Shown here piece after piece: positions 1 to 64,000 of a stretch of DNA of 64,000 nt. Made by a program: the position numbers and the translations under genes. The stretch's first letter is position 1. Each line of letters opens with the position of its first letter. Source of the DNA: an uncultured delta proteobacterium (GTDB lineage Bacteria > Desulfobacterota > Binatia > Binatales > Binataceae). A model generated the notes under the pieces. It saw nothing but the letters and a program-made list of their open reading frames with translations. It was not told the DNA's origin and made no database searches. Where the stretch lies: assembly GCA_963808235.1 (NCBI GenBank), contig CAWEEQ010000004.1, positions 1,248,001-1,312,000 on the forward strand. Reading direction: 5' to 3'.

Positions 1-378
1 ATCGGCAATCTCGAACCACGGCGCCTTATGCTCGACGAAAATATGCTTGTCGGGTTTCATCTCCGGATCACCATCGAGAAGACCGGCAGGAATCTCGCAC
101 CACTCGGAATTCGGATCGGGATTCGGCACCGGCGAGCTGCATCGACTGCAAAATGAAACCCGATAGGGCGGTGGTGTGCGCAATATCGGCGCGTCGTAGG
201 TCGAGATCAAATCGCGCCCGCTGAGCAGACGAAAATCTTGCGTCCGGACGCCGACTCCGGGAAGAAACGCGGAGCCGGAAACTTTTCTGCAGCGCCGACA
301 ATGGCACAACTCGAACGGGCCGATTGCTTTCTCGATTTCGAAGCGCACGCCACCGCATAAACAGCTTCCGGTAATCAT
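1..378 (-). CDS. GFA/CENP-V family zinc-binding protein, 3' end runs off the window
   Basis: Not in the ORF track (no stop in window). Manual translation from ATG at 378: MITGSCLCGGVRFEIEKAIGPFELCHCRRCRKVSGSAF..., the GxCxCG and CHCxxC motifs of the GFA family. Confidence 0.85.
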   Translation of the reverse strand, partial: MITGSCLCGGVRFEIEKAIGPFELCHCRRCRKVSGSAFLPGVGVRTQDFRLLSGRDLISTYDAPILRTPPPYRVSFCSRCSSPVPNPDPNSEWCEIPAGLLDGDPEMKPDKHIFVEHKAPWFEIAD

Positions 379-421
379 CTGGAATCTCCCTAGTGACCAG
401 TTTCAGTGATATATCCTCTAT

Positions 422-3400
422 ATGCCGATCGCGCTGGCCGAATTCCATCCCGCAGTTCGCAGTTGGTTCGAGCGGCGCTTCGATGCGCCTTCGCGCGCGC
501 AGGAACTCGGATGGCCCGTGATTGGCGCGGCCAACACTCCGCCGGGCTTCGACGTTTTACTCTGCGCGCCGACCGGTAGCGGCAAGACTCTCGCGGCGTT
601 CATGTGGGCGATCAACGGACTGGTCCTCGAAGCTGAGCGCGGCGCGCTGCGCGACGAAGTCTCGGTCCTTTATGTATCTCCGTTGAAGGCGCTCGCCAAC
701 GACATCCGCCTCAACCTCGAAGAGCCGCTGAACGGCGTGCGCGAAACGGGCGCCGAATCGGGACTCGATCTTTCGCGAATCCGTGCCGGCCTCCGCACCG
801 GCGACACGTCTGCGAGCGAGCGTGCTGCGATGCTCCGTCGCCCGCCGCACATTCTCGTCACCACGCCGGAGTCGTTGTTCATCCTGCTCACTTCGCCGAA
901 GTTCCGCGAGAAGCTCGCGTCGGTCCGCCACGTTATCGTCGACGAGCTTCACGCGCTCGCAGGCAACAAGCGCGGCGCGCATCTGGCGCTGACGCTGGAG
1001 CGCCTCGAACGCTTCGTTATGAGTCGCGCGCAGCGCCGGCCGAATCGAATCGGCCTCTCCGCGACGCTGAATCCAATCGAGAAGCTCGCCGAGTTCCTGG
1101 CCGGCTACGACGTCGATCACGGACCACGCCCGCGTCCGGTGGAAATTGTTCGCGCCGACGATCGCATTCGAACGATGGACCTCGAAGTCATCGCACCCGG
1201 CCCGGACCTGGGCCCGCTCGCGACGCATCAGCATTGGGATGCGATGTACGACGCGGTCGCGCGCCTCATCGGGGAGCATCGCACGACCCTGGTCTTCGCG
1301 CTGAGCCGCCGCACCGCCGAGCGAGTTGCGCTGAATCTGCAAAAGCGTCTCGGCACCGACGCCGTGATGGCGCATCATGGCAGCCTCGCGCGCGCCGAGC
1401 GCCTGCTCGCCGAGCAGCGACTCAAGCGCGGCGAGCTCAAGGCGATCGTCGCTACCGCGTCGCTGGAACTCGGTATCGACGTCGGCGCGGTCGATCTCGT
1501 TTGCCAGCTCGACTCGCCGAGATCCATCTCAGCCGCAATCCAGCGCGTCGGCCGCTCCGGGCACAGTCTCGGCGCGACGCCCAAGGGCCGCTTCTTCGCG
1601 ATGACGATCGACGACCTGCTCGAATGCGCCGCCGCGGTCCGCGCAATCCGCGCTGGCAATCTGGATGAAGTCGAGATTCCGATGGGATGCCTCGATATCG
1701 TCGCGCAGCAGATAGTCGCAATCGCGGCCGAGGAGGACGAAATCTCCGAAGCCGAGCTGCTGCGCGTGCTACGGGGAGCGTACAACTTCGCAGATCTCGA
1801 CGCCGCCAAGCTGCGTCGCTTGCTGGAGCAACTCGCAGCCGAATTGCCCGAGCGAATCATGGGGGCGGCTCCGAAGATTTTTTTCGATCGAATCAACGCG
1901 CGCATTCGCCCGCGCCGCTCGGCACGCCTGTCGGTGATAACTTCGGGCGGGACGATTCCCGAGGCCGGCAACTACGACGTTGTGATCGAATCGGAAGGGC
2001 GCAAAGTCGGCGACGTCGAAGAGGATTTCGCGCAGGAGTCGTCGCGTGGCGACGTGTTTTCGCTCGGCTCGATGCCGTGGCAGATCCAGCGCATCTCGCG
2101 CGGGCGTCTGATGGTCGAGGCGGCGCCCGGGATGGCGCCGACGTTGCCATTCTGGCTGACCGAAGCCGGCGGCCGCTCGCAGGCGCTCTCAATCGGAATC
2201 AGCGAGCTTCGCCATGAAATCTGGAAGCGCATCGAAGCGAACGGCACCGAATCGGCGGTCGGATGGCTGATCAAGGAATGCGCGATGTCGGAGCGCGCGG
2301 CGACGCAGGCGGTCGACTACGTGCGCCGCGGGGTCGAGGCGCTGGGCGCGATTCCCGACGCGAAGACGATCGTGGTCGAGCGATTTTTCGACGGCCTCGG
2401 CGGCACTCAAATCGTCATCCACACACCGTTCGGAATTCGCCTGAATCGCGGACTCGGCCTCGCGATTCGAAAACGGCTGTGCCAGAGCTTCGATTTCGAA
2501 ATCCAGGCGTCGGCGATCGACGACGGAGTTCTGCTGGCGCTGAATTCGCGCCACAGTTTCCCGCTCGACACTTTGTTCGGGATGCTGAAAGCGCGTAATG
2601 CGCGCGATGTGCTGGTCCAGGCGCTGCTCGCTGCGCCGATGTTCGAGGTTCGCTTTCGGCACGTCGCGACGCGAGCGCTCGCAATCATGCGATCCTCGCG
2701 CGGGCGCAAAGTTCCCGCCTGGATTCAGCGGATGCGTTCGCAGGATCTTCTGTCCGCGATTTTTCCGGGCCAGCAGGCATGCTTCGAAAACCGTCCGGCT
2801 ACGATCGAACTCCCCGAACACTTCATAGTGGTGGAGACGATTCGCGAATGTCTCGAGGAATCCACCGACCTGCCGCGCACGGTGAGGATGCTCGAAGGAA
2901 TCGAAAGCGGCGCGATTCGCACCGTCTGCGTTGACAATATCGCGCCGTCGGTGTTCGCGCATCGGCTGTTGCTCGCGTGGGACTACTCGTTTCTCGACGA
3001 CGGCGAGCGCGGTAACCGTCGCTCACGTACAGTGAGCATGAATCGCGGAATGGCCGAAGATGTTTTCCGCAGCGAAGACCTCTCGGAGCTGTTGGCGAGC
3101 GAGGCGGTCGACACGGTCGTCGCCGAGGTTACCGGACGAGCGCCCGGACGCCGACCGCGCTCGCGCGACGAGCTGATCGAACTGATTCGTGCGCACGGCG
3201 CGATGACGCATGCCGAGCTCGAGGAACGCGGCGGCGAGACCTGGCGCGCGATGCTGGCGGAGTTGGAAGCCGAGCGGCGAATCTCCACCATCAGTTTGAG
3301 CAGCGAAGGATCGGCGCGGATCATCGCGAGCGAAGATGGGGCGATCTTTGCGGCCGCGTATCCCGAAGCGCAGATCGATGGCGGCTCGACCGCGACCGAT

Positions 3401-4930
3401 CTCGATCGCGACAGTGCGCGCGAGGAAATCGTGCGGCGGGCCATGAAAACGTCGGGGCCGACGACTGCGAGCGATCTCGCGGCGCGGCTGCTGCTCGAGC
3501 GAATCGAAAATCGAGCAAACTCTTCTGGCGCTCGAAGCGAGTGGTGCGTGTCTTTCGCGGTCACTTCACGCGCTCGGACACGAATCAGTGGTGCGACCGC
3601 TACAACCTCGAACGAATTCATCGCATGACGCTGGCGCGGGTGCGCGCTGAAATCGAGCCGTGTGCGGATCACGAGTACGCCGCGTTTCGATTGCGCTGGA
3701 TGCACGTTGGCGGAGAGGAGCTTCCCAGTGATCAGACCGGCGTCGCCGCGGTGCTCGAACAGTTATCGGGCGTCGCGCTTGCGCCGGAGCTTTGGGAGCG
3801 CGCGATTCTGCCCGCGCGAATCGCAGGGTATCGCCCCGAGATGCTCGATCTCGTCTGCATGAGCGGTCAGCTCAAGTGGGTGGCCGTGCCGGAGGAAGGC
3901 GTCGCTGCCGCGAGCACGCCCGCGCGCATCACCTTCGTTCCGCGTAAGATGAATCTTTATGCCGAGCACTCCGACGACGTTGAGTCGGATCCAAAAGAAC
4001 GCGCGGTACTTGATGCGCTGGGCGCGGCGGGTGCGCAATATCTCGACGAAGTTGCGGACCGCGCAAATCTTTCGGAACGCGACGCGCTCTCAGTGTTGTG
4101 GCATCTGGCGGCGGCGGGACGGGTCAGCAATGACAGCTTTGCGCCACTTCGAATGTTCGCCGACGATCGCGGCGCCGAACGAGCACTCGAAGCGGTCGCG
4201 CGTCGTCAGCCGACTCGTCGCGACGCGGCGGTTCGCGCACGCCTGAAATCCCATCTCGCGGGGCGATGGTCTCTGATTCGCGCCGCGGCCGATTCGCCCG
4301 TCACCGGCTCGGATCGCACCCGCGATCTTGCGCTCGCGTTGCTTGAACGTCACGGAATACTCGCCCGCGAAATGCTCGGCATCGAATCGGTCTCGCTGCG
4401 CGTGGAGCGAAATCTCCTTCGCACTTCGCCGTCTCGAATATGGCGGCACGATTCGCCGCGGATGGTTCGTGAGATCGCTCTCGGGCGAGCAATACGCGCT
4501 GCCGGAAGCGGTCGAGATGCTGCACGCGGCGCGCAATATCGTCCCAGCGCGCGAGAAGCCATACGCGCTCAGCGCAATCGATCCCGCAAATCCGTATGGC
4601 TCGGTGCTTCCCGGATGCGGCATCGCGCGCGAGGCCGCGAACATCGTAGTGATTCGCGCCGGCCGCGTAGTCACGGGCTTGCAGGGACGCGCGATGGTCT
4701 CCGGCGGCTGGGAAAGCGACGTCGATGACGACAGCTTCAGCGCCGCTGTCGCCGCGATTCTGTCGATGCGGCCCCGGGTCACGATCGACACGATCGACGG
4801 CCACCCGGCACTCCAGTCATCGCGAGTCGGAGTGCTCGCCGCGATGCGCTTCCATTCCGATGGACGCGCGCTGGTTTTCGACGGATTGCACGGCCCCACA
4901 CCCGCGCGTGCGTCGCGCCGATCAACATAA
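422..4930 (+). CDS. lhr: Lhr-family ATP-dependent SF2 helicase (long form), split by frameshifts near 3500-3550 and ~4395
   Basis: APTGSGKT Walker A, SPLKAL, TTPESL, DELH, HHGSL, QRVGRSGH in 422..3628; Lhr-like C-terminal sequence continues in 3541..4728 (QWCDRYNLERIHR) and 4328..4930 (RRGWFVRSLSGEQYALPEA, AIDPANPYG). Confidence 0.88.
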
Positions 4931-5047
4931 AGACGGTTGATTGGGCGGGGTCGCGCGGTATTCTGAAACATCGGAAGCACCACGAATTAATTTCTCGACA
5001 CGCCGGATTTTACCGGCGTCTGGTTTTCCCAGGAGAGGCTCCACAAA

Positions 5048-7810
5048 ATGGCGACTAATAGTTTCGGCGCTCGCTCGACACTCGCGGTCGACGGCAAGGA
5101 CTACACCTTCTTCAAACTCGAAGCGCTCGAAAAACGCGGCTTCACGCTCGCCCGAATGCCGTACTCGATCAAAGTGATGATCGAAAATCTGCTCCGGCGC
5201 GAAGACGGACTGGTCGTCACGACCGGACAGATAGAGGCGCTGGCCAAGTGGAACGGCAAGGGTGGAGAACGCGAAGTCTCTTTCATGCCGGCGCGAGTGC
5301 TGTTGCAGGATTTCACCGGAGTGCCCGTGGTCGCGGACCTTGCGGTGATGCGCGACGCGATCAAGCGGCTCGGCGGCGACCCGGCCAAGGTCAGCCCGCT
5401 GCAGCCAGTCGATCTCGTGATCGATCATTCGGTGCAGGTCGATTCGTTCGGAAGCGCCGGTGCGTTCGCGGACAACGCGCGGCTCGAATTCGAGCGCAAC
5501 CAGGAGCGCTACCTGTTCCTGCGCTGGGGTCAGGGCGCGTTCGACAATTTCCGCGTGGTGCCGCCCGACACTGGAATCGTTCATCAGGTGAACCTCGAAT
5601 ATCTCGCGCCCGTGGTCTTCGCCACCAAGCAGGGCGACGCGTATCCGGACACGGTGCTGGGCACGGATTCGCACACGACGATGATCAACGGGCTCGGCGT
5701 GCTCGGATGGGGTGTCGGCGGGATCGAGGCAGAGGCCGCGATGCTCGGCCGCTCGATGACGATGATGATTCCCGAGGTGATTGGCTTTCGCCTCGCTGGC
5801 AGCTTGCGTCCAGGTGCGACCGCGACCGACCTGGTGCTCACTGTCACGCAGATGTTGCGCAAGAAGGGAGTGGTCGGGAAGTTCGTCGAGTATTTCGGGC
5901 CGGGAGTCGCGTCGCTGCCGGTCGCGGATCGCGCAACGCTCGGCAACATGTCGCCTGAGTACGGCGCAACCGTCGGCTATTTTCCGGTGGACGATCAGAC
6001 GCTCACGTATCTTCGCCTGACCGGACGAACTCAATCGCAAGTGAAGTTGATCGAGGCGTACTGCAAGGCGCAAGGACTGTTTAACTCGGCCGACGCGCCG
6101 GAGCCGAAATTTTCGGACACCCTGGAACTCGATCTGGGCAGCGTCGTGCCGAGCCTGGCGGGACCGCGGCGCCCGCAGGATCGGGTCGCGCTGACCTCGG
6201 CAAAGACCGACTTCCGCCGCGAGCTGGGCAAGGAGTTCCATGACCATCCGAGCGTCGACCCTGCCGTGATCTCGGAATGGGTCGATGAAGGCGGCAAGGT
6301 CGTCGCGCCTGCTGAGGCCGCCGCATTCGACAAGCGCCTCGGCCATATCAAGAACAAGGTTGAAGTGGTTTCCGAGCACGGCCGCTACGCGCTGACGCAT
6401 GGATCGATTGTCATCGCCGCGATTACGAGCTGCACCAACACCTCGAACCCATCGGTGATGCTCGCGGCGGGAATTCTCGCAAAGAAGGCGGTCGCGCGCG
6501 GGCTGACAGTCAAGCCGTGGGTGAAGACGAGCCTCGCGCCAGGATCGAAGGTCGTGACGCAGTACCTGAAGCGAGCGGGGCTGACCGAGTCACTCGAGAA
6601 GTTGCACTTCAACCTGGTCGGCTACGGATGCACGACCTGTATCGGTAACAGCGGGCCGATCGCGGAGGCGATTGCCGGCGCGGTGAAGCAGGGCAACCTG
6701 GTTGCCTGCGCGATTTTGAGTGGCAATCGAAATTTCGAGGGGCGCATCAATCCCGTGGTACGATTCAACTATCTCGCGTCGCCGCCGCTGGTGGTCGCGT
6801 ACGCGATCGCGGGCACGATGGACATCGACGTCGAGCGCCAGCCACTCGGCACTGGTTCCGACGGAAATCCGGTCTTTCTGCGCGACATCTGGCCGTCGCA
6901 GGAAGAAGTTGCAGCCGCGGTCAGCAGCTCGGTTCACGCCTCGATGTTCTCGACCGAGTATGGGCATGTCTTCGACGGCGACGAGCGATGGAAGAGCCTC
7001 AAGGTTCCCGCGGGCAATCTTTTCCGCTGGGAGCGCGATTCGCTTTACGTGAAGGCGCCGCCATTTTTCGACGGCGTGACCGCCAAAGTTGGCGAGTTCT
7101 CCGACATAAGCGGAGCGCGCGTGCTCGCGATGGTCGGCGACAGTGTGACGACCGATCACATTTCTCCGGCCGGCTCGATCGGCGCCGACAGTCCGGCCGG
7201 CAAGTATCTGATCGCTCACGGTGTGCAGCCCAAGGATTTCAACTCGTACGGCGCGCGGCGTGGAAATCATGAAGTGATGATGCGCGGAACGTTCGCAAAT
7301 ATCCGGCTTAAAAATCTGATGGTTCCGGGCGTTGAGGGCGGCTTCACCGTGCATCTGCCCGACGGCGAGAAGACCACGATCTTCGAAGCGTCCGAGCGCT
7401 ATCGAAAGGACCACGTGCCGCTGGTCGTCATCGCGGGCAAGGAATATGGCACCGGCTCCTCACGCGATTGGGCGGCCAAAGGCACGATTCTGCTCGGCGT
7501 GCGCGCCGTGATCGCGGAGAACTTCGAGCGGATTCATCGCAGCAACCTGATAGGAATGGGCGTGCTCGCGCTCGAGTTCAAGCCGGGTCAGAATCGCGAG
7601 TCGTTGGGATTGACCGGGCAGGAAGTTTTTTCGATAAGCGGGATGAAAGCCGGGATCAAGCCGCATCAGACCCTGAAGGTGCGCGCAGAATCAAACGGCA
7701 AGCCGAAAGAATTCGAGGTGACGCTGCGCGTCGACACGCCCGAAGAGGTCGAATACATCCGTCACGGCGGGATTCTGCCGTTCGTGCTGCGCGACTTGCT
7801 GCGCGCCTGA
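5048..7810 (+). CDS. acnA: Aconitate hydratase A
   Basis: RVLLQDFTGVP, GTDSHT, AITSCTNTSNP, GYGCTTCIGNSG, TTDHISPAG, GSSRDWAAKG; 920 aa; GGAG RBS upstream. Confidence 0.97.
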   Translation: MATNSFGARSTLAVDGKDYTFFKLEALEKRGFTLARMPYSIKVMIENLLRREDGLVVTTGQIEALAKWNGKGGEREVSFMPARVLLQDFTGVPVVADLAVMRDAIKRLGGDPAKVSPLQPVDLVIDHSVQVDSFGSAGAFADNARLEFERNQERYLFLRWGQGAFDNFRVVPPDTGIVHQVNLEYLAPVVFATKQGDAYPDTVLGTDSHTTMINGLGVLGWGVGGIEAEAAMLGRSMTMMIPEVIGFRLAGSLRPGATATDLVLTVTQMLRKKGVVGKFVEYFGPGVASLPVADRATLGNMSPEYGATVGYFPVDDQTLTYLRLTGRTQSQVKLIEAYCKAQGLFNSADAPEPKFSDTLELDLGSVVPSLAGPRRPQDRVALTSAKTDFRRELGKEFHDHPSVDPAVISEWVDEGGKVVAPAEAAAFDKRLGHIKNKVEVVSEHGRYALTHGSIVIAAITSCTNTSNPSVMLAAGILAKKAVARGLTVKPWVKTSLAPGSKVVTQYLKRAGLTESLEKLHFNLVGYGCTTCIGNSGPIAEAIAGAVKQGNLVACAILSGNRNFEGRINPVVRFNYLASPPLVVAYAIAGTMDIDVERQPLGTGSDGNPVFLRDIWPSQEEVAAAVSSSVHASMFSTEYGHVFDGDERWKSLKVPAGNLFRWERDSLYVKAPPFFDGVTAKVGEFSDISGARVLAMVGDSVTTDHISPAGSIGADSPAGKYLIAHGVQPKDFNSYGARRGNHEVMMRGTFANIRLKNLMVPGVEGGFTVHLPDGEKTTIFEASERYRKDHVPLVVIAGKEYGTGSSRDWAAKGTILLGVRAVIAENFERIHRSNLIGMGVLALEFKPGQNRESLGLTGQEVFSISGMKAGIKPHQTLKVRAESNGKPKEFEVTLRVDTPEEVEYIRHGGILPFVLRDLLRA

Positions 7811-7817
7811 CGCGCCG

Positions 7818-8127
7818 CTATTGCATATGCGCGCCGATGGCGCCGGCCGCGGTTGAAGTGCTCGGCGCGGACTTGGGTCCGGCGACGTGCTTCAACGCCG
7901 GGTCATCGATCGCGACGCATCGAAAGTAAGCCGGCTTCGTCTTCAGTACGGCATTGCAGTCGCTCTCAGAGCCAAACGTCTTGAACGCGAGCCATTGCGA
8001 TAGAGGCGCCTTAGCATTGACCGCATAATTGCCGCTGGCAGTCCTTCGTCGGCGGAAAGATCGGCGGAGGCTGCATCAGGAACCAACCCGTCAACACGAT
8101 CGCCATCGCGTAATACTTTCGCATCAT
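7818..8127 (-). CDS. Small exported Cys-containing hypothetical protein, frameshifted near 8040
   Basis: Manual translation: MMRKYYAMAIVLTGWFLMQPPPIFPPTKD, then after a shift ASGNYAVNAKAPLSQWLAFKTFGSESDCNAVLKTKPAYFRCVAIDDPALKH...GAHMQ* (TAG at 7818-7820). Fills the acnA-phosphotransferase gap. Confidence 0.6.
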
Positions 8128-8173
8128 CAAGCCGGTAGCAGATTTCGCAGGGTGAATGCGAGCGGGAGAGCGA

Positions 8174-9271
8174 TCACGCGGGCTGCGGCGCGATGTCGAG
8201 TCTGACCGAGGTGCCGCTCTTGCGCGTGGCGTAACGGCTCAGCAGCCTGACCACTGCGGGAGTCACTTCGCTGATCGCCTCGGGACGAAAGCCCACAGCC
8301 TCGGGGCCGCGCGCGCGCATCATGCCGAGCATCGAGAGTCGCAGCAGCGCGGCGACCGCCTGGCAGTAGCGGAAGCGCTCGAAGTTCATCGGCGCCATCG
8401 CATGATAGAGCGGCAGATACAAAGCCGCGAAGCTCGCGCGCAGCCCGTTGCCGACAAGGTTGTCGCGCATCCAGCGCGGCGTCTCGAGCGCCGACGACGA
8501 CAGAATGACCGCGGTCATCGCGGCGTCGAGATGGCGATCGCCAACGTCGGTGTTGACCCAATCGATAACGCCAGTGAGCCGCGTGCCATCTACCATCACA
8601 TTGAGCGGATGGTAATCCATGTGCACGATCGATTGTGCGCTCGAGCGAAAGAGCTGCGCGCGCTCGCTGACTCGGTTTAAGAGCTTCGCGAAGGCCGGGC
8701 AGGGGACCGTTCTCGACGCGCGCGGCGATGACCGCGAGTATGCGATCGAGTAGCGGCGATTCCTCGCCGGGCTGCCTGGGCCGGGAACGCGTGAGGAATC
8801 TCGCGCAGACCCGCATGCGGTGGGATCGTACTTGTGCAGCCGCGCCTGCGCGCGCACGAACGAAAAAAATCCGAGCGAGAAAGTTTTGAATGCGATCGGA
8901 AAGCTGCGCGCTCCGAACAGCGGAACGCCGCCAAGCCGCTGCATGATCAGAAACGGCGCGCCGAGTGCGCGATGGTCCGCTTCGAATGCGTAGGGGCGTG
9001 GCACCGCGAAGCCCGCGCCGAACAGCCGATCGATCGTGATGTGCTCGCGGATGCCTTTGGCGTCGGCCGCGGAGCCCTGGTAAAAGCGCAGCACGACCGG
9101 TTGGCCGACGGGGATATTCGGGCAGACGCTCGATCGCGCCTCGAGCGTGAGCTCAAACACCGTGGTCTCCCACCCGCTCGCGAGCACGCTCACCCGCGCG
9201 ACGGGTGCGCCAAGATAAGACGATAGATCGCGCGCAATCTCTTTTGGGTCGAGCATCAAACCGGGCGTCAT
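8174..9271 (-). CDS. Aminoglycoside phosphotransferase/choline kinase-like (APH family) protein
   Basis: Brenner motif HMDYHPLNVM and VIDW; Gly-loop LASGWET; LGAPFLIMQR. A central stretch (~8680-8820) looks out of frame, with plausible sequence in the other two frames (compensating indels). Confidence 0.85.
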   Translation of the reverse strand: MTPGLMLDPKEIARDLSSYLGAPVARVSVLASGWETTVFELTLEARSSVCPNIPVGQPVVLRFYQGSAADAKGIREHITIDRLFGAGFAVPRPYAFEADHRALGAPFLIMQRLGGVPLFGARSFPIAFKTFSLGFFSFVRAQARLHKYDPTACGSARDSSRVPGPGSPARNRRYSIAYSRSSPRASRTVPCPAFAKLLNRVSERAQLFRSSAQSIVHMDYHPLNVMVDGTRLTGVIDWVNTDVGDRHLDAAMTAVILSSSALETPRWMRDNLVGNGLRASFAALYLPLYHAMAPMNFERFRYCQAVAALLRLSMLGMMRARGPEAVGFRPEAISEVTPAVVRLLSRYATRKSGTSVRLDIAPQPA

Positions 9272-9338
9272 ACTGCCGCGAACCGCAGCGTATTACACCG
9301 ACGCGAAAGCCGCAATTGAAACTGACACGCGTGTCAGG

Positions 9339-10523
9339 TTACAGGGGACGATTCGGAATAAGCGGACGCTGCTCGCCCGCGCCCGGCCCGGGCTTCGCTT
9401 CGGAGGGCTCCGCAGGCAGCGGACCCTGTTTGAGGGTCTCGTTGGGGAGCGTCTCTCCGTTTTTCTGGAATCGACCCTGCACCATCGACGAAAGCAGCGG
9501 ACCGCGACGGTCGCTGGTATCGATCGCCACCTCGACCGACAATCCAAGCCGAAGCGGCTTGTCCTCCGGCGGCGTCGATTCGAACACAATCTTCACCGGC
9601 ACTCGCTGCACGACTTTGACCCAGTTGCCGGTCGCATTTTCCGGCGGCAGCAGCGAGAACGCCGCGCCGGTCCCCATGCTGATCGAATCGACGTGTCCCT
9701 TGTACACGTAGCCGGGATAGATGTCCGCGACGACTTCCGCCTTCTGCCCGACCCGCACGTCGGTCAGTTGAGTCTCCTTGAAGTTCGCCGTGACGTAGAG
9801 CTTGCCGAGCGGAACCACCGCGAGCAGCGGCTCGCCGACCTGGACTCGATTGCCGACATGCGCGGTCTTATGGGTGATGACGCCGGCGAACGGCGCCGTC
9901 AGCTTCGTGTAAGCGAGATCGAGCTTGGCGGCTTCCAGAGCCGCTTCCGCCTGTTTCACGACCGGACGGTCGTAGTGCGAATGGTCCTGCGTCTCCGATC
10001 CGAGCGCGGCCTCGGCCTGCTGCAACTGATGCTGCGCGAGCGCTTCGTCCGCGATCGCAATCTTCAGACCCGTTTCCGCCTGATCGTATTGGGCGCTCGA
10101 TACGATGCCCTGGTTCTTCAACGACCTGGCGCGTTCGTAATCGATTCGCGCCTGCTTAGCCTGCGATGCCGCGAGTGAAACGCCCGACTTCGCCGCGCCC
10201 ACCCCCGAGTAGAGTTCATCGACAGACTGCTTGGCGCGATCGAGCTGAGCGCTGGCTTGCTGAACGCGCACGTCGAAGTCGCGCGAATCCAGGGTCAGCA
10301 GCAGATCGCCTTCCTTAACCGTCCAGTTGTCCTCGACGTACACATTGGTGACGGTGCCGGCGACTCGGGAAGAGACCAGCGCGACGGTGCCATCGACGTA
10401 AGCGTCGTCGGTGGAGACGTGGCTTTCGATGTACTGATAGTAGTGCCACGCGGGGATCAGTCCGGCGGCGATTGCGACTATCACCACCACTAACAAGACC
10501 CTGCGCAGGATTTGCGAATTCAT
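9339..10523 (-). CDS. HlyD/EmrA family membrane fusion protein
   Basis: N-terminal TM helix, STDDAYV, ANFKETQL, GAAFSLLPPENATGNWVKVVQRVPV (EmrA-type signature). Confidence 0.92.
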   Translation of the reverse strand: MNSQILRRVLLVVVIVAIAAGLIPAWHYYQYIESHVSTDDAYVDGTVALVSSRVAGTVTNVYVEDNWTVKEGDLLLTLDSRDFDVRVQQASAQLDRAKQSVDELYSGVGAAKSGVSLAASQAKQARIDYERARSLKNQGIVSSAQYDQAETGLKIAIADEALAQHQLQQAEAALGSETQDHSHYDRPVVKQAEAALEAAKLDLAYTKLTAPFAGVITHKTAHVGNRVQVGEPLLAVVPLGKLYVTANFKETQLTDVRVGQKAEVVADIYPGYVYKGHVDSISMGTGAAFSLLPPENATGNWVKVVQRVPVKIVFESTPPEDKPLRLGLSVEVAIDTSDRRGPLLSSMVQGRFQKNGETLPNETLKQGPLPAEPSEAKPGPGAGEQRPLIPNRPL

Positions 10524-10712
10524 ACGATCGTTTAAGAGGCGGGAGGATCTACGTACGCGCTTCGAATGATTGGATCATCTGTAATGAGGCTAACTATGAC
10601 GAATGCACAAGGCTGTCAAACGACCGACCCTGATTCGCAGTTTCAACCCCAGCGTTGGTTCTTGATGGCGCGCAGCGCGATCGCACCGCGCTGACTCAGC
10701 ACCGCGCTAAAG

Positions 10713-11402
10713 TCATGGTTGGCGGATGATCGCGGACGGACCGGCGACCACCGTCGCCACCACCGCACCATTGAGCGTCATGTTGAGACTGAAGGTGCCG
10801 AAGTCGCGATTGATCGGAAAGAAAGTGCCGTCCACCTTTCCGTTCGGCGTATCGAACATGATTACTGTCGGAGCCCGATCCTTGACTACGAAACCGGTTT
10901 GAGAGTCCTCGACCAGCGCCGTGTAGGACGCTCTGACAGGACCACTGAGGAAAATTCGGAGGTCGGGAGACGCCGCCGGCGCGATATTAAGCAATTTGCC
11001 GCCGGTCTGAAGAGACACAATGCCAAAGGGCAAGTTGGTCGAGGCAACCCCGAGCAACGTAGTGCCGTTTATGATCTGGATACTCAGGCCGTTGGTGTCG
11101 TTAGAGGTCTTGGTCGCGACGATTATTGCCGGCAGGATGTTGTTGCAGATGACGATGCCCAGCGGAACGTTGCCCTGCACGACCCATGAAGATCGCGCGT
11201 TTGATACGGTCGCCGTAAACGGCGTGCCGGGAGTGCCCAGAATCCGGTAGGTGGTGAGCGGCGGCCCGCTCGGAGTATTACCGACGCTGCCTGAAAATCC
11301 ACCTTGATTGCTGTTGCAGCCAGCGACCCCAAGTGCGAACGCGGCGCCGAGCGCAGTCGTCCCGAGGACCTTTAGCAATTGCCTGATCGTGTGACGAGTC
11401 AT
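10713..11402 (-). CDS. Hypothetical lipoprotein
   Basis: Signal peptide ending in lipobox VAGC; beta-rich mature part; ATG at 11402 is 5 nt beyond the upstream gene's stop. Confidence 0.7.
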   Translation of the reverse strand: MTRHTIRQLLKVLGTTALGAAFALGVAGCNSNQGGFSGSVGNTPSGPPLTTYRILGTPGTPFTATVSNARSSWVVQGNVPLGIVICNNILPAIIVATKTSNDTNGLSIQIINGTTLLGVASTNLPFGIVSLQTGGKLLNIAPAASPDLRIFLSGPVRASYTALVEDSQTGFVVKDRAPTVIMFDTPNGKVDGTFFPINRDFGTFSLNMTLNGAVVATVVAGPSAIIRQP

Positions 11403-11407
11403 CGCGA

Positions 11408-13591
11408 TCACAGATCCTGCCCGACGTTGTTGCATACGCCCGGGCAGCTCCCGTCAGGGTTCGAGCAGGTGGTCGGGCACTTCGGCGTCGAAGTCGATGT
11501 CGGCGTGGGAGTCGGCCCGCCGGTCGGAGTCGCGCTCGGTGACGGCGAACTGGTTGTCGTCGGCGTCGGACCCCCGACAATCGGCGCCTGTGGGACCGTC
11601 ACGAATGCTGGGTTCCCATCCGCGACCGGAGTCGGTGCCACCAATTGGGGAGTCGGCGTAGCTGTGACTGTGGAGGTGGCGGTCGGCGATGAAGTTGGCG
11701 GCGTCGGAAGTTCAAACTTTTGCACCGAGTACGTGTCACCGCCGGGAACGCAGAACGAATACGAATTGAGGGGATTATTGTTCGAACTAGGAGACTGATT
11801 CTGCACCGCCGTATTCGTTATCGCCACGCTGTTCTTCGCCAATACGACCGATGAGCCCAAGTCCGCGTTCGCGACTGTTCCCGTAATGCTGCCATGACCG
11901 GTGCAGGTGATCTTGTCGTCATTGGGGAAATCCTGACCCGTCACGGGAACGCACTCTCCCGGCCCTGGTGGCGTGAGTGGCCCTGTAACACCTGAGAGCA
12001 CCGCAATCGTGTGGCCTTGATAGGGATCGGTGACGCCTTGATAAAGATCGATTGTGGTCGCGAACAAGTCGAACGTTCTAGCGGCACCGGGCATGCCCGT
12101 AACGACGGTCGGCACGTTGATGGTGTAAGGAGGAGCCCCTCCGCTCGTCGATCTGACGATGACGGGCATCTTTAGCGCGCTCACAATGTTGTTCGTTCCC
12201 GCGTCTTCCGCGAACACCTGGACCAGCGTGGTCTGGCCCGGCAGCGGCGGCGTGATCGGGATAGTTCCGGATATGAAACCGGTGCTCAGCGCAATCTTAC
12301 ATGGGAAGGTCGACATGCCGGAGCCGCAAGTGCCATTGCCAGAAGTTGCGTTGGCAGGCGTGAGGAAAGAATCGTAGCCCGGCGCGGAGACCATCATTGC
12401 ATAAGTGTTGACCGCGGCGCTGGACGGCAGAATCGGGACGGCGGCGAACGCTGCGGGAACCAGGAGTGTCCCTGGCAGCGGAAAATTTCCCGCATTGTCG
12501 GTGTTGGCGGTCGCCACGCTGACGCACTCGGCAACGGTGGTCGGGTCCAGGCAATCAGCCGCTGTCACGGCCGGGTTGTTCTCCGGAGGTATCAGCAATT
12601 GGATGGTTGCCCCGGCGATCGGAGCCGCCGTGCAGTTGTCGGTAATTCTGCCCGATATGTGGCCGAGTGTCTGGTTGGTTTTGAGGTTGGTAAAATTCTG
12701 GACTATATTCCCGTTGGGCAAGAGCGTCGGGAGCCGGGCCGCGCCGTAGCTGTCTCCGCCGCCGGCCACCGCCAGATCATAGAGCGAGCCGAAGCCGCTG
12801 GCCGCAGGAAGCGCAAGGACATATTTTCCGGTCGTGAGGTCGATCGGAGCACTCGCGATTTCGGTGTTCGTGCCGATGGTTTGAGCGGTCACCGCCAGTT
12901 TGAGGGTTTTCTTGGCCTGGCTGCCGGCACCAGTTGGAAGGGTTCCCGTGACCGTGCCGAGGGTCGGGTTCGTAACCGCACTCATCCCAATGCTTACGGT
13001 GTAAGAGCCGCCGGGAACGACCGGGATCTTCGTCACCATCACGTTCAGCTGCATTATCAGTTGCGCCAGCTTGCCTTTGCCCGGACTGACGAGCGACGAT
13101 CCCTTCGGTACGATCAGGGTGATTGGAAGTCCCGCATTGGCGAGTTGAAACGGGTAGTTGATGCATCCTTCCAGCGTTCCGGATTTGGGACAATTGGGAA
13201 CGAGGGTGCCGGGGCTATTCGGATCGAGCACAAGCTCGGCGATATGGTAATTGCCAAGCCTGACTTTGGCGGTATTGAATAGCTGCGGTACGTTTTGCGA
13301 ATTGTTGAGGTCGATCTGCAAGGTCGGCGCGCTATTTCCGCCCCCGCCGCCGATTCCCGCCGGCACGTTGATCTTCTGCCACCTGGGGTCGGTGGGAGAG
13401 GCGCCCGAATTGGGATTGATCCGGACCGACTGAATATTGAGCAGAACGTTTTGAAAATTCGGCGGTGGAGCGCCAACAAAACCGACCTCGACGGGGGCCT
13501 TGCTGGCGGCCAGGGCCGGACCAACGCCCGCGAGTGCTATCGAGATGGCAATTACTAACGGCAGCGTCAGGCTGCGGACAGTCGGATACAC
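11408..13591 (-). CDS. Large secreted protein: DUF4382-like N-terminus, carboxypeptidase-regulatory-like beta domains, Pro/Thr-rich linker, Cys-rich tail
   Basis: Signal peptide; FQNVLLNIQSVRI...IDL resembles DUF4382; GHISGRITD...IAGATIQL...TDNAGNF...VSAPGY; PTPTPT tracts; C-terminal CPTTCSNPDGSCPGVC; GAGGGAAGG RBS. Confidence 0.7.
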   Translation of the reverse strand: MYPTVRSLTLPLVIAISIALAGVGPALAASKAPVEVGFVGAPPPNFQNVLLNIQSVRINPNSGASPTDPRWQKINVPAGIGGGGGNSAPTLQIDLNNSQNVPQLFNTAKVRLGNYHIAELVLDPNSPGTLVPNCPKSGTLEGCINYPFQLANAGLPITLIVPKGSSLVSPGKGKLAQLIMQLNVMVTKIPVVPGGSYTVSIGMSAVTNPTLGTVTGTLPTGAGSQAKKTLKLAVTAQTIGTNTEIASAPIDLTTGKYVLALPAASGFGSLYDLAVAGGGDSYGAARLPTLLPNGNIVQNFTNLKTNQTLGHISGRITDNCTAAPIAGATIQLLIPPENNPAVTAADCLDPTTVAECVSVATANTDNAGNFPLPGTLLVPAAFAAVPILPSSAAVNTYAMMVSAPGYDSFLTPANATSGNGTCGSGMSTFPCKIALSTGFISGTIPITPPLPGQTTLVQVFAEDAGTNNIVSALKMPVIVRSTSGGAPPYTINVPTVVTGMPGAARTFDLFATTIDLYQGVTDPYQGHTIAVLSGVTGPLTPPGPGECVPVTGQDFPNDDKITCTGHGSITGTVANADLGSSVVLAKNSVAITNTAVQNQSPSSNNNPLNSYSFCVPGGDTYSVQKFELPTPPTSSPTATSTVTATPTPQLVAPTPVADGNPAFVTVPQAPIVGGPTPTTTSSPSPSATPTGGPTPTPTSTSTPKCPTTCSNPDGSCPGVCNNVGQDL

Positions 13592-13783
13592 AAATAGACC
13601 TTCCCTCAGAAAAACATCTACGAGAATTGGGTCAGCGATTGGGATAACCTAACGGATAAGCGAAGGCAAGATAACATCGTACGGAAGTACGAAGGCAAGA
13701 CAACGCGGTTGCAAGGTTTGAGCAGATTGCGGCGCTTGATAATCGACACCTCGATCCTCAGAATTAGTTATAGAGACACGAAC

Positions 13784-15430
13784 TTGTCGAATCGTAATTT
13801 CTACCTCGTTGTCCTCGTCCTTTTTTTTCTGCTCTGCCTCGCGCTTCGCACGCCGTCTGCCGATGCGAGCCTGAAAGTGTCGGTTGGAAACCCCGGTCTC
13901 GAGCACTTCGACTCCGACGGCGGCGTGCAACTCGATTTTGGCTTGACCGATCAGAACGGGAATCCGGTCGGCAACCTGAAGCCCGACAACGTCAAAGTTT
14001 TCGAAGACGGCAAGGAAGCCAAGATTCTTGACTTCCGCGGCGTCGGCCAGGGCCGCCCTGTGGATATCGTGTTCGTTCTGGACGTGACCGAATCGATGCA
14101 GCCCTATATCGACGCGGTAAAGCAGAACGTGATCACGTTCGCGCAGGAACTCCAATCCAACAGCCGCGACTACCGGCTGGGTCTTGTCACCTTCGAGGAT
14201 TACGTCGTCTCGAGTGTTCCCGACTGCAACTGCGAGTATCGCAACACGATGACCTCGGACGTGAAGAAGTTCACCGAATGGGTCGGCAGCCTGCATGCGG
14301 GCGGTGGCGGCGACATCCCCGAAGATCAGCTCGACGCGCTTGCCTACGCCGCGAAGTTTCCGTTTCGCCCCGAAGCCGAAGGCATCATCATAATCGTGAC
14401 CGACGCGCCGCCCCATCATGACGGCGACGGCTCCGCGGACACCGCTCACGACCAGGCGTTCTGGGACCATCATACTCACGGCGTGCAGGTGACGGATCTG
14501 ACCGGTGACAAAGTTGCCGCGATGCTCAAGAAGAACGGGCTCACTTTATACGCGGTCGTTCCGCCGCCGTTCATCGCGCCCGAATATCAGCAAATTGTCG
14601 ATGCGACCCATGGCCGCTCGTACAACATAATCACCGAAGAAGGCCGCTTCGCGTCGCTGGTGCGCGAAATCGGACATTCGATCGCGACCGAATATTCGCT
14701 GACCTATCGGACTCCGCGGGCGATCGAAGATGGCACCAATCGAAAGGTCGAGCTGAAGGTTGACTACAACAGTGAGGCCGGCGACGCCGCGACCTCGTAT
14801 CAAGTGCGCGGACTCGGCGGCGCGGCGATCAACGTCCCCAATGACACCGGGACGGCGGGCGAAAATGAGACCGGCACGGGACTTCGTCAATTCTCGTTCA
14901 ACTGGTGGAATTTGTTCGTGCCACTGATCGCGATCGTCGGCCTGTTCGGACTTTCGCGGTTGCGTTTTGGCGTCTCCGCTGAGGAGCTCAAGGCAATCGT
15001 CGATGCTCAGGGTCGCGGCGCACCGTCACAGATGGCCGCGCAAGCGACGCGGGCGCCTTCGCGTCCCATGCCGCGTGCGCCGCAAGCACGCGCACCGCAG
15101 CCGTCGGTGACCTCGCCGCGTGGAGCCGGCATGACCCAGGGCGCGCGGCTGGTCGCGCTCGATCGAATCGATCCGGTGCCGGCGGAATACTCGCTGATGA
15201 AAGACGAAATCTCGATCGGCCGCGGCGAGGAAAACGATGTCGTCATCCCGCATGCGAGCGTCTCGCGCCATCATGCGCGCCTGATGCGCCGCGACGGCGG
15301 CTTCGAGCTGATGGATCTGAATTCGACCAACGGCAGCTACGTCGACGATCGCCAGGTTCGCGGTTCGGCGTTCCTGAGCGCCGGCACTCAGCTCCGGCTG
15401 GGCGACATCCGCTTCGTGCTACAGCTTTAG
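13784..15430 (+). CDS. Membrane-anchored VWA + FHA domain protein
   Basis: Hydrophobic N-terminus; MIDAS-like FVLDVTESM, GGGDIPE, IVTDAPPH; TM helix WWNLFVPLIAIVGLFGL; C-terminal FHA (IGRG...SVSRHHA...DLNSTNGSYV). Start uncertain (TTG 13784; ORF open from 13709). Confidence 0.85.
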   Translation: MSNRNFYLVVLVLFFLLCLALRTPSADASLKVSVGNPGLEHFDSDGGVQLDFGLTDQNGNPVGNLKPDNVKVFEDGKEAKILDFRGVGQGRPVDIVFVLDVTESMQPYIDAVKQNVITFAQELQSNSRDYRLGLVTFEDYVVSSVPDCNCEYRNTMTSDVKKFTEWVGSLHAGGGGDIPEDQLDALAYAAKFPFRPEAEGIIIIVTDAPPHHDGDGSADTAHDQAFWDHHTHGVQVTDLTGDKVAAMLKKNGLTLYAVVPPPFIAPEYQQIVDATHGRSYNIITEEGRFASLVREIGHSIATEYSLTYRTPRAIEDGTNRKVELKVDYNSEAGDAATSYQVRGLGGAAINVPNDTGTAGENETGTGLRQFSFNWWNLFVPLIAIVGLFGLSRLRFGVSAEELKAIVDAQGRGAPSQMAAQATRAPSRPMPRAPQARAPQPSVTSPRGAGMTQGARLVALDRIDPVPAEYSLMKDEISIGRGEENDVVIPHASVSRHHARLMRRDGGFELMDLNSTNGSYVDDRQVRGSAFLSAGTQLRLGDIRFVLQL

Positions 15431-15439
15431 TTCTCTACC

Positions 15440-16786
15440 TCAGTGCCCCGCCGACTGGAGCGCTTCGGGCTGGAAGAAAGCGTTGTCCACCGTGCCCATG
15501 TCGATATACCAGCATTCGCGATCGGGAGCGGTCGCGCCCGGCATGTAGACCACCGAACTGAAGCCGGTATCGAGATCCTCATCGACCAGCCCCAGCTGGA
15601 AAATCCGTTTATACGGATATATGGCGATCCTCGCGTCGGGGACCGGGCGATCGCGATATGTATTGAAGGTCGCAAGAGTCTTCCAGAGTTTCCCGTCGCG
15701 GTCGTACTGATCGGAGGCGGTAATGAACCAGCCTTCGGAATCGATGTAGAAAATCCGCCGGGGAATGGTCGCATCGATGCCCGGCTTCGCGTCGGCCTGG
15801 ATCACGTAGAGATGGCGCATCTCCCAATTCTCCGGGCAAATCGTTTTGCCGCCATCGTACGGACACTGCATTTCCGGTGAATGCTCGGCATGTACCACCG
15901 CGAGCATCTGGTTTTCACCCAGGAACCGGTAGTTGAAATCCTCGACCTTCGCCGAGAATCCGAAGTACGAATCCGGGTCGAGCGTGTTTGCAAATGCGGA
16001 CCCTGACGACCCCAATCCGCCCGCGCCCCGTCCGGGGCCGCCTCCGCCGCCGCCGGTGAAGCCGGGCAGTGCGCCAATCGCGTCAGACAGCACCGCGGCT
16101 GATTGCCGCCGCAGCTTGCGCGACTGCGGATTGAAGACCCAGACGTTGTCCTCGATGTTCGGATCGATGTGCCGTAGCCGCACCAATCCATAACCGCGCA
16201 ACGACGACGGCTCAAGGAACGGGTAGAAGCCGAAGCGATAGCGCACGCCGCTCGCGGCGGCGTTGGGATCGGTGGGTATCGGAGGCACTTCGATTCGTCC
16301 GATATTATTGTAGAAAGCAAAATGCCCGACCGTGAAGTAGCTCAGCGGCTCGCCCTTGCTGTTCTTGTCGAAGCTGGCAATTTCGGGATAGCGCATGTCG
16401 ATGTCGTCGCTGTAAAGCGGCCGGTAGCTGAAATTCCACATGATCTTGGTCGCAACCTGGGGGTCGTTAGGATCGACCAGTGGAAACGGCTGTCCTGCGA
16501 TGTAATTTTTAAGCGTGCCGTCGGGCAGAAGTTGCACCTGCGGCGAATATTTCTCGGTAGCGGTCTTGAACGGCGGCGGCCACTCGAGCTTGTCGCTCGG
16601 CACGATCCGCATCTGCATCCCCTGCTGCACCAGTATGTAATTGCCGGGGCTCACCAGGTTGGCCACCCTGGCCGCGTTGTCCCTCGTGATCACGTCCCCG
16701 GGTTTGACCTGGGCGCGTGCCGATCCGAGGCATACCAGCGCTGCCACGAATAACGTGCCTGCAACGATCCGCCGTGATGAGAGCAT
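15440..16786 (-). CDS. DUF1329 domain secreted protein
   Basis: Signal peptide; VKPGDVIT..N, GQPFP.....DP....KIMWN, WVFNPQSRKLRR, YDRDGKLWK pattern typical of DUF1329. Confidence 0.8.
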   Translation of the reverse strand: MLSSRRIVAGTLFVAALVCLGSARAQVKPGDVITRDNAARVANLVSPGNYILVQQGMQMRIVPSDKLEWPPPFKTATEKYSPQVQLLPDGTLKNYIAGQPFPLVDPNDPQVATKIMWNFSYRPLYSDDIDMRYPEIASFDKNSKGEPLSYFTVGHFAFYNNIGRIEVPPIPTDPNAAASGVRYRFGFYPFLEPSSLRGYGLVRLRHIDPNIEDNVWVFNPQSRKLRRQSAAVLSDAIGALPGFTGGGGGGPGRGAGGLGSSGSAFANTLDPDSYFGFSAKVEDFNYRFLGENQMLAVVHAEHSPEMQCPYDGGKTICPENWEMRHLYVIQADAKPGIDATIPRRIFYIDSEGWFITASDQYDRDGKLWKTLATFNTYRDRPVPDARIAIYPYKRIFQLGLVDEDLDTGFSSVVYMPGATAPDRECWYIDMGTVDNAFFQPEALQSAGH

Positions 16787-16988
16787 GGATTACTCCGGGT
16801 TTCGCGGCGTCACGTTCGGCCGCGTCTCTAGTTTCCGCACTGGATGCGGCGTTGGCATTTGCGTCGAATTTGGAACGACGATTTTTGCCACCTTACAACA
16901 GTTAGGTTCGGGCGACAATGTCTCCTTGCTTGATTGCGGGCGGTCTACCTATGATCGGATCTGCAAGGAGCAAAAGAAGTCTCATCCT

Positions 16989-17447
16989 ATGAAAACATCT
17001 AACTACAGAATCACGCTTTCGATCGCTGCGACCTTGTCGATCGCAGTTCTCATGCTCGCCGCTGTCGGGACTGCGCATGCGCAATTCCGCGCGATGGGGA
17101 TGCCGATTCCCACCACGCTGGTGATCACGAAGCCCGCGCCTGGGCAGATTTTCGGTGATGCGCAAACCGTCACGATGGGTGTGAACGGAAAGAGCTACAA
17201 GTTCGGATTGAAAGACGCCTACGTCGACGATCCACGGGGCAAGATCCGTTGGCCGGATGTCTGGCAGCTCGTGCGTCAGTTCAATCCGAATTTCAAGGTC
17301 ACCGGAATCGGCGAGGACACCTTCGAGAAAATACAACCGGGCCAGACCATGACCGTAAAGGGCATGTTCACACCGCTGGGTCAGAACTTTGAAGTAGTTG
17401 GAACGGAAGAGGGCGCCGGCCAGTTCGCTCCCGCGCAGCACTACTAG
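16989..17447 (+). CDS. Hypothetical secreted protein
   Basis: MKTSNYRITLSIAATLSIAVLMLAAVGTAHA signal peptide with AHA cleavage site; 152 aa. Confidence 0.7.
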   Translation: MKTSNYRITLSIAATLSIAVLMLAAVGTAHAQFRAMGMPIPTTLVITKPAPGQIFGDAQTVTMGVNGKSYKFGLKDAYVDDPRGKIRWPDVWQLVRQFNPNFKVTGIGEDTFEKIQPGQTMTVKGMFTPLGQNFEVVGTEEGAGQFAPAQHY

Positions 17448-17462
17448 TTCCCGATGTGAGCG

Positions 17463-18209
17463 CTAACGGTCTATTCGCGCAGACTGGATGACGCGGTTGA
17501 TTTCGGCCTGCGACACGCAGCCGACGCTCCCCGCGCCCTTGCACGGAAAGGTGAACTCGAGGCGCGCATGGTCTGAATATAGCTCGTCGACTATTTCGGA
17601 CGGCCGGGCTTGCGGGTTTCCATATTGGAATCCCTGAAAATTCTTCGTCTGAATAAAATAGATTCCCGACTCCGCATCGCGCGACATGACTGGCTTGAAA
17701 AACAACAGCACCATGGACAGAGCGGCTTCTTTCCGCGATGAGAAAATCGAGATCTTGCCGGGGGTCATCTCAAGAGCAGCGCGGGTGAAAGCGTAATCGG
17801 AGTGTAGGGGATCCTCACCATAGAGAATTCTCAGCTTTCTCATGGTTTCTGCATCGAGCTTTTGGCCGAATATTGGCAATGCATTAACGCGCTCGTTGGC
17901 TGGACTCGTCACTAAAACGATGCGCCGTCCCGAATGAAAGGCGATAAATTGCCACGTTCCAGTCCCCACGCGGTGAGTTTTCTGCTCGTCCAGATCGTTC
18001 CACGGAACCTCGAACTCACATCCGAGATAGGAAAGGTTTCGGCCCGGTGATTCAGAAACGGAAGTGTCCGCCAGTTGGACAGGAACCGCCCACATCGCGG
18101 GAGACTTCCAGGCGAAATAATGCTCTTCCAATACGATCGCGGTTTGAACGCCGAAGAACCACAAGTATAGGGCGGCGAGTACGAACCAAATCAGGATGCG
18201 GCGAAGCAT
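17463..18209 (-). CDS. Hypothetical membrane-anchored protein
   Basis: MLRRILIWFVLAALYLWFFG N-terminal TM; ~248 aa; visibly more AT-rich than neighbours. Confidence 0.65.
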   Translation of the reverse strand: MLRRILIWFVLAALYLWFFGVQTAIVLEEHYFAWKSPAMWAVPVQLADTSVSESPGRNLSYLGCEFEVPWNDLDEQKTHRVGTGTWQFIAFHSGRRIVLVTSPANERVNALPIFGQKLDAETMRKLRILYGEDPLHSDYAFTRAALEMTPGKISIFSSRKEAALSMVLLFFKPVMSRDAESGIYFIQTKNFQGFQYGNPQARPSEIVDELYSDHARLEFTFPCKGAGSVGCVSQAEINRVIQSARIDR

Positions 18210-18237
18210 TACTAATTTGCTATACGGGCGGTGTCGG

Positions 18238-18732
18238 CTAGCTACCCATGATCGCGGCGAGTTCGCGGCTGCGAAAGTCGAAGATATCGCCCAGGCTCCG
18301 CGCGACGAACAGGTAATGCGCGAGATCGCCGAGCGGGCCGAGCGGCATCGCATACTCGACGCGATCCTTCACCTCAGTTTTGCCACCGCCGAGATCCCTG
18401 AACGAGTGGCTATGCCGCCATAGCGCGTACGGGCCTTTCACCTGAACGTCGACAAATTTTCGCGGCGGCTCGACGACCTCGATTTGCGTCCGCCAATGTA
18501 CCGGCACGCCGTAGAGAATGATCTGGTAGTCGATCTCCACTCCGGGCTGAACGACTTCGGGCGGAGTCGAGAGAAACTTGAATTTCAGAAGCGGCGGTGT
18601 CAGCCGCTGCAAGTTGCGGGGATTGGAGAAAAACCTGAAGGTTTCGGCCGGACTGCGAGGAACAATCTGGATGCGTTCGAGGACTCGAACTTTCATGCGT
18701 TCGAGAGTAGCGGAATCCTGAAACTGAGACAT
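18238..18732 (-). CDS. SRPBCC/polyketide cyclase family protein
   Basis: FFSNPRNLQRLTPP, FVDVQVKGPYALWRHSHSF, IFDFR. Start may be at 18696. Confidence 0.88.
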   Translation of the reverse strand: MSQFQDSATLERMKVRVLERIQIVPRSPAETFRFFSNPRNLQRLTPPLLKFKFLSTPPEVVQPGVEIDYQIILYGVPVHWRTQIEVVEPPRKFVDVQVKGPYALWRHSHSFRDLGGGKTEVKDRVEYAMPLGPLGDLAHYLFVARSLGDIFDFRSRELAAIMGS

Positions 18733-18826
18733 CGAAGCGTGCGCAGAGGCACAAGTTGTGCCGCCATCCGCCGGTAGTGTACTTTTGAAGGCTCAATCCG
18801 CAAATGAGCTGGTCAAAAATCTCTGC

Positions 18827-20524
18827 ATGAAAAAACTCACGGGAGCACAAATCGTGATCGAGAGCCTGATTGCCGAAGGCGTTGACGTAATCTTCGGCTA
18901 CCCCGGCGGCGCTATTTTGCCCACTTACGACGCGCTCCTCGACTCGAAAATCAAGCACGTTCTCGTCCGTCACGAGCAAGGCGCCACCCACATGGCCGAA
19001 GGCTATGCCCGCGTCAGCGGACGGCCCGGCGTCGTCATCGTCACCTCGGGCCCGGGCGCCACCAATACCGTCACCGGCATCGCCGACGCTTACATGGATT
19101 CCACGCCGATGGTCGTACTGTCGGGGCAGGTGCCGACTACGATGATCGGCAACGACGCTTTTCAGGAAGCCGACTTCGTCGGGATAACGCGGCCCTGCAC
19201 CAAGCACAATTTCCTGGTCAAGAACGTCAAAGACATCGCGCGGATAATCAAGGAAGCATTCTACATCGCCGGCAGCGGGCGTCCGGGGCCGGTGGTGGTC
19301 GATTTGCCCAAGGATGTGCAGCAGGCCGAGCACGTTTTTAAGTATCCCGACAAAATCGATCTGCGCGGATATAAGCCGACGATTCGCGGAAATCCGCGCC
19401 AGATCGAACGCGCGATCGAGGCTATAGAAAAAAGTTCGACCCCGCTTTTCTATGTCGGCGGCGGAGTACAATGGTCGGGCGCCGCGTCCGAGCTGCGCGA
19501 ACTGATCAGAGGACTCGGGATTCCGGTAACCGAAACCTTGATGGGCCTTGGATCCTTTCCGGCTTCCGATCCGCTGCGGCTCGGGATGCTGGGGATGCAC
19601 GGCTCGTACGGCACCAACACCGCGGTCTGCAACACCGACTGCCTGATCTCGGTCGGTGCGCGTTTCGACGATCGCGTCACCGGCAAGATTTCAGAGTTCG
19701 CTCCGAAGGCCGAGACGATTATCCATATAGATATCGATCCGTCATCGATTTCGAAGAACGTCAAGGTCGATATACCTATTGTCGGAGATATCAAGTCGGT
19801 GCTCACCGAGATGCTCACTACGATCAAGGGCCGCGAGAGTATGGGCAAGCGGCGCGCCGAGTGGGCGAAGTGGCATCAGCAGATCCTCAAGTGGCAGAAG
19901 GAAAAGCCGCTCTACGAAAACGGCAACCGTGGCGAGAGCGTCTCTCCGCTCGACGTGATAGCGGAAATGCACAATCTCACTAAGGGCGACTGCATAATAG
20001 CTACTGACGTCGGGCAGCATCAGATGTGGGTAGCGCAGATGTTTCCCTTCGAGAATCCGCGCTCGTGGCTGACTTCGGGCGGACTCGGCACGATGGGCTA
20101 CGGGCTGCCGGCCGGAATCGGTGCGACGTTTGCCGCGCCGGACAAGAAAGTCGTCGTGGTTTCCGGCGACGGATCGATCCAGATGAACATCCAGGAGCTT
20201 GGCACTGCGGTTCAGTACAATGTCGATATCAAGGTGATCATCCTGAACAATTATTTTCTCGGGATGGTCCGCCAGTGGCAGGAGAAGTTCTACGCCGAGC
20301 GATATTCATACTCCGCGATGTCGGTGCCGAATTTCGTCAAGCTTGCCGACGCGTACGGCGCCCGCGGCTTTCGGATTGAAAAATCGAAAGACCTCGTTGC
20401 CACGATGAAGGAAGCTTTCGCCACGCCGGGGCCGGTGCTGATCGACGTCGTGATCCCGAAGGAAGAGGCGGTGATGCCGATGATTCCGCCGGGCGGCGCG
20501 ATGTCCGAAATGCTGTTTGCCTAG
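18827..20524 (+). CDS. ilvB: Acetolactate synthase large subunit, biosynthetic type
   Basis: IFGYPGGAILP, RHEQGA, TSGPGATN, GARFDDRVTG, SGGLGTMGYGLP, GDGS...NN..LGMVRQWQ. Confidence 0.96.
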   Translation: MKKLTGAQIVIESLIAEGVDVIFGYPGGAILPTYDALLDSKIKHVLVRHEQGATHMAEGYARVSGRPGVVIVTSGPGATNTVTGIADAYMDSTPMVVLSGQVPTTMIGNDAFQEADFVGITRPCTKHNFLVKNVKDIARIIKEAFYIAGSGRPGPVVVDLPKDVQQAEHVFKYPDKIDLRGYKPTIRGNPRQIERAIEAIEKSSTPLFYVGGGVQWSGAASELRELIRGLGIPVTETLMGLGSFPASDPLRLGMLGMHGSYGTNTAVCNTDCLISVGARFDDRVTGKISEFAPKAETIIHIDIDPSSISKNVKVDIPIVGDIKSVLTEMLTTIKGRESMGKRRAEWAKWHQQILKWQKEKPLYENGNRGESVSPLDVIAEMHNLTKGDCIIATDVGQHQMWVAQMFPFENPRSWLTSGGLGTMGYGLPAGIGATFAAPDKKVVVVSGDGSIQMNIQELGTAVQYNVDIKVIILNNYFLGMVRQWQEKFYAERYSYSAMSVPNFVKLADAYGARGFRIEKSKDLVATMKEAFATPGPVLIDVVIPKEEAVMPMIPPGGAMSEMLFA

Positions 20525-20630
20525 ACTCAGCTCCAGTCAAAATTACCGACGCGGTCTGCCCGCCTCGCGTCCCGTTCACGAAGGAACTGATTGGCGCTCG
20601 CAGTAGTGTCAATTCTCGCGCGTCGATACA

Positions 20631-20647
20631 CCGGTACCGATCTTGCT
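20631..20647 (+). promoter_or_regulatory. Possible sigma-54 (-24/-12) promoter for the DUF748 gene
   Basis: CCGGTACCGATCTTGCT has GG-N10-GC spacing and TTGCT, just upstream of ATG 20674; two mismatches in the -24 box. Confidence 0.35.
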
Positions 20648-20673
20648 GTTTCGACCAGATAAAGGTCATCAAG

Positions 20674-22320
20674 ATGGGAACGGCGCTCGATACCTCGAAT
20701 CGGATGGAAAACACCGAGTCTGTCCACAGTCCGCCGCCGCGCGGGTCGCGCGCCGCCAACTGGGTATTCGGCACGATCGCGGCGATCATCCTTTTGATCT
20801 TTGTCGTCTCCTTCTTTCTCGATTCGATGGTCCGGACGCGCGTGATGGCGCAGATGAATTCGAACCTGGTCGGCTATCACACGAATCTGAGTCGTGCTCA
20901 TGTTCAGTTGCTGAACGGATCGCTGACGCTGTTCGGCCTGATCGTCATCCAGGATACCCATCCGAAACCGCCGGTAGCCGATATCCCGAAGATGGGGTTT
21001 CACATTCAGTGGCGTGAGATTTTTTCCGGCCGCGTGGTCGCCGATCTGTTGCTCACTCATCCGCACGTACATATCAATCTCATCCAATTGCGAGCGGAGA
21101 AAGCGAGTTCAATACCGCTTACCGAAAAGGGATGGCAGGACGCGATTCAGGCCGTGTACCCATTCAAGATTAACCTGTTCCGAATTCGCGACGGCGAGTT
21201 TACCTATATCGATACCGACCCCGAGCGGCCGCTCCATCTGACGGACCTTTCGTTCCGCGCCGATAACATTCGCAATATTCACTACCGTGACCAGGAATAT
21301 CCATCGCCGTTCCATGCGGAGTCGGTTGTATTTGAGAAAGGGCGAATGACTATTGATGGAAAAGGGAACTTTCTCGAAAAGCCGCTGCCCGGATTGCTGG
21401 CCCAATACTGGGTGGAGAATATACCGCTGAAGGAATTCGAGCCGGAGCTTCAACGCGCGAACTTCCACGTCTACGGCGGTACCTTCACGAGCAAAGGCCA
21501 GATGGAATACAACCGGCAAATCAGAAGATACGAAGTAGACGAAGCCACCGCCGACGGCGTCCATCTCGACTACGTCCACACCTCGCAGACCGCAAGCGCC
21601 GAAACGCAGCGGATGAACATCGTCAAGACCACCGCCGCCAAGGTCACCAACGCGCCGGACACCGTATTGGACGTTCACCAGGTGAGTCTTGTGCACAGTG
21701 AATTGAAGTTCATCGACGACGCGTCGAATCCGCACTTCAAACTTGCGGTGACCAACCTGAATCTCAAGGCCAGAAACCTTTCCAACCATCTGAGCACCGG
21801 TCCGGCCAATCTGAGCTTGACCGGCAAGCTGATGGGCTCGGGCGATACTACGATGACTGGAGTTTTGCGGCCGGAAAAAAACGGTCCCGATTTCAATTTC
21901 GATCTGACCAGCGTCAATACCGATCTGACGTCGCTGAACGATTTTCTGCGCGCCTATGGAAAATTCGACGTGGCGTCTGGGCACGTCTCGATCTACACCC
22001 AGATGTCGATGAAGAATCACTATATGACCGGCTACGTGAAGCCGATCTTCACCGACGTAAAAGTCTATGACCCGCAAAAGGACAAGAAGAAACCCATCCT
22101 TCACCAGGCGTACGAAATGGTCCTGGGCGGCGCGGCCAAGCTTCTGAAGAATCGATCGACAGAGCAGGTCGCCACCAAAGTCGATATCTCCGGCCCGGTC
22201 AACACTCCAAATATCAGCGTATGGCAGGCTATCGGGCAGTTCATTGAGAACGCGTTCGTCAAGGCGATCGTTCCCGGCTACGACCATGAAGTGAGCCAGT
22301 CCCGCGCCGCGAAGACCTAG
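20674..22320 (+). CDS. DUF748 domain protein (tandem AsmA-like domains)
   Basis: N-terminal TM; LNDFLRAYGKFDVASG...GYVKPIF...LKNRSTEQVAT...ENAFVKAI C-terminal pattern of DUF748 proteins. Confidence 0.8.
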   Translation: MGTALDTSNRMENTESVHSPPPRGSRAANWVFGTIAAIILLIFVVSFFLDSMVRTRVMAQMNSNLVGYHTNLSRAHVQLLNGSLTLFGLIVIQDTHPKPPVADIPKMGFHIQWREIFSGRVVADLLLTHPHVHINLIQLRAEKASSIPLTEKGWQDAIQAVYPFKINLFRIRDGEFTYIDTDPERPLHLTDLSFRADNIRNIHYRDQEYPSPFHAESVVFEKGRMTIDGKGNFLEKPLPGLLAQYWVENIPLKEFEPELQRANFHVYGGTFTSKGQMEYNRQIRRYEVDEATADGVHLDYVHTSQTASAETQRMNIVKTTAAKVTNAPDTVLDVHQVSLVHSELKFIDDASNPHFKLAVTNLNLKARNLSNHLSTGPANLSLTGKLMGSGDTTMTGVLRPEKNGPDFNFDLTSVNTDLTSLNDFLRAYGKFDVASGHVSIYTQMSMKNHYMTGYVKPIFTDVKVYDPQKDKKKPILHQAYEMVLGGAAKLLKNRSTEQVATKVDISGPVNTPNISVWQAIGQFIENAFVKAIVPGYDHEVSQSRAAKT

Positions 22321-22398
22321 CTGTCCGTCTCTTGCCCAACTCGCACCGCCTCATTTAGTGTCGCCGCAGGATCATCTTCATCTCAAGGAGGCACCCTG

Positions 22399-22944
22399 AT
22401 GGCGGCGCGCGTTCCGTATTTGAATCGTGACGATCTCCCCGAAGCAGACCGCGTGATCTTCGATAATCTGGCGGCAGAGCGCGGCGGAACAGTCGGTAAT
22501 ATCTTTCGCACGCTGGCGCATACGCCGAATCTGCTGAGGCGGTTCCTTGGGCTCGGCGGAGAGCTGCGCAACAAGACCGCGCTCGACCCAAAGCTCCGCG
22601 AACTCGCGATCGTAACCGTCGGCCGTCTAACCGATGCGCAATACGAGTTTGTGCATCATTGGAATATCGCGCGGCGGGTCGGCGTCACACGCGAGCAGCT
22701 CGAGGCGCTCGCCGACTTCGAGAAGTCTCCGCATTTCAGCAACGATGAGCGCGCCGTTATTCGCTATGCGGTCGAAGCGACCAACAATGTGCGCGTGAGC
22801 GATGCGACCTGGAACGCACTCAAGTCATTTCTCGACACGCGACGAATCATGGAGCTGGTACAGAATGTCGCCTTCTACAACATGGTCGTGCGCGTACTGG
22901 TCCCAGTTGGCGTCGAACTAGAACCCGGCACGGTCAAGCAGTGA
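22399..22944 (+). CDS. Carboxymuconolactone decarboxylase/AhpD-like family protein
   Basis: NIFRTLAH.P, LDPKLRELAI, YEFVHH; AAGGAGG RBS. Confidence 0.88.
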   Translation: MAARVPYLNRDDLPEADRVIFDNLAAERGGTVGNIFRTLAHTPNLLRRFLGLGGELRNKTALDPKLRELAIVTVGRLTDAQYEFVHHWNIARRVGVTREQLEALADFEKSPHFSNDERAVIRYAVEATNNVRVSDATWNALKSFLDTRRIMELVQNVAFYNMVVRVLVPVGVELEPGTVKQ

Positions 22945-23185
22945 CGAATTGAAGGTAGCGGCGCCGGCAAGGTCTATTCGATCTGCCTCAGCCAGCGCGT
23001 TCGTGCAGTCGCGTGCGTCGACGGGAATCTCTTACGATTGATCTTTCTCCACCCGGATCACGATTCCAAGTATGAGCGCAGATGAGCTGTGGGACATGCC
23101 TCTTTCGATTTGACTTGACGCTCAGTTCGGTGCGAACTTCCGAAAGCCAAGCTGATTTGCGCTTCAGCTGCCTGGAGGTTGGGCC

Positions 23186-24880
23186 ATGACGGAGTTCGAC
23201 CTTGTCATTCGCGATGGAATGATCGTCGACGGAACCCGGATGCCGCGATTTCGTGGCGATGTCGGCGTCAAGGACGGCCGTATCGCGCGCATCGGGCGGC
23301 TCCGCTCCACCGATGCTGCCGAGACGATCGACGCGTCGGGCATGATTGTCGCTCCCGGATTTGTCGATCTGCATACCCATTACGACGCGCAACTCTTTTG
23401 GGATCCGTACTGCTCGATCTCGAGCTGGCACGGCGTCACCTCGGTGGTCATCGGTAATTGTGGATTCGGCTTCGCGCCTGTGCATCCTGAGGGCCGCGAG
23501 CGCGCGATGCTCACGATGACCCGCGTCGAGGCGATCCCTTACGCCTCGATGAAGGCCGGGATGCCGTGGGACTGGACCACCTTTCCGGAATTTCTCGACA
23601 GCGTCGATCGCCGACCCAAGGCGGTGAACGTTCTTCCATACGTTCCAGTATCGCCGCTGCTGACTTGGGTGATGGGCTTGGAAGCGGCCAAATCCCGTCC
23701 GCCGACCGAAGAGGAGACGCGCGAGATTTGCCGGCTCTTCGACGAAGCGATGGATGCGGGCGCCTGCGGATGGTCCGCGCAGCGGCTCGATCCAAAAGGC
23801 CCGGCTTGTGTGCAGCGCGACTTCGACGGCACGCCGATGGTCTCCGATCTGATGGCCGACGAGACGTGCCTCGCCCTCGCGCGAGTGCTCGGACGGCGTA
23901 ACGAGGGCTTCATACAGATGACGCTGGTCAGCGCAGATCCGATGCACGACCTCAATCACTTCGAGCAGCTCGCCGGGTTGAGTGGACGGCCGGTGCTGTA
24001 CAATGTGGTGCAGCCGCGCGATTCGCATCCACAGATACATCGCGGGCAAATCCAGTGGCTCGAGAGTTGCCGCCAGCGCGGGTTGCGCGTGTATGGGCAG
24101 GCCGTCACCAGCGACACGGGGATGGCGTTCACATTTGTGGATTGGAACCTGTTCGACGAATCCCAGCCGTGGTGCGACGCGACCACGGGCACCGGGGCTG
24201 AGCGCAAGTCGAAACTCGCAGATCCATCGCGCCGCCACGCGCTCAAGATGCGCCTGCCGCGAGTCATAACCGACGAATTCGATCAAATCTATGTCACCCA
24301 GATCGCGCGCGACGACATGAAGGAGTACGAAGGTCTCACCTTGCGCGAATTCGGCGAGCGTACCGGAAAGCATCCGGTGGATGCGATGCTGGATCTGGCG
24401 GTCGCCGACGATCTTCGCACCGAGTTCTACGCGCCCGGCCCCAACCAGAACATGGACTACATGAAGGAGATGCTCGACTACCCGTACTTGATTCCGGGCG
24501 TCTCCGACGGCGGGGCGCATACCAAGTTTTTCACAGGCGGGCAGTATCCGACCGAATTCCTCGCGGGCCTGGTGCGCGACCGCCAGATGCTGAGTCTCGA
24601 GGACGCGCACTGGCGGCTCAGCGCTCTCCCCGCGCTATGCGCGGGTTTCCGCGATCGCGGAGTGATCCGCGAGAATGCACCTGCCGATATCGTAGTCTAC
24701 GACTACGAAAAACTCGCGATGCGTCCCGTCGAGATCGCGCACGATCTGCCGGGCGGCGAATGGCGCCGAGTCCGCAAAGCGGATGGCTACGAGCACATAC
24801 TGGTCAACGGCGAAGTCACAATGCGCGACGGAATCCAGACCGGCGCCTCGCCGGGGCGCTTGCTCCGCCACGGCGCCTGA
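23186..24880 (+). CDS. N-acyl-D-amino-acid deacylase family amidohydrolase
   Basis: APGFVDLHTHYD, HGVTSVVIGNCGFG, SDGGAH, ADIVVYD; GGAGG RBS. Confidence 0.9.
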   Translation: MTEFDLVIRDGMIVDGTRMPRFRGDVGVKDGRIARIGRLRSTDAAETIDASGMIVAPGFVDLHTHYDAQLFWDPYCSISSWHGVTSVVIGNCGFGFAPVHPEGRERAMLTMTRVEAIPYASMKAGMPWDWTTFPEFLDSVDRRPKAVNVLPYVPVSPLLTWVMGLEAAKSRPPTEEETREICRLFDEAMDAGACGWSAQRLDPKGPACVQRDFDGTPMVSDLMADETCLALARVLGRRNEGFIQMTLVSADPMHDLNHFEQLAGLSGRPVLYNVVQPRDSHPQIHRGQIQWLESCRQRGLRVYGQAVTSDTGMAFTFVDWNLFDESQPWCDATTGTGAERKSKLADPSRRHALKMRLPRVITDEFDQIYVTQIARDDMKEYEGLTLREFGERTGKHPVDAMLDLAVADDLRTEFYAPGPNQNMDYMKEMLDYPYLIPGVSDGGAHTKFFTGGQYPTEFLAGLVRDRQMLSLEDAHWRLSALPALCAGFRDRGVIRENAPADIVVYDYEKLAMRPVEIAHDLPGGEWRRVRKADGYEHILVNGEVTMRDGIQTGASPGRLLRHGA

Positions 24881-24964
24881 GAGAATTCGTGAGGCGTCGA
24901 TGCGATTTGCCTTTTGGGCGCCACGTCGCCTTTTCCCTCCTCTGAACCATAACCGACGTTTCGC

Positions 24965-25336
24965 GTGAAACATTCGCATACGGATTTTTTCGAATTGGGA
25001 ATCGACCTCTTCAATGAGGGCCGCTTCTTCGAGTGCCATGAGGCGTGGGAGGAAATCTGGAAACGCTCGGACGGCGAGGTGAAGCTCTTCTACCAGGGCC
25101 TGATCCAGGCTGCGGTCGCGATTCTGCATGCTCAGCGCGGAAATCTTGAAGGTGCGCGGTCGCTATACGATAAGGCGCGTGCGAAACTCGATTCGGTTCC
25201 CGACGAACACATGGGAATCGCGCTCGGCGAGATGCGCATCGCATTGGCGCAGTTCATCGAGGTTGCAATCAGAGCCGAAGGCAATCCGCTACCTGAACCG
25301 CCGCGGCTCAGACGAATTGGTCCCCAGTGGCACTAA
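24965..25336 (+). CDS. DUF309 domain protein
   Basis: LFNEGRFFECHEAWEEIW...YQGLIQAAV..H...GN..GA. Confidence 0.9.
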   Translation: MKHSHTDFFELGIDLFNEGRFFECHEAWEEIWKRSDGEVKLFYQGLIQAAVAILHAQRGNLEGARSLYDKARAKLDSVPDEHMGIALGEMRIALAQFIEVAIRAEGNPLPEPPRLRRIGPQWH

Positions 25337-25425
25337 GTTGCAATCAGGTAATTGTTTCCGTGGAAAATCGAAAATGTCCTTACGAAATGTTTAGCTGATA
25401 CATAAAAATCCCTTATATTTCTTGG

Positions 25426-25442
25426 CTGGAACGCTTCTTGCT
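25426..25442 (+). promoter_or_regulatory. Putative sigma-54 promoter
   Basis: CTGGAACGCTTCTTGCT, one mismatch to TGGCACG-N4-TTGCW with exact spacing; AT-rich tract upstream; AAGGAGG RBS and ATG 25479 downstream. Confidence 0.6.
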
Positions 25443-25478
25443 GCCTCTCTTGGCAATGGGCTAAGGAGGCCTGATTTT

Positions 25479-25874
25479 ATGAAGCTATCAACCGGAAAAA
25501 TTGTCCTCGGCGCTACGCTGGCGATTTCTCTCGGTACCTTTACTTGCCTTGCGAGCGCGTCGATCCCGTCGAAGGCGCAGCAGAGCACCGCGGCCTCCAA
25601 GAAGGGCGTAGGCATCCAGCTGGCGCAGGTCACGATGGAGCAGAAAGCAGATGAGAAAGCCGACGAAGTGAAAAACGAAGCCGTCGGTGCGAAGGACTCC
25701 GCAGTCGCGGTGCATCGCGAGCACGAAGCCAATGAGGCCCGGCCGCATACCATGACCGGAAAGATCGACAGCAAGGGCCGTGAAGTTCGCGACGAGGCTA
25801 CTGGCGCCGGCAACGCGGTCGAAGCCGCCCATCAGCAGCACGAAGCGCAGGAACGCAGTGAAGGCCGTGACTAG
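25479..25874 (+). CDS. Small secreted hydrophilic hypothetical protein with an internal repeat
   Basis: Signal peptide; KADEVKNEAVGAKDSAVAVHREHEA resembles KGREVRDEATGAGNAVEAAHQQHEA; strong RBS. Confidence 0.75.
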   Translation: MKLSTGKIVLGATLAISLGTFTCLASASIPSKAQQSTAASKKGVGIQLAQVTMEQKADEKADEVKNEAVGAKDSAVAVHREHEANEARPHTMTGKIDSKGREVRDEATGAGNAVEAAHQQHEAQERSEGRD

Positions 25875-25914
25875 AAATCTCGGCTAGCCGCATTGCGCTA
25901 ATCGAGGTAGATCG

Positions 25915-25954
25915 AAAAACAAAGGACCGCCATTCGTGGCGGTCCTTTTGTTTT
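25915..25954. terminator. Bidirectional rho-independent terminator
   Basis: AAAAACAAAGGACCGCCA-TTCG-TGGCGGTCCTTTTGTTTT between convergent genes. Confidence 0.9.
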
Positions 25955-25970
25955 ATAAAAGCGAGAAGAT

Positions 25971-26420
25971 CTAGAACGGGATATCTTCGTCGTCCATCGG
26001 CGCGACTTCGTCGCCGCCGCCTCCGACGCTTGCCGGTGCGCGACCGCGCGAGGAGTCTCCCGCGTCGTCACCCACAGCGCCGCCCCGCGAGCTCAGGAAC
26101 TGCACGCGCATCGCGACGATCTCCGTGACCTTGCGCTTGCCGGTTCCGTCCTTGGCTTCATACTCGCGATACGAGATGCGCCCCTCGACGTACACGGGGC
26201 TGCCTTTCTTCAAATATTGGGCGCACGCCTCACCCTGTTTGCCCCACACGATGATGTTGTGCCAGTCGGTGCGTTCCTGACGTCCGCCGCTCTTGTCGGC
26301 GAAACTTTCCTTGGTCGCGATCGAAAAGTTTGTAACCGAGCTGCCCGAGTTTGTATAGCGAGTCTCGGGGTCGCGTCCGAGATTGCCGATGAGAATCACT
26401 TTGTTTACCGACGCCGCCAT
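25971..26420 (-). CDS. ssb: Single-stranded DNA-binding protein
   Basis: SVNKVILIGNLGRDPE, WHNIIVWG, KGSPVYVEG, acidic tip DDEDIPF. Confidence 0.97.
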   Translation of the reverse strand: MAASVNKVILIGNLGRDPETRYTNSGSSVTNFSIATKESFADKSGGRQERTDWHNIIVWGKQGEACAQYLKKGSPVYVEGRISYREYEAKDGTGKRKVTEIVAMRVQFLSSRGGAVGDDAGDSSRGRAPASVGGGGDEVAPMDDEDIPF

Positions 26421-26555
26421 GCTCTCCACCTCACTTTTGGAAAGTAGTCCCGCCTCGTACTCAAGGCAAGGCGGGGCTCAGCACCTGTCAACATCGGCTT
26501 TCCCAGCCCGTTGAGCACCGATATAATTCGCCACGGTGCGGAGGCAGGATAGTTG

Positions 26556-28223
26556 ATGGCGGAAAGCACTGCTACGACCACTCCGGTGAGAATTGTTGCC
26601 CTCGGCGGATTGGGCGAGATCGGCCTGAACCTGATGGCGATAGAATGCGCCGGGCGGGCCATTGTGATCGACTGCGGCGTGATGTTCCCCGACGAGCCCG
26701 CGCTCGGGATGGGGACTTTCATTCCCGACATGTCCTGGCTCGAGCGCAGTCACGTGGCGATTGAGGCAGTAGTTCTGACCCATGCGCACGAGGACCACAT
26801 TGGGGCGCTGCCGCATCTTCTGCGTCGGTTCAACGTGCCTGTTTATGGAACCGACATCACGCTTGCGTTCGTGCGGCGGCGTCTGATCGAAAGTGAATTT
26901 GACGGAACGAACCTGAGAACCCTTGTACCGCGGACTATTCTCGAGGCGGGTCCGTTCAAAATCGAGCCGATCCGGGTCACTCATTCGACTCCGAATTCGA
27001 TTGCGCTGGCGATTCGCACCCCGGCAGGAACGATCGTCCATAGCGGCGACTTCAAGATCGACGAAGCGCCGGTGGACGGTGAGATGTTCGACCGCGAGCG
27101 TTTCGCGGAGCTGGGTGCAGAGGGCGTCGCGATTCTGCTTTCGGATTCGACCAACGTTGAACGGCCGGGCCGCTCCGGTTCGGAAAGCTCGCTCAAGCCG
27201 GTGCTGCGCGAACTGACCTCGCGTGCGCGCGGGCGGTTCTTTCTGTCGGCATTTTCCTCGCATCTGCATCGTATTCGACAGGTCGTGGAAGTCTCGCGCG
27301 AGTTCGGGCGCCGGGTCGTTCCATTGGGACGCAGGATGGCAGAGAGCGTGCGGCTGGGTCTCGAGACGGGCCAGCTGCCGTTTGCGCGAGCGATGTTCGT
27401 CGACGCGGCCGAAGCGGAGTTTATCGACGGCAATCGCCTGAGCTACCTGACCAGTGGAAGCCAGGGCGAACCGCTCTCCGCCCTGACCAAGCTCGCGTCG
27501 GACTCGCATCCGCGGGTGCGAATCGAGGCGGGCGACATGGTGGTGCTGTCGTCGCGCTTTATCCCGGGCAACGAGCGCACAATCAACACTTTGGTCAATC
27601 GGCTCTATCGTCAGGGGGCCGAGGTGGTCTACGACGCGGTCGCGCCGGTTCACGTTTCGGGGCATGCGTGCCAGGACGAACTGACGGAGTTGATCACGCT
27701 GACGAAGCCGCGATGCTTCGTTCCCATCCACGGTGAATATCGTCATCTGAAGCGCCACGTCGAGCTCGCGATCGGGGCTGGAATCCCGGAGGAAAATTGC
27801 TTCCTACTCGAAGACGGCGATTCGTTGATCGTCAATGCCGGCGAAGCGCATCGCGGCGCAACAGTCGAAGCGGGCCGGGTCATCCTGGAAGGATTAGAGG
27901 CTGGCGACCCCGCCGTGATCGGCGAGCGTCGAGTGCTCGCGCGCGACGGAATCGTGACGGCTTTTCTCGTTCTGTCGTCGAAAACCGGGCGCGTCATCGC
28001 GGGGCCTGACCTGATCTCGCGGGGACTGGTCAGCGGCGACGGCACCTCGGCGCACATGCGTCGGGTGAAAGAGGAATTGACGCGGCGGCTGGCCGCGATG
28101 GGCGGGCCGCTGCGCGCGAGCGAGCCGCGGGTGAAAGAGGAGATCGTTCGCGCGATTCGGCATTACTTCAGCGATGAGCTGGGCAAGCGTCCGCTGGTAA
28201 TCCCGTACGTAACGGAGGTGTGA
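26556..28223 (+). CDS. rnj: Ribonuclease J
   Basis: LGGLGEIGLN, THAHEDHIG, HSGDFK, GSQGEP, HVSGHA, PIHGE. Confidence 0.95.
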   Translation: MAESTATTTPVRIVALGGLGEIGLNLMAIECAGRAIVIDCGVMFPDEPALGMGTFIPDMSWLERSHVAIEAVVLTHAHEDHIGALPHLLRRFNVPVYGTDITLAFVRRRLIESEFDGTNLRTLVPRTILEAGPFKIEPIRVTHSTPNSIALAIRTPAGTIVHSGDFKIDEAPVDGEMFDRERFAELGAEGVAILLSDSTNVERPGRSGSESSLKPVLRELTSRARGRFFLSAFSSHLHRIRQVVEVSREFGRRVVPLGRRMAESVRLGLETGQLPFARAMFVDAAEAEFIDGNRLSYLTSGSQGEPLSALTKLASDSHPRVRIEAGDMVVLSSRFIPGNERTINTLVNRLYRQGAEVVYDAVAPVHVSGHACQDELTELITLTKPRCFVPIHGEYRHLKRHVELAIGAGIPEENCFLLEDGDSLIVNAGEAHRGATVEAGRVILEGLEAGDPAVIGERRVLARDGIVTAFLVLSSKTGRVIAGPDLISRGLVSGDGTSAHMRRVKEELTRRLAAMGGPLRASEPRVKEEIVRAIRHYFSDELGKRPLVIPYVTEV

Positions 28224-28257
28224 CGCTATCGCGCGCAACACCAAAACCCCGGTCGAA

Positions 28258-30483
28258 TTGCCCGCTGCGCCGCCGGTTGCGGAACCTGTTTCGATTGTGT
28301 CGGCGGCGAGCAGCCGTATCGCGCGCGAATTGTGCGCACTCGCACTGCTTGCGTTTGCCGCGTTCGGAACCGTCAGCCTCGTAAGCGTCGATATCGGACA
28401 ACGTCCGAACCTAGGCGGACCGGTCGGTGCCGCGATTGCTTCTGCGCTCGACGACTTCATTGGTTACCAGTCGTACACCGCAATGATCCTGGTCGCGTGG
28501 CTGGCGCATCGAGTATGGACGGGCAAGTCGTTGGTCACGATCGCGCGAGAGATAGCCGGCGGAATCATGCTGATCGCGGCGCTTGCAACCGCGGCCGCGC
28601 TCGGAAATCTCCACGACAGCCGCACCGGCGGCCAAATCGGCTCTATCGCAGCGACTCAACTGAACGACTCGCTCAACGTTGCCGGCGGGATGATCGCGGT
28701 GGCGCTCGGACTCATCTGCGGACTCGCATTGATGCTCAAGCGCGCGCCGACCGAACTCGTCTCGACCGTCTCGAGTAGACTTCGCCGCCGCCGCTCCGAC
28801 GAATCCGGTCTCGCAGCCGGCGACACTCGGGTTCCATTCGCGCTCGACTTTGACGATGAAGTCGGCGCCGATCACGTCAACGGCAAGCCGGCGCCGCTCA
28901 AGGTCAGGCTGCTCGAGCTGCGCGACGGGTCGTCGCGAGACGCGCGCGAGAAGCGCGATAAAGCCGCCGCGATGAAGCCGCGCCAGAAGGGCGCCTACAA
29001 ACTTCCGCCGCAATCGCTGCTCGATCTGCCGCCAGCCGAGCATACCCAGGTCGATGAGGGCCAGCTCGAACGCAGCGCGCGAGTACTCGAACAGAAGCTC
29101 GCGGATTTCGGCGTGGAAGGACGGGTGGTCGAGGTGCAGCCGGGGCCGGTGGTTACGATGTACAAGTTCGAGCCGGGCTCCGGAATCAAGGTCAGTCAAA
29201 TTGTAAATCTATCCGATGATCTCTCAATGGCTCTCAGAGCGGCCGCAGTGAGAATCCAGGCGCCGGTGCCGGGCGAAGCGGTGGTTGGAATCGAGGTGCC
29301 GAACCGAAAGCGCGAGCGCGTCTACCTGCGCGAGATTCTCGAGGCCGAGGAATTTGTCGCCGCGCAGAGTCAGCTTACGATCGCGCTGGGCAAAGATATC
29401 GCCGGACGGCCGGTGGCGGCCGATCTCGCCAAGATGCCGCATCTGCTGATCGCGGGCGCGACCGGAACCGGGAAATCGGTCTCGATTCACACCATGATCG
29501 CGTCGATTCTGTTCAACGCGACCGCCGACGACGTGCGCCTGATCCTGGTCGATCCCAAGATGCTCGAATTGTCGGTGTACGAAAATATTCCGCATCTGCT
29601 GGTGCCGGTGGTGGTCGATACGCAAAAGGCGGCGTCGGTGCTCCTGTGGGCGACCCAGGAGATGGAGAATCGGTACCTGAGGATGCGCGAGCTCGGCGTG
29701 CGCAATATCGACGGCTACAACCAGGCGCTAGCCTCGGGCGTATCGATTGCACAACTGAAGATGGCCGGGCAGAGCGCGCCCGCGTCGGACGACCCGAACG
29801 AGCCGGCCGTCGGCGCAATCGAGCATCGCAAGCTGCCGAAGATCGTAATCGTGATCGACGAGCTCGCCGATTTGCTGCTGAGCGAGGGCAAGACCGTCGA
29901 GCGCGATATCACGCGGCTGGCGCAGAAGGCGCGTGCGGCCGGTATCCATCTGATCCTGGCGACCCAGCGTCCGTCGGTGGATGTGATCACCGGGCTGATC
30001 AAAGCTAACCTGCCGGCGCGAATTTCGTTGCAGGTTACTTCGCGAGTCGATTCGCGCACGATTCTGGATTCAATTGGCGCCGAACGTCTGCTTGGCGCGG
30101 GCGACATGCTGTTCATGCCGCCGGGCAGCGCGAAACTGCGCCGTCTGCATGGCCCGTTCGTTGGAGAGCATGAGATTCGCAAGCTTACGAATTTCCTGCG
30201 GGAGCAGGGCGCGCCCGAGTATCGGATGGAGATTCTCGACACCAAGCCGCCGAGCGAGGAAGAGGGTGGCGGCCTCGGCGCGGAAATGCAGGACGAGATG
30301 TACGATGAGGCGGTGCGAATCGTCATGGAAACGAATCAGGCGTCGATCTCGATGATCCAGCGAAGACTGAGGATCGGATATAACCGTGCGGCGCGAATGG
30401 TCGAGCAGATGGAGCGCGAGAATATCGTGATGCCCGCCGATGGCGCCAAACCGCGCGAAGTCCGGCTGCGCGGCGCGCATTGA
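28258..30483 (+). CDS. ftsK: DNA translocase FtsK
   Basis: N-terminal TMs; PHLLIAGATGTGKSV, DPKMLEL, IDELADL, ATQRPSVDVITG, gamma domain SMIQRRLRIGYNRAAR. Start uncertain. Confidence 0.95.
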   Translation: MPAAPPVAEPVSIVSAASSRIARELCALALLAFAAFGTVSLVSVDIGQRPNLGGPVGAAIASALDDFIGYQSYTAMILVAWLAHRVWTGKSLVTIAREIAGGIMLIAALATAAALGNLHDSRTGGQIGSIAATQLNDSLNVAGGMIAVALGLICGLALMLKRAPTELVSTVSSRLRRRRSDESGLAAGDTRVPFALDFDDEVGADHVNGKPAPLKVRLLELRDGSSRDAREKRDKAAAMKPRQKGAYKLPPQSLLDLPPAEHTQVDEGQLERSARVLEQKLADFGVEGRVVEVQPGPVVTMYKFEPGSGIKVSQIVNLSDDLSMALRAAAVRIQAPVPGEAVVGIEVPNRKRERVYLREILEAEEFVAAQSQLTIALGKDIAGRPVAADLAKMPHLLIAGATGTGKSVSIHTMIASILFNATADDVRLILVDPKMLELSVYENIPHLLVPVVVDTQKAASVLLWATQEMENRYLRMRELGVRNIDGYNQALASGVSIAQLKMAGQSAPASDDPNEPAVGAIEHRKLPKIVIVIDELADLLLSEGKTVERDITRLAQKARAAGIHLILATQRPSVDVITGLIKANLPARISLQVTSRVDSRTILDSIGAERLLGAGDMLFMPPGSAKLRRLHGPFVGEHEIRKLTNFLREQGAPEYRMEILDTKPPSEEEGGGLGAEMQDEMYDEAVRIVMETNQASISMIQRRLRIGYNRAARMVEQMERENIVMPADGAKPREVRLRGAH

Positions 30484-30526
30484 TCGCGAATTGCGTGGCG
30501 GCTCATTTGCGTCGATCATAGAAAGG

Positions 30527-31207
30527 ATGAGGAGCGGGATTTTTCTTGCGATTGCGCTGGCGTTGACGGTCGGCACCCCTACTCATGCCGAAAATGTTAC
30601 GCCGGTCAGCGCGCCGGCAAGCAGCAGCGGCCTGAAGCAGGTGCTCGATCGCCTGCAGCGCCATTACCGCGACACGAATTCGTTCTCGGCAAAATTCAAC
30701 GAGGAGATAACTACGGTCGGCGCGCCCAAACGCCAACGCTCGGGTGTCGTTTCGTTCCGCAAGCCGGGCCGGATGCGATGGGAGTTCGCGGCGCCTGAAG
30801 TGCAAACGATCGTGAGCGACGGCGACATGCTCTACAGCTACGACCCGGAGCTCAACCAGGTCGTCGAGACTCCGCTCAAGCAGGCGCTCAAATCGAGCAG
30901 CGCGACTTCGTTCCTGCTCGGAATGGGAAATATCAACCGCGACTTCAAGGCCGAGTTTGCGAATTCGCCGGCGTCCGACGGTCTCATTCAATTGCTGTTG
31001 GACGCGAAGGCCGGTGGCTATAAGATTGAGATCGGGCTCGATCCGAAAAGCTACAACTTGATGACCTTGACGATTACCGATCAGCTTGGCGACGTGACCA
31101 AAGTAGATTTCACCGACATCCACAATAACGTCGAGCTGCCCGATTCGACTTTCGCATTCAAAGCGCCCACTGGCGCTGATATTGTGACAGCGCCTTCTGC
31201 GCCCTGA
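30527..31207 (+). CDS. lolA: Outer-membrane lipoprotein carrier LolA
   Basis: Signal peptide; FRKPGRMRWE...IVSDG...YDPELNQV; follows ftsK. Confidence 0.88.
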   Translation: MRSGIFLAIALALTVGTPTHAENVTPVSAPASSSGLKQVLDRLQRHYRDTNSFSAKFNEEITTVGAPKRQRSGVVSFRKPGRMRWEFAAPEVQTIVSDGDMLYSYDPELNQVVETPLKQALKSSSATSFLLGMGNINRDFKAEFANSPASDGLIQLLLDAKAGGYKIEIGLDPKSYNLMTLTITDQLGDVTKVDFTDIHNNVELPDSTFAFKAPTGADIVTAPSAP

Positions 31208-31310
31208 AGTACTTCAACGACGACGCGCTACGCTTAACTCTCGCAACCGCGTTTGCCTCGCCTCTATCCGGCGAGTATTTATAAAGGCCCCGTAATTTCG
31301 CGCTTCGCTC

Positions 31311-32651
31311 ATGGAAAAAGTTCATCTACTCACGCTTGGATGCCCCAAGAATCTCGCCGACAGCGAGCTGATGCTCGGCGCGCTGAGCGCGGCCGGCTTC
31401 GAGATCACGCTCGATCCCGAAGAGGCGCAGGTGCTGCTGGTGAACACGTGCGCGTTTATCGAGGCGGCGAAGAAGGAATCGATCGACGCGATCCTCGAGG
31501 CTGCGGAGGTAAAGAAGCGCGGCGCGGGGAAGCGGCTGGTCGTCGCGGGATGCCTGTCGCAGCGCTACGCCACGGAACTCGCAGCGACGATGCCGGAAGT
31601 AGACGTCTTCGTGGGCACCGGTAATTTTCTTGATCTGCCGGAATTGCTGCGCCGCACCGAGTCTCCGGAGAACCGCCCGATTCCGTACGCGGGCGCGGCT
31701 CACTTGCTGCCGACCGCCGCGATCCCGCGAATCAAGACCGGAGATTTCTTCACCTCTTACTTGAAGATTTCCGAAGGCTGCAATCACAAGTGCGCCTTCT
31801 GCATCATTCCGAAGATTCGCGGACTGCATGAGAGCCGCCCTCTCGCCGATTTGGTGGCGGAGGCGCGCAATCTCGCGGCCACCGGGGTTCGCGAGATCAA
31901 TCTGATCGCGCAGGATTTGACCGCATATGGCCGCGACCTCGATTCGCCGTCGTCGCTCGCCGCGTTGCTGCGAGAACTTTCAGCCGTCGAGGAACTCCGC
32001 TGGATTCGGCTCCTCTACTGCTATCCGAACTTCGTGAGTGCCGAGTTGCTCGACGCGATCGCCGAGCTTCCCAAGGTGGTCAAGTATATAGACATGCCGC
32101 TGCAGCATGCCGACGATGCGATCTTGCGTGCGATGCGCCGCGAGCGCTCCGGCGCCGCGCTGGTTAAACTGCTCGATCGGATTCGCGCGCGGATTCCCGG
32201 CGTCGTGCTGAGGACCTCGTTCATCGTCGGCTTCCCCGGCGAGACCGATGCCGCATTTCAGCGCCTGCAGGATTTCGTTTGCAGCGAAAAGTTCGATCGG
32301 CTGGGAGTGTTTACTTACTCGCGCGAAGAGAACACCAGCGCCTTCGACCTGGCGGATCAGGTGCCGGAACGGATCAAGCGCGCCCGGCGCGCCGAACTGA
32401 TGACGACGCAGGCGGAAATTTCCCTGGGCAAGAATCACGACCTGGTCGGACGCGAAATGGAAGTGCTGGTCGAAGGCCCGATGCCTGGGCGCTCGAACCG
32501 GCTACGCGCACGAACCTCTGGCCAGGCGCCGGAAATCGACGGCTCCGTGTTCCTTGCCGGCGACGCCGAGGCTGGAGAATTTGTCCGCGCACGAATCGAC
32601 AAGGCGCTCAGTTACGACTTGCATGCGACCGTGACCGATGCGGTCGCTTAA
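31311..32651 (+). CDS. rimO: Ribosomal protein S12 methylthiotransferase
   Basis: LGCPKNLADSE, NTCAFI, radical SAM CNHKCAFC, APEIDG in the TRAM domain. Confidence 0.95.
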   Translation: MEKVHLLTLGCPKNLADSELMLGALSAAGFEITLDPEEAQVLLVNTCAFIEAAKKESIDAILEAAEVKKRGAGKRLVVAGCLSQRYATELAATMPEVDVFVGTGNFLDLPELLRRTESPENRPIPYAGAAHLLPTAAIPRIKTGDFFTSYLKISEGCNHKCAFCIIPKIRGLHESRPLADLVAEARNLAATGVREINLIAQDLTAYGRDLDSPSSLAALLRELSAVEELRWIRLLYCYPNFVSAELLDAIAELPKVVKYIDMPLQHADDAILRAMRRERSGAALVKLLDRIRARIPGVVLRTSFIVGFPGETDAAFQRLQDFVCSEKFDRLGVFTYSREENTSAFDLADQVPERIKRARRAELMTTQAEISLGKNHDLVGREMEVLVEGPMPGRSNRLRARTSGQAPEIDGSVFLAGDAEAGEFVRARIDKALSYDLHATVTDAVA

Positions 32652-32674
32652 ATATACGGGGAGTCGCAAATCCG

Positions 32675-33127
32675 ATGACCAGCAAACCAGTTGCCGCCGA
32701 CCGAAAGAAGTTTCTGACCAGCGCGCGCGAGAACTTGCTCGAGACCAAAGCGAAACTGCTCGGCGTCATCGACTCGGAGTTGCGCGCCGAACGCGAGAGC
32801 AACAAGGACGAGGGCATGGATACTTACGATCTCGCGTCCGAAGAGCGCGATCGCGAAATCAATTTCATCCTCTCGGACCGCGAACGCGTGAAGCTGCTGC
32901 AGATTGACGAGGCGCTCGAGCGTCTCGACGACGGCACCTATGGAGTTTGCGAGTCGTGCGGCCTCGAGATCGCCGAGGAGCGCCTCACTGCGATGCCGTT
33001 TTCCAGGCTTTGCCGCGATTGCCAGCAAGACCAGGAGCGCGAAGCCAAGTCGCAGCGCCGCTACGATGACGAGCCCAACGCCTATCGAAAGGTTGGTTCA
33101 ACCGACGCCGACGACGAAAGCGTCTGA
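32675..33127 (+). CDS. dksA: DksA/TraR C4 zinc-finger transcription factor
   Basis: DxxDxA motif (DTYDLA); YGVCESC...RL.AMP...LCRDC. Confidence 0.85.
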   Translation: MTSKPVAADRKKFLTSARENLLETKAKLLGVIDSELRAERESNKDEGMDTYDLASEERDREINFILSDRERVKLLQIDEALERLDDGTYGVCESCGLEIAEERLTAMPFSRLCRDCQQDQEREAKSQRRYDDEPNAYRKVGSTDADDESV

Positions 33128-33275
33128 TCGCTAGTTGAGCCCGATCCGTCGAAAATATCCCGCCAGGTTGAGGGGCGATTGCGGCAGGCATTGTCTGCCG
33201 GACCCTTCAAACATAGCATCTTAACCAGCGTCGCTTGCGGGACCATTTTACATCGCATACGAGGGGCGGGACCGA

Positions 33276-34224
33276 TTGATGCGGATATTTTCCGATCTTG
33301 AGACGGATGGCGCGGTCAGGCCGCACGCCGATCTCGCTTTTTCGCGCGAAAGAATTCGCGCCAATCTGGCCGGCGTAGGCGCGACGATTGCGCTTGCGAG
33401 CGCTCGGGGCGGCGTCGGCAAGAGTGTAGTCGCCGTGAACATCGCGGCGGCGCTCGCGCTCAAGGGCAAGAAAGTTGCGATCGTCGACGCGGACCTCAAT
33501 TCTCCGAGTGTCGCGGCGATGCTCGGGATGAAGCCGCAACGAAATTTTCCGATGGTCGAAGGTATCGAGCCGGCCGCGGGGCCCCATGGTTTGCGCACGG
33601 TCTCGAGCGCGCAGCTAAACGGCGGCGAGGCCTCCGGCAATCAGCTTTGCGCAACACTACGAACAAACTGACGGTGAAAACGACGGTCAGGCTGTCACAC
33701 CTGCGCGACTGAATTCGCCCATACTCGGCTACACGGAAGCTCTGACTCGACTATTCGCACAAACTCAATTCGGTAACGTGGATCTGTTGATAGTCGATCT
33801 CGCGAGCGGGCTCGATCGCCTTCACTCGGTCGCTGCGATGGTTTCGCTCGACGGCGTGCTGCTGCTCAGTCATCCGTCGGAGCACGCTGCCCATGCCGCG
33901 CGCCATGCCTTCGAAATCGCGAGCATGATCGGCGCGCCGATCGTTGGCATCGTCGAGAATATGATTGGATTCAATTGCGACGGATGCCGCTCGGTGAGGC
34001 CGTTATGGCCGGAGGGCGATCTGCACGGCGTCGCGCGCGAGCACAAAGTGCCGATCATCGCGCGGCTGGCGTTCGAGCCGCGCCTCGCCGACAGCAGCGA
34101 TCGCGGCGTACTGTTCGTCCGCGAGCACGCATCCACGCCGACCGGCAAGGGCCTTATCGATCTCGCGAGCAAGGTCGAAGCGATCATCGCGACTCGCGCC
34201 CGCTCCGCACAGACGCCGGCCTGA
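33276..34224 (+). CDS. Mrp/NBP35 (ApbC-like) ATP-binding protein, frameshifted near 33650-33710
   Basis: SARGGVGKS, VDADLNSPS in 33276..33671; DLLIVDL, GIVENM...CDGC in 33778..34224. Confidence 0.8.
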
Positions 34225-34225
34225 C

Positions 34226-36016
34226 TCAATCCGTATCAGAATCTTCGAGGTCGTTGACGCCGGTCATCACCGACTCGGCGCGGCGCGAATATTCGAACAT
34301 TCCAGCGCCTCGATGCGCTCCGGCGCGGAAGCTCGCGAAGCCAAGCGACGTATAGATGCGTGATTGTTCGGGTCCTGGCCGTGAAAGCGGGATGAAGCAT
34401 TCGGCGCGGCCTTCGAAGTCGAACGTCGATCCGTCGGGATTGGCAATCGACGCGGAAATGCTCTCAGGCGGTTCTTCGACAGAGGCGGTCTCGATTGAGA
34501 GTTCGTGGAGTTCGCACGCAGACCATCCGGTGGCGCGAAGAATTCTCGCGCTCTGAGCCGGGAACGCATCGTCAGTCTCGACCGATCGAGCTTCAAGCGC
34601 GCGCGGCGCTCCATCTCCTTCGAAGCATGCCCACAGCATTCGTCGAGCGGAGAACTTCTGCGGCCCCAGTCCGGTGAAGGACATCCCGGCGCGCGCGTAA
34701 CCGGTCACGGCCAGCGCCTTGCCGTCGACGCAGACACTTCCGGCAATTCGGCCGAACGCGGCGCTCGAAGAGGGCGCCGCCGCCGAGTCGGCGGACACCG
34801 ACAGAATTCGATCGAAGTTGAAATCAGTGTCTCCGCGGCCAGATTCGATCTGGAAACGGATTTCTACGTTCATCGCGTGATCGAGCCGGCCCGATGCCAA
34901 CGCGCGTTCGATACTCAAGTACGCGGTCGCATCAGGGACGATCACCGCTGGACCGCGAAACGAAAGGACGATCGCATCGCCCTCGCGCGTGAGCGATAGC
35001 GGCCCGTGCGCGACCGAGCTTTCCGAACGCGTCGGACGGCCCTCGGCGGTGAACAGTGCCGCGCGGCGGCTGTCGAACAGGACCATGATTCGCGCGCCCA
35101 TGCCCGCGCCGCCGACATCGAAGCTCGCCATTGCGCCGATGCGCGCGATGGGATCGAAGAACTCGAGACCGACTCGCCCTGGCGCGGCGCCCGTCGCCGC
35201 GGCGCCGATTTCCGGCCTTGCGATGTGCGGCCGCGGCGCGCGATTGACGACCATCCGAGCGGGTGACGGACGCGGCGCAGAGCCGTTTGGCGAGAATGCC
35301 GCCGCGATAGCTTCCTCGCATCGCGCGCGCAATTCGCCGGGCATCCGCAGCGCCACGGACAGTTCGAGTTGCACGGCGTCGACGCCGCCGCCGACGGAAG
35401 TTTCGGAAATCTTCTTCAGTGCGGCAATCGGACTCTCGCGATGACGCGACGAAAATGCCTGCAACAGATTCTGCAGGCCACCGCCCGGATAGCGCATCCC
35501 ATAGCTCGGCATGATGTTATGCGCGCGCAGCCGCTCAGCCAGATCGGTCAAGGGGCCGTGGATGAAATCGTCGCTCGCCGAGACGCAGGCCGAGCCCGGC
35601 GGGCAGAGTTCGCCGCCAATGTTGCGCAAGCCAAGGCCGATATCGACGCGCGGCTCGATTATGTTCCATCCGTGAACGAGCAGCACTATCGCGTGGCCGT
35701 GACGGGCGACAATCTCTGCGGTTCGGTCCGCGATCATCTCGAGCAACCACGGCGCCTGCTCGACGATCTGCGAAAGTCGGTTGCAGTCAAGCCGGTTACG
35801 ATCCATCCCGATGTTGATTAGCGCCGACGCGCCGAGACGAATCGCAAGTGTGCGCGTGATGTCGGCGGTATGAAGGTCGTTTACTTTCGGATTGAGCAGT
35901 GAGCGAGTGCGCGGCTCCGCGCGTCCACCGTGCGGCGCGATCAGTAGAAACGGCGAATCGGAATCGATCACCTCGAGCCATGAATCGGGCGCGCGATTGA
36001 GCATGGATTCAGGCAT
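34226..36016 (-). CDS. Hypothetical two-domain protein: N-formylglutamate amidohydrolase-like N-terminus plus beta-rich C-terminal domain
   Basis: LIAPHGG...DLHT...LDCNR...LLVHGW...AVQLEL resembles the FGase/Zn-hydrolase pattern; C-terminal half ends in GAGMFEYS; last gene of the lipid operon. Confidence 0.6.
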   Translation of the reverse strand: MPESMLNRAPDSWLEVIDSDSPFLLIAPHGGRAEPRTRSLLNPKVNDLHTADITRTLAIRLGASALINIGMDRNRLDCNRLSQIVEQAPWLLEMIADRTAEIVARHGHAIVLLVHGWNIIEPRVDIGLGLRNIGGELCPPGSACVSASDDFIHGPLTDLAERLRAHNIMPSYGMRYPGGGLQNLLQAFSSRHRESPIAALKKISETSVGGGVDAVQLELSVALRMPGELRARCEEAIAAAFSPNGSAPRPSPARMVVNRAPRPHIARPEIGAAATGAAPGRVGLEFFDPIARIGAMASFDVGGAGMGARIMVLFDSRRAALFTAEGRPTRSESSVAHGPLSLTREGDAIVLSFRGPAVIVPDATAYLSIERALASGRLDHAMNVEIRFQIESGRGDTDFNFDRILSVSADSAAAPSSSAAFGRIAGSVCVDGKALAVTGYARAGMSFTGLGPQKFSARRMLWACFEGDGAPRALEARSVETDDAFPAQSARILRATGWSACELHELSIETASVEEPPESISASIANPDGSTFDFEGRAECFIPLSRPGPEQSRIYTSLGFASFRAGAHRGAGMFEYSRRAESVMTGVNDLEDSDTD

Positions 36017-36030
36017 TCAGATCGACGCTG

Positions 36031-36788
36031 CTACGTACGCGCGTTCAGTGCGGCTCGTGCGTGGAGAATAAACGACGCAATGAAGTAGTAGGCGATGAAA
36101 CTCAGCGCCGCCCACAGCATCAGGGGATTTACTGTCGGGCAACATGAAGAGCATCGCGACCGTGATGACCGCCCAGATTATTCCGAGCGTCAGCGTTATC
36201 GCCCGAAGTGGCACGGTGCGGTTTGGATATATGTACCTTCATCGGCACGAGGACCATCACGCCGAGAAGCAACAGGACGGCCACATTGAATAAAGTTCCG
36301 TAGCCGAGGCAGAACAGGTAGAACGCGACCAGGTTCCAATAATTCGGGAAGCCGAGAAAATAATGATCGTCAGTCTTGGCGCGGGTCTGGCAAAATCCAT
36401 AGACGCTCGCGAGCATGATGAAACACGCAAGCCCGAGGCCCCATCGCGAGCCCGGAATGATTCCCGCCTCGAGCATCAGGAACACCGGCGCGACCGTGTA
36501 GGTGAGGTAATCGACAATATTGTCGAGCAGTGCGCCATCGAAGGACGGCACTCGCATTTTGACCATCAGCATCCGCGCGAGCGGGCCGTCGCTCGAATCG
36601 ATGATCGTCGCGGCGCCCATTGCCAGGAACGAGGCGCGATAGTCGCCATGGGCCGCGGTGAAAATCGCGATCAGGCCGAGCGCCGCGCCGAGTGCCGTGT
36701 AGAGATGCACGCCCCAGGCGCATACCGTGAGAAATGCCTGGCGCGGAATCGCGCGAGGCAAACTTTCGGCTGCACCTGGTGAGGTCAA
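36031..36788 (-). CDS. pcs: Phosphatidylcholine synthase-like CDP-alcohol phosphatidyltransferase, frameshifts near 36240 and 36120
   Basis: AWGVHLYTALG, IDSSDGPLAR...P.FDGALLDNIVDYLTY...P, KTDDHYFLGFPNYWNLV as in Pcs; C-terminus reconstructs through LRAITLTL... to FIAYYFIASF...RT*. Confidence 0.8.
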
Positions 36789-36789
36789 G

Positions 36790-37326
36790 TCATTTGTCCG
36801 GCTTGTAGTCGCGCGGTCCGAAATAATCTTCGAGCACCGTCATGAAGGGACCGCACGCGCGTTGTTTCTTGACTAGCATCATCGCCTCATCGAGCGACAT
36901 CCGCCGATACGCGCGCAGAAACGCGATTGCGAGCGTCGGCGCGCGATTCATTCCAGCGTTGCAATGCAGGTAGACGCGCCCGCTCGAATCGACCAGCTCG
37001 CGCAATTCGTGTAGCGCAATTTCGAGCCGCTCAGCCATCGCGTCCGCGCTGCCGTCCTGGATCGGGGTGCGAACATAATCGATTCCGTGCGCGTCATATT
37101 CACTGCGCAGGAGTGTCGGATCCAGACCATTCAGGCGCAAGTCTTCGTCGTCCTGCAGATTGTGCACCGCAGCAATTCCAAAGGTATCCTTCAGCCAGCC
37201 GATATCGTCCTGCCCCGGATATTCGCCGACCAGCAGTTCGTCGGATATCACGCTGACCGACGGACGCCGCCCGTTTCGAGTCGGTCGTGGATCGTGATCG
37301 TGCCGCTTGCTGAACCAATCAACCAT
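36790..37326 (-). CDS. Dual-specificity phosphatase (DSP/PTP family)
   Basis: CX5R loop VYLHCNAGMNRAPT; PIQD general-acid loop. Confidence 0.9.
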   Translation of the reverse strand: MVDWFSKRHDHDPRPTRNGRRPSVSVISDELLVGEYPGQDDIGWLKDTFGIAAVHNLQDDEDLRLNGLDPTLLRSEYDAHGIDYVRTPIQDGSADAMAERLEIALHELRELVDSSGRVYLHCNAGMNRAPTLAIAFLRAYRRMSLDEAMMLVKKQRACGPFMTVLEDYFGPRDYKPDK

Positions 37327-37403
37327 AACCCAAATGTAACCATCCGCGGGGCCGGTATTCCAGCGCCACCGCGGTTTGCCCCGAAATGCCCGGCATTTGT
37401 GCG

Positions 37404-40400
37404 TTAAGCCTTGGCGTGTCCGCGCGGATTTTCGCGCGATCGTTCGGCTTTGCCAACCACCGGCGTCGACGATTCAGGAACCGCGGAGGGCGCGGGAAGA
37501 TCCTTCGATGCGGATAATCGTAGTCTTCGATTCGAGCCGGCGAGCGCGATAACCGTGTCGCGCATAAAGTCGGCGAGTTTGCGATAAGCGCCGGCGCCTT
37601 CGGAGCTGTCGGCGAGATCGCGTATTTCGGCGGCGGTGATCGCGCCCCCGATTCGGACTTCGACCGCGGAACGCCGCGGGACGAGACTGCCCTTGCCCAT
37701 CACGTCGTGAGTGCCGCGAATCAGCACCGGCAGCACGTCGCACTTGGCGCGCAACGCGAGAAATCCAGCGCCGCTCTTGAACTCATGAATTTCGCCGTCG
37801 GCTGAGCGCGTGCCTTCGGGAAACATCAGGACGCTTCTTCCTTGCGCGAGTTCGGCGAGCGCGTCTTCGAGCGATTCGAGTTGCGCGCGTTCGCGGTCGA
37901 ACGGCATCAGTGTCGTAAAATTCGACGCGAGAAAGCGCCGCGCCGGAGTGTTGAAGAAATAATCCTTGGCCGCGAGCACCCGAAGATCGTCGCCGATCGC
38001 ACCGAGCGCGTAACCGACCAGGCTGAAGTCGAGATGGCTCGAATGATTCGCGACTACGATAAAATTTCGATTTGCGGGGATGTTGCCGCGCCCGAGAATT
38101 GTCGGCTTCAGCCATCCGTCGAAGATCGCCCGCTCGGCGCCACGAACTGTCGCGCGCCCGAGCCATTTGAGCGGCGCCGGCAGATGAAATGTGTACGGCT
38201 CGGCAAACTTCGCGTAGGACGGCATCCGCTGGCGCCCGTTTCCGTTCGGTTGCGTAGACAACCGCTGCAGGTCCGCGACGCTGCGCAGGTCGGCGATCTC
38301 CTCGGGAGCTATATCGCGGCCCGCACGCTGGCCGATAAGCTCGCCGATCTCGGCCAGCGCGAGCGAATCGAGCCCGAGGTCCTCGATCAGACGCGTCGCC
38401 GGAGTGATATTGACCGGCTCCGACGCGATCATAGCCAGCGCCTCGGCGAGCCAGGTTTCTACTTCTGAATTGGCGGCGTCAGTCGCGACATCTTTGACCC
38501 GGACGTCGAGCATCCGGCGCAGTATCGCGGCGACCTCGTTGCGTTTGATTTTGCGGGTGCGCGTCCGTGGCAGTTCCGCATCGACATAACGGATAATCCT
38601 GATTCGCTTGTGCGCGCCGAACTCGCCCGCGACTTTCTCGAAATCGCCGCGCAGCCGATCCTCGACCGCGCGCCGGGTCTCTCCGCGCGAATACGCCGGC
38701 ACGACCAAGGCCGCGACCTGCTCGCCCTTACCGACCTTCAGTCCGACGACCGCCATCTCCTTCACGTACTGCGAACGGCCGTAGGCTTCTTCGAGTTCGT
38801 CTATATAGATGTTGTTGCCGCCGGAATCGACGATGACTTCCTTCGCACGCCCGACAACATACAGACGCCCGTCGCCGTCAAATCTCCCGAGGTCTCCGGT
38901 GTGAAGCCATCCGTCGCGAATAACTTCCGCCGTGGCCGCCTCATTGCGATAGTAACCCGCCATCACGTTCGGCCCGCGCGCCACGATTTCGCCGATCGAT
39001 TCACCTTCGGGATCGAGCTTGATCTCGACTCCGGTCAGCGGCTTGCCGACCGACCCTACCTGGTGCGCCTCGTCGGGTCGCGCGACGGCGAGCACCGGCC
39101 CGGCTTCAGTCAGGCCGTAACCCTCGAGCAGCGGAATTCCGATATCATTGAAAAAATCCGCGACTCGATGGGGCAGGGCGGAGCCGCCGCTGACCGCCAA
39201 CTTAAGCCGCCCGCCGAGCGCGGAATGAACCTGGCGAAATACGATCGAACCGAAGTTGAGGCCGGAGCCCGCGTCCAGCCGGCGATTGAGATCGCGCAGA
39301 TTGTCGAACGCCGCGTGGTAGAAGGGCCCGCGCTCCTCGACTTCGTCAACTATTCGCCGATGCACCGCCTCCCACACCGCAGGCACTCCGATCAGCGCGG
39401 TCGGACGCACGTCTGCAAGCGTTCTGGACAATGTCTTCGCGTCAATTTCCAGCGGGTAGACGATCGTCGCCCCACTCGCAAGCGGCAGCAGCATCCCGCA
39501 GGTGAACTCAAACGTATGATGAAGCGGCAGCAGCGACAGCACGACGTCATCGGCGCCGAGGACGAAGACTCGCGAGAGCATCGCGATCTCCGCGGCGAAA
39601 TTCCCATGCGTCAGCATCACGCCCTTCGGCGCGCCGGTGGTGCCGGAGGTAAAGACCAGAGAGGCGAGCGCCTTGCGTTCGTGCTGGGCGGGCGGCGCTT
39701 TCGCTTCGCCACGTAAAATGAACGGTCGCCCCAGCTCGGCAATGTCGAGCTGGAGAATCTTGCGGTTCATATCGCCGAACGCGTCGCCGAGGCGTTTGTG
39801 CACCGCGCTCGATCGAAGCGCGGCCGCCGGCTCGGCGATCTTGCAGATCGGCGCCAGTTCCTCGGCGGAAATCAAATGATCGAGCGGCACCGCGACCGCG
39901 CCCGCACATAGAATCGCAAAGTAGCCGAGCACCCAGTCGGGCGAGTTCTCGCCGATCAACAGCACTCGATCGCCCGGCTTGATGTTGCGCGTCGCGAGCA
40001 GCAGTGCCCCCCGATGCGCCTTGTCGCGAAGCTCGCGGTAGGTAGTCTGCGTCTGCTCGCCCGAGGGCCGCCGCGCGATCATTGCTACCTGCGATCCATA
40101 ACGCTCTGCCGCACGATCGAGCATGTCGACGAGGTTGCGATGACGCGGCAGGGATTTCGGGCGCCCGCGCGTATGCAGGTCGAGCTGCGGAAAAATGTGG
40201 CGGCGCAGTCCCGGCAGATGGACGTTGAGCCAGTAGTCGTGCCAATCGATCAAGTCGGGGCGAAACGGATGATGCGCAGCGTCGGCGGGCTTCAGCGTCG
40301 CATAGAGCGCGCGAATATTTCCGCCATGAAATGTGTAAACTAGCTCCTGTATGTAAGGCCGATAAACCTCGACTAGGTCGCGCGCGATATCGGTGTTCTC

Positions 40401-41763
40401 CTTGAATTTCCGGATCTCGCTTTCGATTTTCTTCGCGCGTTGATTTTCCGCGCCGACTACGTTGCGGACTAGCTCCGCGCCTTGCTCGAGAACTCGTGGA
40501 ATCGTTCGGCTCGCCAAATCGTAGGTGTTCTGCGACACCACGACCGCCTCCAGATGGCGCCCGAGCCAAGCCATTGAGCCGCTTTCCTTGCGATGCTCGC
40601 GGCGATTGCTGAGCCCGGTAAGCTCGACCAGCCGGCGCATCGGAAGCGGATTCCGATCCGACGTGCAGAGCTGGTAGATGGGCTTTTGCTTGCGGAGAAG
40701 GAGCGCGGCGAGAATCGGAATCATCGCATGCGCGGCGAGATCGACCGGGATCACATCGAGCACCAGGTCGGCCTTCGCCGGATAAAAGCGGTAACCGCGC
40801 CCCGCAAGATAAGTCAGCGGAGCGCTGGTGTTGACCCCCTGGTTCCAGCCGGGAAAAGGATCGCGAAGCGCACTTTCGATGACCGCCGGGCGCACGACGG
40901 TGACGTTCAATCGCCCGCGCTCGGCGAGCACAAGCTGCTCGCCGAGACTTTTCGTATAGCTGTACGTGTTGGGCCAACCCCAACTCTGCGCGCGCTTGCG
41001 TCCAACGTCCTTGAGCCGCTCTTCAACCCACTGCTTGCGGCGATGCTCGACCGCTGACTCGCGCGGACTCTCCGCGTCGAGGTCGTCGTCGCCGCGAAAC
41101 TCCGCGTGGCGGACTTGGTCGCGCGATTCCGCCTCGACCCGCGCGATCGCCGCGAGCGCGTCGCGAATCTCCCGCTCCAAGCGGAACGACTTGCGCCCGC
41201 TCGGGCACCAGTCTTCGGGGATGTCGTCTTCGTAACGATGCCCATCGGCAACTCCCGCCACGTAGCACGTCGATACGTGCAGCATCGCGGCGCCGAGGTT
41301 CGCACAGAACTCGATCACGTTGGCAACGCCGGTGGCGTTCACCTCGATCGCTTTTTCCAGCGACGCTTCGAAGTTCACCAGTCCTGCGCTATGCACCACG
41401 GCGTCGAGACTGCCCGGCTTGAATGGTTTCGCCTCGTCGCCGAGAAGACCGTCGTTGGTGATGTCACCTGGCACGACGATGATCTTTTCCTCGACGTGGC
41501 GATCGAACTGCTCGCCGAAGTGCTCGCGAACAGGGCGTCATCGCAGGCGAATCGAGAATCTCGCGCCGGAAACGGCCGAGACTGCTGCGCAGATCGCCGC
41601 GGATGAGCAAATAGATTTTCTCGATCTCAGGATGCCACCGAAGCATCATCGCGAGAAAAACTTTGCCGAGAAATCCGGTCGAGCCCGTCAGGAGAATTCG
41701 CCGGCCCTTAAACACCTGCTCGAGCGGCGGCATTGCGAGCCTATTTTTGCCGTTACTCGACAT
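37404..41763 (-). CDS. elbD: Multidomain fatty acyl reductase - adenylation - ACP - acyltransferase enzyme (ElbD-like), frameshift near 41530
   Basis: FAR: LLTGSTGFLGK, HVSTCYV, WPNTYSYTK, RPAVIES; adenylation: FTSGTTGAPKG, EGYGLTE, HTGDLG; ACP: DLGLDSL; PlsC-type: NHSSHLD, FPEGTRS. ORFs 41464..41769 and 37404..41474 join via ...REHFGEQFDRHVEEKIIVVPGDIT. The symbol rests on domain architecture. Confidence 0.8.
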
Positions 41764-43393
41764 CCGCAATCACCAACGGTGGCAAATGCAGATACGTAAT
41801 CGAGGCCGAGCGCCCGAGCTCCGCGGTCGCCATCGCGATTGCCTCGTCGAGCGTGTCAGCCGCTTCCCATCCCATTCGCGCCGCTACTTCAGGCTCTTCG
41901 CAGCCCGCCGCAATCACGCGGCCAAGGTGCTGACGCGCCGGCTCGCCCCAGTACCACATGTAGAATGGATGCACCCCGTGATACGCGTTGCCGTAGCGAT
42001 ACATATGGATGTAAGTCGGGTTGCGTGCGAACTCATGCTCGAAATTCTTCTCGAGTTCGACCGCGTCGGTCGTCTCGGCGAGGCATCGATGGAAAAACTC
42101 GATGTAACTCGGATGATGCTCGGGATGAAACTCGTCGCGCAGCGGATGACAAACGATCATGGTGCCACCTTCTCGCACCAGCGGCTTGTTGCGGTACATG
42201 TTGAACAGGTAACCGAGTCCGGTGCACTGCGCGAGAATCGGATTCATGATCGAGTTCACGTTGTACGGACAGATGTACGGGACCCCGACGATCAGAATGT
42301 CGGCCTGACCCTTCACCGGCACCGCGTATTGTTGGAAGACTCGCGCGAGCGCCTTCTGATGCACCGTCTCGGTGTCGCCCGCCCACACCCCGATCATTCC
42401 GTAGGGCGCCGCATAGTTGTGCAGCACCTGGCGGCGAAGCTCGCTCGACATGTTGCGCAGCGTCCACTGAAAACCCTTCAACCGCGTGCGATCCCAATCG
42501 CTGAACTGGTCTTCGTTCTTGTGCAGGAAATCGAGCATCCCGCCGTACATCCGAGTGTTCACCGCGGTCTCGATCTGAAAAATATTCAGCGATTCGTGGA
42601 TGAGCTTGCCCATCCGATCCGACGAGCGATGCAGCGCCGAGCGCGTGGGATCCATGTACGAATGCGAATCGCGCAGCGTCTGCGGGTTATGGTGATGACG
42701 CAGGCTCTGATACGGCGCGAGACCCACGGCAACCGACTTATGCCCGCCGTCCATCGGCACCAGGTTGATATTCAGATAGATGAGCAGGTCGGAATCCGCG
42801 GCGCGCTTCGAGAGCCAGACTTCCTCGCCATGGCCGGTTTTGCCGAGCATCGCAAGCTCGGCGCGATTTTCCGCGTCGAAATTGTATAGCCGGTCCGGCC
42901 AGTACTGTTTGAACGCGCGCTCGCCCACGATTCGGCGAATCTCCGCCTCCGTCATCCGCCGATGTAGCGAAGTGGCGATCACAAGGTGCACGTCATCGAC
43001 GCCGTAGTCGGCGAGAGTCTGCAGCACCTGGTTCAGGAGGCGCTCGCGGATGTCGGGCCGGCGCATCTGCGGCAGCGGCAAACTGATGTCGTCGATAGCG
43101 ATCGTCACGCGCATGTTGGGACTCAACTGCGCGAACAACGGATCCTGGTTTTCAGGATGAAGCAGCGCGTAGCGAATCGCCTGGTCGGCATCCGCGAGCG
43201 GCTCCAGCGGCGGCGGTGGATAGATCACTCGCGTGCCCACCGGCAGCTTCTCGAACAGGAACTCTTCGCCGCAAGGAATGATCCGGCGCTCGGAACGCCG
43301 GTTGACGGTCACGACCAGGTCGCGGCGCGCACCGACTTCATGACGAAGCTCGGCGGGCTTGAGTTCCTTGAGCTTGCCTTCAGGACGCGCCAT
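41753..43393 (-). CDS. Lactate racemase-like (LarA/DUF2088) domain protein
   Basis: IAIDDISLP, IATSLHRRMT, DGGHKS, L.REGG.MI; overlaps both neighbouring genes. Confidence 0.8.
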   Translation of the reverse strand: MARPEGKLKELKPAELRHEVGARRDLVVTVNRRSERRIIPCGEEFLFEKLPVGTRVIYPPPPLEPLADADQAIRYALLHPENQDPLFAQLSPNMRVTIAIDDISLPLPQMRRPDIRERLLNQVLQTLADYGVDDVHLVIATSLHRRMTEAEIRRIVGERAFKQYWPDRLYNFDAENRAELAMLGKTGHGEEVWLSKRAADSDLLIYLNINLVPMDGGHKSVAVGLAPYQSLRHHHNPQTLRDSHSYMDPTRSALHRSSDRMGKLIHESLNIFQIETAVNTRMYGGMLDFLHKNEDQFSDWDRTRLKGFQWTLRNMSSELRRQVLHNYAAPYGMIGVWAGDTETVHQKALARVFQQYAVPVKGQADILIVGVPYICPYNVNSIMNPILAQCTGLGYLFNMYRNKPLVREGGTMIVCHPLRDEFHPEHHPSYIEFFHRCLAETTDAVELEKNFEHEFARNPTYIHMYRYGNAYHGVHPFYMWYWGEPARQHLGRVIAAGCEEPEVAARMGWEAADTLDEAIAMATAELGRSASITYLHLPPLVIADVE

Positions 43394-44201
43394 TCGAACC
43401 TCGCCTGTTTTGCTCGCGGTCTTCTTCGTCGTCGAAGTTGGATTCGCCAATATCGTCCAGGACCGCGTCGCCGTCCGAAGAAACACGGTCGTTCGAAAAA
43501 GCCAGATCGCGCGAAGACGGACTCTTCTCGAAACGGATCACAGGCCATTGCCGATTGGTCGCCGCGGTGAACAACTTGCGATCGGGATTGACGGCTACCG
43601 GATGCCCCAACGCGGCGAGGAACGCCGTGTCGTAGTGCGAGTCCGCGTACCCCCAACAATCGGCGAGGTCGATATCCCGCTCGGCGGCATATTGCGCGCA
43701 CCAGACCGCCTTCTCGTCGCTGGCCATCACCGGCGCTTTAAGTCGCCCCGTCGCCACGCCTCGGCTGAAGACGAATCGGTTGGCGGCGAAGTCTGCGATC
43801 TCCAGATGCCGCGCGAGCGGTTCCACGATGAAATCCGGCGAGCCGGTTACCAGCACCGGCGCGATACCGGCGCTGCGATTCGCCTCGATCAGCTCGACCG
43901 CCAGCGGATACAGGTTGCGAATCAGTACCCGCTCGCAATATTCTTCGCCGAGCGAGAACAGGCGATCGCGCGAGACACCCTTGAAAGCCTCGAACAGGAC
44001 CGTGTTCAAGAGCCGCCGATCGCGGCGCTCGGCAAGGTAGAGTTGCGGGATTCGCGCCGCGAAGCCGAACAGGTACGACAGCCGCCCGCTCCATTCGCCG
44101 ACGTTGGCGAGCATAAAAAGCGCTGCATGCACCAGGTTCAAGCCGACCAGGGTGCCGTCGAGGTCGTAAAAAGCGGCGCGGCGCTTTTTCACTCGCGCCA
44201 T
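43380..44201 (-). CDS. HAD-IB family hydrolase (SerB-like phosphatase)
   Basis: FYDLDGTL, VTGS, K, YADSHYD...L...GHPVAVNPD. Confidence 0.9.
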   Translation of the reverse strand: MARVKKRRAAFYDLDGTLVGLNLVHAALFMLANVGEWSGRLSYLFGFAARIPQLYLAERRDRRLLNTVLFEAFKGVSRDRLFSLGEEYCERVLIRNLYPLAVELIEANRSAGIAPVLVTGSPDFIVEPLARHLEIADFAANRFVFSRGVATGRLKAPVMASDEKAVWCAQYAAERDIDLADCWGYADSHYDTAFLAALGHPVAVNPDRKLFTAATNRQWPVIRFEKSPSSRDLAFSNDRVSSDGDAVLDDIGESNFDDEEDREQNRRGSNGAS

Positions 44202-44220
44202 GGCGCCATCTTTGTGGGAA

Positions 44221-44234
44221 ACTGACATGTCAGT
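44221..44234. promoter_or_regulatory. Perfect 14-bp palindrome, candidate TetR operator
   Basis: ACTGACATGTCAGT between the TetR stop (44235) and the HAD ATG (44201). Confidence 0.55.
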
Positions 44235-44900
44235 CTAGTTTTTGCTCCAAAAAAAAGGGTCCGGGTCGGGGCCGGACTCGCTCGCCGACTCGCCCTGAGG
44301 ACGGATAAACTTCAGCAGCTCCGGCCGCGCCACTCCGCGCAGTCCGAAGTCGAGGATCTCTTCGACGAATTCCTGCTTGTCGATCCCGCGGCTGCGCGAG
44401 ATCATGCCGATTACCTCCTTGATGCCGCCCAAAATCGCGTACGAGGTCGCGCGCGTGTTCGATTTGCGCACCAGGTTCATTTCGATTCCCAAATCCAGCG
44501 AACGCTGAATCAGCGCCGCGATTCGATCGTAAAAATCCTGGATTTTCTCGTCGAGCTCGCGGTCGAAGCCGGTCGAATGATTGAGCAGGATGTCGGTGAG
44601 TTCGCGTTCGGTGAGCACGTATGCGAGCACCCGCTCGAGGTTATCGCGCAACTGTTGCACCGGATCGGGATGCCCCGGGCCAACCCGCAGCCGTTCAATC
44701 CTGGTCGTCAGTTCGCCGACCACTTGCTCGAGCAGTTCCTCGAAAAGGTCTTTCTTGTTCTGAAAATAAAGATAAAAGGTGCCCCGCGCGATTCCCGCGC
44801 GCGCAATGATGTCCGCAACGTTGGTCCTGTGATAACCCTTGCGAGCAAAGATACGTTTGGCGTGGCGCAACACTTGCGCGCGTCGTGCTTGACGTTCCAT
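44235..44900 (-). CDS. TetR/AcrR family transcriptional regulator
   Basis: FARKGYHRTNVADIIARAGIARGTFYLYFQNK HTH. Confidence 0.93.
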   Translation of the reverse strand: MERQARRAQVLRHAKRIFARKGYHRTNVADIIARAGIARGTFYLYFQNKKDLFEELLEQVVGELTTRIERLRVGPGHPDPVQQLRDNLERVLAYVLTERELTDILLNHSTGFDRELDEKIQDFYDRIAALIQRSLDLGIEMNLVRKSNTRATSYAILGGIKEVIGMISRSRGIDKQEFVEEILDFGLRGVARPELLKFIRPQGESASESGPDPDPFFWSKN

Positions 44901-44933
44901 CGGGGGTGCCTTGGGCAGAATTCCGGCGACTTC

Positions 44934-44963
44934 AGGCTAGTCCACGAATACTTTTAGTGTCAA
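44934..44963 (-). promoter_or_regulatory. Putative sigma-70 promoter for tetR and the lipid operon
   Basis: Minus strand TTGACA-N18-TAGCCT, 33 nt upstream of the TetR ATG. Confidence 0.45.
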
Positions 44964-45011
44964 ACCAATATCGGCGTAGAATTTCGTGCCAAAACTTCTT
45001 GAGGAGAACGA

Positions 45012-45467
45012 TTGATGAGCGACCCATCTTTTTGGAACAAAGTCCACGCGGCTGCCAGCAAAGCAACATGGGCATATCTCGCGACCGCCGACGGAAATCA
45101 GCCCAAAGTTCGCGTCGTGCATCCCGCGTTCGAAGGCGAACGCGTATGGGTCGCGACCGGCCGCGGCTCGGCGAAGGCCCGCCAGATCGGAAAAAATTCC
45201 AACGTGGAACTCTTCTACCAGATTGGCGCCGAGATGGTTCATCTGACCGTGACTGGGAAGGCGACCTTTGTCGCGGACCCGGCCGAGAAGAAGCGAATCT
45301 GGAACGGGAAGGTGTTCGATTACGATCTCAGTCAGTTCTGGCCGGCCGGGCCCGACGCGGATGACTTTGGCCTGATGCTGATAACACCGGCGCGCATTGA
45401 GCTGACGTCGTTGTCTGAGATGACGACCGGAAAGAAGCCTGAAGTCTGGCGCAGTGCTAAAAAGTGA
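45012..45467 (+). CDS. Pyridoxamine 5'-phosphate oxidase-like (FMN split-barrel) protein
   Basis: YLATADGNQPKVR...T...S.KARQI..N.NVEL; GAGGAG RBS. Confidence 0.85.
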   Translation: MMSDPSFWNKVHAAASKATWAYLATADGNQPKVRVVHPAFEGERVWVATGRGSAKARQIGKNSNVELFYQIGAEMVHLTVTGKATFVADPAEKKRIWNGKVFDYDLSQFWPAGPDADDFGLMLITPARIELTSLSEMTTGKKPEVWRSAKK

Positions 45468-45660
45468 TTACTCACATCGACTGGCTATTCAACGATTAGC
45501 TACTTTGAGCATTATTGTGAGGCATGAAATGTAGTAAACTATCTGTTCCGCGCCGACCAAAATACATAGTCAAGTAGTTACCTTAGTAACACCGCGCACT
45601 CCTCTCATTTCGCGCTTCGATCTCAGTATGTGAGCGACTGAAATAAAAGAGGGGTATACA

Positions 45661-46905
45661 ATGTTAAGAAGCTCGAAGGTCGGGCGCGGCTCGGTTGGGC
45701 GATGGACAGTGGCGGCGGGAGCGTTGATCGTCGCGCTCACTGTCACGGCTTCCGCTTCCAATTCATTCGCCACCATTATTGAGGCCTGTCAGAGGCGCAA
45801 CGGCAGAATTCTGATCGTCGATCCCAAGGGCTCCAAGGGTCCAGCGCATTGTGATCAGGACGAGACCCTGATCACCTGGAACGTACAGGGTCTGACGGGT
45901 CAGATGGGTCAGCAAGGTCCGGCAGGTCCGGTGGGTCAAGCAGGTCCGGCAGGTCAGGCAGGGTCAGCGGGGCCTGCGGGACCACTGGGTCCTATCGGAT
46001 CGGCGGGACCGTCGGGACCGAGTGGCCCGATGGGTAACGCCGGCGCGGCCGGACTGACCGGACCAGCGGGACCGAGTGGCCCGATGGGTGACACCGGCGC
46101 GGCCGGACCAACCGGACCAGCGGGACCGAGTGGCCCGATGGGTGACACCGGCGCGGCCGGACTGACCGGACCAGCGGGACCGAGTGGCCCGATGGGTGAC
46201 ACCGGCGCGGCCGGACCGACCGGACCCTCGGGACCGAGTGGCCCGATGGGTGACACCGGCGCGGCCGGACCGACCGGACCCTCGGGATCGAGTGGCCCGA
46301 TAGGTAACACCGGGGCGGCCGGACCGACCGGACCAGCAGGCGCTGACGGAGCCTCTGGCGCTACTGGCGCGACAGGTCCCTTGGGACCATCAGGGCCAGC
46401 GGGCGCGGACGGATCTGCGGGAGCTACTGGAGCGACTGGCCCCTCTGGTCCGACAGGTGCGACCGGTTCGAGTTCGGCGCTGGTCTTTGGCGGCACTCAA
46501 AACAGCTCGATGGACGTCACCAATCCGACCTATATGGGTCCAGGCAACGGCGTCCTTGTCACAGCCGTCCAGACCACCGGGACCCAAACGGTTGGCGTCC
46601 CGATGCCAGTCGCGGGCATCCTGAGCAATCTCCAGATACATATCACGAACCCTATGTTTGAGCCTCTGGGTTTGGATTCCTGGACATTCAATGTATGCGT
46701 GAACAACACCTGCACGAATGGTTTGGCATGCACGATAAACAGCGGGATAATTCCAACCACGGTGTGCAGTGACAACGTCGACACCGTGAGCTTTGCCGCT
46801 GGTGACCTCCTGACGATTCAGGCAGTGCCGACCAACAATTCAGGTCTACTGCCAGCTACGCCGGCGGGTTTCTCGGCCACCTACGCGCCGCTGCCGCCGA
46901 CGTAA
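45661..46905 (+). CDS. Secreted collagen-like (Gly-X-Y) protein
   Basis: Signal peptide, Cys-containing N-domain ending ITWNVQG, long uninterrupted GXY tract, Cys-containing beta-rich C-domain. Confidence 0.9.
   Translation: MLRSSKVGRGSVGRWTVAAGALIVALTVTASASNSFATIIEACQRRNGRILIVDPKGSKGPAHCDQDETLITWNVQGLTGQMGQQGPAGPVGQAGPAGQAGSAGPAGPLGPIGSAGPSGPSGPMGNAGAAGLTGPAGPSGPMGDTGAAGPTGPAGPSGPMGDTGAAGLTGPAGPSGPMGDTGAAGPTGPSGPSGPMGDTGAAGPTGPSGSSGPIGNTGAAGPTGPAGADGASGATGATGPLGPSGPAGADGSAGATGATGPSGPTGATGSSSALVFGGTQNSSMDVTNPTYMGPGNGVLVTAVQTTGTQTVGVPMPVAGILSNLQIHITNPMFEPLGLDSWTFNVCVNNTCTNGLACTINSGIIPTTVCSDNVDTVSFAAGDLLTIQAVPTNNSGLLPATPAGFSATYAPLPPT
46014..46337 (+). repeat. Six tandem 54-bp repeats in the collagen tract
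   Basis: Unit GGGACCGAGTGGCCCGATGGGTGACACCGGCGCGGCCGGAC(T/C)GACCGGACC(AG/CT)C starting at 46014, 46068, 46122, 46176, 46230 and 46284. Confidence 0.92.
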
Positions 46906-46924
46906 AAATCACCAACACGAAAAC

Positions 46925-46962
46925 ACTCGGCCCCCGATGCATCGACGCCTCGGGGGCCGAGT
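46925..46962. terminator. Hairpin/terminator between convergent collagen and ferredoxin genes
   Basis: 13-bp stem ACTCGGCCCCCGA / TCGGGGGCCGAGT; short U tract on the minus strand. Confidence 0.7.
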
Positions 46963-46980
46963 CTCCACACTGGGATTCGT

Positions 46981-47481
46981 TCACCCCCGCACGCGCTCAC
47001 GGGCGAAGATCGCACGCTCTTCCGCGGTCATCTTTTCGCGGATTCGCGATCCTTTGCCGAGATGCCGATACTGGCCGCCTTCCGAAAAATATTCTTCCCA
47101 TGGCTCGGGCGGAGCCGGCTCATCGGGCGGCGTGTCGGTGACCTTAACGCCGAGAACGTTTTCGACCAGGCTGGTGTCGTACATTCGGACCGCATCGTAG
47201 TCGGTCAGCAGCGCGCAGACCTCGACGCAGATGTAACATCCGATGCATTCCTGGAAGCGGTCCTGAACCGGCTGCACGCCGCGGCCCGGAACCGAGCCCG
47301 CCGCCAGATACTCGATGCACTGAACTGGACAGAACTCCGGGCACTTGCCGCACGGGAAGCACAGGTTCACGTCCATGAACGCAACTTCACGCGGCCGCTT
47401 CTTCTTTCGTCCGATTTCTTCGGGAGTCTCCGGGATGCGATCTTCCTTGAGACGACGCTTGATAATTTCGATTGCGCTCAT
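46981..47481 (-). CDS. 2x[4Fe-4S] ferredoxin-like protein
   Basis: CFPCGKCPEFCP and CIGCYICVEVC. Confidence 0.88.
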   Translation of the reverse strand: MSAIEIIKRRLKEDRIPETPEEIGRKKKRPREVAFMDVNLCFPCGKCPEFCPVQCIEYLAAGSVPGRGVQPVQDRFQECIGCYICVEVCALLTDYDAVRMYDTSLVENVLGVKVTDTPPDEPAPPEPWEEYFSEGGQYRHLGKGSRIREKMTAEERAIFARERVRG

Positions 47482-47584
47482 ACAGCTATAGTCACCCGTT
47501 TTATGGGCGCCCGGTCAAGCGCAGCAAATCTGAAAGTGGCGAACGTCTATCCGATCGCGGCGCGTCTACCTGATCGCCAAGCGT

Positions 47585-49192
47585 CTATCTGATCGCAAAA
47601 ATGCGTCCGTCCGAATTTCCAATGTAGAGCATCCCCGATGCCGACACCGCGGTAGTCGTGATCGTGCCGAAACTTCGCGCCGTCCACACGAAATTACCGT
47701 CGTTGCCGAGCATCGCGCCCAATCCGTCGGTCGCCGCGTCGAATACCTCGTCGTAATTGACCGCCGACATTCCGCCGCGATCCGGTTTGACCGACGGCTG
47801 AGTCCATCTGACCTGCCCGTCCGCGAGAACTCCGTAGATTGCATTTGAACCGAAGAAAATTGTTCCTGACGGTGCGACCGCCGGTCCCGCGATCACAGGA
47901 CGCGCTGTGCTGACGTGCCAGAGCGGATTGCCGGTTCTCAGATCGATTGCGTAAAGCGCGCCGCTGAGCGAGCCCGCGTACACCACGTCGTCCGCGTATG
48001 CCAGCGCTCCTGAGAATCCACCCTCAGGAGTGAACTTCCAGATCACGGCGCCATCCGATGCGAGCGATGTGACCGCGCCTCCTGCCGACGCGATCGCAAC
48101 ACCGTCCACCGTAGTTGCGGCCATCGTCGCCCGTCCGACGTGGACTCTCCAGTCGAGCGTTCCGGCACTGCTGACAGATAAGAGATCCGAGCCCGCCGCG
48201 ACATATATGGTGCTATCGGTTGCGGCCAACGGTCCCGGTCCTGCGCCGGTTTCAAGATGCCACTCCGGCACTCCGCTGGCGTCGACCGCCGCGAGCGTCG
48301 ACGTTGACGACATCGCGATCACCGTTCCGTTGGCGAGAACCACGGGCGCCAGGCCCTCCGCCTGCCGCCGCAATGTTTCGTTGCCTGCTGAATCCACCCC
48401 ATGAAGCACGCCGTCATCAGTGATGAAATAAATCGAGCCGTCGTTGCCGGTCGCGATTCGGCCGCGCAATCCCGCGCCCGTATCGAAGCTCCACATCAGG
48501 ATGCCGGCGCTCTGCGCCGACGGTCCGGGGGTGCTCTGAGCCGCAGGAGCGCCATTGCCCTTGAGCGCGGGCGTGACGGTCGGAAGCGGCGTGGGGCACG
48601 GAAATGGCGTGCCGCATACGCCCAAGTCTGCAACGTAGACTCCGACCAGGACGGATTGGCTGATCACACCCGAATTGCTTGCCTGGATGCAGGTGCATCC
48701 GGTGTTTCCGGTCGTATAGATGCCGCCGTTGGGGCCCGACGCCGGCGGAAACAGGATGTCAGGATTCAGCGAGGTCCAAAGCGTGCCCGGAGCGGTCGTC
48801 AGATCCTGGAACTTGGGCTTCGATACTCTTTTCTTCTGAAATGTACCGATCGCATTGAAGAAGACCTGCCCTCCGGTCGGCACTCCGGTCGGTCCCCCCG
48901 GCACCAGCGTCGCCGACGCTGCCGTGGTTGGCGTCAACGTCGCCGTGGGTGTTTTCGTCGGCGTTTTCTTTGGGGTGCGCGTAACACTACCGCTCGGAGT
49001 GGGCGTGAACGTGGGTTCAAATGTCGGAGACCCCGGTGGGCCGTTCTGGATGCTCAAGACTCTAAGTGAAAAACCCGGCGACGGAGTTGGGTTGGAGGAT
49101 GAACCGCCGCCGCCAGTGCAGCTGAGCAAGAGCGCCCCGCAAACGAATAACACAACCGGCGAAATCACCAGCCATCTGAGCCACCGCGACAT
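47585..49192 (-). CDS. Lipoprotein with Pro/Thr linker and PQQ/BamB-like beta-propeller
   Basis: Lipobox LLLSC; TPTKTPTATLTPT linker; propeller blades (GALYAIDLRTGNPLW, LYIGNSDGRIFAI). Confidence 0.85.
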   Translation of the reverse strand: MSRWLRWLVISPVVLFVCGALLLSCTGGGGSSSNPTPSPGFSLRVLSIQNGPPGSPTFEPTFTPTPSGSVTRTPKKTPTKTPTATLTPTTAASATLVPGGPTGVPTGGQVFFNAIGTFQKKRVSKPKFQDLTTAPGTLWTSLNPDILFPPASGPNGGIYTTGNTGCTCIQASNSGVISQSVLVGVYVADLGVCGTPFPCPTPLPTVTPALKGNGAPAAQSTPGPSAQSAGILMWSFDTGAGLRGRIATGNDGSIYFITDDGVLHGVDSAGNETLRRQAEGLAPVVLANGTVIAMSSTSTLAAVDASGVPEWHLETGAGPGPLAATDSTIYVAAGSDLLSVSSAGTLDWRVHVGRATMAATTVDGVAIASAGGAVTSLASDGAVIWKFTPEGGFSGALAYADDVVYAGSLSGALYAIDLRTGNPLWHVSTARPVIAGPAVAPSGTIFFGSNAIYGVLADGQVRWTQPSVKPDRGGMSAVNYDEVFDAATDGLGAMLGNDGNFVWTARSFGTITTTAVSASGMLYIGNSDGRIFAIR

Positions 49193-49284
49193 CAACATCA
49201 AGCAATGAGCTATGACGATGCATTCGCGTGCTGTCAAGTTATCATCGTGTCACGAGAGAAAGTTTCGCACTCAATCGTCAAGAC

Positions 49285-49302
49285 GAATTCAAATTTGAAT
49301 TC
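49285..49302. promoter_or_regulatory. Perfect 18-bp AT-rich palindrome, candidate transcription-factor site
   Basis: GAATTCAAATTTGAATTC, about 90 nt upstream of the beta-propeller lipoprotein gene. Confidence 0.55.
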
Positions 49303-49356
49303 ATATCGACTAATGCGAACGCAAGTGATCGCACGCGGACAAATGATCGCGGAGAA

Positions 49357-49505
49357 CAAAAAAACAAAAAAATGGCGGGCAACTGAAGAGGGGGGGACTC
49401 TCCAATGCCCGCCGTGTTCGTAGCGGCCGTCCGCGTACGCTGCGGACGGTACCTGATTGGAGGGAGGAACATCCAACCAGAGGGTGCCAGAGCCGTCTGC
49501 ACCCA
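49357..49505 (-). ncRNA. Candidate small RNA: four hairpins, C/U-rich loops, intrinsic terminator
   Basis: Minus strand: GGGUGC..GCACCC; CUGGUUGGA-UGUUCCUCCC-UCCAAUCAG; CCGUCCGC-N7-GCGGACGG; GGCGGGCA-UUGGAGAG-UCCCCCC-CUCUUCAG-U-UGCCCGCC then a long U run; AT-rich upstream region; no credible ORF. Confidence 0.65.
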
Positions 49506-49629
49506 ATTAGTGAGACGATTCACTTTTGAGATTATTCAAAGGAGTTCATTCAAGTTAAAAAAATTTTATTTGTTTGCGTCCGCCAGGAGACCGACTAGAC
49601 TTTAATTCCAGAGGATTCGAAAAAAACCC

Positions 49630-50637
49630 ATGGAATATCGACGACTCGGCGGTACTGGACTTAAAGTTTCGGAACTTTGCCTCGGATGTATGACCTTTGG
49701 CCGCGAAACTGACGAAGCTACGGCGGGAAAAATTCTCGATCGCTTCATCGAAGTCGGCGGAAATTTTCTCGATACTGCCAACGTTTATGCGGCCGGCGCT
49801 TCGGAAGAAATTCTCGGCCGCATCCTCGGCGAGCGGCGAAAAGACCTCGTAGTCGCAACAAAAGTTCGCTTCAACGCAAATGCCTTTATGGGCAAGCCGG
49901 TCGCGCCCAATCAAATTGGCCTCTCCCGCGGGCACATTATGTCGGAAGTCGAGGCGAGCCTCCGCCGCCTCAAAATGGATTACATCGATCTCTACCAGGT
50001 GCACGCGTGGGATTTTGAAACTCCGATCGAAGAGACGATGCGCGCGCTCGACGACCTCGTACGCCAGGGCAAAGTCAGGTATATCGGCGCGTCGAACTTT
50101 ACCGCGTGGCAACTGATGAAAAGTCTATGGGTCAGCGATAAGCATGACGTCGCCCGCTTTGACTGCTTGCAACCGCAATACAGTCTGATCTCGCGCGAAA
50201 TCGAACGTGAGCTTCTTCCCCTATGCCGCTCCGAAAGCGTCGGCGTAATTCCATGGAGTCCGCTCGGTGGCGGATTTCTGACTGGAAAATATCGCTCAGG
50301 TCAGCGCCCGCCCGAAGATAGCCGGCTTGCGAGAATCGACATGTGGAATCGGTTAGCCGACCAACGAAATTATTCAACGCTCGAAGCTGTCGAGCACGTC
50401 GCGAAAGAACGCGGCCGCGCCGTCTCGCAGATCGCGCTCGCATGGGTGAATCAGCAACCGGGTGTCAGCTCAGTAATTTACGGCGCGCGCACCGAGGAGC
50501 AGAACGATCAGAACTTGGGCGCGATCGGATTTCATCTCGAGGCGGCAGAACTCTCCGCCCTCGACAAGGCAAGCGCGCTGCCGCCCGAATATCCAAACGC
50601 GATGCAAGCACGACTACCCGGCTACCCCCGCCGCTGA
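49630..50637 (+). CDS. Aldo/keto reductase
   Basis: LCLGCMTFG, DTANVY, ATKV, DYIDLYQVH, YIGASN, PWSPLGGG. Confidence 0.95.
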   Translation: MEYRRLGGTGLKVSELCLGCMTFGRETDEATAGKILDRFIEVGGNFLDTANVYAAGASEEILGRILGERRKDLVVATKVRFNANAFMGKPVAPNQIGLSRGHIMSEVEASLRRLKMDYIDLYQVHAWDFETPIEETMRALDDLVRQGKVRYIGASNFTAWQLMKSLWVSDKHDVARFDCLQPQYSLISREIERELLPLCRSESVGVIPWSPLGGGFLTGKYRSGQRPPEDSRLARIDMWNRLADQRNYSTLEAVEHVAKERGRAVSQIALAWVNQQPGVSSVIYGARTEEQNDQNLGAIGFHLEAAELSALDKASALPPEYPNAMQARLPGYPRR

Positions 50638-50676
50638 TCACCGCGCGCCCGCGGCCCTTCTCTTCACGCGATTGTT

Positions 50677-50711
50677 CCCCTTCCCTCGAGGGAAGGGGTT
50701 AGGGGTTAGGT
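50677..50711. repeat. REP-like palindrome
   Basis: Perfect 22-bp CCCCTTCCCTCGAGGGAAGGGG followed by TTAGGGGTTAGG; related hairpins at 59800-59850 and 61670-61720. Confidence 0.6.
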
Positions 50712-50854
50712 AAGCTTGTCTCGAGCAGTTATTTAGTCACTCTAAACTACGTGAAATGTCGCGACGGCATTTCGCGAATGGTTGATGTGTGAAATTAATT
50801 GAGTAACGAGTTTGTTGAGAACACTTTTTTTCAGAGCTCGCAGAGGTAAATACG

Positions 50855-51700
50855 ATGGGTCGATTTGATGGGAAAGTTGCGATTATTACCGGGTCGGCTA
50901 GCGGGATGGGAAGGGCGGCGGCGGCGCGATTCGCTGGTGAAGGCGGCGCGGTGATAATCGCGGATCTGAACGCTGAGGGCGGAGAAGCTTCGGTGCGCGA
51001 TTGCAAGGAGAATGGCGGGCGCGCTGTTTTCCAAAAGACCGACGTCTCTGCCGAAGCGGAAATCAAGGCGCTGATTGCGCGCGCGGTCAAGGAATTCGGG
51101 CGGCTGGATATCATGTGGAACAACGCGGGCATCGGCGGCGCAGTCGGACCGCTCGAGCAGATCTCGGTGGAAGATTGGGATCGCAGCCAGGCGGTGCTGT
51201 TGCGCGGCGTGTTTCTTGGAATCAAGCACTCGGTGCCCGAGATGCGCAAAGTTGGCGGCGGATCGATCATCTCGACGGCATCGATCGCCGGAATCCGCGG
51301 CTTCGCGGGATTGCATGCGTACTGCGCCGCGAAGGCCGGCGTGGTGAATCTGACGCGGTCGGCGGCGCTGGAATTCGCGAAGGACAAAATTCGCGTCAAC
51401 TGCATCTGCCCGGGCGGAATCAACACGCCGATCCTGCATCGCAATCAACCGGGGATGAAGGAAGCGATGGAGGAGTGGCTCAAGAAGGGGCAGCCGTATC
51501 CGCGCGCGGGGCATCCGGAAGATATCGCGGCGATGGCGCTGTTCCTGGCGAGCGACGATGCGGAATTCGTCACCGGGCAGGCGATGGTTGTCGACGGCGG
51601 GCTGACGGTGGGCGCGCAGTTCGGGCCGCAGCTACCAGAGGGCACACAGGAAGCGATGGCGCCGCGCGGATTCATGGGCCCGTCGTTCGAGCAGGGGTGA
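50855..51700 (+). CDS. Short-chain dehydrogenase/reductase (paralogue 1)
   Basis: ITGSASGMG, NNAG, S...YCAAK, ICPG.I.T, VVDGG. Confidence 0.95.
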   Translation: MGRFDGKVAIITGSASGMGRAAAARFAGEGGAVIIADLNAEGGEASVRDCKENGGRAVFQKTDVSAEAEIKALIARAVKEFGRLDIMWNNAGIGGAVGPLEQISVEDWDRSQAVLLRGVFLGIKHSVPEMRKVGGGSIISTASIAGIRGFAGLHAYCAAKAGVVNLTRSAALEFAKDKIRVNCICPGGINTPILHRNQPGMKEAMEEWLKKGQPYPRAGHPEDIAAMALFLASDDAEFVTGQAMVVDGGLTVGAQFGPQLPEGTQEAMAPRGFMGPSFEQG

Positions 51701-52105
51701 CCCCTGCCCTAGGTATTAGGTAAAGAGCGAAATGCCGCAACCGCATTTCGCAATAGTTTTCTGTGAGAGGCTTGAAACCTGCGCAGCCGCGCTCTTTTTT
51801 GGTGTCATCGCAGAGCGCCAGCCGCGCTCCTTTTTTGTGTCATTCTGAGCGAAGCGAAGAACCCCGGATCTTTCTCGGCGCAAAACACTTCAACTTCACT
51901 TGGGGCGCGCGAAGCCGACCCGCAAAAAAGAACGGCACCAAACTCAATCGACGAAACCTATGCAAGGTTTCACGCACCTCCCCATCCTAAACATCCGCGA
52001 AATGCCGCCACTGGCCGCTTCGCTCCGTCCTGACCCGGGTGCAGGGGTCACCCCTGCCGCCAGCCGCGCAGGCGTGACTAAGATTCTTCTGCTCCTGCTC
52101 ACACC
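51691..52105. repeat. Composite repeat element A: two inverted hairpin-rich units plus spacer (MITE/BIME-like)
   Basis: Highly similar to 53031-53426; contains GCAGGGGTGACCCCTGC and GCGAAATGCCGC..GCATTTCGC palindromes; left unit truncated and overlapping the SDR stop. Confidence 0.9.
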
Positions 52106-52130
52106 GTGTTTCCCTCATCTCACTCGATCT

Positions 52131-52955
52131 TCATACTTGAAATGACGGCCCAGAAAACCCGCTATCCGGCAACCCCGCCAGCCGAAACCGCGCATTGCCG
52201 GTATTGACGCCGCCATCGACGACCATCGCGGTCCCGCTGATCCACTCCGATTCGTCGCTGGCGAGAAACAGCGCCATCGCTGCGATATCGTCGGGTCTGC
52301 CCGCACGCGGTATCGGCTGCATTTTCGCCATCGACTTTTCTGAGCGCTCTTCGGCGCCGGGTCTCCCACGATGTATCAGCGGGGTGTTCACTCCGCCGGG
52401 ACAGATACAGTTGACGCGAATCTTGTCGTGCCCAACTTCGATCGCGACTGCCTGCGTCAGGTTCACAACGGCCGCCTTCGCCGCGCTATACGCCGCCAGG
52501 TAACCGACTCCGCGCAGCCCCGCAACCGACGCAGTTGAGATTATCGATCCGCCACCCGATTTGCGCATCTCGGGAATCGAGTACTTCATTCCAAGAAAAG
52601 CGGCGCGCAACAATGTCGCGATTGTCCGGTCCCAGTCCACGGATTCCACTTTCTCGATCGGTCCGACCGCCCCGGCGATACCCGCATTGTTGAACATGAT
52701 ATCGAGCCGCCCGAATTCCTTGACCGCACGCGCAACCGCCGCCTTGATATCAGCCTCGCTGGTGACATCGGTGCGCTGGAAAACCGCATGCCCACCCGCA
52801 GCCGCACATTCCGCGACAGCAGTTTCGCCGCCCTGCGCATTGAGATCGGTAAGCACCACCGACGCGCCTTCCTTCGCAAACCGAATCGCCGTCGCTCGTC
52901 CCATCCCGCTAGCAGCGCCAGTGATAACCGCAACTTTATTCTGAAGTCTGCCCAT
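52131..52955 (-). CDS. Short-chain dehydrogenase/reductase (paralogue 2)
   Basis: ITGAASGMG, NNAG, YSAAK, KIRVNCICPGG; co-linear with paralogue 1. Confidence 0.95.
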   Translation of the reverse strand: MGRLQNKVAVITGAASGMGRATAIRFAKEGASVVLTDLNAQGGETAVAECAAAGGHAVFQRTDVTSEADIKAAVARAVKEFGRLDIMFNNAGIAGAVGPIEKVESVDWDRTIATLLRAAFLGMKYSIPEMRKSGGGSIISTASVAGLRGVGYLAAYSAAKAAVVNLTQAVAIEVGHDKIRVNCICPGGVNTPLIHRGRPGAEERSEKSMAKMQPIPRAGRPDDIAAMALFLASDESEWISGTAMVVDGGVNTGNARFRLAGLPDSGFSGPSFQV

Positions 52956-53030
52956 GACTCTTCTCCCGCGCGCCAAGTGTGGCGCGCTCATTAGAAGCGA
53001 ATTACAAGAAAAGAAGGGCCGGGCACAACA

Positions 53031-53426
53031 GGAATCTTAGCCACGCCTACGCGGCTGGCGGCAGGGGTGACCCCTGCACCCGGTATTGAGAAAAGAGCGA
53101 AATGCCGCAGCGGCATTTCGCAATAGTTTTCTGTGAGAGGCTTGAAACCTGCGCAGCCGCGCTCTTTTCTTGTGTGATTCTGAGCGAAGCGAAGAATCCC
53201 GGATCTTTCTCGGCGCAAAACACTTCGACTTCACTTGAGGCGCACGCGAAGCCGACCCGCGAAAAAGAACGGCACCAAACTCAATCCATAAAACCTGTGA
53301 ACGGTTTCACGCACCTTCCCACACCGAAACACCCGCGAAATGCCGCTGCGGCATTTCGCGTTGTGTTGGTACTGGGTGCAGGGGTCGCCCCTGCCGCCAG
53401 CCGCGCAGGCGAAGACTAAGATTCTT
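53031..53426. repeat. Composite repeat element B with long imperfect terminal inverted repeats (MITE/BIME-like)
   Basis: Left GAATCTTAGCCACGCCTACGCGGCTGGCGGCAGGGGTGACCCCTGCACCC, right GGGTGCAGGGGTCGCCCCTGCCGCCAGCCGCGCAGGCGAAGACTAAGATTC. Confidence 0.9.
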
Positions 53427-53459
53427 GATGCCCGCGCGATAGTATAATCACCGACGCCG

Positions 53460-55501
53460 ATGCCCTCCGAAGACGACAATCGCAACCCCGCCAAAAACCC
53501 GGTTGGCCCTGAGTACAGCTCGCTCATCGAGTATCCAAAAGAGGAGGGCGTCACCGTTCCCGCCGCATCTCCAGTCGAAAGCGACGTGGACACCAAGTTG
53601 GACGCCACATCTACCGACGCCGGCGTTTACCTGCTGCGCGATCGCGCTGGCAAAGTGCTCTATGTCGGTAAAGCGAAATCCCTGCGCTCGCGCGTGCGCG
53701 CCTACTTCCGCGAGGGCGGCGACGGCCGCTACCAGGTGCGCTTCCTGATGCGCCGGGTCGTTGACTTCGACACTATCGTCACCGCCAGCGAGAAAGAGGC
53801 GCTGATTCTCGAAAACAACCTGATCAAGCAGTACAAGCCGCGCTACAACATCCGCCTCAAGGACGACAAATCCTATCTGAGCGCCAAGGTCACCAATCAC
53901 GCATGGCCGCGGATCACGGTCACTCGCAAGATCGTTAAAGACGGTGGCCACTACTTCGGTCCGTTCGGGTCTGCGGACGGTTTGCGCGAGACGATCGACG
54001 TCATCCGCAAAACTTTTCCGTTGCGCACTTGTACTGACGCGGTCTTTCGCAATCGCTCGCGGCCATGCCTGGAGTACCAGATCAAGCGATGCCTCGGGCC
54101 GTGCTGTTTGCCCGTCGATCGCGATGAATACGGGCGCCATCTGCACGCAGCGCAGATGCTGCTCGAGGGCAAGAACCTCGAACTGCTGCATGAGATGCGC
54201 GATCAGATGAAGGATCACGCGTCCCGGCTCGAGTTCGAGGAAGCGGCGCGAATCCGCGATCGCGTCCGCGCGATCGAAAAGACTGTCGAGAAACAGACCG
54301 TCCTGCATCACTGGGGAATCGATCAGGACGTGTTCGGGATTTATCGCGAGGGCGGATTCATCGAGGCCATCGTGCTCATCGTGCGCGGCGGCAAGTTGAC
54401 CAGCACCCAGGGTTGGAGCTTTCAGGACGTTGAGTTCCCGGTCCACGACATCCTCTCCGATCTCTGACCCAGTATTACTCGGGCGCGCGCAACATCCCCG
54501 ACGAAGTGATCGTGCCGGTCGAACTCGAAGACGCCGAGGTGCGCGCCGAGCTGCTCTCAGAGCGGCGCGGGAAGAAATGCGAAATTCTGCTGCCGCAGCG
54601 CGGTGAGAAACTCAGGCTGCTCGAAATGGCGATGGACAACGCGCGGCAGAGTTTCGCCTCGCGCCGCGACAACGAAAAGACCCGCGAGCAAATGCTCGAC
54701 GACTTGCGCGTCAAGCTGAACCTGCGCAACTCGCCCAAGCGGATGGAATGCTACGACATCTCTAACCTTCAAGGCTCGATGGTGGTCGGATCGCAGGTGA
54801 CCTTCGACGAAGGCGAGCCGCAGAAAAATCTCTACCGCCGCTACCGCATCCGCAGCTTCGAAGGCCAGGACGATTTCGCCGCGATGTACGAAGTCCTGAA
54901 GCGCCGCCTCGAACGCGCGACCCGCGAAAAAGAGTATCCCGATTTGTGGGTGATCGACGGGGGCAAGGGGCAGTTGAATGTCGCGCTCGAGGTACTGCGC
55001 GAATTCAAGCTCCTCGATCAGATCGATTGCGTGTCGCTCGCCAAGCAGCACGTGCTCAACGAGCGCTACGAGAAGGAGGTGACCAAATCCGAGGAGCGCG
55101 TCTTTCTGCCCAATCGCAAGGACCCGATCGTGCTGCCGAAAAATTCCACCGCCTTGTTCCTGCTGGTCCGTATCCGCGACGAGGCGCATCGCTTTGCGAT
55201 CACCTACAATCGCGAACTCCGCCGCCGCGCGCGGCTGCGCTCGGTCCTCGACGACATCGAAGGCGTCGGCCCCGTCCGCCGCCGCGCGATGCTTCGCCAC
55301 TTCGGAAGTCTGCGCCGCATCCGCGAAGCGACCGTCGACGAAATCGCGGCAGTGAAGGGACTCAATCGCGATGTCGCAGCCGAGATTCGGCGCCATCTCG
55401 ACGAGATGGCGGCGCTGCTCGATCGCGAGGAAAGCGCCGAATCTGGTGACGAGCCGCCTGCTCCCGATGGTCTGGCGGAACCTGGCAGTCAAGGTGCATA
55501 A
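53460..55501 (+). CDS. uvrC: Excinuclease ABC subunit C, frameshift near 54462
   Basis: GVY...LYVGKAKSLRSRV GIY-YIG domain, PRYNIRLKDDK, Cys cluster, UVR domain; second part ECYDISN, IDGGKGQL, RDEAHRFAI, HhH. One added C restores DLLTQYY. Confidence 0.93.
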
Positions 55502-55587
55502 TCTACCAGTCAACACCGAACGTACGCTGGCATTGATGCGCAAGGGGGTGCGTAGCTATCGCCGCGGGAGCACCCTCCGTAAGACGC

Positions 55588-58192
55588 GTGGAGCTTGGAC
55601 CCGTCGAGTCCGACCGGGTCGAGGCGCGCAAATCCTCGTCCGCCGCGCACACGCAGTACGTGCGGCAACTCCCGCCGCCGATCTATGCGGTCGCGCTGGC
55701 CATAGTAGCGGGTGACGCCCTCGGCAATTTTCACGTCGTAGTCTCCACGTGGATGGCGGTGCCAATCGCGTTTCTCGCGCTCGCGGCGATGCTGGCCGGA
55801 CGAACAACGCTCGGCCTTCTGACCGCCTATCTTGCGATCGCGATTGCCGCGACCGCCAGCGTCGCCAACGTTCTCGCCACACCGACGCAACTGAACAGCA
55901 TACGCACTCTGGCTGATAGTTCGCCGGTGACCATCGAGGGCCGCCTGTTCCGCGAGACCGAGCGCGAAGCCTACGGCGAACGAGTTTACGTCGCGGTTGA
56001 ACGTGCGACGGAGCGGGGTGGGGCGCTTCAATCGATGCGCGGCACGGTGAGGGTGGCGGTGCTCGGCGGTGGGAATTTCAGACTCGGCGACGAAATTCGT
56101 CTGAGCGCGCGAATTCATTTTCCGCACAACTACGGCAACCCGCGCGAGTTCGACTACGCCGGCGAGATGGCACGTGAGAGAATCGACGCGACCATGACCG
56201 CGCCGCAGAATTCCCTGGGCACGCCGACCTTCCAGCTCATCGGGTACCGTCCGAGTTTTCCGACGACCGAAATTGAATCGATCAGAAATCATATCGGCGC
56301 GTTCTTCGATCGCAATCTGAGCTATCCCGAAAATGCCGAGATGCGCGCGCTGGTGATCGGCGACCGCGGCGAAATCGGCGAGCCGCTCAGGCAGACGTTC
56401 GCACGCACCGGGATGGCGCATCTGTTGGTTATATCTGGACTGCACCTGAGTATCGTTGCGGCAACTATATTTGCAGTGGTGCGGCTCGCGATGATGGCCT
56501 TGCCGGCTCTTGCCAATCGCGGCTACGCGAACAAGGCGGCCGCGGTTGCTGCGATGCTCGCGGTGTGCGGATACGCGTCGATCGCGGGGCATCATGTGTC
56601 CACGGTGCGTGCGCTCGTGATGGTCCTCGCATACATGCTGGCCGTTACGATCGACCGGTCGAGCGAGGCGATCGCGTCGCTCGCTCTGGCGGCAATCGTA
56701 ATCTGTTTCGCGCTTCCTGGCTCGACTGCTGACATCGGATTTCAGCTTTCGTTCGCGTCGGTGATCGCTATCGTGCTTGGGATGGGCCGGTTCGCGGCGT
56801 GGTTTGCGCGCCGCAAGCGGCTGGGCAGGCTTGCGGGCGAGCCGCCCTCGCGTGGCTGGAGGTTTGCCGAGGTTGCGCTCGGCTATTTCGCGGTGTCGTT
56901 CTGGGCGATGGTCGGGACGGCGCCGCTCACGGCATTTGATTTCAATCAGTTCTCGATCGTCGGCCTGGTCGCGAACGCCGTGGTCGTGCCGATCATGGCA
57001 TTCGGGGCGACGGTCAGCGGGTTGGTCGCCGCGGGTCTTAGCTTTTTCTGGGAGCCGCTCGCTCGCGCGGTGCTGCTTTTGGGAGCGAAGGCGCTCGGGC
57101 TTGGGAACTGGCTCGCCGAATGGTTTGTCGGATGGCCGCTCGCGTGGGAGCGTATATTCACGCCGACGATACTCGAGCTCGCGATCGTTTACGGATTGCT
57201 CATCTTGTGGTTGCTTGCGCCGCTCGCGATCGTATCCGCGCCGAAAGCGTCGCAAAGCAGCGACGCTAACGATGCTTCCGCGGAAATCACGGGCAGGGGA
57301 CGTCCGTGCCACTAGCCCTTTCGGATGGCGCGCGTGGTGTGGCGCGGCTCTTGGACTCGCTCTGATCGTCGATGCGGGTTACTGGACTTACGACCGATTT
57401 CTGAATCCAGACTTGCGCATCACGTTTCTGTCGGTGGGCGAGGGTGACGGCGCCGTGGTCCGATTTCCGGGCTCGCGGGTGATGGTGATTGATGCTGGTA
57501 CTTCCTACGGGGGCTTTGACGCGGGCGAGCGAATCGTTGCGCCATATCTATGGTCGCAGAAGATCCTACAAATTGATTATATCACGCTAAGTCACCCTGA
57601 TCTAGATCACTTCGGCGGGCTCGACTTTATCGCGACGAACTTTGCTCCGCAGGCGTTCTGGCGCAACGGGGCCGAGAGTTCCGATATTAGTTATCGACGC
57701 TTCATTGACGACATCGCGCGCACGAAAGTTCCTATGGTCAAGGTAGGGCGCGTCGCGCCGATCGCAGAGATTGGCGGAGTCGCGATCGCTTCGCTGAATG
57801 GAGATGTGGGTCCGGAGGTGTCGCACAATAACAGTTCGATGGTGCTGCGCTTGGGCTTCGGCGATGCGTCGATACTGTTTACCGGCGATATCGAAGCGGC
57901 GGGGGAGCGTGCGCTGCTAGCGACGCGGAGCGACCTTCGCTCGACGGTGCTCAAGGTGCCGCATCATGGGAGCGCGACATCGTCGACGGCGGCATTCATC
58001 GCGGGGGTGCGTCCGGAGGTGGCGGTTATCTCGGACGGATATCTGAATCATTTTCACTTTCCGTCGCCGCTGGTGCTGAGCCGGTATCGGGATGCCGGGG
58101 TTAAGGTGATTCGGACGGATACTGATGGCGCGGTGATGGTCGATGTGGGGCGGCGCGGGGTGACGATTCGCACTGGGTGTGAGGGGAAGTGA
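55588..58192 (+). CDS. comEC: ComEC/Rec2 competence protein, frameshift near 57300
   Basis: GMAHLLVISGLH, GFQLSF; MBL domain in the second frame: FLSVGEGDG, SHPDLDHFGG, NNSSMV, FTGDIE, KVPHHGS, RTD.DGAV. Confidence 0.92.
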
Positions 58193-58283
58193 TCGAGCAG
58201 GGTAGGGGAGAAGAGATGCGAAACCTCACGCAGGTTTCGTTTTTCGTGGCTTCCCGTGGTGGGAGAAAAAGATAGGATGCGGC

Positions 58284-58410
58284 CCTATTTGCGCGACCGT
58301 GCCGCGGCCGCGACCGCCGCGTCCATTTCCTTCACGCTTTTCCGCGCGCCTGAGTAAGGGACGCATCCGATTATCGACTCCCATGTCCGCGCGCCGGTTC
58401 CGGCTTTCCG
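58284..58410 (-). pseudogene. Possible C-terminal remnant of an AbrB/MazE/SpoVT-type antitoxin gene
   Basis: Frame without a start codon reads RKAGTGARTWESIIGCVPYSGARKSVKEMDAAVAAAARSRK*, resembling the G-x-L...S-x-E-E-M-D-x-A tail of such proteins; overlapped by the hydrolase 3' end. Confidence 0.4.
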
Positions 58411-59312
58411 TCAATCTGCAGTATGAAACTAATCATGTGAGACGCGGTTGTCCGGGTCTTTTCCAGAGGCAACAGATGGCCTGCCCCGGCCACGTTGACC
58501 AGCGTTGCTCGCGCCCCTAGCTCCTGCTGGAGCAACACTCCATTCTCGGGCGGCGCGATCTGATCGTCCGCTCCCTGCAATATCAGATACTTGGTCTGTC
58601 CCGGAGGGGCCCACCAGGCCGCGAGTGGGGTGGCTTCCGCTGCCGCCGCTTCGATGCCCGCCGCTTCCGGAGCGCGGCAAGGCTTGAGAATTTGGAATAC
58701 TCGGGCGACATCTGCTGGATTGGCGACCATGTATTTCATCGCCCCCAGGACCTCAGCCTCGGACGAGGCCGGGTTGAAGATAACGTTCAACGCGCGTGCG
58801 GCAGGCGGTTTGGGTGGAACCTTTCCCCCCGCCGCCAGTAGAATGACACTGCGCGTCAACTCAGGATGAGATGCGGCCAACACGCGGGCCACGCGATTGC
58901 CAAAGTCGTTTCCGACCACGTGAACAGAGTCCAATTTTAAGGCCTGGATCACTCCTGCTACATCGTCGGCCATCGTCTGGAGCGTGACCCCTGTGCTCGG
59001 GCCCGTACTCTTGCCCGAACCCCTGAAGTTGATGCCAACCACCCGGTAACCACCCGTGGCAAGTGCCTCCGCCAGACCATCCAGGTAATACACGGTCAGG
59101 GTTCCACCCGGCAGCAAAACGATCGGTTCACCTTCTCCTCGGCTGAAGTACTCGATGTTGGAGTCGGCGAGCTTGATGATCCCTTCTTTTACGCTGCTCG
59201 CCATTGCCGTTGTTTGTGCGGCGGTCTTTCCGGACAGAAGGGTGAGCGATACCATGCCTGCGAAGATGGCAATCAGTGTTCGACGAAAAGGCATGCGTGA
59301 ACAGGTTGCCAT
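58371..59312 (-). CDS. Secreted alpha/beta hydrolase
   Basis: Signal-like N-terminus; INFRGSGKS, VGNDFG nucleophile elbow, LILQGADDQIAP, AGHLLPLE. Start uncertain. Confidence 0.85.
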   Translation of the reverse strand: MATCSRMPFRRTLIAIFAGMVSLTLLSGKTAAQTTAMASSVKEGIIKLADSNIEYFSRGEGEPIVLLPGGTLTVYYLDGLAEALATGGYRVVGINFRGSGKSTGPSTGVTLQTMADDVAGVIQALKLDSVHVVGNDFGNRVARVLAASHPELTRSVILLAAGGKVPPKPPAARALNVIFNPASSEAEVLGAMKYMVANPADVARVFQILKPCRAPEAAGIEAAAAEATPLAAWWAPPGQTKYLILQGADDQIAPPENGVLLQQELGARATLVNVAGAGHLLPLEKTRTTASHMISFILQIDGKPEPARGHGSR

Positions 59313-59799
59313 GATATCACCGGCTTTAGTGGTTGATTGTCCTGCACAAAAGGACCCCGGCGACCGTGGAGCACAGCAGCACTGGGTCAGCACTCCGTCG
59401 AGGAGCTTGGGTGCGATGATTTTCATAGTTTGAGGTCCTCTCGGTTTCGATTTGAGTTCCAAGCGTCTCGACCATACGGAGTTCGCTTACTCTGCTACAT
59501 CGTCTCGGATCTTGCTCAGTGCCGAGGACTCGGCGTGCATACCTTTACCTTCGCCCGATTTCTCCGCGAAAGCTCCGGCGCTCCAACAACCATACATGGG
59601 GTCTTGATGCGCAAATACCGTTTTGGCGCTCCGAAATTCTCCTAATCCTCTTCCGTTTCCCGCACCGTGCTCTGCTGTGAACCGCCCCGCGCGCGCTCCG
59701 TAAACTACGCGCTGCGACCCCGGCTCGCGGAACGCGACATCCTAACTTGGACGAGGTAAGAAGGGACTTGCGCGGTGTGCATTCAGCGCGTGTCATGCG

Positions 59800-59850
59800 C
59801 CCTCACCTGGCGCGCGCCTGCGCGCGTCGACCTCTCCCGAAGGGAGAGGT
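59800..59850. repeat. REP-like double hairpin
   Basis: CCCTCACC...GCGCGC..GCGCG...ACCTCTCCC-GAA-GGGAGAGGT; same layout as 61670-61720. Confidence 0.6.
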
Positions 59851-59873
59851 GGATCCAAGAAGAGGTTTCGCTG

Positions 59874-59910
59874 TTGACAATCTTGTAAGTTATGGGTTAC
59901 AAAATTGTCA
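59874..59910 (+). promoter_or_regulatory. Promoter with overlapping inverted-repeat operator (GST-TetR operon)
   Basis: TGACAATCTTGTAA-N8-TTACAAAATTGTCA (13/14 inverted match) overlapping TTGACA; GGAGG RBS and ATG 59935 follow. Confidence 0.7.
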
Positions 59911-59934
59911 GTTGTTCGCTGGCGGAGGTAGCTT

Positions 59935-60757
59935 ATGGATACTCCGGAGTTGTGGCAGTTTACTAGTTCTCACTTTAATGAGAAGGCGCGGTGGGGGCTG
60001 GATTTCAAGCGGGTGGCGCATATTCGGCATTCGCTGGTGCCCGGGTTTCATGTTGGGACCGTCAAGCGGATGACCGGGAAGACGCAGGTGCCGGTGCTGA
60101 AATTGAATGGCGAGGTCTTCGCGGATTCGACCCGGATTATCGAGGCGCTCGAGCGGGCGTATCCGGAGCCGGCGCTTTATCCGTCGGATCCTGAGGAGCG
60201 GCGTCGCGCGCTTGAGCTGGAAGACTACTTCGACGAGGAGTTGGGGCCGTATATCCGCGCGGTGGATGTTTTTCGTGATCCTGCCGTATCCGAAGTTCGT
60301 GCGCGCGCTCTTTGTATCGCACGCGAGTGCGAGTGTTCAATTGGCGCATCGCGCGATTTCGCCGGTGATCGGCTTGGCTATGAGGCGGCAAATGAATATC
60401 ACGCCAGCCAGTGCCGAGATCGCGCGACGGAAGACGATTGAAGCGATGGATCGGTTAACGAAAGAGTTGCGGCCGTCGGGATACCTTGTCGGCGATCGTT
60501 TCACAGTTGCCGATCTTACGGCGGCGGCTCTGCTCTCGCCGATCGTTGGACCGCCGGAGTTTCCGTACAAGGCCAACATGCCGCTTCCGGAGGCGAGTGT
60601 GAAAGTCAGGGAGAGCGTGTCGAAGCATCCGGCGTTCGAGTGGACGCTCGGGATCTATCGGCAGCATCGCGGGAAATCCGCGGAAGTCGGAGTCGAGACG
60701 AGTAGGGCGGGGAGGAAAGCGGATGCGCGCACGGCTGCGAAAGTCGAGCGGCATTAG
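59935..60757 (+). CDS. Glutathione S-transferase family protein, frameshift near 60260
   Basis: SHFNEKARWGLD, QVPVL...DSTRII; second frame YLVGDRFTVADLTAAALL. Confidence 0.88.
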
Positions 60758-61430
60758 CTCCAGACGCAATCGGGCGGCTCTGGCGCGCGCTCGATCCGCG
60801 ACGCGAACGCGTCGCAGCGCGCTGGAGAGTCGAGCTGCGATCCTGGAGGCCGCCGAGCGCCGTCTCCTCAATGGAGGTCCGGAGGCGATTCGGCTTCAGG
60901 AAATTGCCGCCGACGCGGGCATCTCGCATCCCGCGATACTGCATCATTTTGGCAGCCGCGAGGGCCTGGTCGAAGCGATGATCTTGAACGGCATCAACAG
61001 GCTTCAAGCGCAATTTATCGAGGGATGGCCGAGCGCGAAGGAACCGGATATCGAGGGCGTCCTCGAGCGGTTTTACGAGGTGACGGCGAATCGCGGGATC
61101 GCGCGTTTGCTCGCCTGGCTGATTCTTTCCGGACATGGACATCGGACGATGAAACCGGGTGTGTTCAAGCCGGCGGCGCAGAGAATGCATGCCGGCCGGG
61201 TGCGCAGAGCGCAGAAGGAGGGACGACGGTCTCCGGAATTGGAGGAGACGCTGTTCGCCGCGACGCATCTTTTTATTCTCGTGCTCGGCGACTCGTTGTT
61301 TGGTCCGAGCGTGCGACGAGCGATGGGTCTCGGCTCGGGCGCGGACAGCACGCGGCGATTTCGGCGCTGGCTGGGGAGAGTTGTGGAGCGGATGGGATCG
61401 GGGCGGTCGGGGGCGGCGCGTGGTACCTAA
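60723..61430 (+). CDS. TetR/AcrR family transcriptional regulator
   Basis: ILEAAE...GPEAIRLQEIAADAGISHPAILHHFGSREGL. Confidence 0.9.
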   Translation: MRARLRKSSGISSRRNRAALARARSATRTRRSALESRAAILEAAERRLLNGGPEAIRLQEIAADAGISHPAILHHFGSREGLVEAMILNGINRLQAQFIEGWPSAKEPDIEGVLERFYEVTANRGIARLLAWLILSGHGHRTMKPGVFKPAAQRMHAGRVRRAQKEGRRSPELEETLFAATHLFILVLGDSLFGPSVRRAMGLGSGADSTRRFRRWLGRVVERMGSGRSGAARGT

Positions 61431-61448
61431 GTCCAAAGCGGGAGCGTA

Positions 61449-61590
61449 GGAATCTTAGTCTCGCCTGCGCGGCTGGCGGCAGGGGTGACCCCTGCCCCCG
61501 GTATTAAGAAAGAGCGAAATGCCGCAACGGCATTTCGCGGGAGTTTTGTGGGAAGATCTTTCGGATTTTGAAACCTTTGAAAGGTTTCAC
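61449..61590 (+). repeat. Single unit C of the three-hairpin repeat family
   Basis: GGAATCTTAGTCTCGCCTGCGCGGCTGGCGGCAGGGGTGACCCCTGC...GCGAAATGCCGCAACGGCATTTCGC...TGAAACCTTTGAAAGGTTTCA. Confidence 0.9.
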
Positions 61591-61669
61591 GTTCCCACGG
61601 GGGTCACTCGGAGGTTGCCATCTTTGCGTTTGTGCGGTCCGATTGGCGGGCCGTCTCGGAATTTGGACG

Positions 61670-61720
61670 CTCACCCGCGCCGCGAAGACGCGCCGCGGCC
61701 TCTCCCTGACAGGGAGAGGC
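61670..61720. repeat. REP-like double hairpin
   Basis: CTCACCC...GCCTCTCCCTG-A-CAGGGAGAGGC. Confidence 0.6.
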
Positions 61721-61734
61721 TATCTGTAGAGGTG

Positions 61735-61983
61735 CTAGAGGCCGGGTTTTTCTCCGTCGTGGGCGTGGCCGATTGCTTTTCGCAGGCGGCTGTCCAGTTT
61801 GCGGCAGTTCAGGATTACTTTTTCCGAATGCACTGACTCGACTGCGTCGATCGGGACGGTGAAGTCGCCGGCGTTCTCGACGTAGATTACGAGTTCATGC
61901 GGAGAGACTTTGCGGACTGCGCCGAATTCCTCGCCACCATCGGAGGCGAAAGCCTGAAAGCCTACTTCGATTTTTTCCTGCAT
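61735..61983 (-). CDS. Small conserved-looking hypothetical protein
   Basis: 82 aa, GGAGA RBS; DGGEEFGAVR...YVENAGDF...AIGHAHD. Confidence 0.75.
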   Translation of the reverse strand: MQEKIEVGFQAFASDGGEEFGAVRKVSPHELVIYVENAGDFTVPIDAVESVHSEKVILNCRKLDSRLRKAIGHAHDGEKPGL

Positions 61984-62016
61984 TGTGATTTCTCCGGTCG
62001 GAGCGTGGGTGTTTTT

Positions 62017-62853
62017 TTATGATACACGGTCTCGCGCGGTGATGCTCGCGAGGTGAATGAAGCTGATCGTCGCGAGCGCGGTGAAGATGACCGCTTGTGC
62101 CGCGTGGATCCAGAAGAGCGCGTCGGTGCCGCCGTCATTAATCAGTCGGCGAGTTGTGTCATGCGGAAAAACCAGGACGAAGAAAGTGAGCAGACCTACT
62201 ATATGGATCGCCAGGCCGGGGAGAATCGATTTGGTAAGGTAAGCGGTGACACTGAGCATCGCGCCGGTCAGGAAATAAAAAATCAGCTTGGGCCACATTG
62301 GAGAGTGCATCGGAGGATGGGGCAGAATCGCGAACACGATGGCGGTGAGAACTATGGCGACAACTCCGGTGCACTCGCGCTCGAGCATCGACTGGCAGTA
62401 GCCCCAGATGCCAGCTTGCTCGAGGATCGGGGAGACGAGCGAGCCCGTCACGACCATCAGGGCGACGGTGAAGCGTGGGTAGGCGGACATGTCGGGCAGC
62501 ACGCTGGACGGGACGCGCACAATTTGCGACATCACTATCCAGCAGGCGGACAAGGCGATTAGCGCGAGCGCGCCGGAGAGTATGGCCCAGGTGAAGACCT
62601 CGCGGGGCACTGGCGTGGCGCGGAGACTGCGGCGTCGTGAGTCCGAGGTGCGCGACGGCCACCATCGCCCACCCAGGTATTGCCAGATGATCCAGAGGAG
62701 AACGATCATCGTCGCGACGGACCATGGGATCGAGGGGGTCGTCTTGAGATTGACGACCAGGATCGCAGACCAGATGGCCTGGCCGAACAGGGCGATGAAG
62801 ATGCCGAGGATAGCGGCCCGGGCGACCAGCAGCACTCGGCTTATGAGCGACAT
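62017..62853 (-). CDS. CPBP/Abi (CAAX-like) intramembrane metalloprotease
   Basis: Multiple TMs; PILEQAGIWG (EExxxR variant), FAILPH, SILPGLAIH. Confidence 0.75.
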   Translation of the reverse strand: MSLISRVLLVARAAILGIFIALFGQAIWSAILVVNLKTTPSIPWSVATMIVLLWIIWQYLGGRWWPSRTSDSRRRSLRATPVPREVFTWAILSGALALIALSACWIVMSQIVRVPSSVLPDMSAYPRFTVALMVVTGSLVSPILEQAGIWGYCQSMLERECTGVVAIVLTAIVFAILPHPPMHSPMWPKLIFYFLTGAMLSVTAYLTKSILPGLAIHIVGLLTFFVLVFPHDTTRRLINDGGTDALFWIHAAQAVIFTALATISFIHLASITARDRVS

Positions 62854-62904
62854 GCGGGACCGATGATAGACGCGTTACCGGCGTAGTGTCTGTAGGAAAA
62901 GTCG

Positions 62905-63705
62905 ATGCTGAAAGTTCGCTCATACGGAAGTTCGGGACCGCAGGTGATCGTTCTGCACGGAGGCCCGGGGGCGTGCGGATCGATGGCTCAGGTGGCGCGA
63001 GGGATTGCCGATTCGTTCCGGGTGCTCGAGCCGTTTCAGAGCGGGACCGCGATGACCGTTGCCGAGCACGTCGCGGATCTGCGCGAGATTGTCGAATCGT
63101 GCGAGGACACTGTCGCGCCGGCGATTGTGGGACATTCGTGGGGCGCAATGCTCGCGCTCGCCTTTGCGGCGGCGCATCCAGACATGGTGGGACCGATCGT
63201 GCTGGTATGCAGCGGCACGTTCGATTTGCCCTCGCGCGAGCGGCTTGGCGCGAACATGAATAAGCGGATGGACGCCGAGATGAGGCGAAAGTTAGATCGC
63301 TTGAAGCAGCTGCCCGATCCTAACGAACGATTCCGCGCATTGGGCGAATTCACGATGGAGCTTTATTCGTACGATCTCGCAACCAAGGATCAGGAGATCG
63401 ATGAGTCCGAGCTGGGCTCGAATAGCGAGACATGGGACGACATGGTGCGGCTGCAAGGTGAGGGCGTGTATCCACTGGCGTTCGCGGCGATCAAATCGCC
63501 GGTGCTGATGTTGCATGGGGCGGTGGATCCTCATCCGGGGAAAATGATCAGGGCGAGCCTAGCGCCGTATATCCCGCAGCTCGAATATCGCGAGTGGGAA
63601 CGATGTGGGCATTATCCGTGGCTGGAGAAGGCGACTCGCGAGGAGTTCTTTGCGGTGCTGCGCAAGTGGCTCCTGGAGCGGCTGCGAGCAAACCTAACCG
63701 TGTGA
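62905..63705 (+). CDS. Alpha/beta hydrolase (proline iminopeptidase-like motifs)
   Basis: LHGGPG, GHSWG, HGAVDP, CGHYPWLE. Confidence 0.9.
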   Translation: MLKVRSYGSSGPQVIVLHGGPGACGSMAQVARGIADSFRVLEPFQSGTAMTVAEHVADLREIVESCEDTVAPAIVGHSWGAMLALAFAAAHPDMVGPIVLVCSGTFDLPSRERLGANMNKRMDAEMRRKLDRLKQLPDPNERFRALGEFTMELYSYDLATKDQEIDESELGSNSETWDDMVRLQGEGVYPLAFAAIKSPVLMLHGAVDPHPGKMIRASLAPYIPQLEYREWERCGHYPWLEKATREEFFAVLRKWLLERLRANLTV

Positions 63706-63849
63706 GCAGGAGCACAAGAGTCGTAGTCTCGCCTGCGCGGCTGGCGGCAGGGGTGACCCCTGCACCCGGTATCTACACGGAGCGAAATGCCGCGGCGGCA
63801 TTTCGCGATTATTTACTGTGGGAAGCGTGAAACCTTTCAAAGGTTTCAC
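63700..63849 (+). repeat. Single unit D of the three-hairpin repeat family
   Basis: GTGTGAGCAGGAGCAC...GCAGGGGTGACCCCTGC...GCGAAATGCCGCGGCGGCATTTCGC...GTGAAACCTTTCAAAGGTTTCAC; includes the hydrolase TGA. Confidence 0.9.
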
Positions 63850-63893
63850 AGATTAACTTTGGTGCCCTTCCTCTCTACCTAACCCTTCGGTTT

Positions 63894-64000
63894 TTACTTC
63901 GCCCAGCCTTTTTCGTACGGGGCCGACATCGTGCCGATTGCGCGCAGGTGCTGGAATTTCCATTCGCCGTTTAGTTTCACGTAATCGTCTTCGTAGCGGG
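63894..64000 (-). CDS. 3' end of a SnoaL/NTF2-like protein (5' part outside the window)
   Basis: RYEDDYVKLNGEWKFQHLRAIGTMSAPYEKGWAK*. Confidence 0.75.
   Translation of the reverse strand, partial: RYEDDYVKLNGEWKFQHLRAIGTMSAPYEKGWAK

Follow-up and report, generated by a model that had tools for sequence, protein, structure and literature searches.

Does a seven-gene block from Candidatus Binatus (Binataceae, Binatia), an uncultured soil bacterium, encode a single route to ether-linked phosphatidylcholine (PC), or does it bring together lipid modules that can also exist apart?

Layout of the block

We confirmed seven minus-strand genes at 34226-44900 of the window (the whole 64,000-nt stretch of DNA that was analyzed) by profile matches and reading frames. 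The original prediction had described them as co-oriented with overlapping or near-abutting ends, and this was borne out: read in block order from the TetR gene, the junctions are a 6-nt gap, a 14-nt overlap, an 11-nt overlap, a 77-nt gap, a 1-nt gap and a 14-nt gap. The block consists of two modules, TetR-elbB-elbC-elbD, which is the known ether-lipid core, and DSP-Pcs-Unk596, the headgroup module (Table 1). We consider it fairly probable that the two form a TetR-headed membrane-lipid block from which ether-PC likely arises as a by-product, with no pathway dedicated to it.

Table 1 Features of the block, with positions in the window
Feature	Position	Strand	Evidence
TetR-family regulator, first gene	44235-44900	-	PF00440 61.4 bits; TetR_C_24 30.6 bits
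HAD-IB phosphatase, ElbB-like	43380-44228	-	TIGR01490 113.6 bits (cut-off 98.3); PF12710 95.5 bits
LarA homologue, ElbC-like (formerly DUF2088)	41753-43393	-	NF052592 839 bits (cut-off 740)
ElbD-like multidomain gene	37404-41763	-	NAD_binding_4/Sterile, AMP-binding, PP-binding, Acyltransferase
Non-coding stretch of ~45 nt, directly upstream of the DSP gene	37327-37371	-	Conserved within the genus
DSP (dual-specificity-phosphatase fold)	36790-37326	-	PF00782 57.7 bits
Pcs-type CDP-alcohol phosphatidyltransferase	36031-36788	-	Five Pcs models are the best matches
Unk596, 596-aa two-domain protein	34226-36016	-	AlphaFold model; weak DUF7064 match only (profile search)
Sigma-70-like promoter upstream of the TetR gene	44934-44963	-	Conserved in Binataceae alignment

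The same gene order was found in 8/8 congeneric loci and in 10 of the 11 loci from other Binataceae genera. When GTDB species genomes were scanned on the basis of Pcs, 36 of the 80 loci returned were complete sets and six more were truncated but consistent. The arrangement is far beyond chance.

The headgroup module

Judged by its best-matching HMMs and its X12 motif, the transferase is of the Pcs type and not PssA or PgsA, as had been predicted. On the intact orthologue P0005, the five Pcs models scored 129-185 bits, all below their equivalog cut-offs of 300-440, and PssA scored 31 bits. Stand-alone Pcs homologues from Pirellulales, Vicinamibacterales, Methylomirabilis, Anaerolineales and Syntrophobacteraceae gave the same pattern (170-230 bits). 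Choline use by the Binatus enzyme is predicted, at scores below every curated cut-off. Within genome G000, the block's gene is the sole Pcs-type one among the six typed of seven PF01066 genes. The motif DX2DGX2ARX12GX3DX3D was invariant in 12 Binataceae Pcs-like sequences, and an X12-spaced motif is described for Sinorhizobium meliloti Pcs in the review PMC3972451. Both proteins belong to the CDP-alcohol phosphatidyltransferase fold family, have a motif with the 12-residue spacer and are ~250 aa long. The review prints the motif with GX3GX3D, whereas the Binataceae proteins have GX3DX3D; the printed form is likely a misprint. Unlike its S. meliloti counterpart as described there, the Binatus gene lies between those for DSP and a two-domain hydrolase; most Binataceae have it joined to elb genes.

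The AlphaFold model of Unk596 (pLDDT 87.2, pTM 0.89) gives the protein an FGase-like hydrolase domain joined to a lipid barrel of the AttH type. Residues 7-248 adopt an N-formylglutamate-amidohydrolase/PghP-like fold in the model (Z 14-16.5; FGase 2q7s Z 16.5) and residues 270-581 an AttH/CrtC-like double beta-barrel, which matches 2ich (Z 20.5), 25-phosphosteroid lyase (Z 19.9), kievitone hydratase (Z 18.1) and the fungal Diels-Alderases within a range of Z 18-20.5. Sequence identity to both fold groups is only 8-18%, with no Pfam match to either at E <= 0.01, and the fusion of the two folds was not among the solved structures listed. The motifs PHGG, NDL, DRNxxDxNR, HGW and QLE were invariant or nearly so in 28 sequences.

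DSP carries the HCX5R loop as HCNAGMNR, and no signal peptide was seen in it by eye. A further gene, for a PLC-like protein, lies between ElbD and DSP in 7/11 loci from other genera, 2/8 from congeners and 23/80 Pcs-anchored loci. Its product P0006 matches Zn_dep_PLPC (37.1 bits, cut-off 26.8) and has a signal-peptide-like N-terminus. These features are consistent with a choline-salvage and PC unit, in which a secreted Zn-PLC-like enzyme would free phosphocholine from outside lipids, DSP would release choline and Pcs would use it; the PlcH/PchP/Pcs system of Pseudomonas aeruginosa reportedly follows an analogous logic. We consider this reading unlikely, since S1-P1 nuclease is a second match of P0006 (31 bits, cut-off 29.5) and the PLC-like gene is absent from both the window and G000. 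In addition, a DSP without a signal peptide would require phosphocholine to be imported, and the block contains no transporter gene.

Phosphatases also act next to phospholipid synthases, as PGP phosphatase does with PgsA and PIP phosphatase with PIP synthase. On these models, the Pcs-like protein and DSP could be a synthase-phosphatase pair that uses a phosphorylated alcohol, with DSP removing the terminal phosphate to leave a non-choline headgroup, possibly sugar- or polyol-based. The DSP gene lies directly 5' of the Pcs gene, one nucleotide away in the window; of the 56 loci in which Pcs has at least one partner gene, 51 also have DSP. Moreover, the best solved relatives of DSP, the plant glucan phosphatases LSF2 (E 7e-19) and SEX4 (E 3.7e-10), dephosphorylate carbohydrate and not protein. 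The sub-cut-off Pcs scores and the stand-alone Pcs homologues of other phyla, which lack DSP, point the same way. However, all five Pcs models match the protein along their full length and it carries the Pcs-specific X12 motif, the stand-alone homologues score no better, and L105, L107 and L119 pair Pcs with Unk596 in the absence of DSP. Such a pair therefore appears quite improbable.

Separability of the two modules

The three downstream genes had been expected to be conserved beside ElbD. This held across Binataceae and failed in Acidobacteriota, where TetR, DSP, Pcs, Unk596 and the PLC-like gene occurred in 0/20 ElbD loci within ~7.8 kb. The HAD and LarA homologues were both present in ten of these 20 loci, in the same order in nine of the ten; identity to the Binatus proteins is 50-60% for the Acidobacteriota LarA homologue and 31-41% for ElbD. 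Acidobacteriota and sponge-symbiont elb-like clusters described in bioRxiv 10.64898/2026.06.23.733905 likewise combine ElbD with ElbB and a LarA homologue; the available text of that preprint places 'a phosphatase' beside one clade and has 0 occurrences of the word phosphatidylcholine.

Conversely, headgroup genes without ElbD upstream were found in eight Binataceae loci. Among the Pcs-anchored loci we observed TetR-PLC-like-DSP-Pcs-Unk596 without elbBCD (L070, L090), PLC-like-DSP-Pcs-Unk596 (L094, L095, L099), DSP-Pcs-Unk596 (L108), Pcs-Unk596 (L107, L119) and PLC-like-DSP-Pcs (L076). Among five genomes with ElbD-free headgroup loci, four have ElbD elsewhere, and a genome search did not find it in the fifth, G172. 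Pcs was kept in 4/4 genomes tested, namely G042, G018 and G172, which were shown to be without ElbD, and G009, which was not searched for it; profile searches of G042 and G018 returned neither a full-length ElbD nor Lar_N. Since the headgroup genes are independent of ElbD, DSP travels with Pcs and not with ElbD. The DSP-Pcs-Unk596 extension is a lineage-specific joining of two separable modules and no general feature of ElbD loci.

These observations weigh on the proposal that the block is one dedicated pathway, in which ElbD would give an alkyl-glycerol phosphate, DSP would dephosphorylate it, and Pcs and Unk596 would decorate it to yield ether-PC or a new headgroup. DSP, Pcs and Unk596 do tightly adjoin ElbD in most Binataceae, with short gaps in the window, but the ElbD-free loci, the genome without any ElbD, the retention of Pcs and the Acidobacteriota counts all argue against it. 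As described in PMC3972451, the Pcs reaction uses a CDP-activated lipid and not a dephosphorylated one. Because a CDP-alcohol transferase needs this activated form, prior dephosphorylation of the lipid would block the Pcs step, and the earlier claim that DSP dephosphorylates the ElbD product is unsupported. A dedicated pathway is, in our assessment, distinctly improbable. Ether-PC would also be no new lipid class, because Acidobacteria subdivision 4 is reported to have ether lipids that carry phosphocholine as headgroup (introduction of bioRxiv 10.64898/2026.06.23.733905).

The ether-lipid core and a proposed pathway

The HAD, LarA/DUF2088 and four-domain genes were correctly recognized as an elbB-elbC-elbD-type core. 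The ElbD-like protein comprises a FAR-type reductase, an adenylation domain, an ACP and an AGPAT-like acyltransferase, an order that fits the description of Myxococcus xanthus ElbD in PMC9131029 (FAR-like, acyl-CoA-synthetase-like, ACP, AGPAT-like). The translations show its catalytic motifs, namely the nucleotide-binding glycines, YxxxK, the adenylation core, the ACP serine, HX4D and EGTR. By the published description, the M. xanthus elbA-elbE operon holds a HAD-like ElbB, an 'unknown' ElbC and the four-domain ElbD, ordered as in Binatus. ElbD is required for ether lipids in M. xanthus (Lorenzen et al. 2014, via PMC9131029), its adenylation and ACP activities are confirmed in vitro, and ElbE is needed for full ether-lipid levels (PMC9131029). 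Unlike this operon, the Binatus block is TetR-headed, has DSP, Pcs and Unk596 after ElbD, and lacks the NAD-epimerase genes (ElbA, ElbE); the gene list and profile matches confirmed the predicted absence of an ElbE-like gene.

The ElbC-like protein, whose start at 43393 was taken from the open reading frame and the orthologue's start, is the most conserved of the block (79-86% identity across genera). Profile searches placed it in the LarAH14/15/16 family and showed its gene to be the only Lar_N gene of G000. Its H119, K194 and H210 align with His108, Lys184 and His200 of Lactiplantibacillus plantarum LarA, N185 occupies the position of His174, and the nickel-pincer-binding residues are kept, which makes it a putative nickel-pincer-nucleotide enzyme. 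The cofactor supply genes are present in the genome (LarC 483 bits; LarE 326.8 bits, cut-off 150; LarB 293.5 bits, cut-off 175). LarC does not track ElbC perfectly: it is present in G042, a genome with no Lar_N and no ElbD, and absent from G018 and G009. As in LarA superfamily groups 14 and 15, the Lar_N domain, the cofactor-tethering lysine, the nickel-binding histidine and the first catalytic histidine are present and the second catalytic histidine is missing, as those groups are reported (PMC7583248, PMC12611868). The length of ~520 aa is similar to that of the LarA-group structures 9q2u and 9q3j. The genetic context differs, being lipid synthesis here and hydroxy-acid or sugar metabolism in that comparison. 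LarAH14 of Frankia was reported inactive on the seven reactions tested (Desguin 2020, PMC7583248; Gatreddi 2025, PMC12611868).

Alternatively, the fatty aldehydes or alcohols made by the ElbD-like enzyme might go into wax esters or some other product, and not into ether lipids. According to PMC9131029, no ElbD has ever been shown in vitro to have FAR activity or to form the ether bond, and we saw no ElbE or AGPS gene in the block. This possibility seems very doubtful, however, as two phyla conserve the same elbB-elbC-elbD triad as M. xanthus, where the system is genetically proven, and the AGPAT-like domain is fused to the reductase.

Near 41532 of the window, the ElbD-like gene has an apparent +1 frame break, which puts its Rossmann part in another frame, and the Pcs-like gene has two such breaks, near 36240 and 36136. 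These three breaks are assembly errors, because the genes are in one frame in relatives (a single ElbD-like frame of 1450-1480 aa in 19 of them), other window genes hold five to six further frame changes, and the covering public contigs lack one base. The latter was seen in four contigs from three runs at 36135/36137, in two contigs from two runs at 36240, and in the single contig covering 41532, although the best run, X1, possibly comes from the window's own sample and may not be independent. Real pseudogenizing mutations in a decaying cluster are extremely improbable: three breaks in 10.7 kb are somewhat denser than in the rest of the window, but all are a single extra G or C in a short run, absent even from contigs that are 98-99% identical, and all catalytic motifs are intact.

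Upstream of the TetR ATG at 44900, we observed a -35 box TTGACA (44963-44958) and a -10 box TAGCCT (44939-44934). The promoter is conserved ahead of TetR in 10/10 aligned Binataceae upstream regions, with TGACA invariant and T92, A93 and T97 of the -10 box nearly so. A generic promoter scan did not list it; the scan gave a weak sigma-70-like site at 37456-37428, and such sites are no more numerous in the region than in shuffled sequence. TetR is the first gene in all full loci (congeners, other genera and the Pcs-anchored scan) and in L070 and L090 stands immediately before the headgroup module. Below threshold, it most resembles the acyl-CoA-responsive FadR of Bacillus (NF053878), of which, at 64.7 bits against a cut-off of 200, it scores as no equivalog. 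The stretch ahead of DSP is near-identical in seven Binatus sequences and variable further upstream; an internal promoter and an mRNA leader are both possible roles for this element. If it is a separate promoter, the two modules are perhaps not co-transcribed.

All Binatus substrates and products in the pathway we favor, that of a membrane-lipid block with two modules, are ones that we infer. ElbD would adenylate a fatty acid and load its own ACP, its FAR-type domain would reduce the acyl group to an aldehyde or alcohol, and its AGPAT-like domain would act on the glycerol-phosphate backbone. ElbC, with its nickel-pincer nucleotide cofactor, and ElbB would carry out the remaining steps to a 1-O-alkyl-glycerophospholipid. 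Pcs would condense CDP-activated diradylglycerol with choline. DSP most likely acts on a small headgroup-linked phosphomonoester, which could be phosphocholine, thereby supplying choline, or a phosphorylated headgroup. Unk596 would be a hydrolase with a lipid-binding barrel and a hydrophobic substrate, and in many relatives the secreted Zn-PLC/S1-P1-like protein would join the module. Ether-linked PC would then arise via the ordinary CdsA/Pcs route, as a plausible product but not a dedicated one. Since a single conserved promoter and regulator precede both modules, the cell probably makes alkyl-ether lipids and PC at the same time. The putative nickel-cofactor enzyme ElbC is a possible missing step of ether-lipid synthesis.

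The seven-gene block and its reading frames

We observed that the seven genes of the cluster share one orientation and have overlapping or near-abutting ends, and this description from the original prediction holds in the gene calls, in the Pfam and NCBIfam matches and at the junctions. From 5′ to 3′, the junctions are a 6-nt gap, overlaps of 14 nt and 11 nt, and gaps of 77 nt, 1 nt and 14 nt. The ElbD-like product shows the ElbD-type domain order (FAR-like reductase, adenylation, ACP, AGPAT-like acyltransferase) when its N-terminal piece is included, and its gene is associated with elbB, the HAD-IB gene, and elbC, the LarA homologue. An intact ElbD orthologue from a relative (P0004) measures 1456 aa; the Myxococcus xanthus ElbD is Q1DC43 (bioRxiv 10.64898/2026.06.23.733905).

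Positions of the cluster genes and of neighbouring features in the window; cluster genes were assigned with Pfam and NCBIfam profiles
Feature	Position	Strand	Assignment or remark
TetR regulator	44235-44900	minus	PF00440
HAD-IB hydrolase (ElbB-like)	43380-44228	minus	TIGR01490, 113.6 bits; curated cut-off of 98.3 passed
LarA homologue (ElbC-like)	41753-43393	minus	NF052592 'LarAH14/15/16', 839.2 bits; family cut-off of 740 passed
ElbD-like	37404-41763	minus	FAR-type reductase, adenylation domain, ACP, AGPAT-type acyltransferase
Non-coding stretch	37327-37371	minus	45 nt, directly before the DSP gene
Dual-specificity-phosphatase fold (DSP)	36790-37326	minus	PF00782
CDP-alcohol transferase (Pcs-like)	36031-36788	minus	five phosphatidylcholine synthase families are the best models
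596-aa protein (Unk596)	34226-36016	minus	no family
PNPOx-like gene	45012-45467	plus	flavin-binding fold; divergent from the TetR gene, 111 nt apart
414-aa protein	45661-46905	plus	just upstream of the cluster; collagen triple-helix repeats (PF01391, 96 bits, four stretches)
Housekeeping run	28258-33127	plus	downstream of the cluster; FtsK, LolA, MiaB/RimO-type radical-SAM methylthiotransferase, DksA-type zinc-finger protein; ordinary, syntenic with congeners
Frame-shifted stretches outside the cluster	410-4903, 33261-34221, 53448-55465, 55537-58171		relative to orthologues in two congeners; genes include a 1639-aa protein (two shifts), an Mrp/NUBPL-type P-loop ATPase, and 698-aa and 887-aa proteins

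Two of the genes are interrupted in the assembled sequence. In the ElbD-like gene, a shift near 41532 separates the first ~75 codons, which contain the nucleotide-binding glycines, from the main frame. In the Pcs-like gene, shifts near 36240 and 36136 divide the last 70 codons between two further frames. Three observations exclude pseudogene formation or decay and show that these breaks are assembly errors. First, ElbD occupies one frame (1438-1480 aa) in 8/8 congeneric and 11/11 other-genus genomes, as does Pcs (234-271 aa) wherever it is present in the same genomes. Second, frame changes relative to two congeners occur elsewhere in the window, near 33630, 54450 and 57200 and twice within 3500-4600. 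Third, every public soil-metagenome contig covering the three break sites has one base fewer there. The coverage consists of four contigs (three runs) at 36135/36137, two (two runs) at 36240 and a single one at 41532; the best of these runs may stem from the window's own sample and hence may not be independent. The error rate in the window appears to be ~1 indel per 7 kb, in a genome assembly of 4 contigs and 4.59 Mb. On translation, all catalytic motifs are retained.

Upstream of the TetR gene, 10/10 aligned Binataceae sequences share a TTGACA box followed, after an 18-nt spacer, by a TAnnnT box. The closest match to the TetR protein, though below threshold, is FadR of Bacillus, which senses acyl-CoA; no inverted-repeat pair was found as a TetR operator in 44860-45040. 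The divergent PNPOx-like gene, kept at 79-81% identity in two other genomes (G006 and G017), may share this control region. The non-coding stretch before the DSP gene is near-identical in seven Binatus sequences, with variable flanking non-coding sequence, and has no Rfam match; it may act as an internal promoter, which at this place would fit a modular origin, or as a leader. A sigma-54 reading of this element was ruled out by eye, because the GG-to-GC spacing is too short. Scans of 33900-45700 gave nothing above chance for promoter-like sites (2 versus 3.2 expected) or terminator-like sites (9 versus 12.4 expected), and the whole window yielded no match at Rfam gathering thresholds and no tRNA gene by ARAGORN.

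Two gene units joined in the Binataceae

The seven genes occur in the same order in 8/8 congeneric loci and in 10/11 loci from seven other Binataceae genera; the eleventh (L050) contains TetR-HAD-LarA-ElbD only. Among 151 genomes sampled from the class and compared by best E-value, full-length four-domain ElbD was present in 16 of 18 Binataceae genomes, the window's own included, and in 0 of 133 others. The LarA homologue and ElbD are both missing from two Binatus genomes, G042 and G018. Pcs is kept in these two at 74-85% identity and is also present in genomes G009 and G172.

An alignment of Pcs proteins was scanned against one genome per GTDB species, and the best 80 of 572 confirmed loci were screened with eight proteins, namely the seven-gene set and a Zn-PLC/S1-P1-like (PLC-like) protein. 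Complete sets were present at 36 of these best 80 of 572 loci, 14 of them with the PLC-like gene, and at six further loci a contig end cuts a set of otherwise consistent content. At eight of the 80 loci, the upstream sequence is long enough to show that elbBCD does not accompany the headgroup genes. They read TetR-PLC-like-DSP-Pcs-Unk596 (L070, L090), PLC-like-DSP-Pcs-Unk596 (L094, L099), DSP-Pcs-Unk596 (L108), Pcs-Unk596 (L107, L119) and PLC-like-DSP-Pcs (L076). In four of five genomes with such loci ElbD is encoded elsewhere, and it was not found in the fifth (G172). Pcs-only loci account for 24 of the best 80 of 572, almost all at ≤49% identity, in other Binatia, Methylomirabilota, Vicinamibacterales, Nitrospirales, Pirellulales, Anaerolineales and Syntrophobacterales.

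Full-length ElbD was also detected, at 32-41% identity, in 42/301 sampled genomes of Acidobacteriota. Both the HAD gene and the LarA homologue accompany it at 10 of 20 loci, nine of these in the same order; one locus has the LarA homologue alone, one the HAD gene alone, and eight have neither. TetR, DSP, Pcs, Unk596 and PLC-like genes were found at 0/20 of these loci. Four of the genomes counted here are marked as unpublished. They are G018, which is among the two Binatus genomes without ElbD; G173, from the four whose modules are unlinked; G023, one of 22 congeners carrying Unk596; and G230, among the 42 Acidobacteriota genomes with ElbD.

Since headgroup loci exist without elbBCD and Acidobacteriota elb loci exist without headgroup genes, these data describe two units and not one pathway: elbB-elbC-elbD travels as one unit, and (PLC-like)-DSP-Pcs-Unk596 is a second. 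Their joining behind a single TetR gene is a Binataceae feature. The elb operon extended by headgroup genes, as originally proposed, is thus a conserved arrangement within this family, but the extension does not follow ElbD into the 20 Acidobacteriota loci and its parts are separable. In close relatives the same regulator precedes either elbBCD and the headgroup module together or just the latter, a dissection by nature that shows which genes belong together.

The PLC-like gene lies between the ElbD and DSP genes in 7/11 other-genus loci and 2/8 congeners, but neither the window nor the rest of its genome contains it. It encodes a secreted-looking protein of 285 aa (L013:10754-11611 in G006; same position in L020, L041 and L044-L049). 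This protein (P0006 in a relative) has profile matches to Zn-dependent phospholipase C (37.1 bits) and also to S1/P1 nuclease (31 bits).

The headgroup genes

We assigned the transferase with an intact orthologue from a relative (P0005), which five Pcs models match along almost their entire length, with 129-185 bits. Every other CDP-alcohol transferase model scores below these, the next-best families being archaetidylserine synthase (32.9 bits) and PssA (31.5 bits), so the initial view of this protein as Pcs-like is upheld; it does not group with PssA or PgsA. The best score of 185.5 bits, where the cut-off is 440, and the other scores do not reach the Pcs equivalog cut-offs (300-440). These cut-offs appear to be clade-specific, since stand-alone Pcs homologues from five other lineages, at 170-230 bits, likewise fall below them. 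In 12 Binataceae Pcs sequences the motif DX2DGX2ARX12GX3DX3D is invariant (D64, D67, G68, A71, R72, G85, D89 and D93), and a review describes the 12-residue spacer as a mark of Pcs (PMC3972451). At one position, however, that review prints the Sinorhizobium meliloti Pcs motif with G (GX3GX3D), whereas the Binataceae proteins have D (GX3DX3D) (PMC3972451). The window's genome has seven PF01066 genes, and five of the six others were typed as PgsA-like or PIP-synthase-like. Homologues of up to 96% identity are present in Candidatus Binatus sp. and Candidatus Binataceae; JGI names the protein phosphatidylcholine synthase and NCBI a family member only. Taken together, the profiles and motif point to a Pcs-type transferase and putative choline user.

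The DSP protein matches PF00782 at 57.7 bits (gathering cut-off 33.5) with a visible HCX5R loop. Among solved structures it is closest to the plant glucan phosphatases LSF2 (E 7e-19) and SEX4, whose substrates are carbohydrate phosphate esters. Across the best 80 of 572 Pcs loci, the DSP gene keeps company with Pcs and not with ElbD. The chemistry of Pcs, moreover, requires a CDP-activated lipid. For these two reasons we find no support for the earlier suggestion that DSP dephosphorylates the ElbD product. Instead, DSP may release choline from phosphocholine or remove phosphate from a phosphorylated headgroup.

Relatives of Unk596 are present in 22/24 congeners and, at 26-45% identity and mostly over the first 390 residues, in 13/16 other-family genomes of the class; homologues at 70-75% identity are found in Candidatus Binatus sp. 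and Candidatus Binataceae. With the Pcs homologues, they place the window in an uncultured member of Binataceae (Binatia). In 12 other-family Binatia loci, no neighbouring family occurred in more than five loci and none at a fixed position. In a protein atlas search, all clusters obtained were Binatota hypothetical proteins, 19-27% of whose members carry DUF7064.

An AlphaFold model of Unk596 built from 28 sequences (pLDDT 87.2, pTM 0.89) resembles solved structures in two regions. Residues 7-248 align with the FGase structure 2q7s (Z 16.5, rmsd 3.1, 194 residues), with 2odf (Z 16.4) and with poly-gamma-glutamate hydrolases (Z 13-14); no sequence match to FGase (PF05013) was found in Pfam at E ≤ 0.01, and the only match was a weak one to DUF7064. 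Residues 270-581 align with the AttH protein 2ich (Z 20.5, rmsd 3.4, 249 residues), fungal Diels-Alderases (Z ~20), 25-phosphosteroid lyase (Z 19.9) and kievitone hydratase (Z 18.1), and the entries 9g2i and 7a0q gave Z 19.9 and Z 18.1, the same values as for the last two. Unk596 thus shares the AttH/CrtC-like hydratase-lyase barrel by comparison of fold and not of catalytic residues. The motifs PHGG, NDL, DRNxxDxNR, HGW and QLE are invariant or nearly so, which fits an active hydrolase. On our reading of the model, Unk596 is a putative hydrolase that would hold a hydrophobic substrate in its barrel. Phospholipid headgroup metabolism gains new candidates in the conserved DSP-Pcs pair and the FGase-AttH fusion protein.

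ElbC and a proposed route to ether lipids

The LarA homologue is the most conserved protein of the block, with 94-98% identity among congeners, 79-87% throughout the family and 50-60% to Acidobacteriota, compared to 83-91%, 58-72% and 31-41% for ElbD. Among solved structures, the long LarA-like nickel-pincer enzymes 9q2u and 9q3j match it best. Aligned to LarA of Lactobacillus plantarum, with residue numbers taken from PMC12611868 and by counting in the alignment, K194 corresponds to the cofactor-tethering Lys184 and H210 to the nickel-binding His200, and both are invariant in four genera. H119 corresponds to the catalytic His108, but the position of the second catalytic histidine, His174, is occupied by N185 (T in L051). 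The protein is accordingly a member of the superfamily but no canonical two-base racemase. Groups 14 and 15 of the LarA superfamily are described as lacking the second catalytic histidine (PMC12611868), and LarAH14 of Frankia was inactive in seven reactions assayed (PMC7583248).

The LarA homologue is the only Lar_N gene in the window's genome, which encodes LarB, LarC and LarE at other loci, all above their cut-offs. Among the 18 Binataceae genomes, Lar_N is present in 16/16 that carry ElbD and in 0/2 that lack it. LarC is ruled out as a perfect marker of ElbC, because genome G042 has LarC without Lar_N or ElbD; G018 and G009 lack LarC. The LarC gene of G042, of genus Binatus, lies at C45:5163-6290 (463 bits), and no Lar_N or ElbD was found in this genome: either its elb genes were recently lost or another nickel-pincer enzyme family is present.

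In M. xanthus, ElbC's function is not known, and the way in which the elb pathway makes the ether bond has been an open question since 2014 (PMC9131029). High conservation, the cofactor residues, a single LarA homologue alongside LarB/C/E and co-occurrence with ElbD allow the reading that ElbC is a nickel-pincer-nucleotide enzyme and the missing catalyst of this aerobic bacterial pathway, a reading we put forward as a long shot. Such an enzyme would temporarily take a hydride from the C2 hydroxyl of acyl-glycerol-phosphate, or would work on a hemiacetal intermediate; this would allow exchange of the acyl group for alkyl, or its reduction to alkyl, before the hydride is given back. One redox-neutral enzyme would then do the work of eukaryotic AGPS and alkyl-DHAP reductase, and aerobic bacterial ether-lipid synthesis would depend on nickel and LarB/C/E. 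Searches covering mostly openly accessible journals found no link of ElbC or ether lipids to the nickel-pincer cofactor, nor of elbC to lactate racemase or nickel, and the accessible text of the literature on LarAH14/15/16 mentions neither lipids nor ether.

We propose the following working for the locus. A lipid signal would cause the regulator to release the promoter, and ElbD would activate a fatty acid and load its own ACP, both activities that are reported for M. xanthus ElbD (PMC9131029). ElbD would then reduce the acyl group to an aldehyde or alcohol and act on a glycerol-phosphate backbone, and ElbC, with a nickel-pincer cofactor, and ElbB may complete the 1-O-alkyl lipid. Diacyl and alkyl-acyl phosphatidate would both be activated by the general CdsA route, Pcs would add choline, and DSP and Unk596 may serve headgroup supply or remodelling. 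The ether-linked phosphatidylcholine of the original prediction would thus result from co-expression, with no enzyme dedicated to it.

The elb core, Pcs and phosphocholine-headed ether lipids are already known, the last having been reported for Acidobacteria subdivision 4 (cited in bioRxiv 10.64898/2026.06.23.733905). New are the fused TetR-headed arrangement, which is confined to Binataceae and of which an earlier description may exist in subscription journals or supplements outside our search, and the conserved DSP-Pcs-FGase/AttH unit. Also new are the recognition, from sequence, of the conserved ElbC as a putative nickel-pincer-type enzyme whose cofactor genes are present, and the prediction that Binatia make ether lipids and phosphatidylcholine. 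The ElbC reading could be the part of greatest weight. It offers a testable route into how the elb pathway forms the ether bond.

A search for ether lipids in Binatia, covering mainly the main texts of openly accessible journals, gave no relevant match. Binatia are abundant, uncultured bacteria of soil and peat. The locus provides a first genomic case for ether lipids and phosphatidylcholine in this class, and Binatia could be sources of the soil alkyl-glycerol ethers that geochemists find without knowing their producers.
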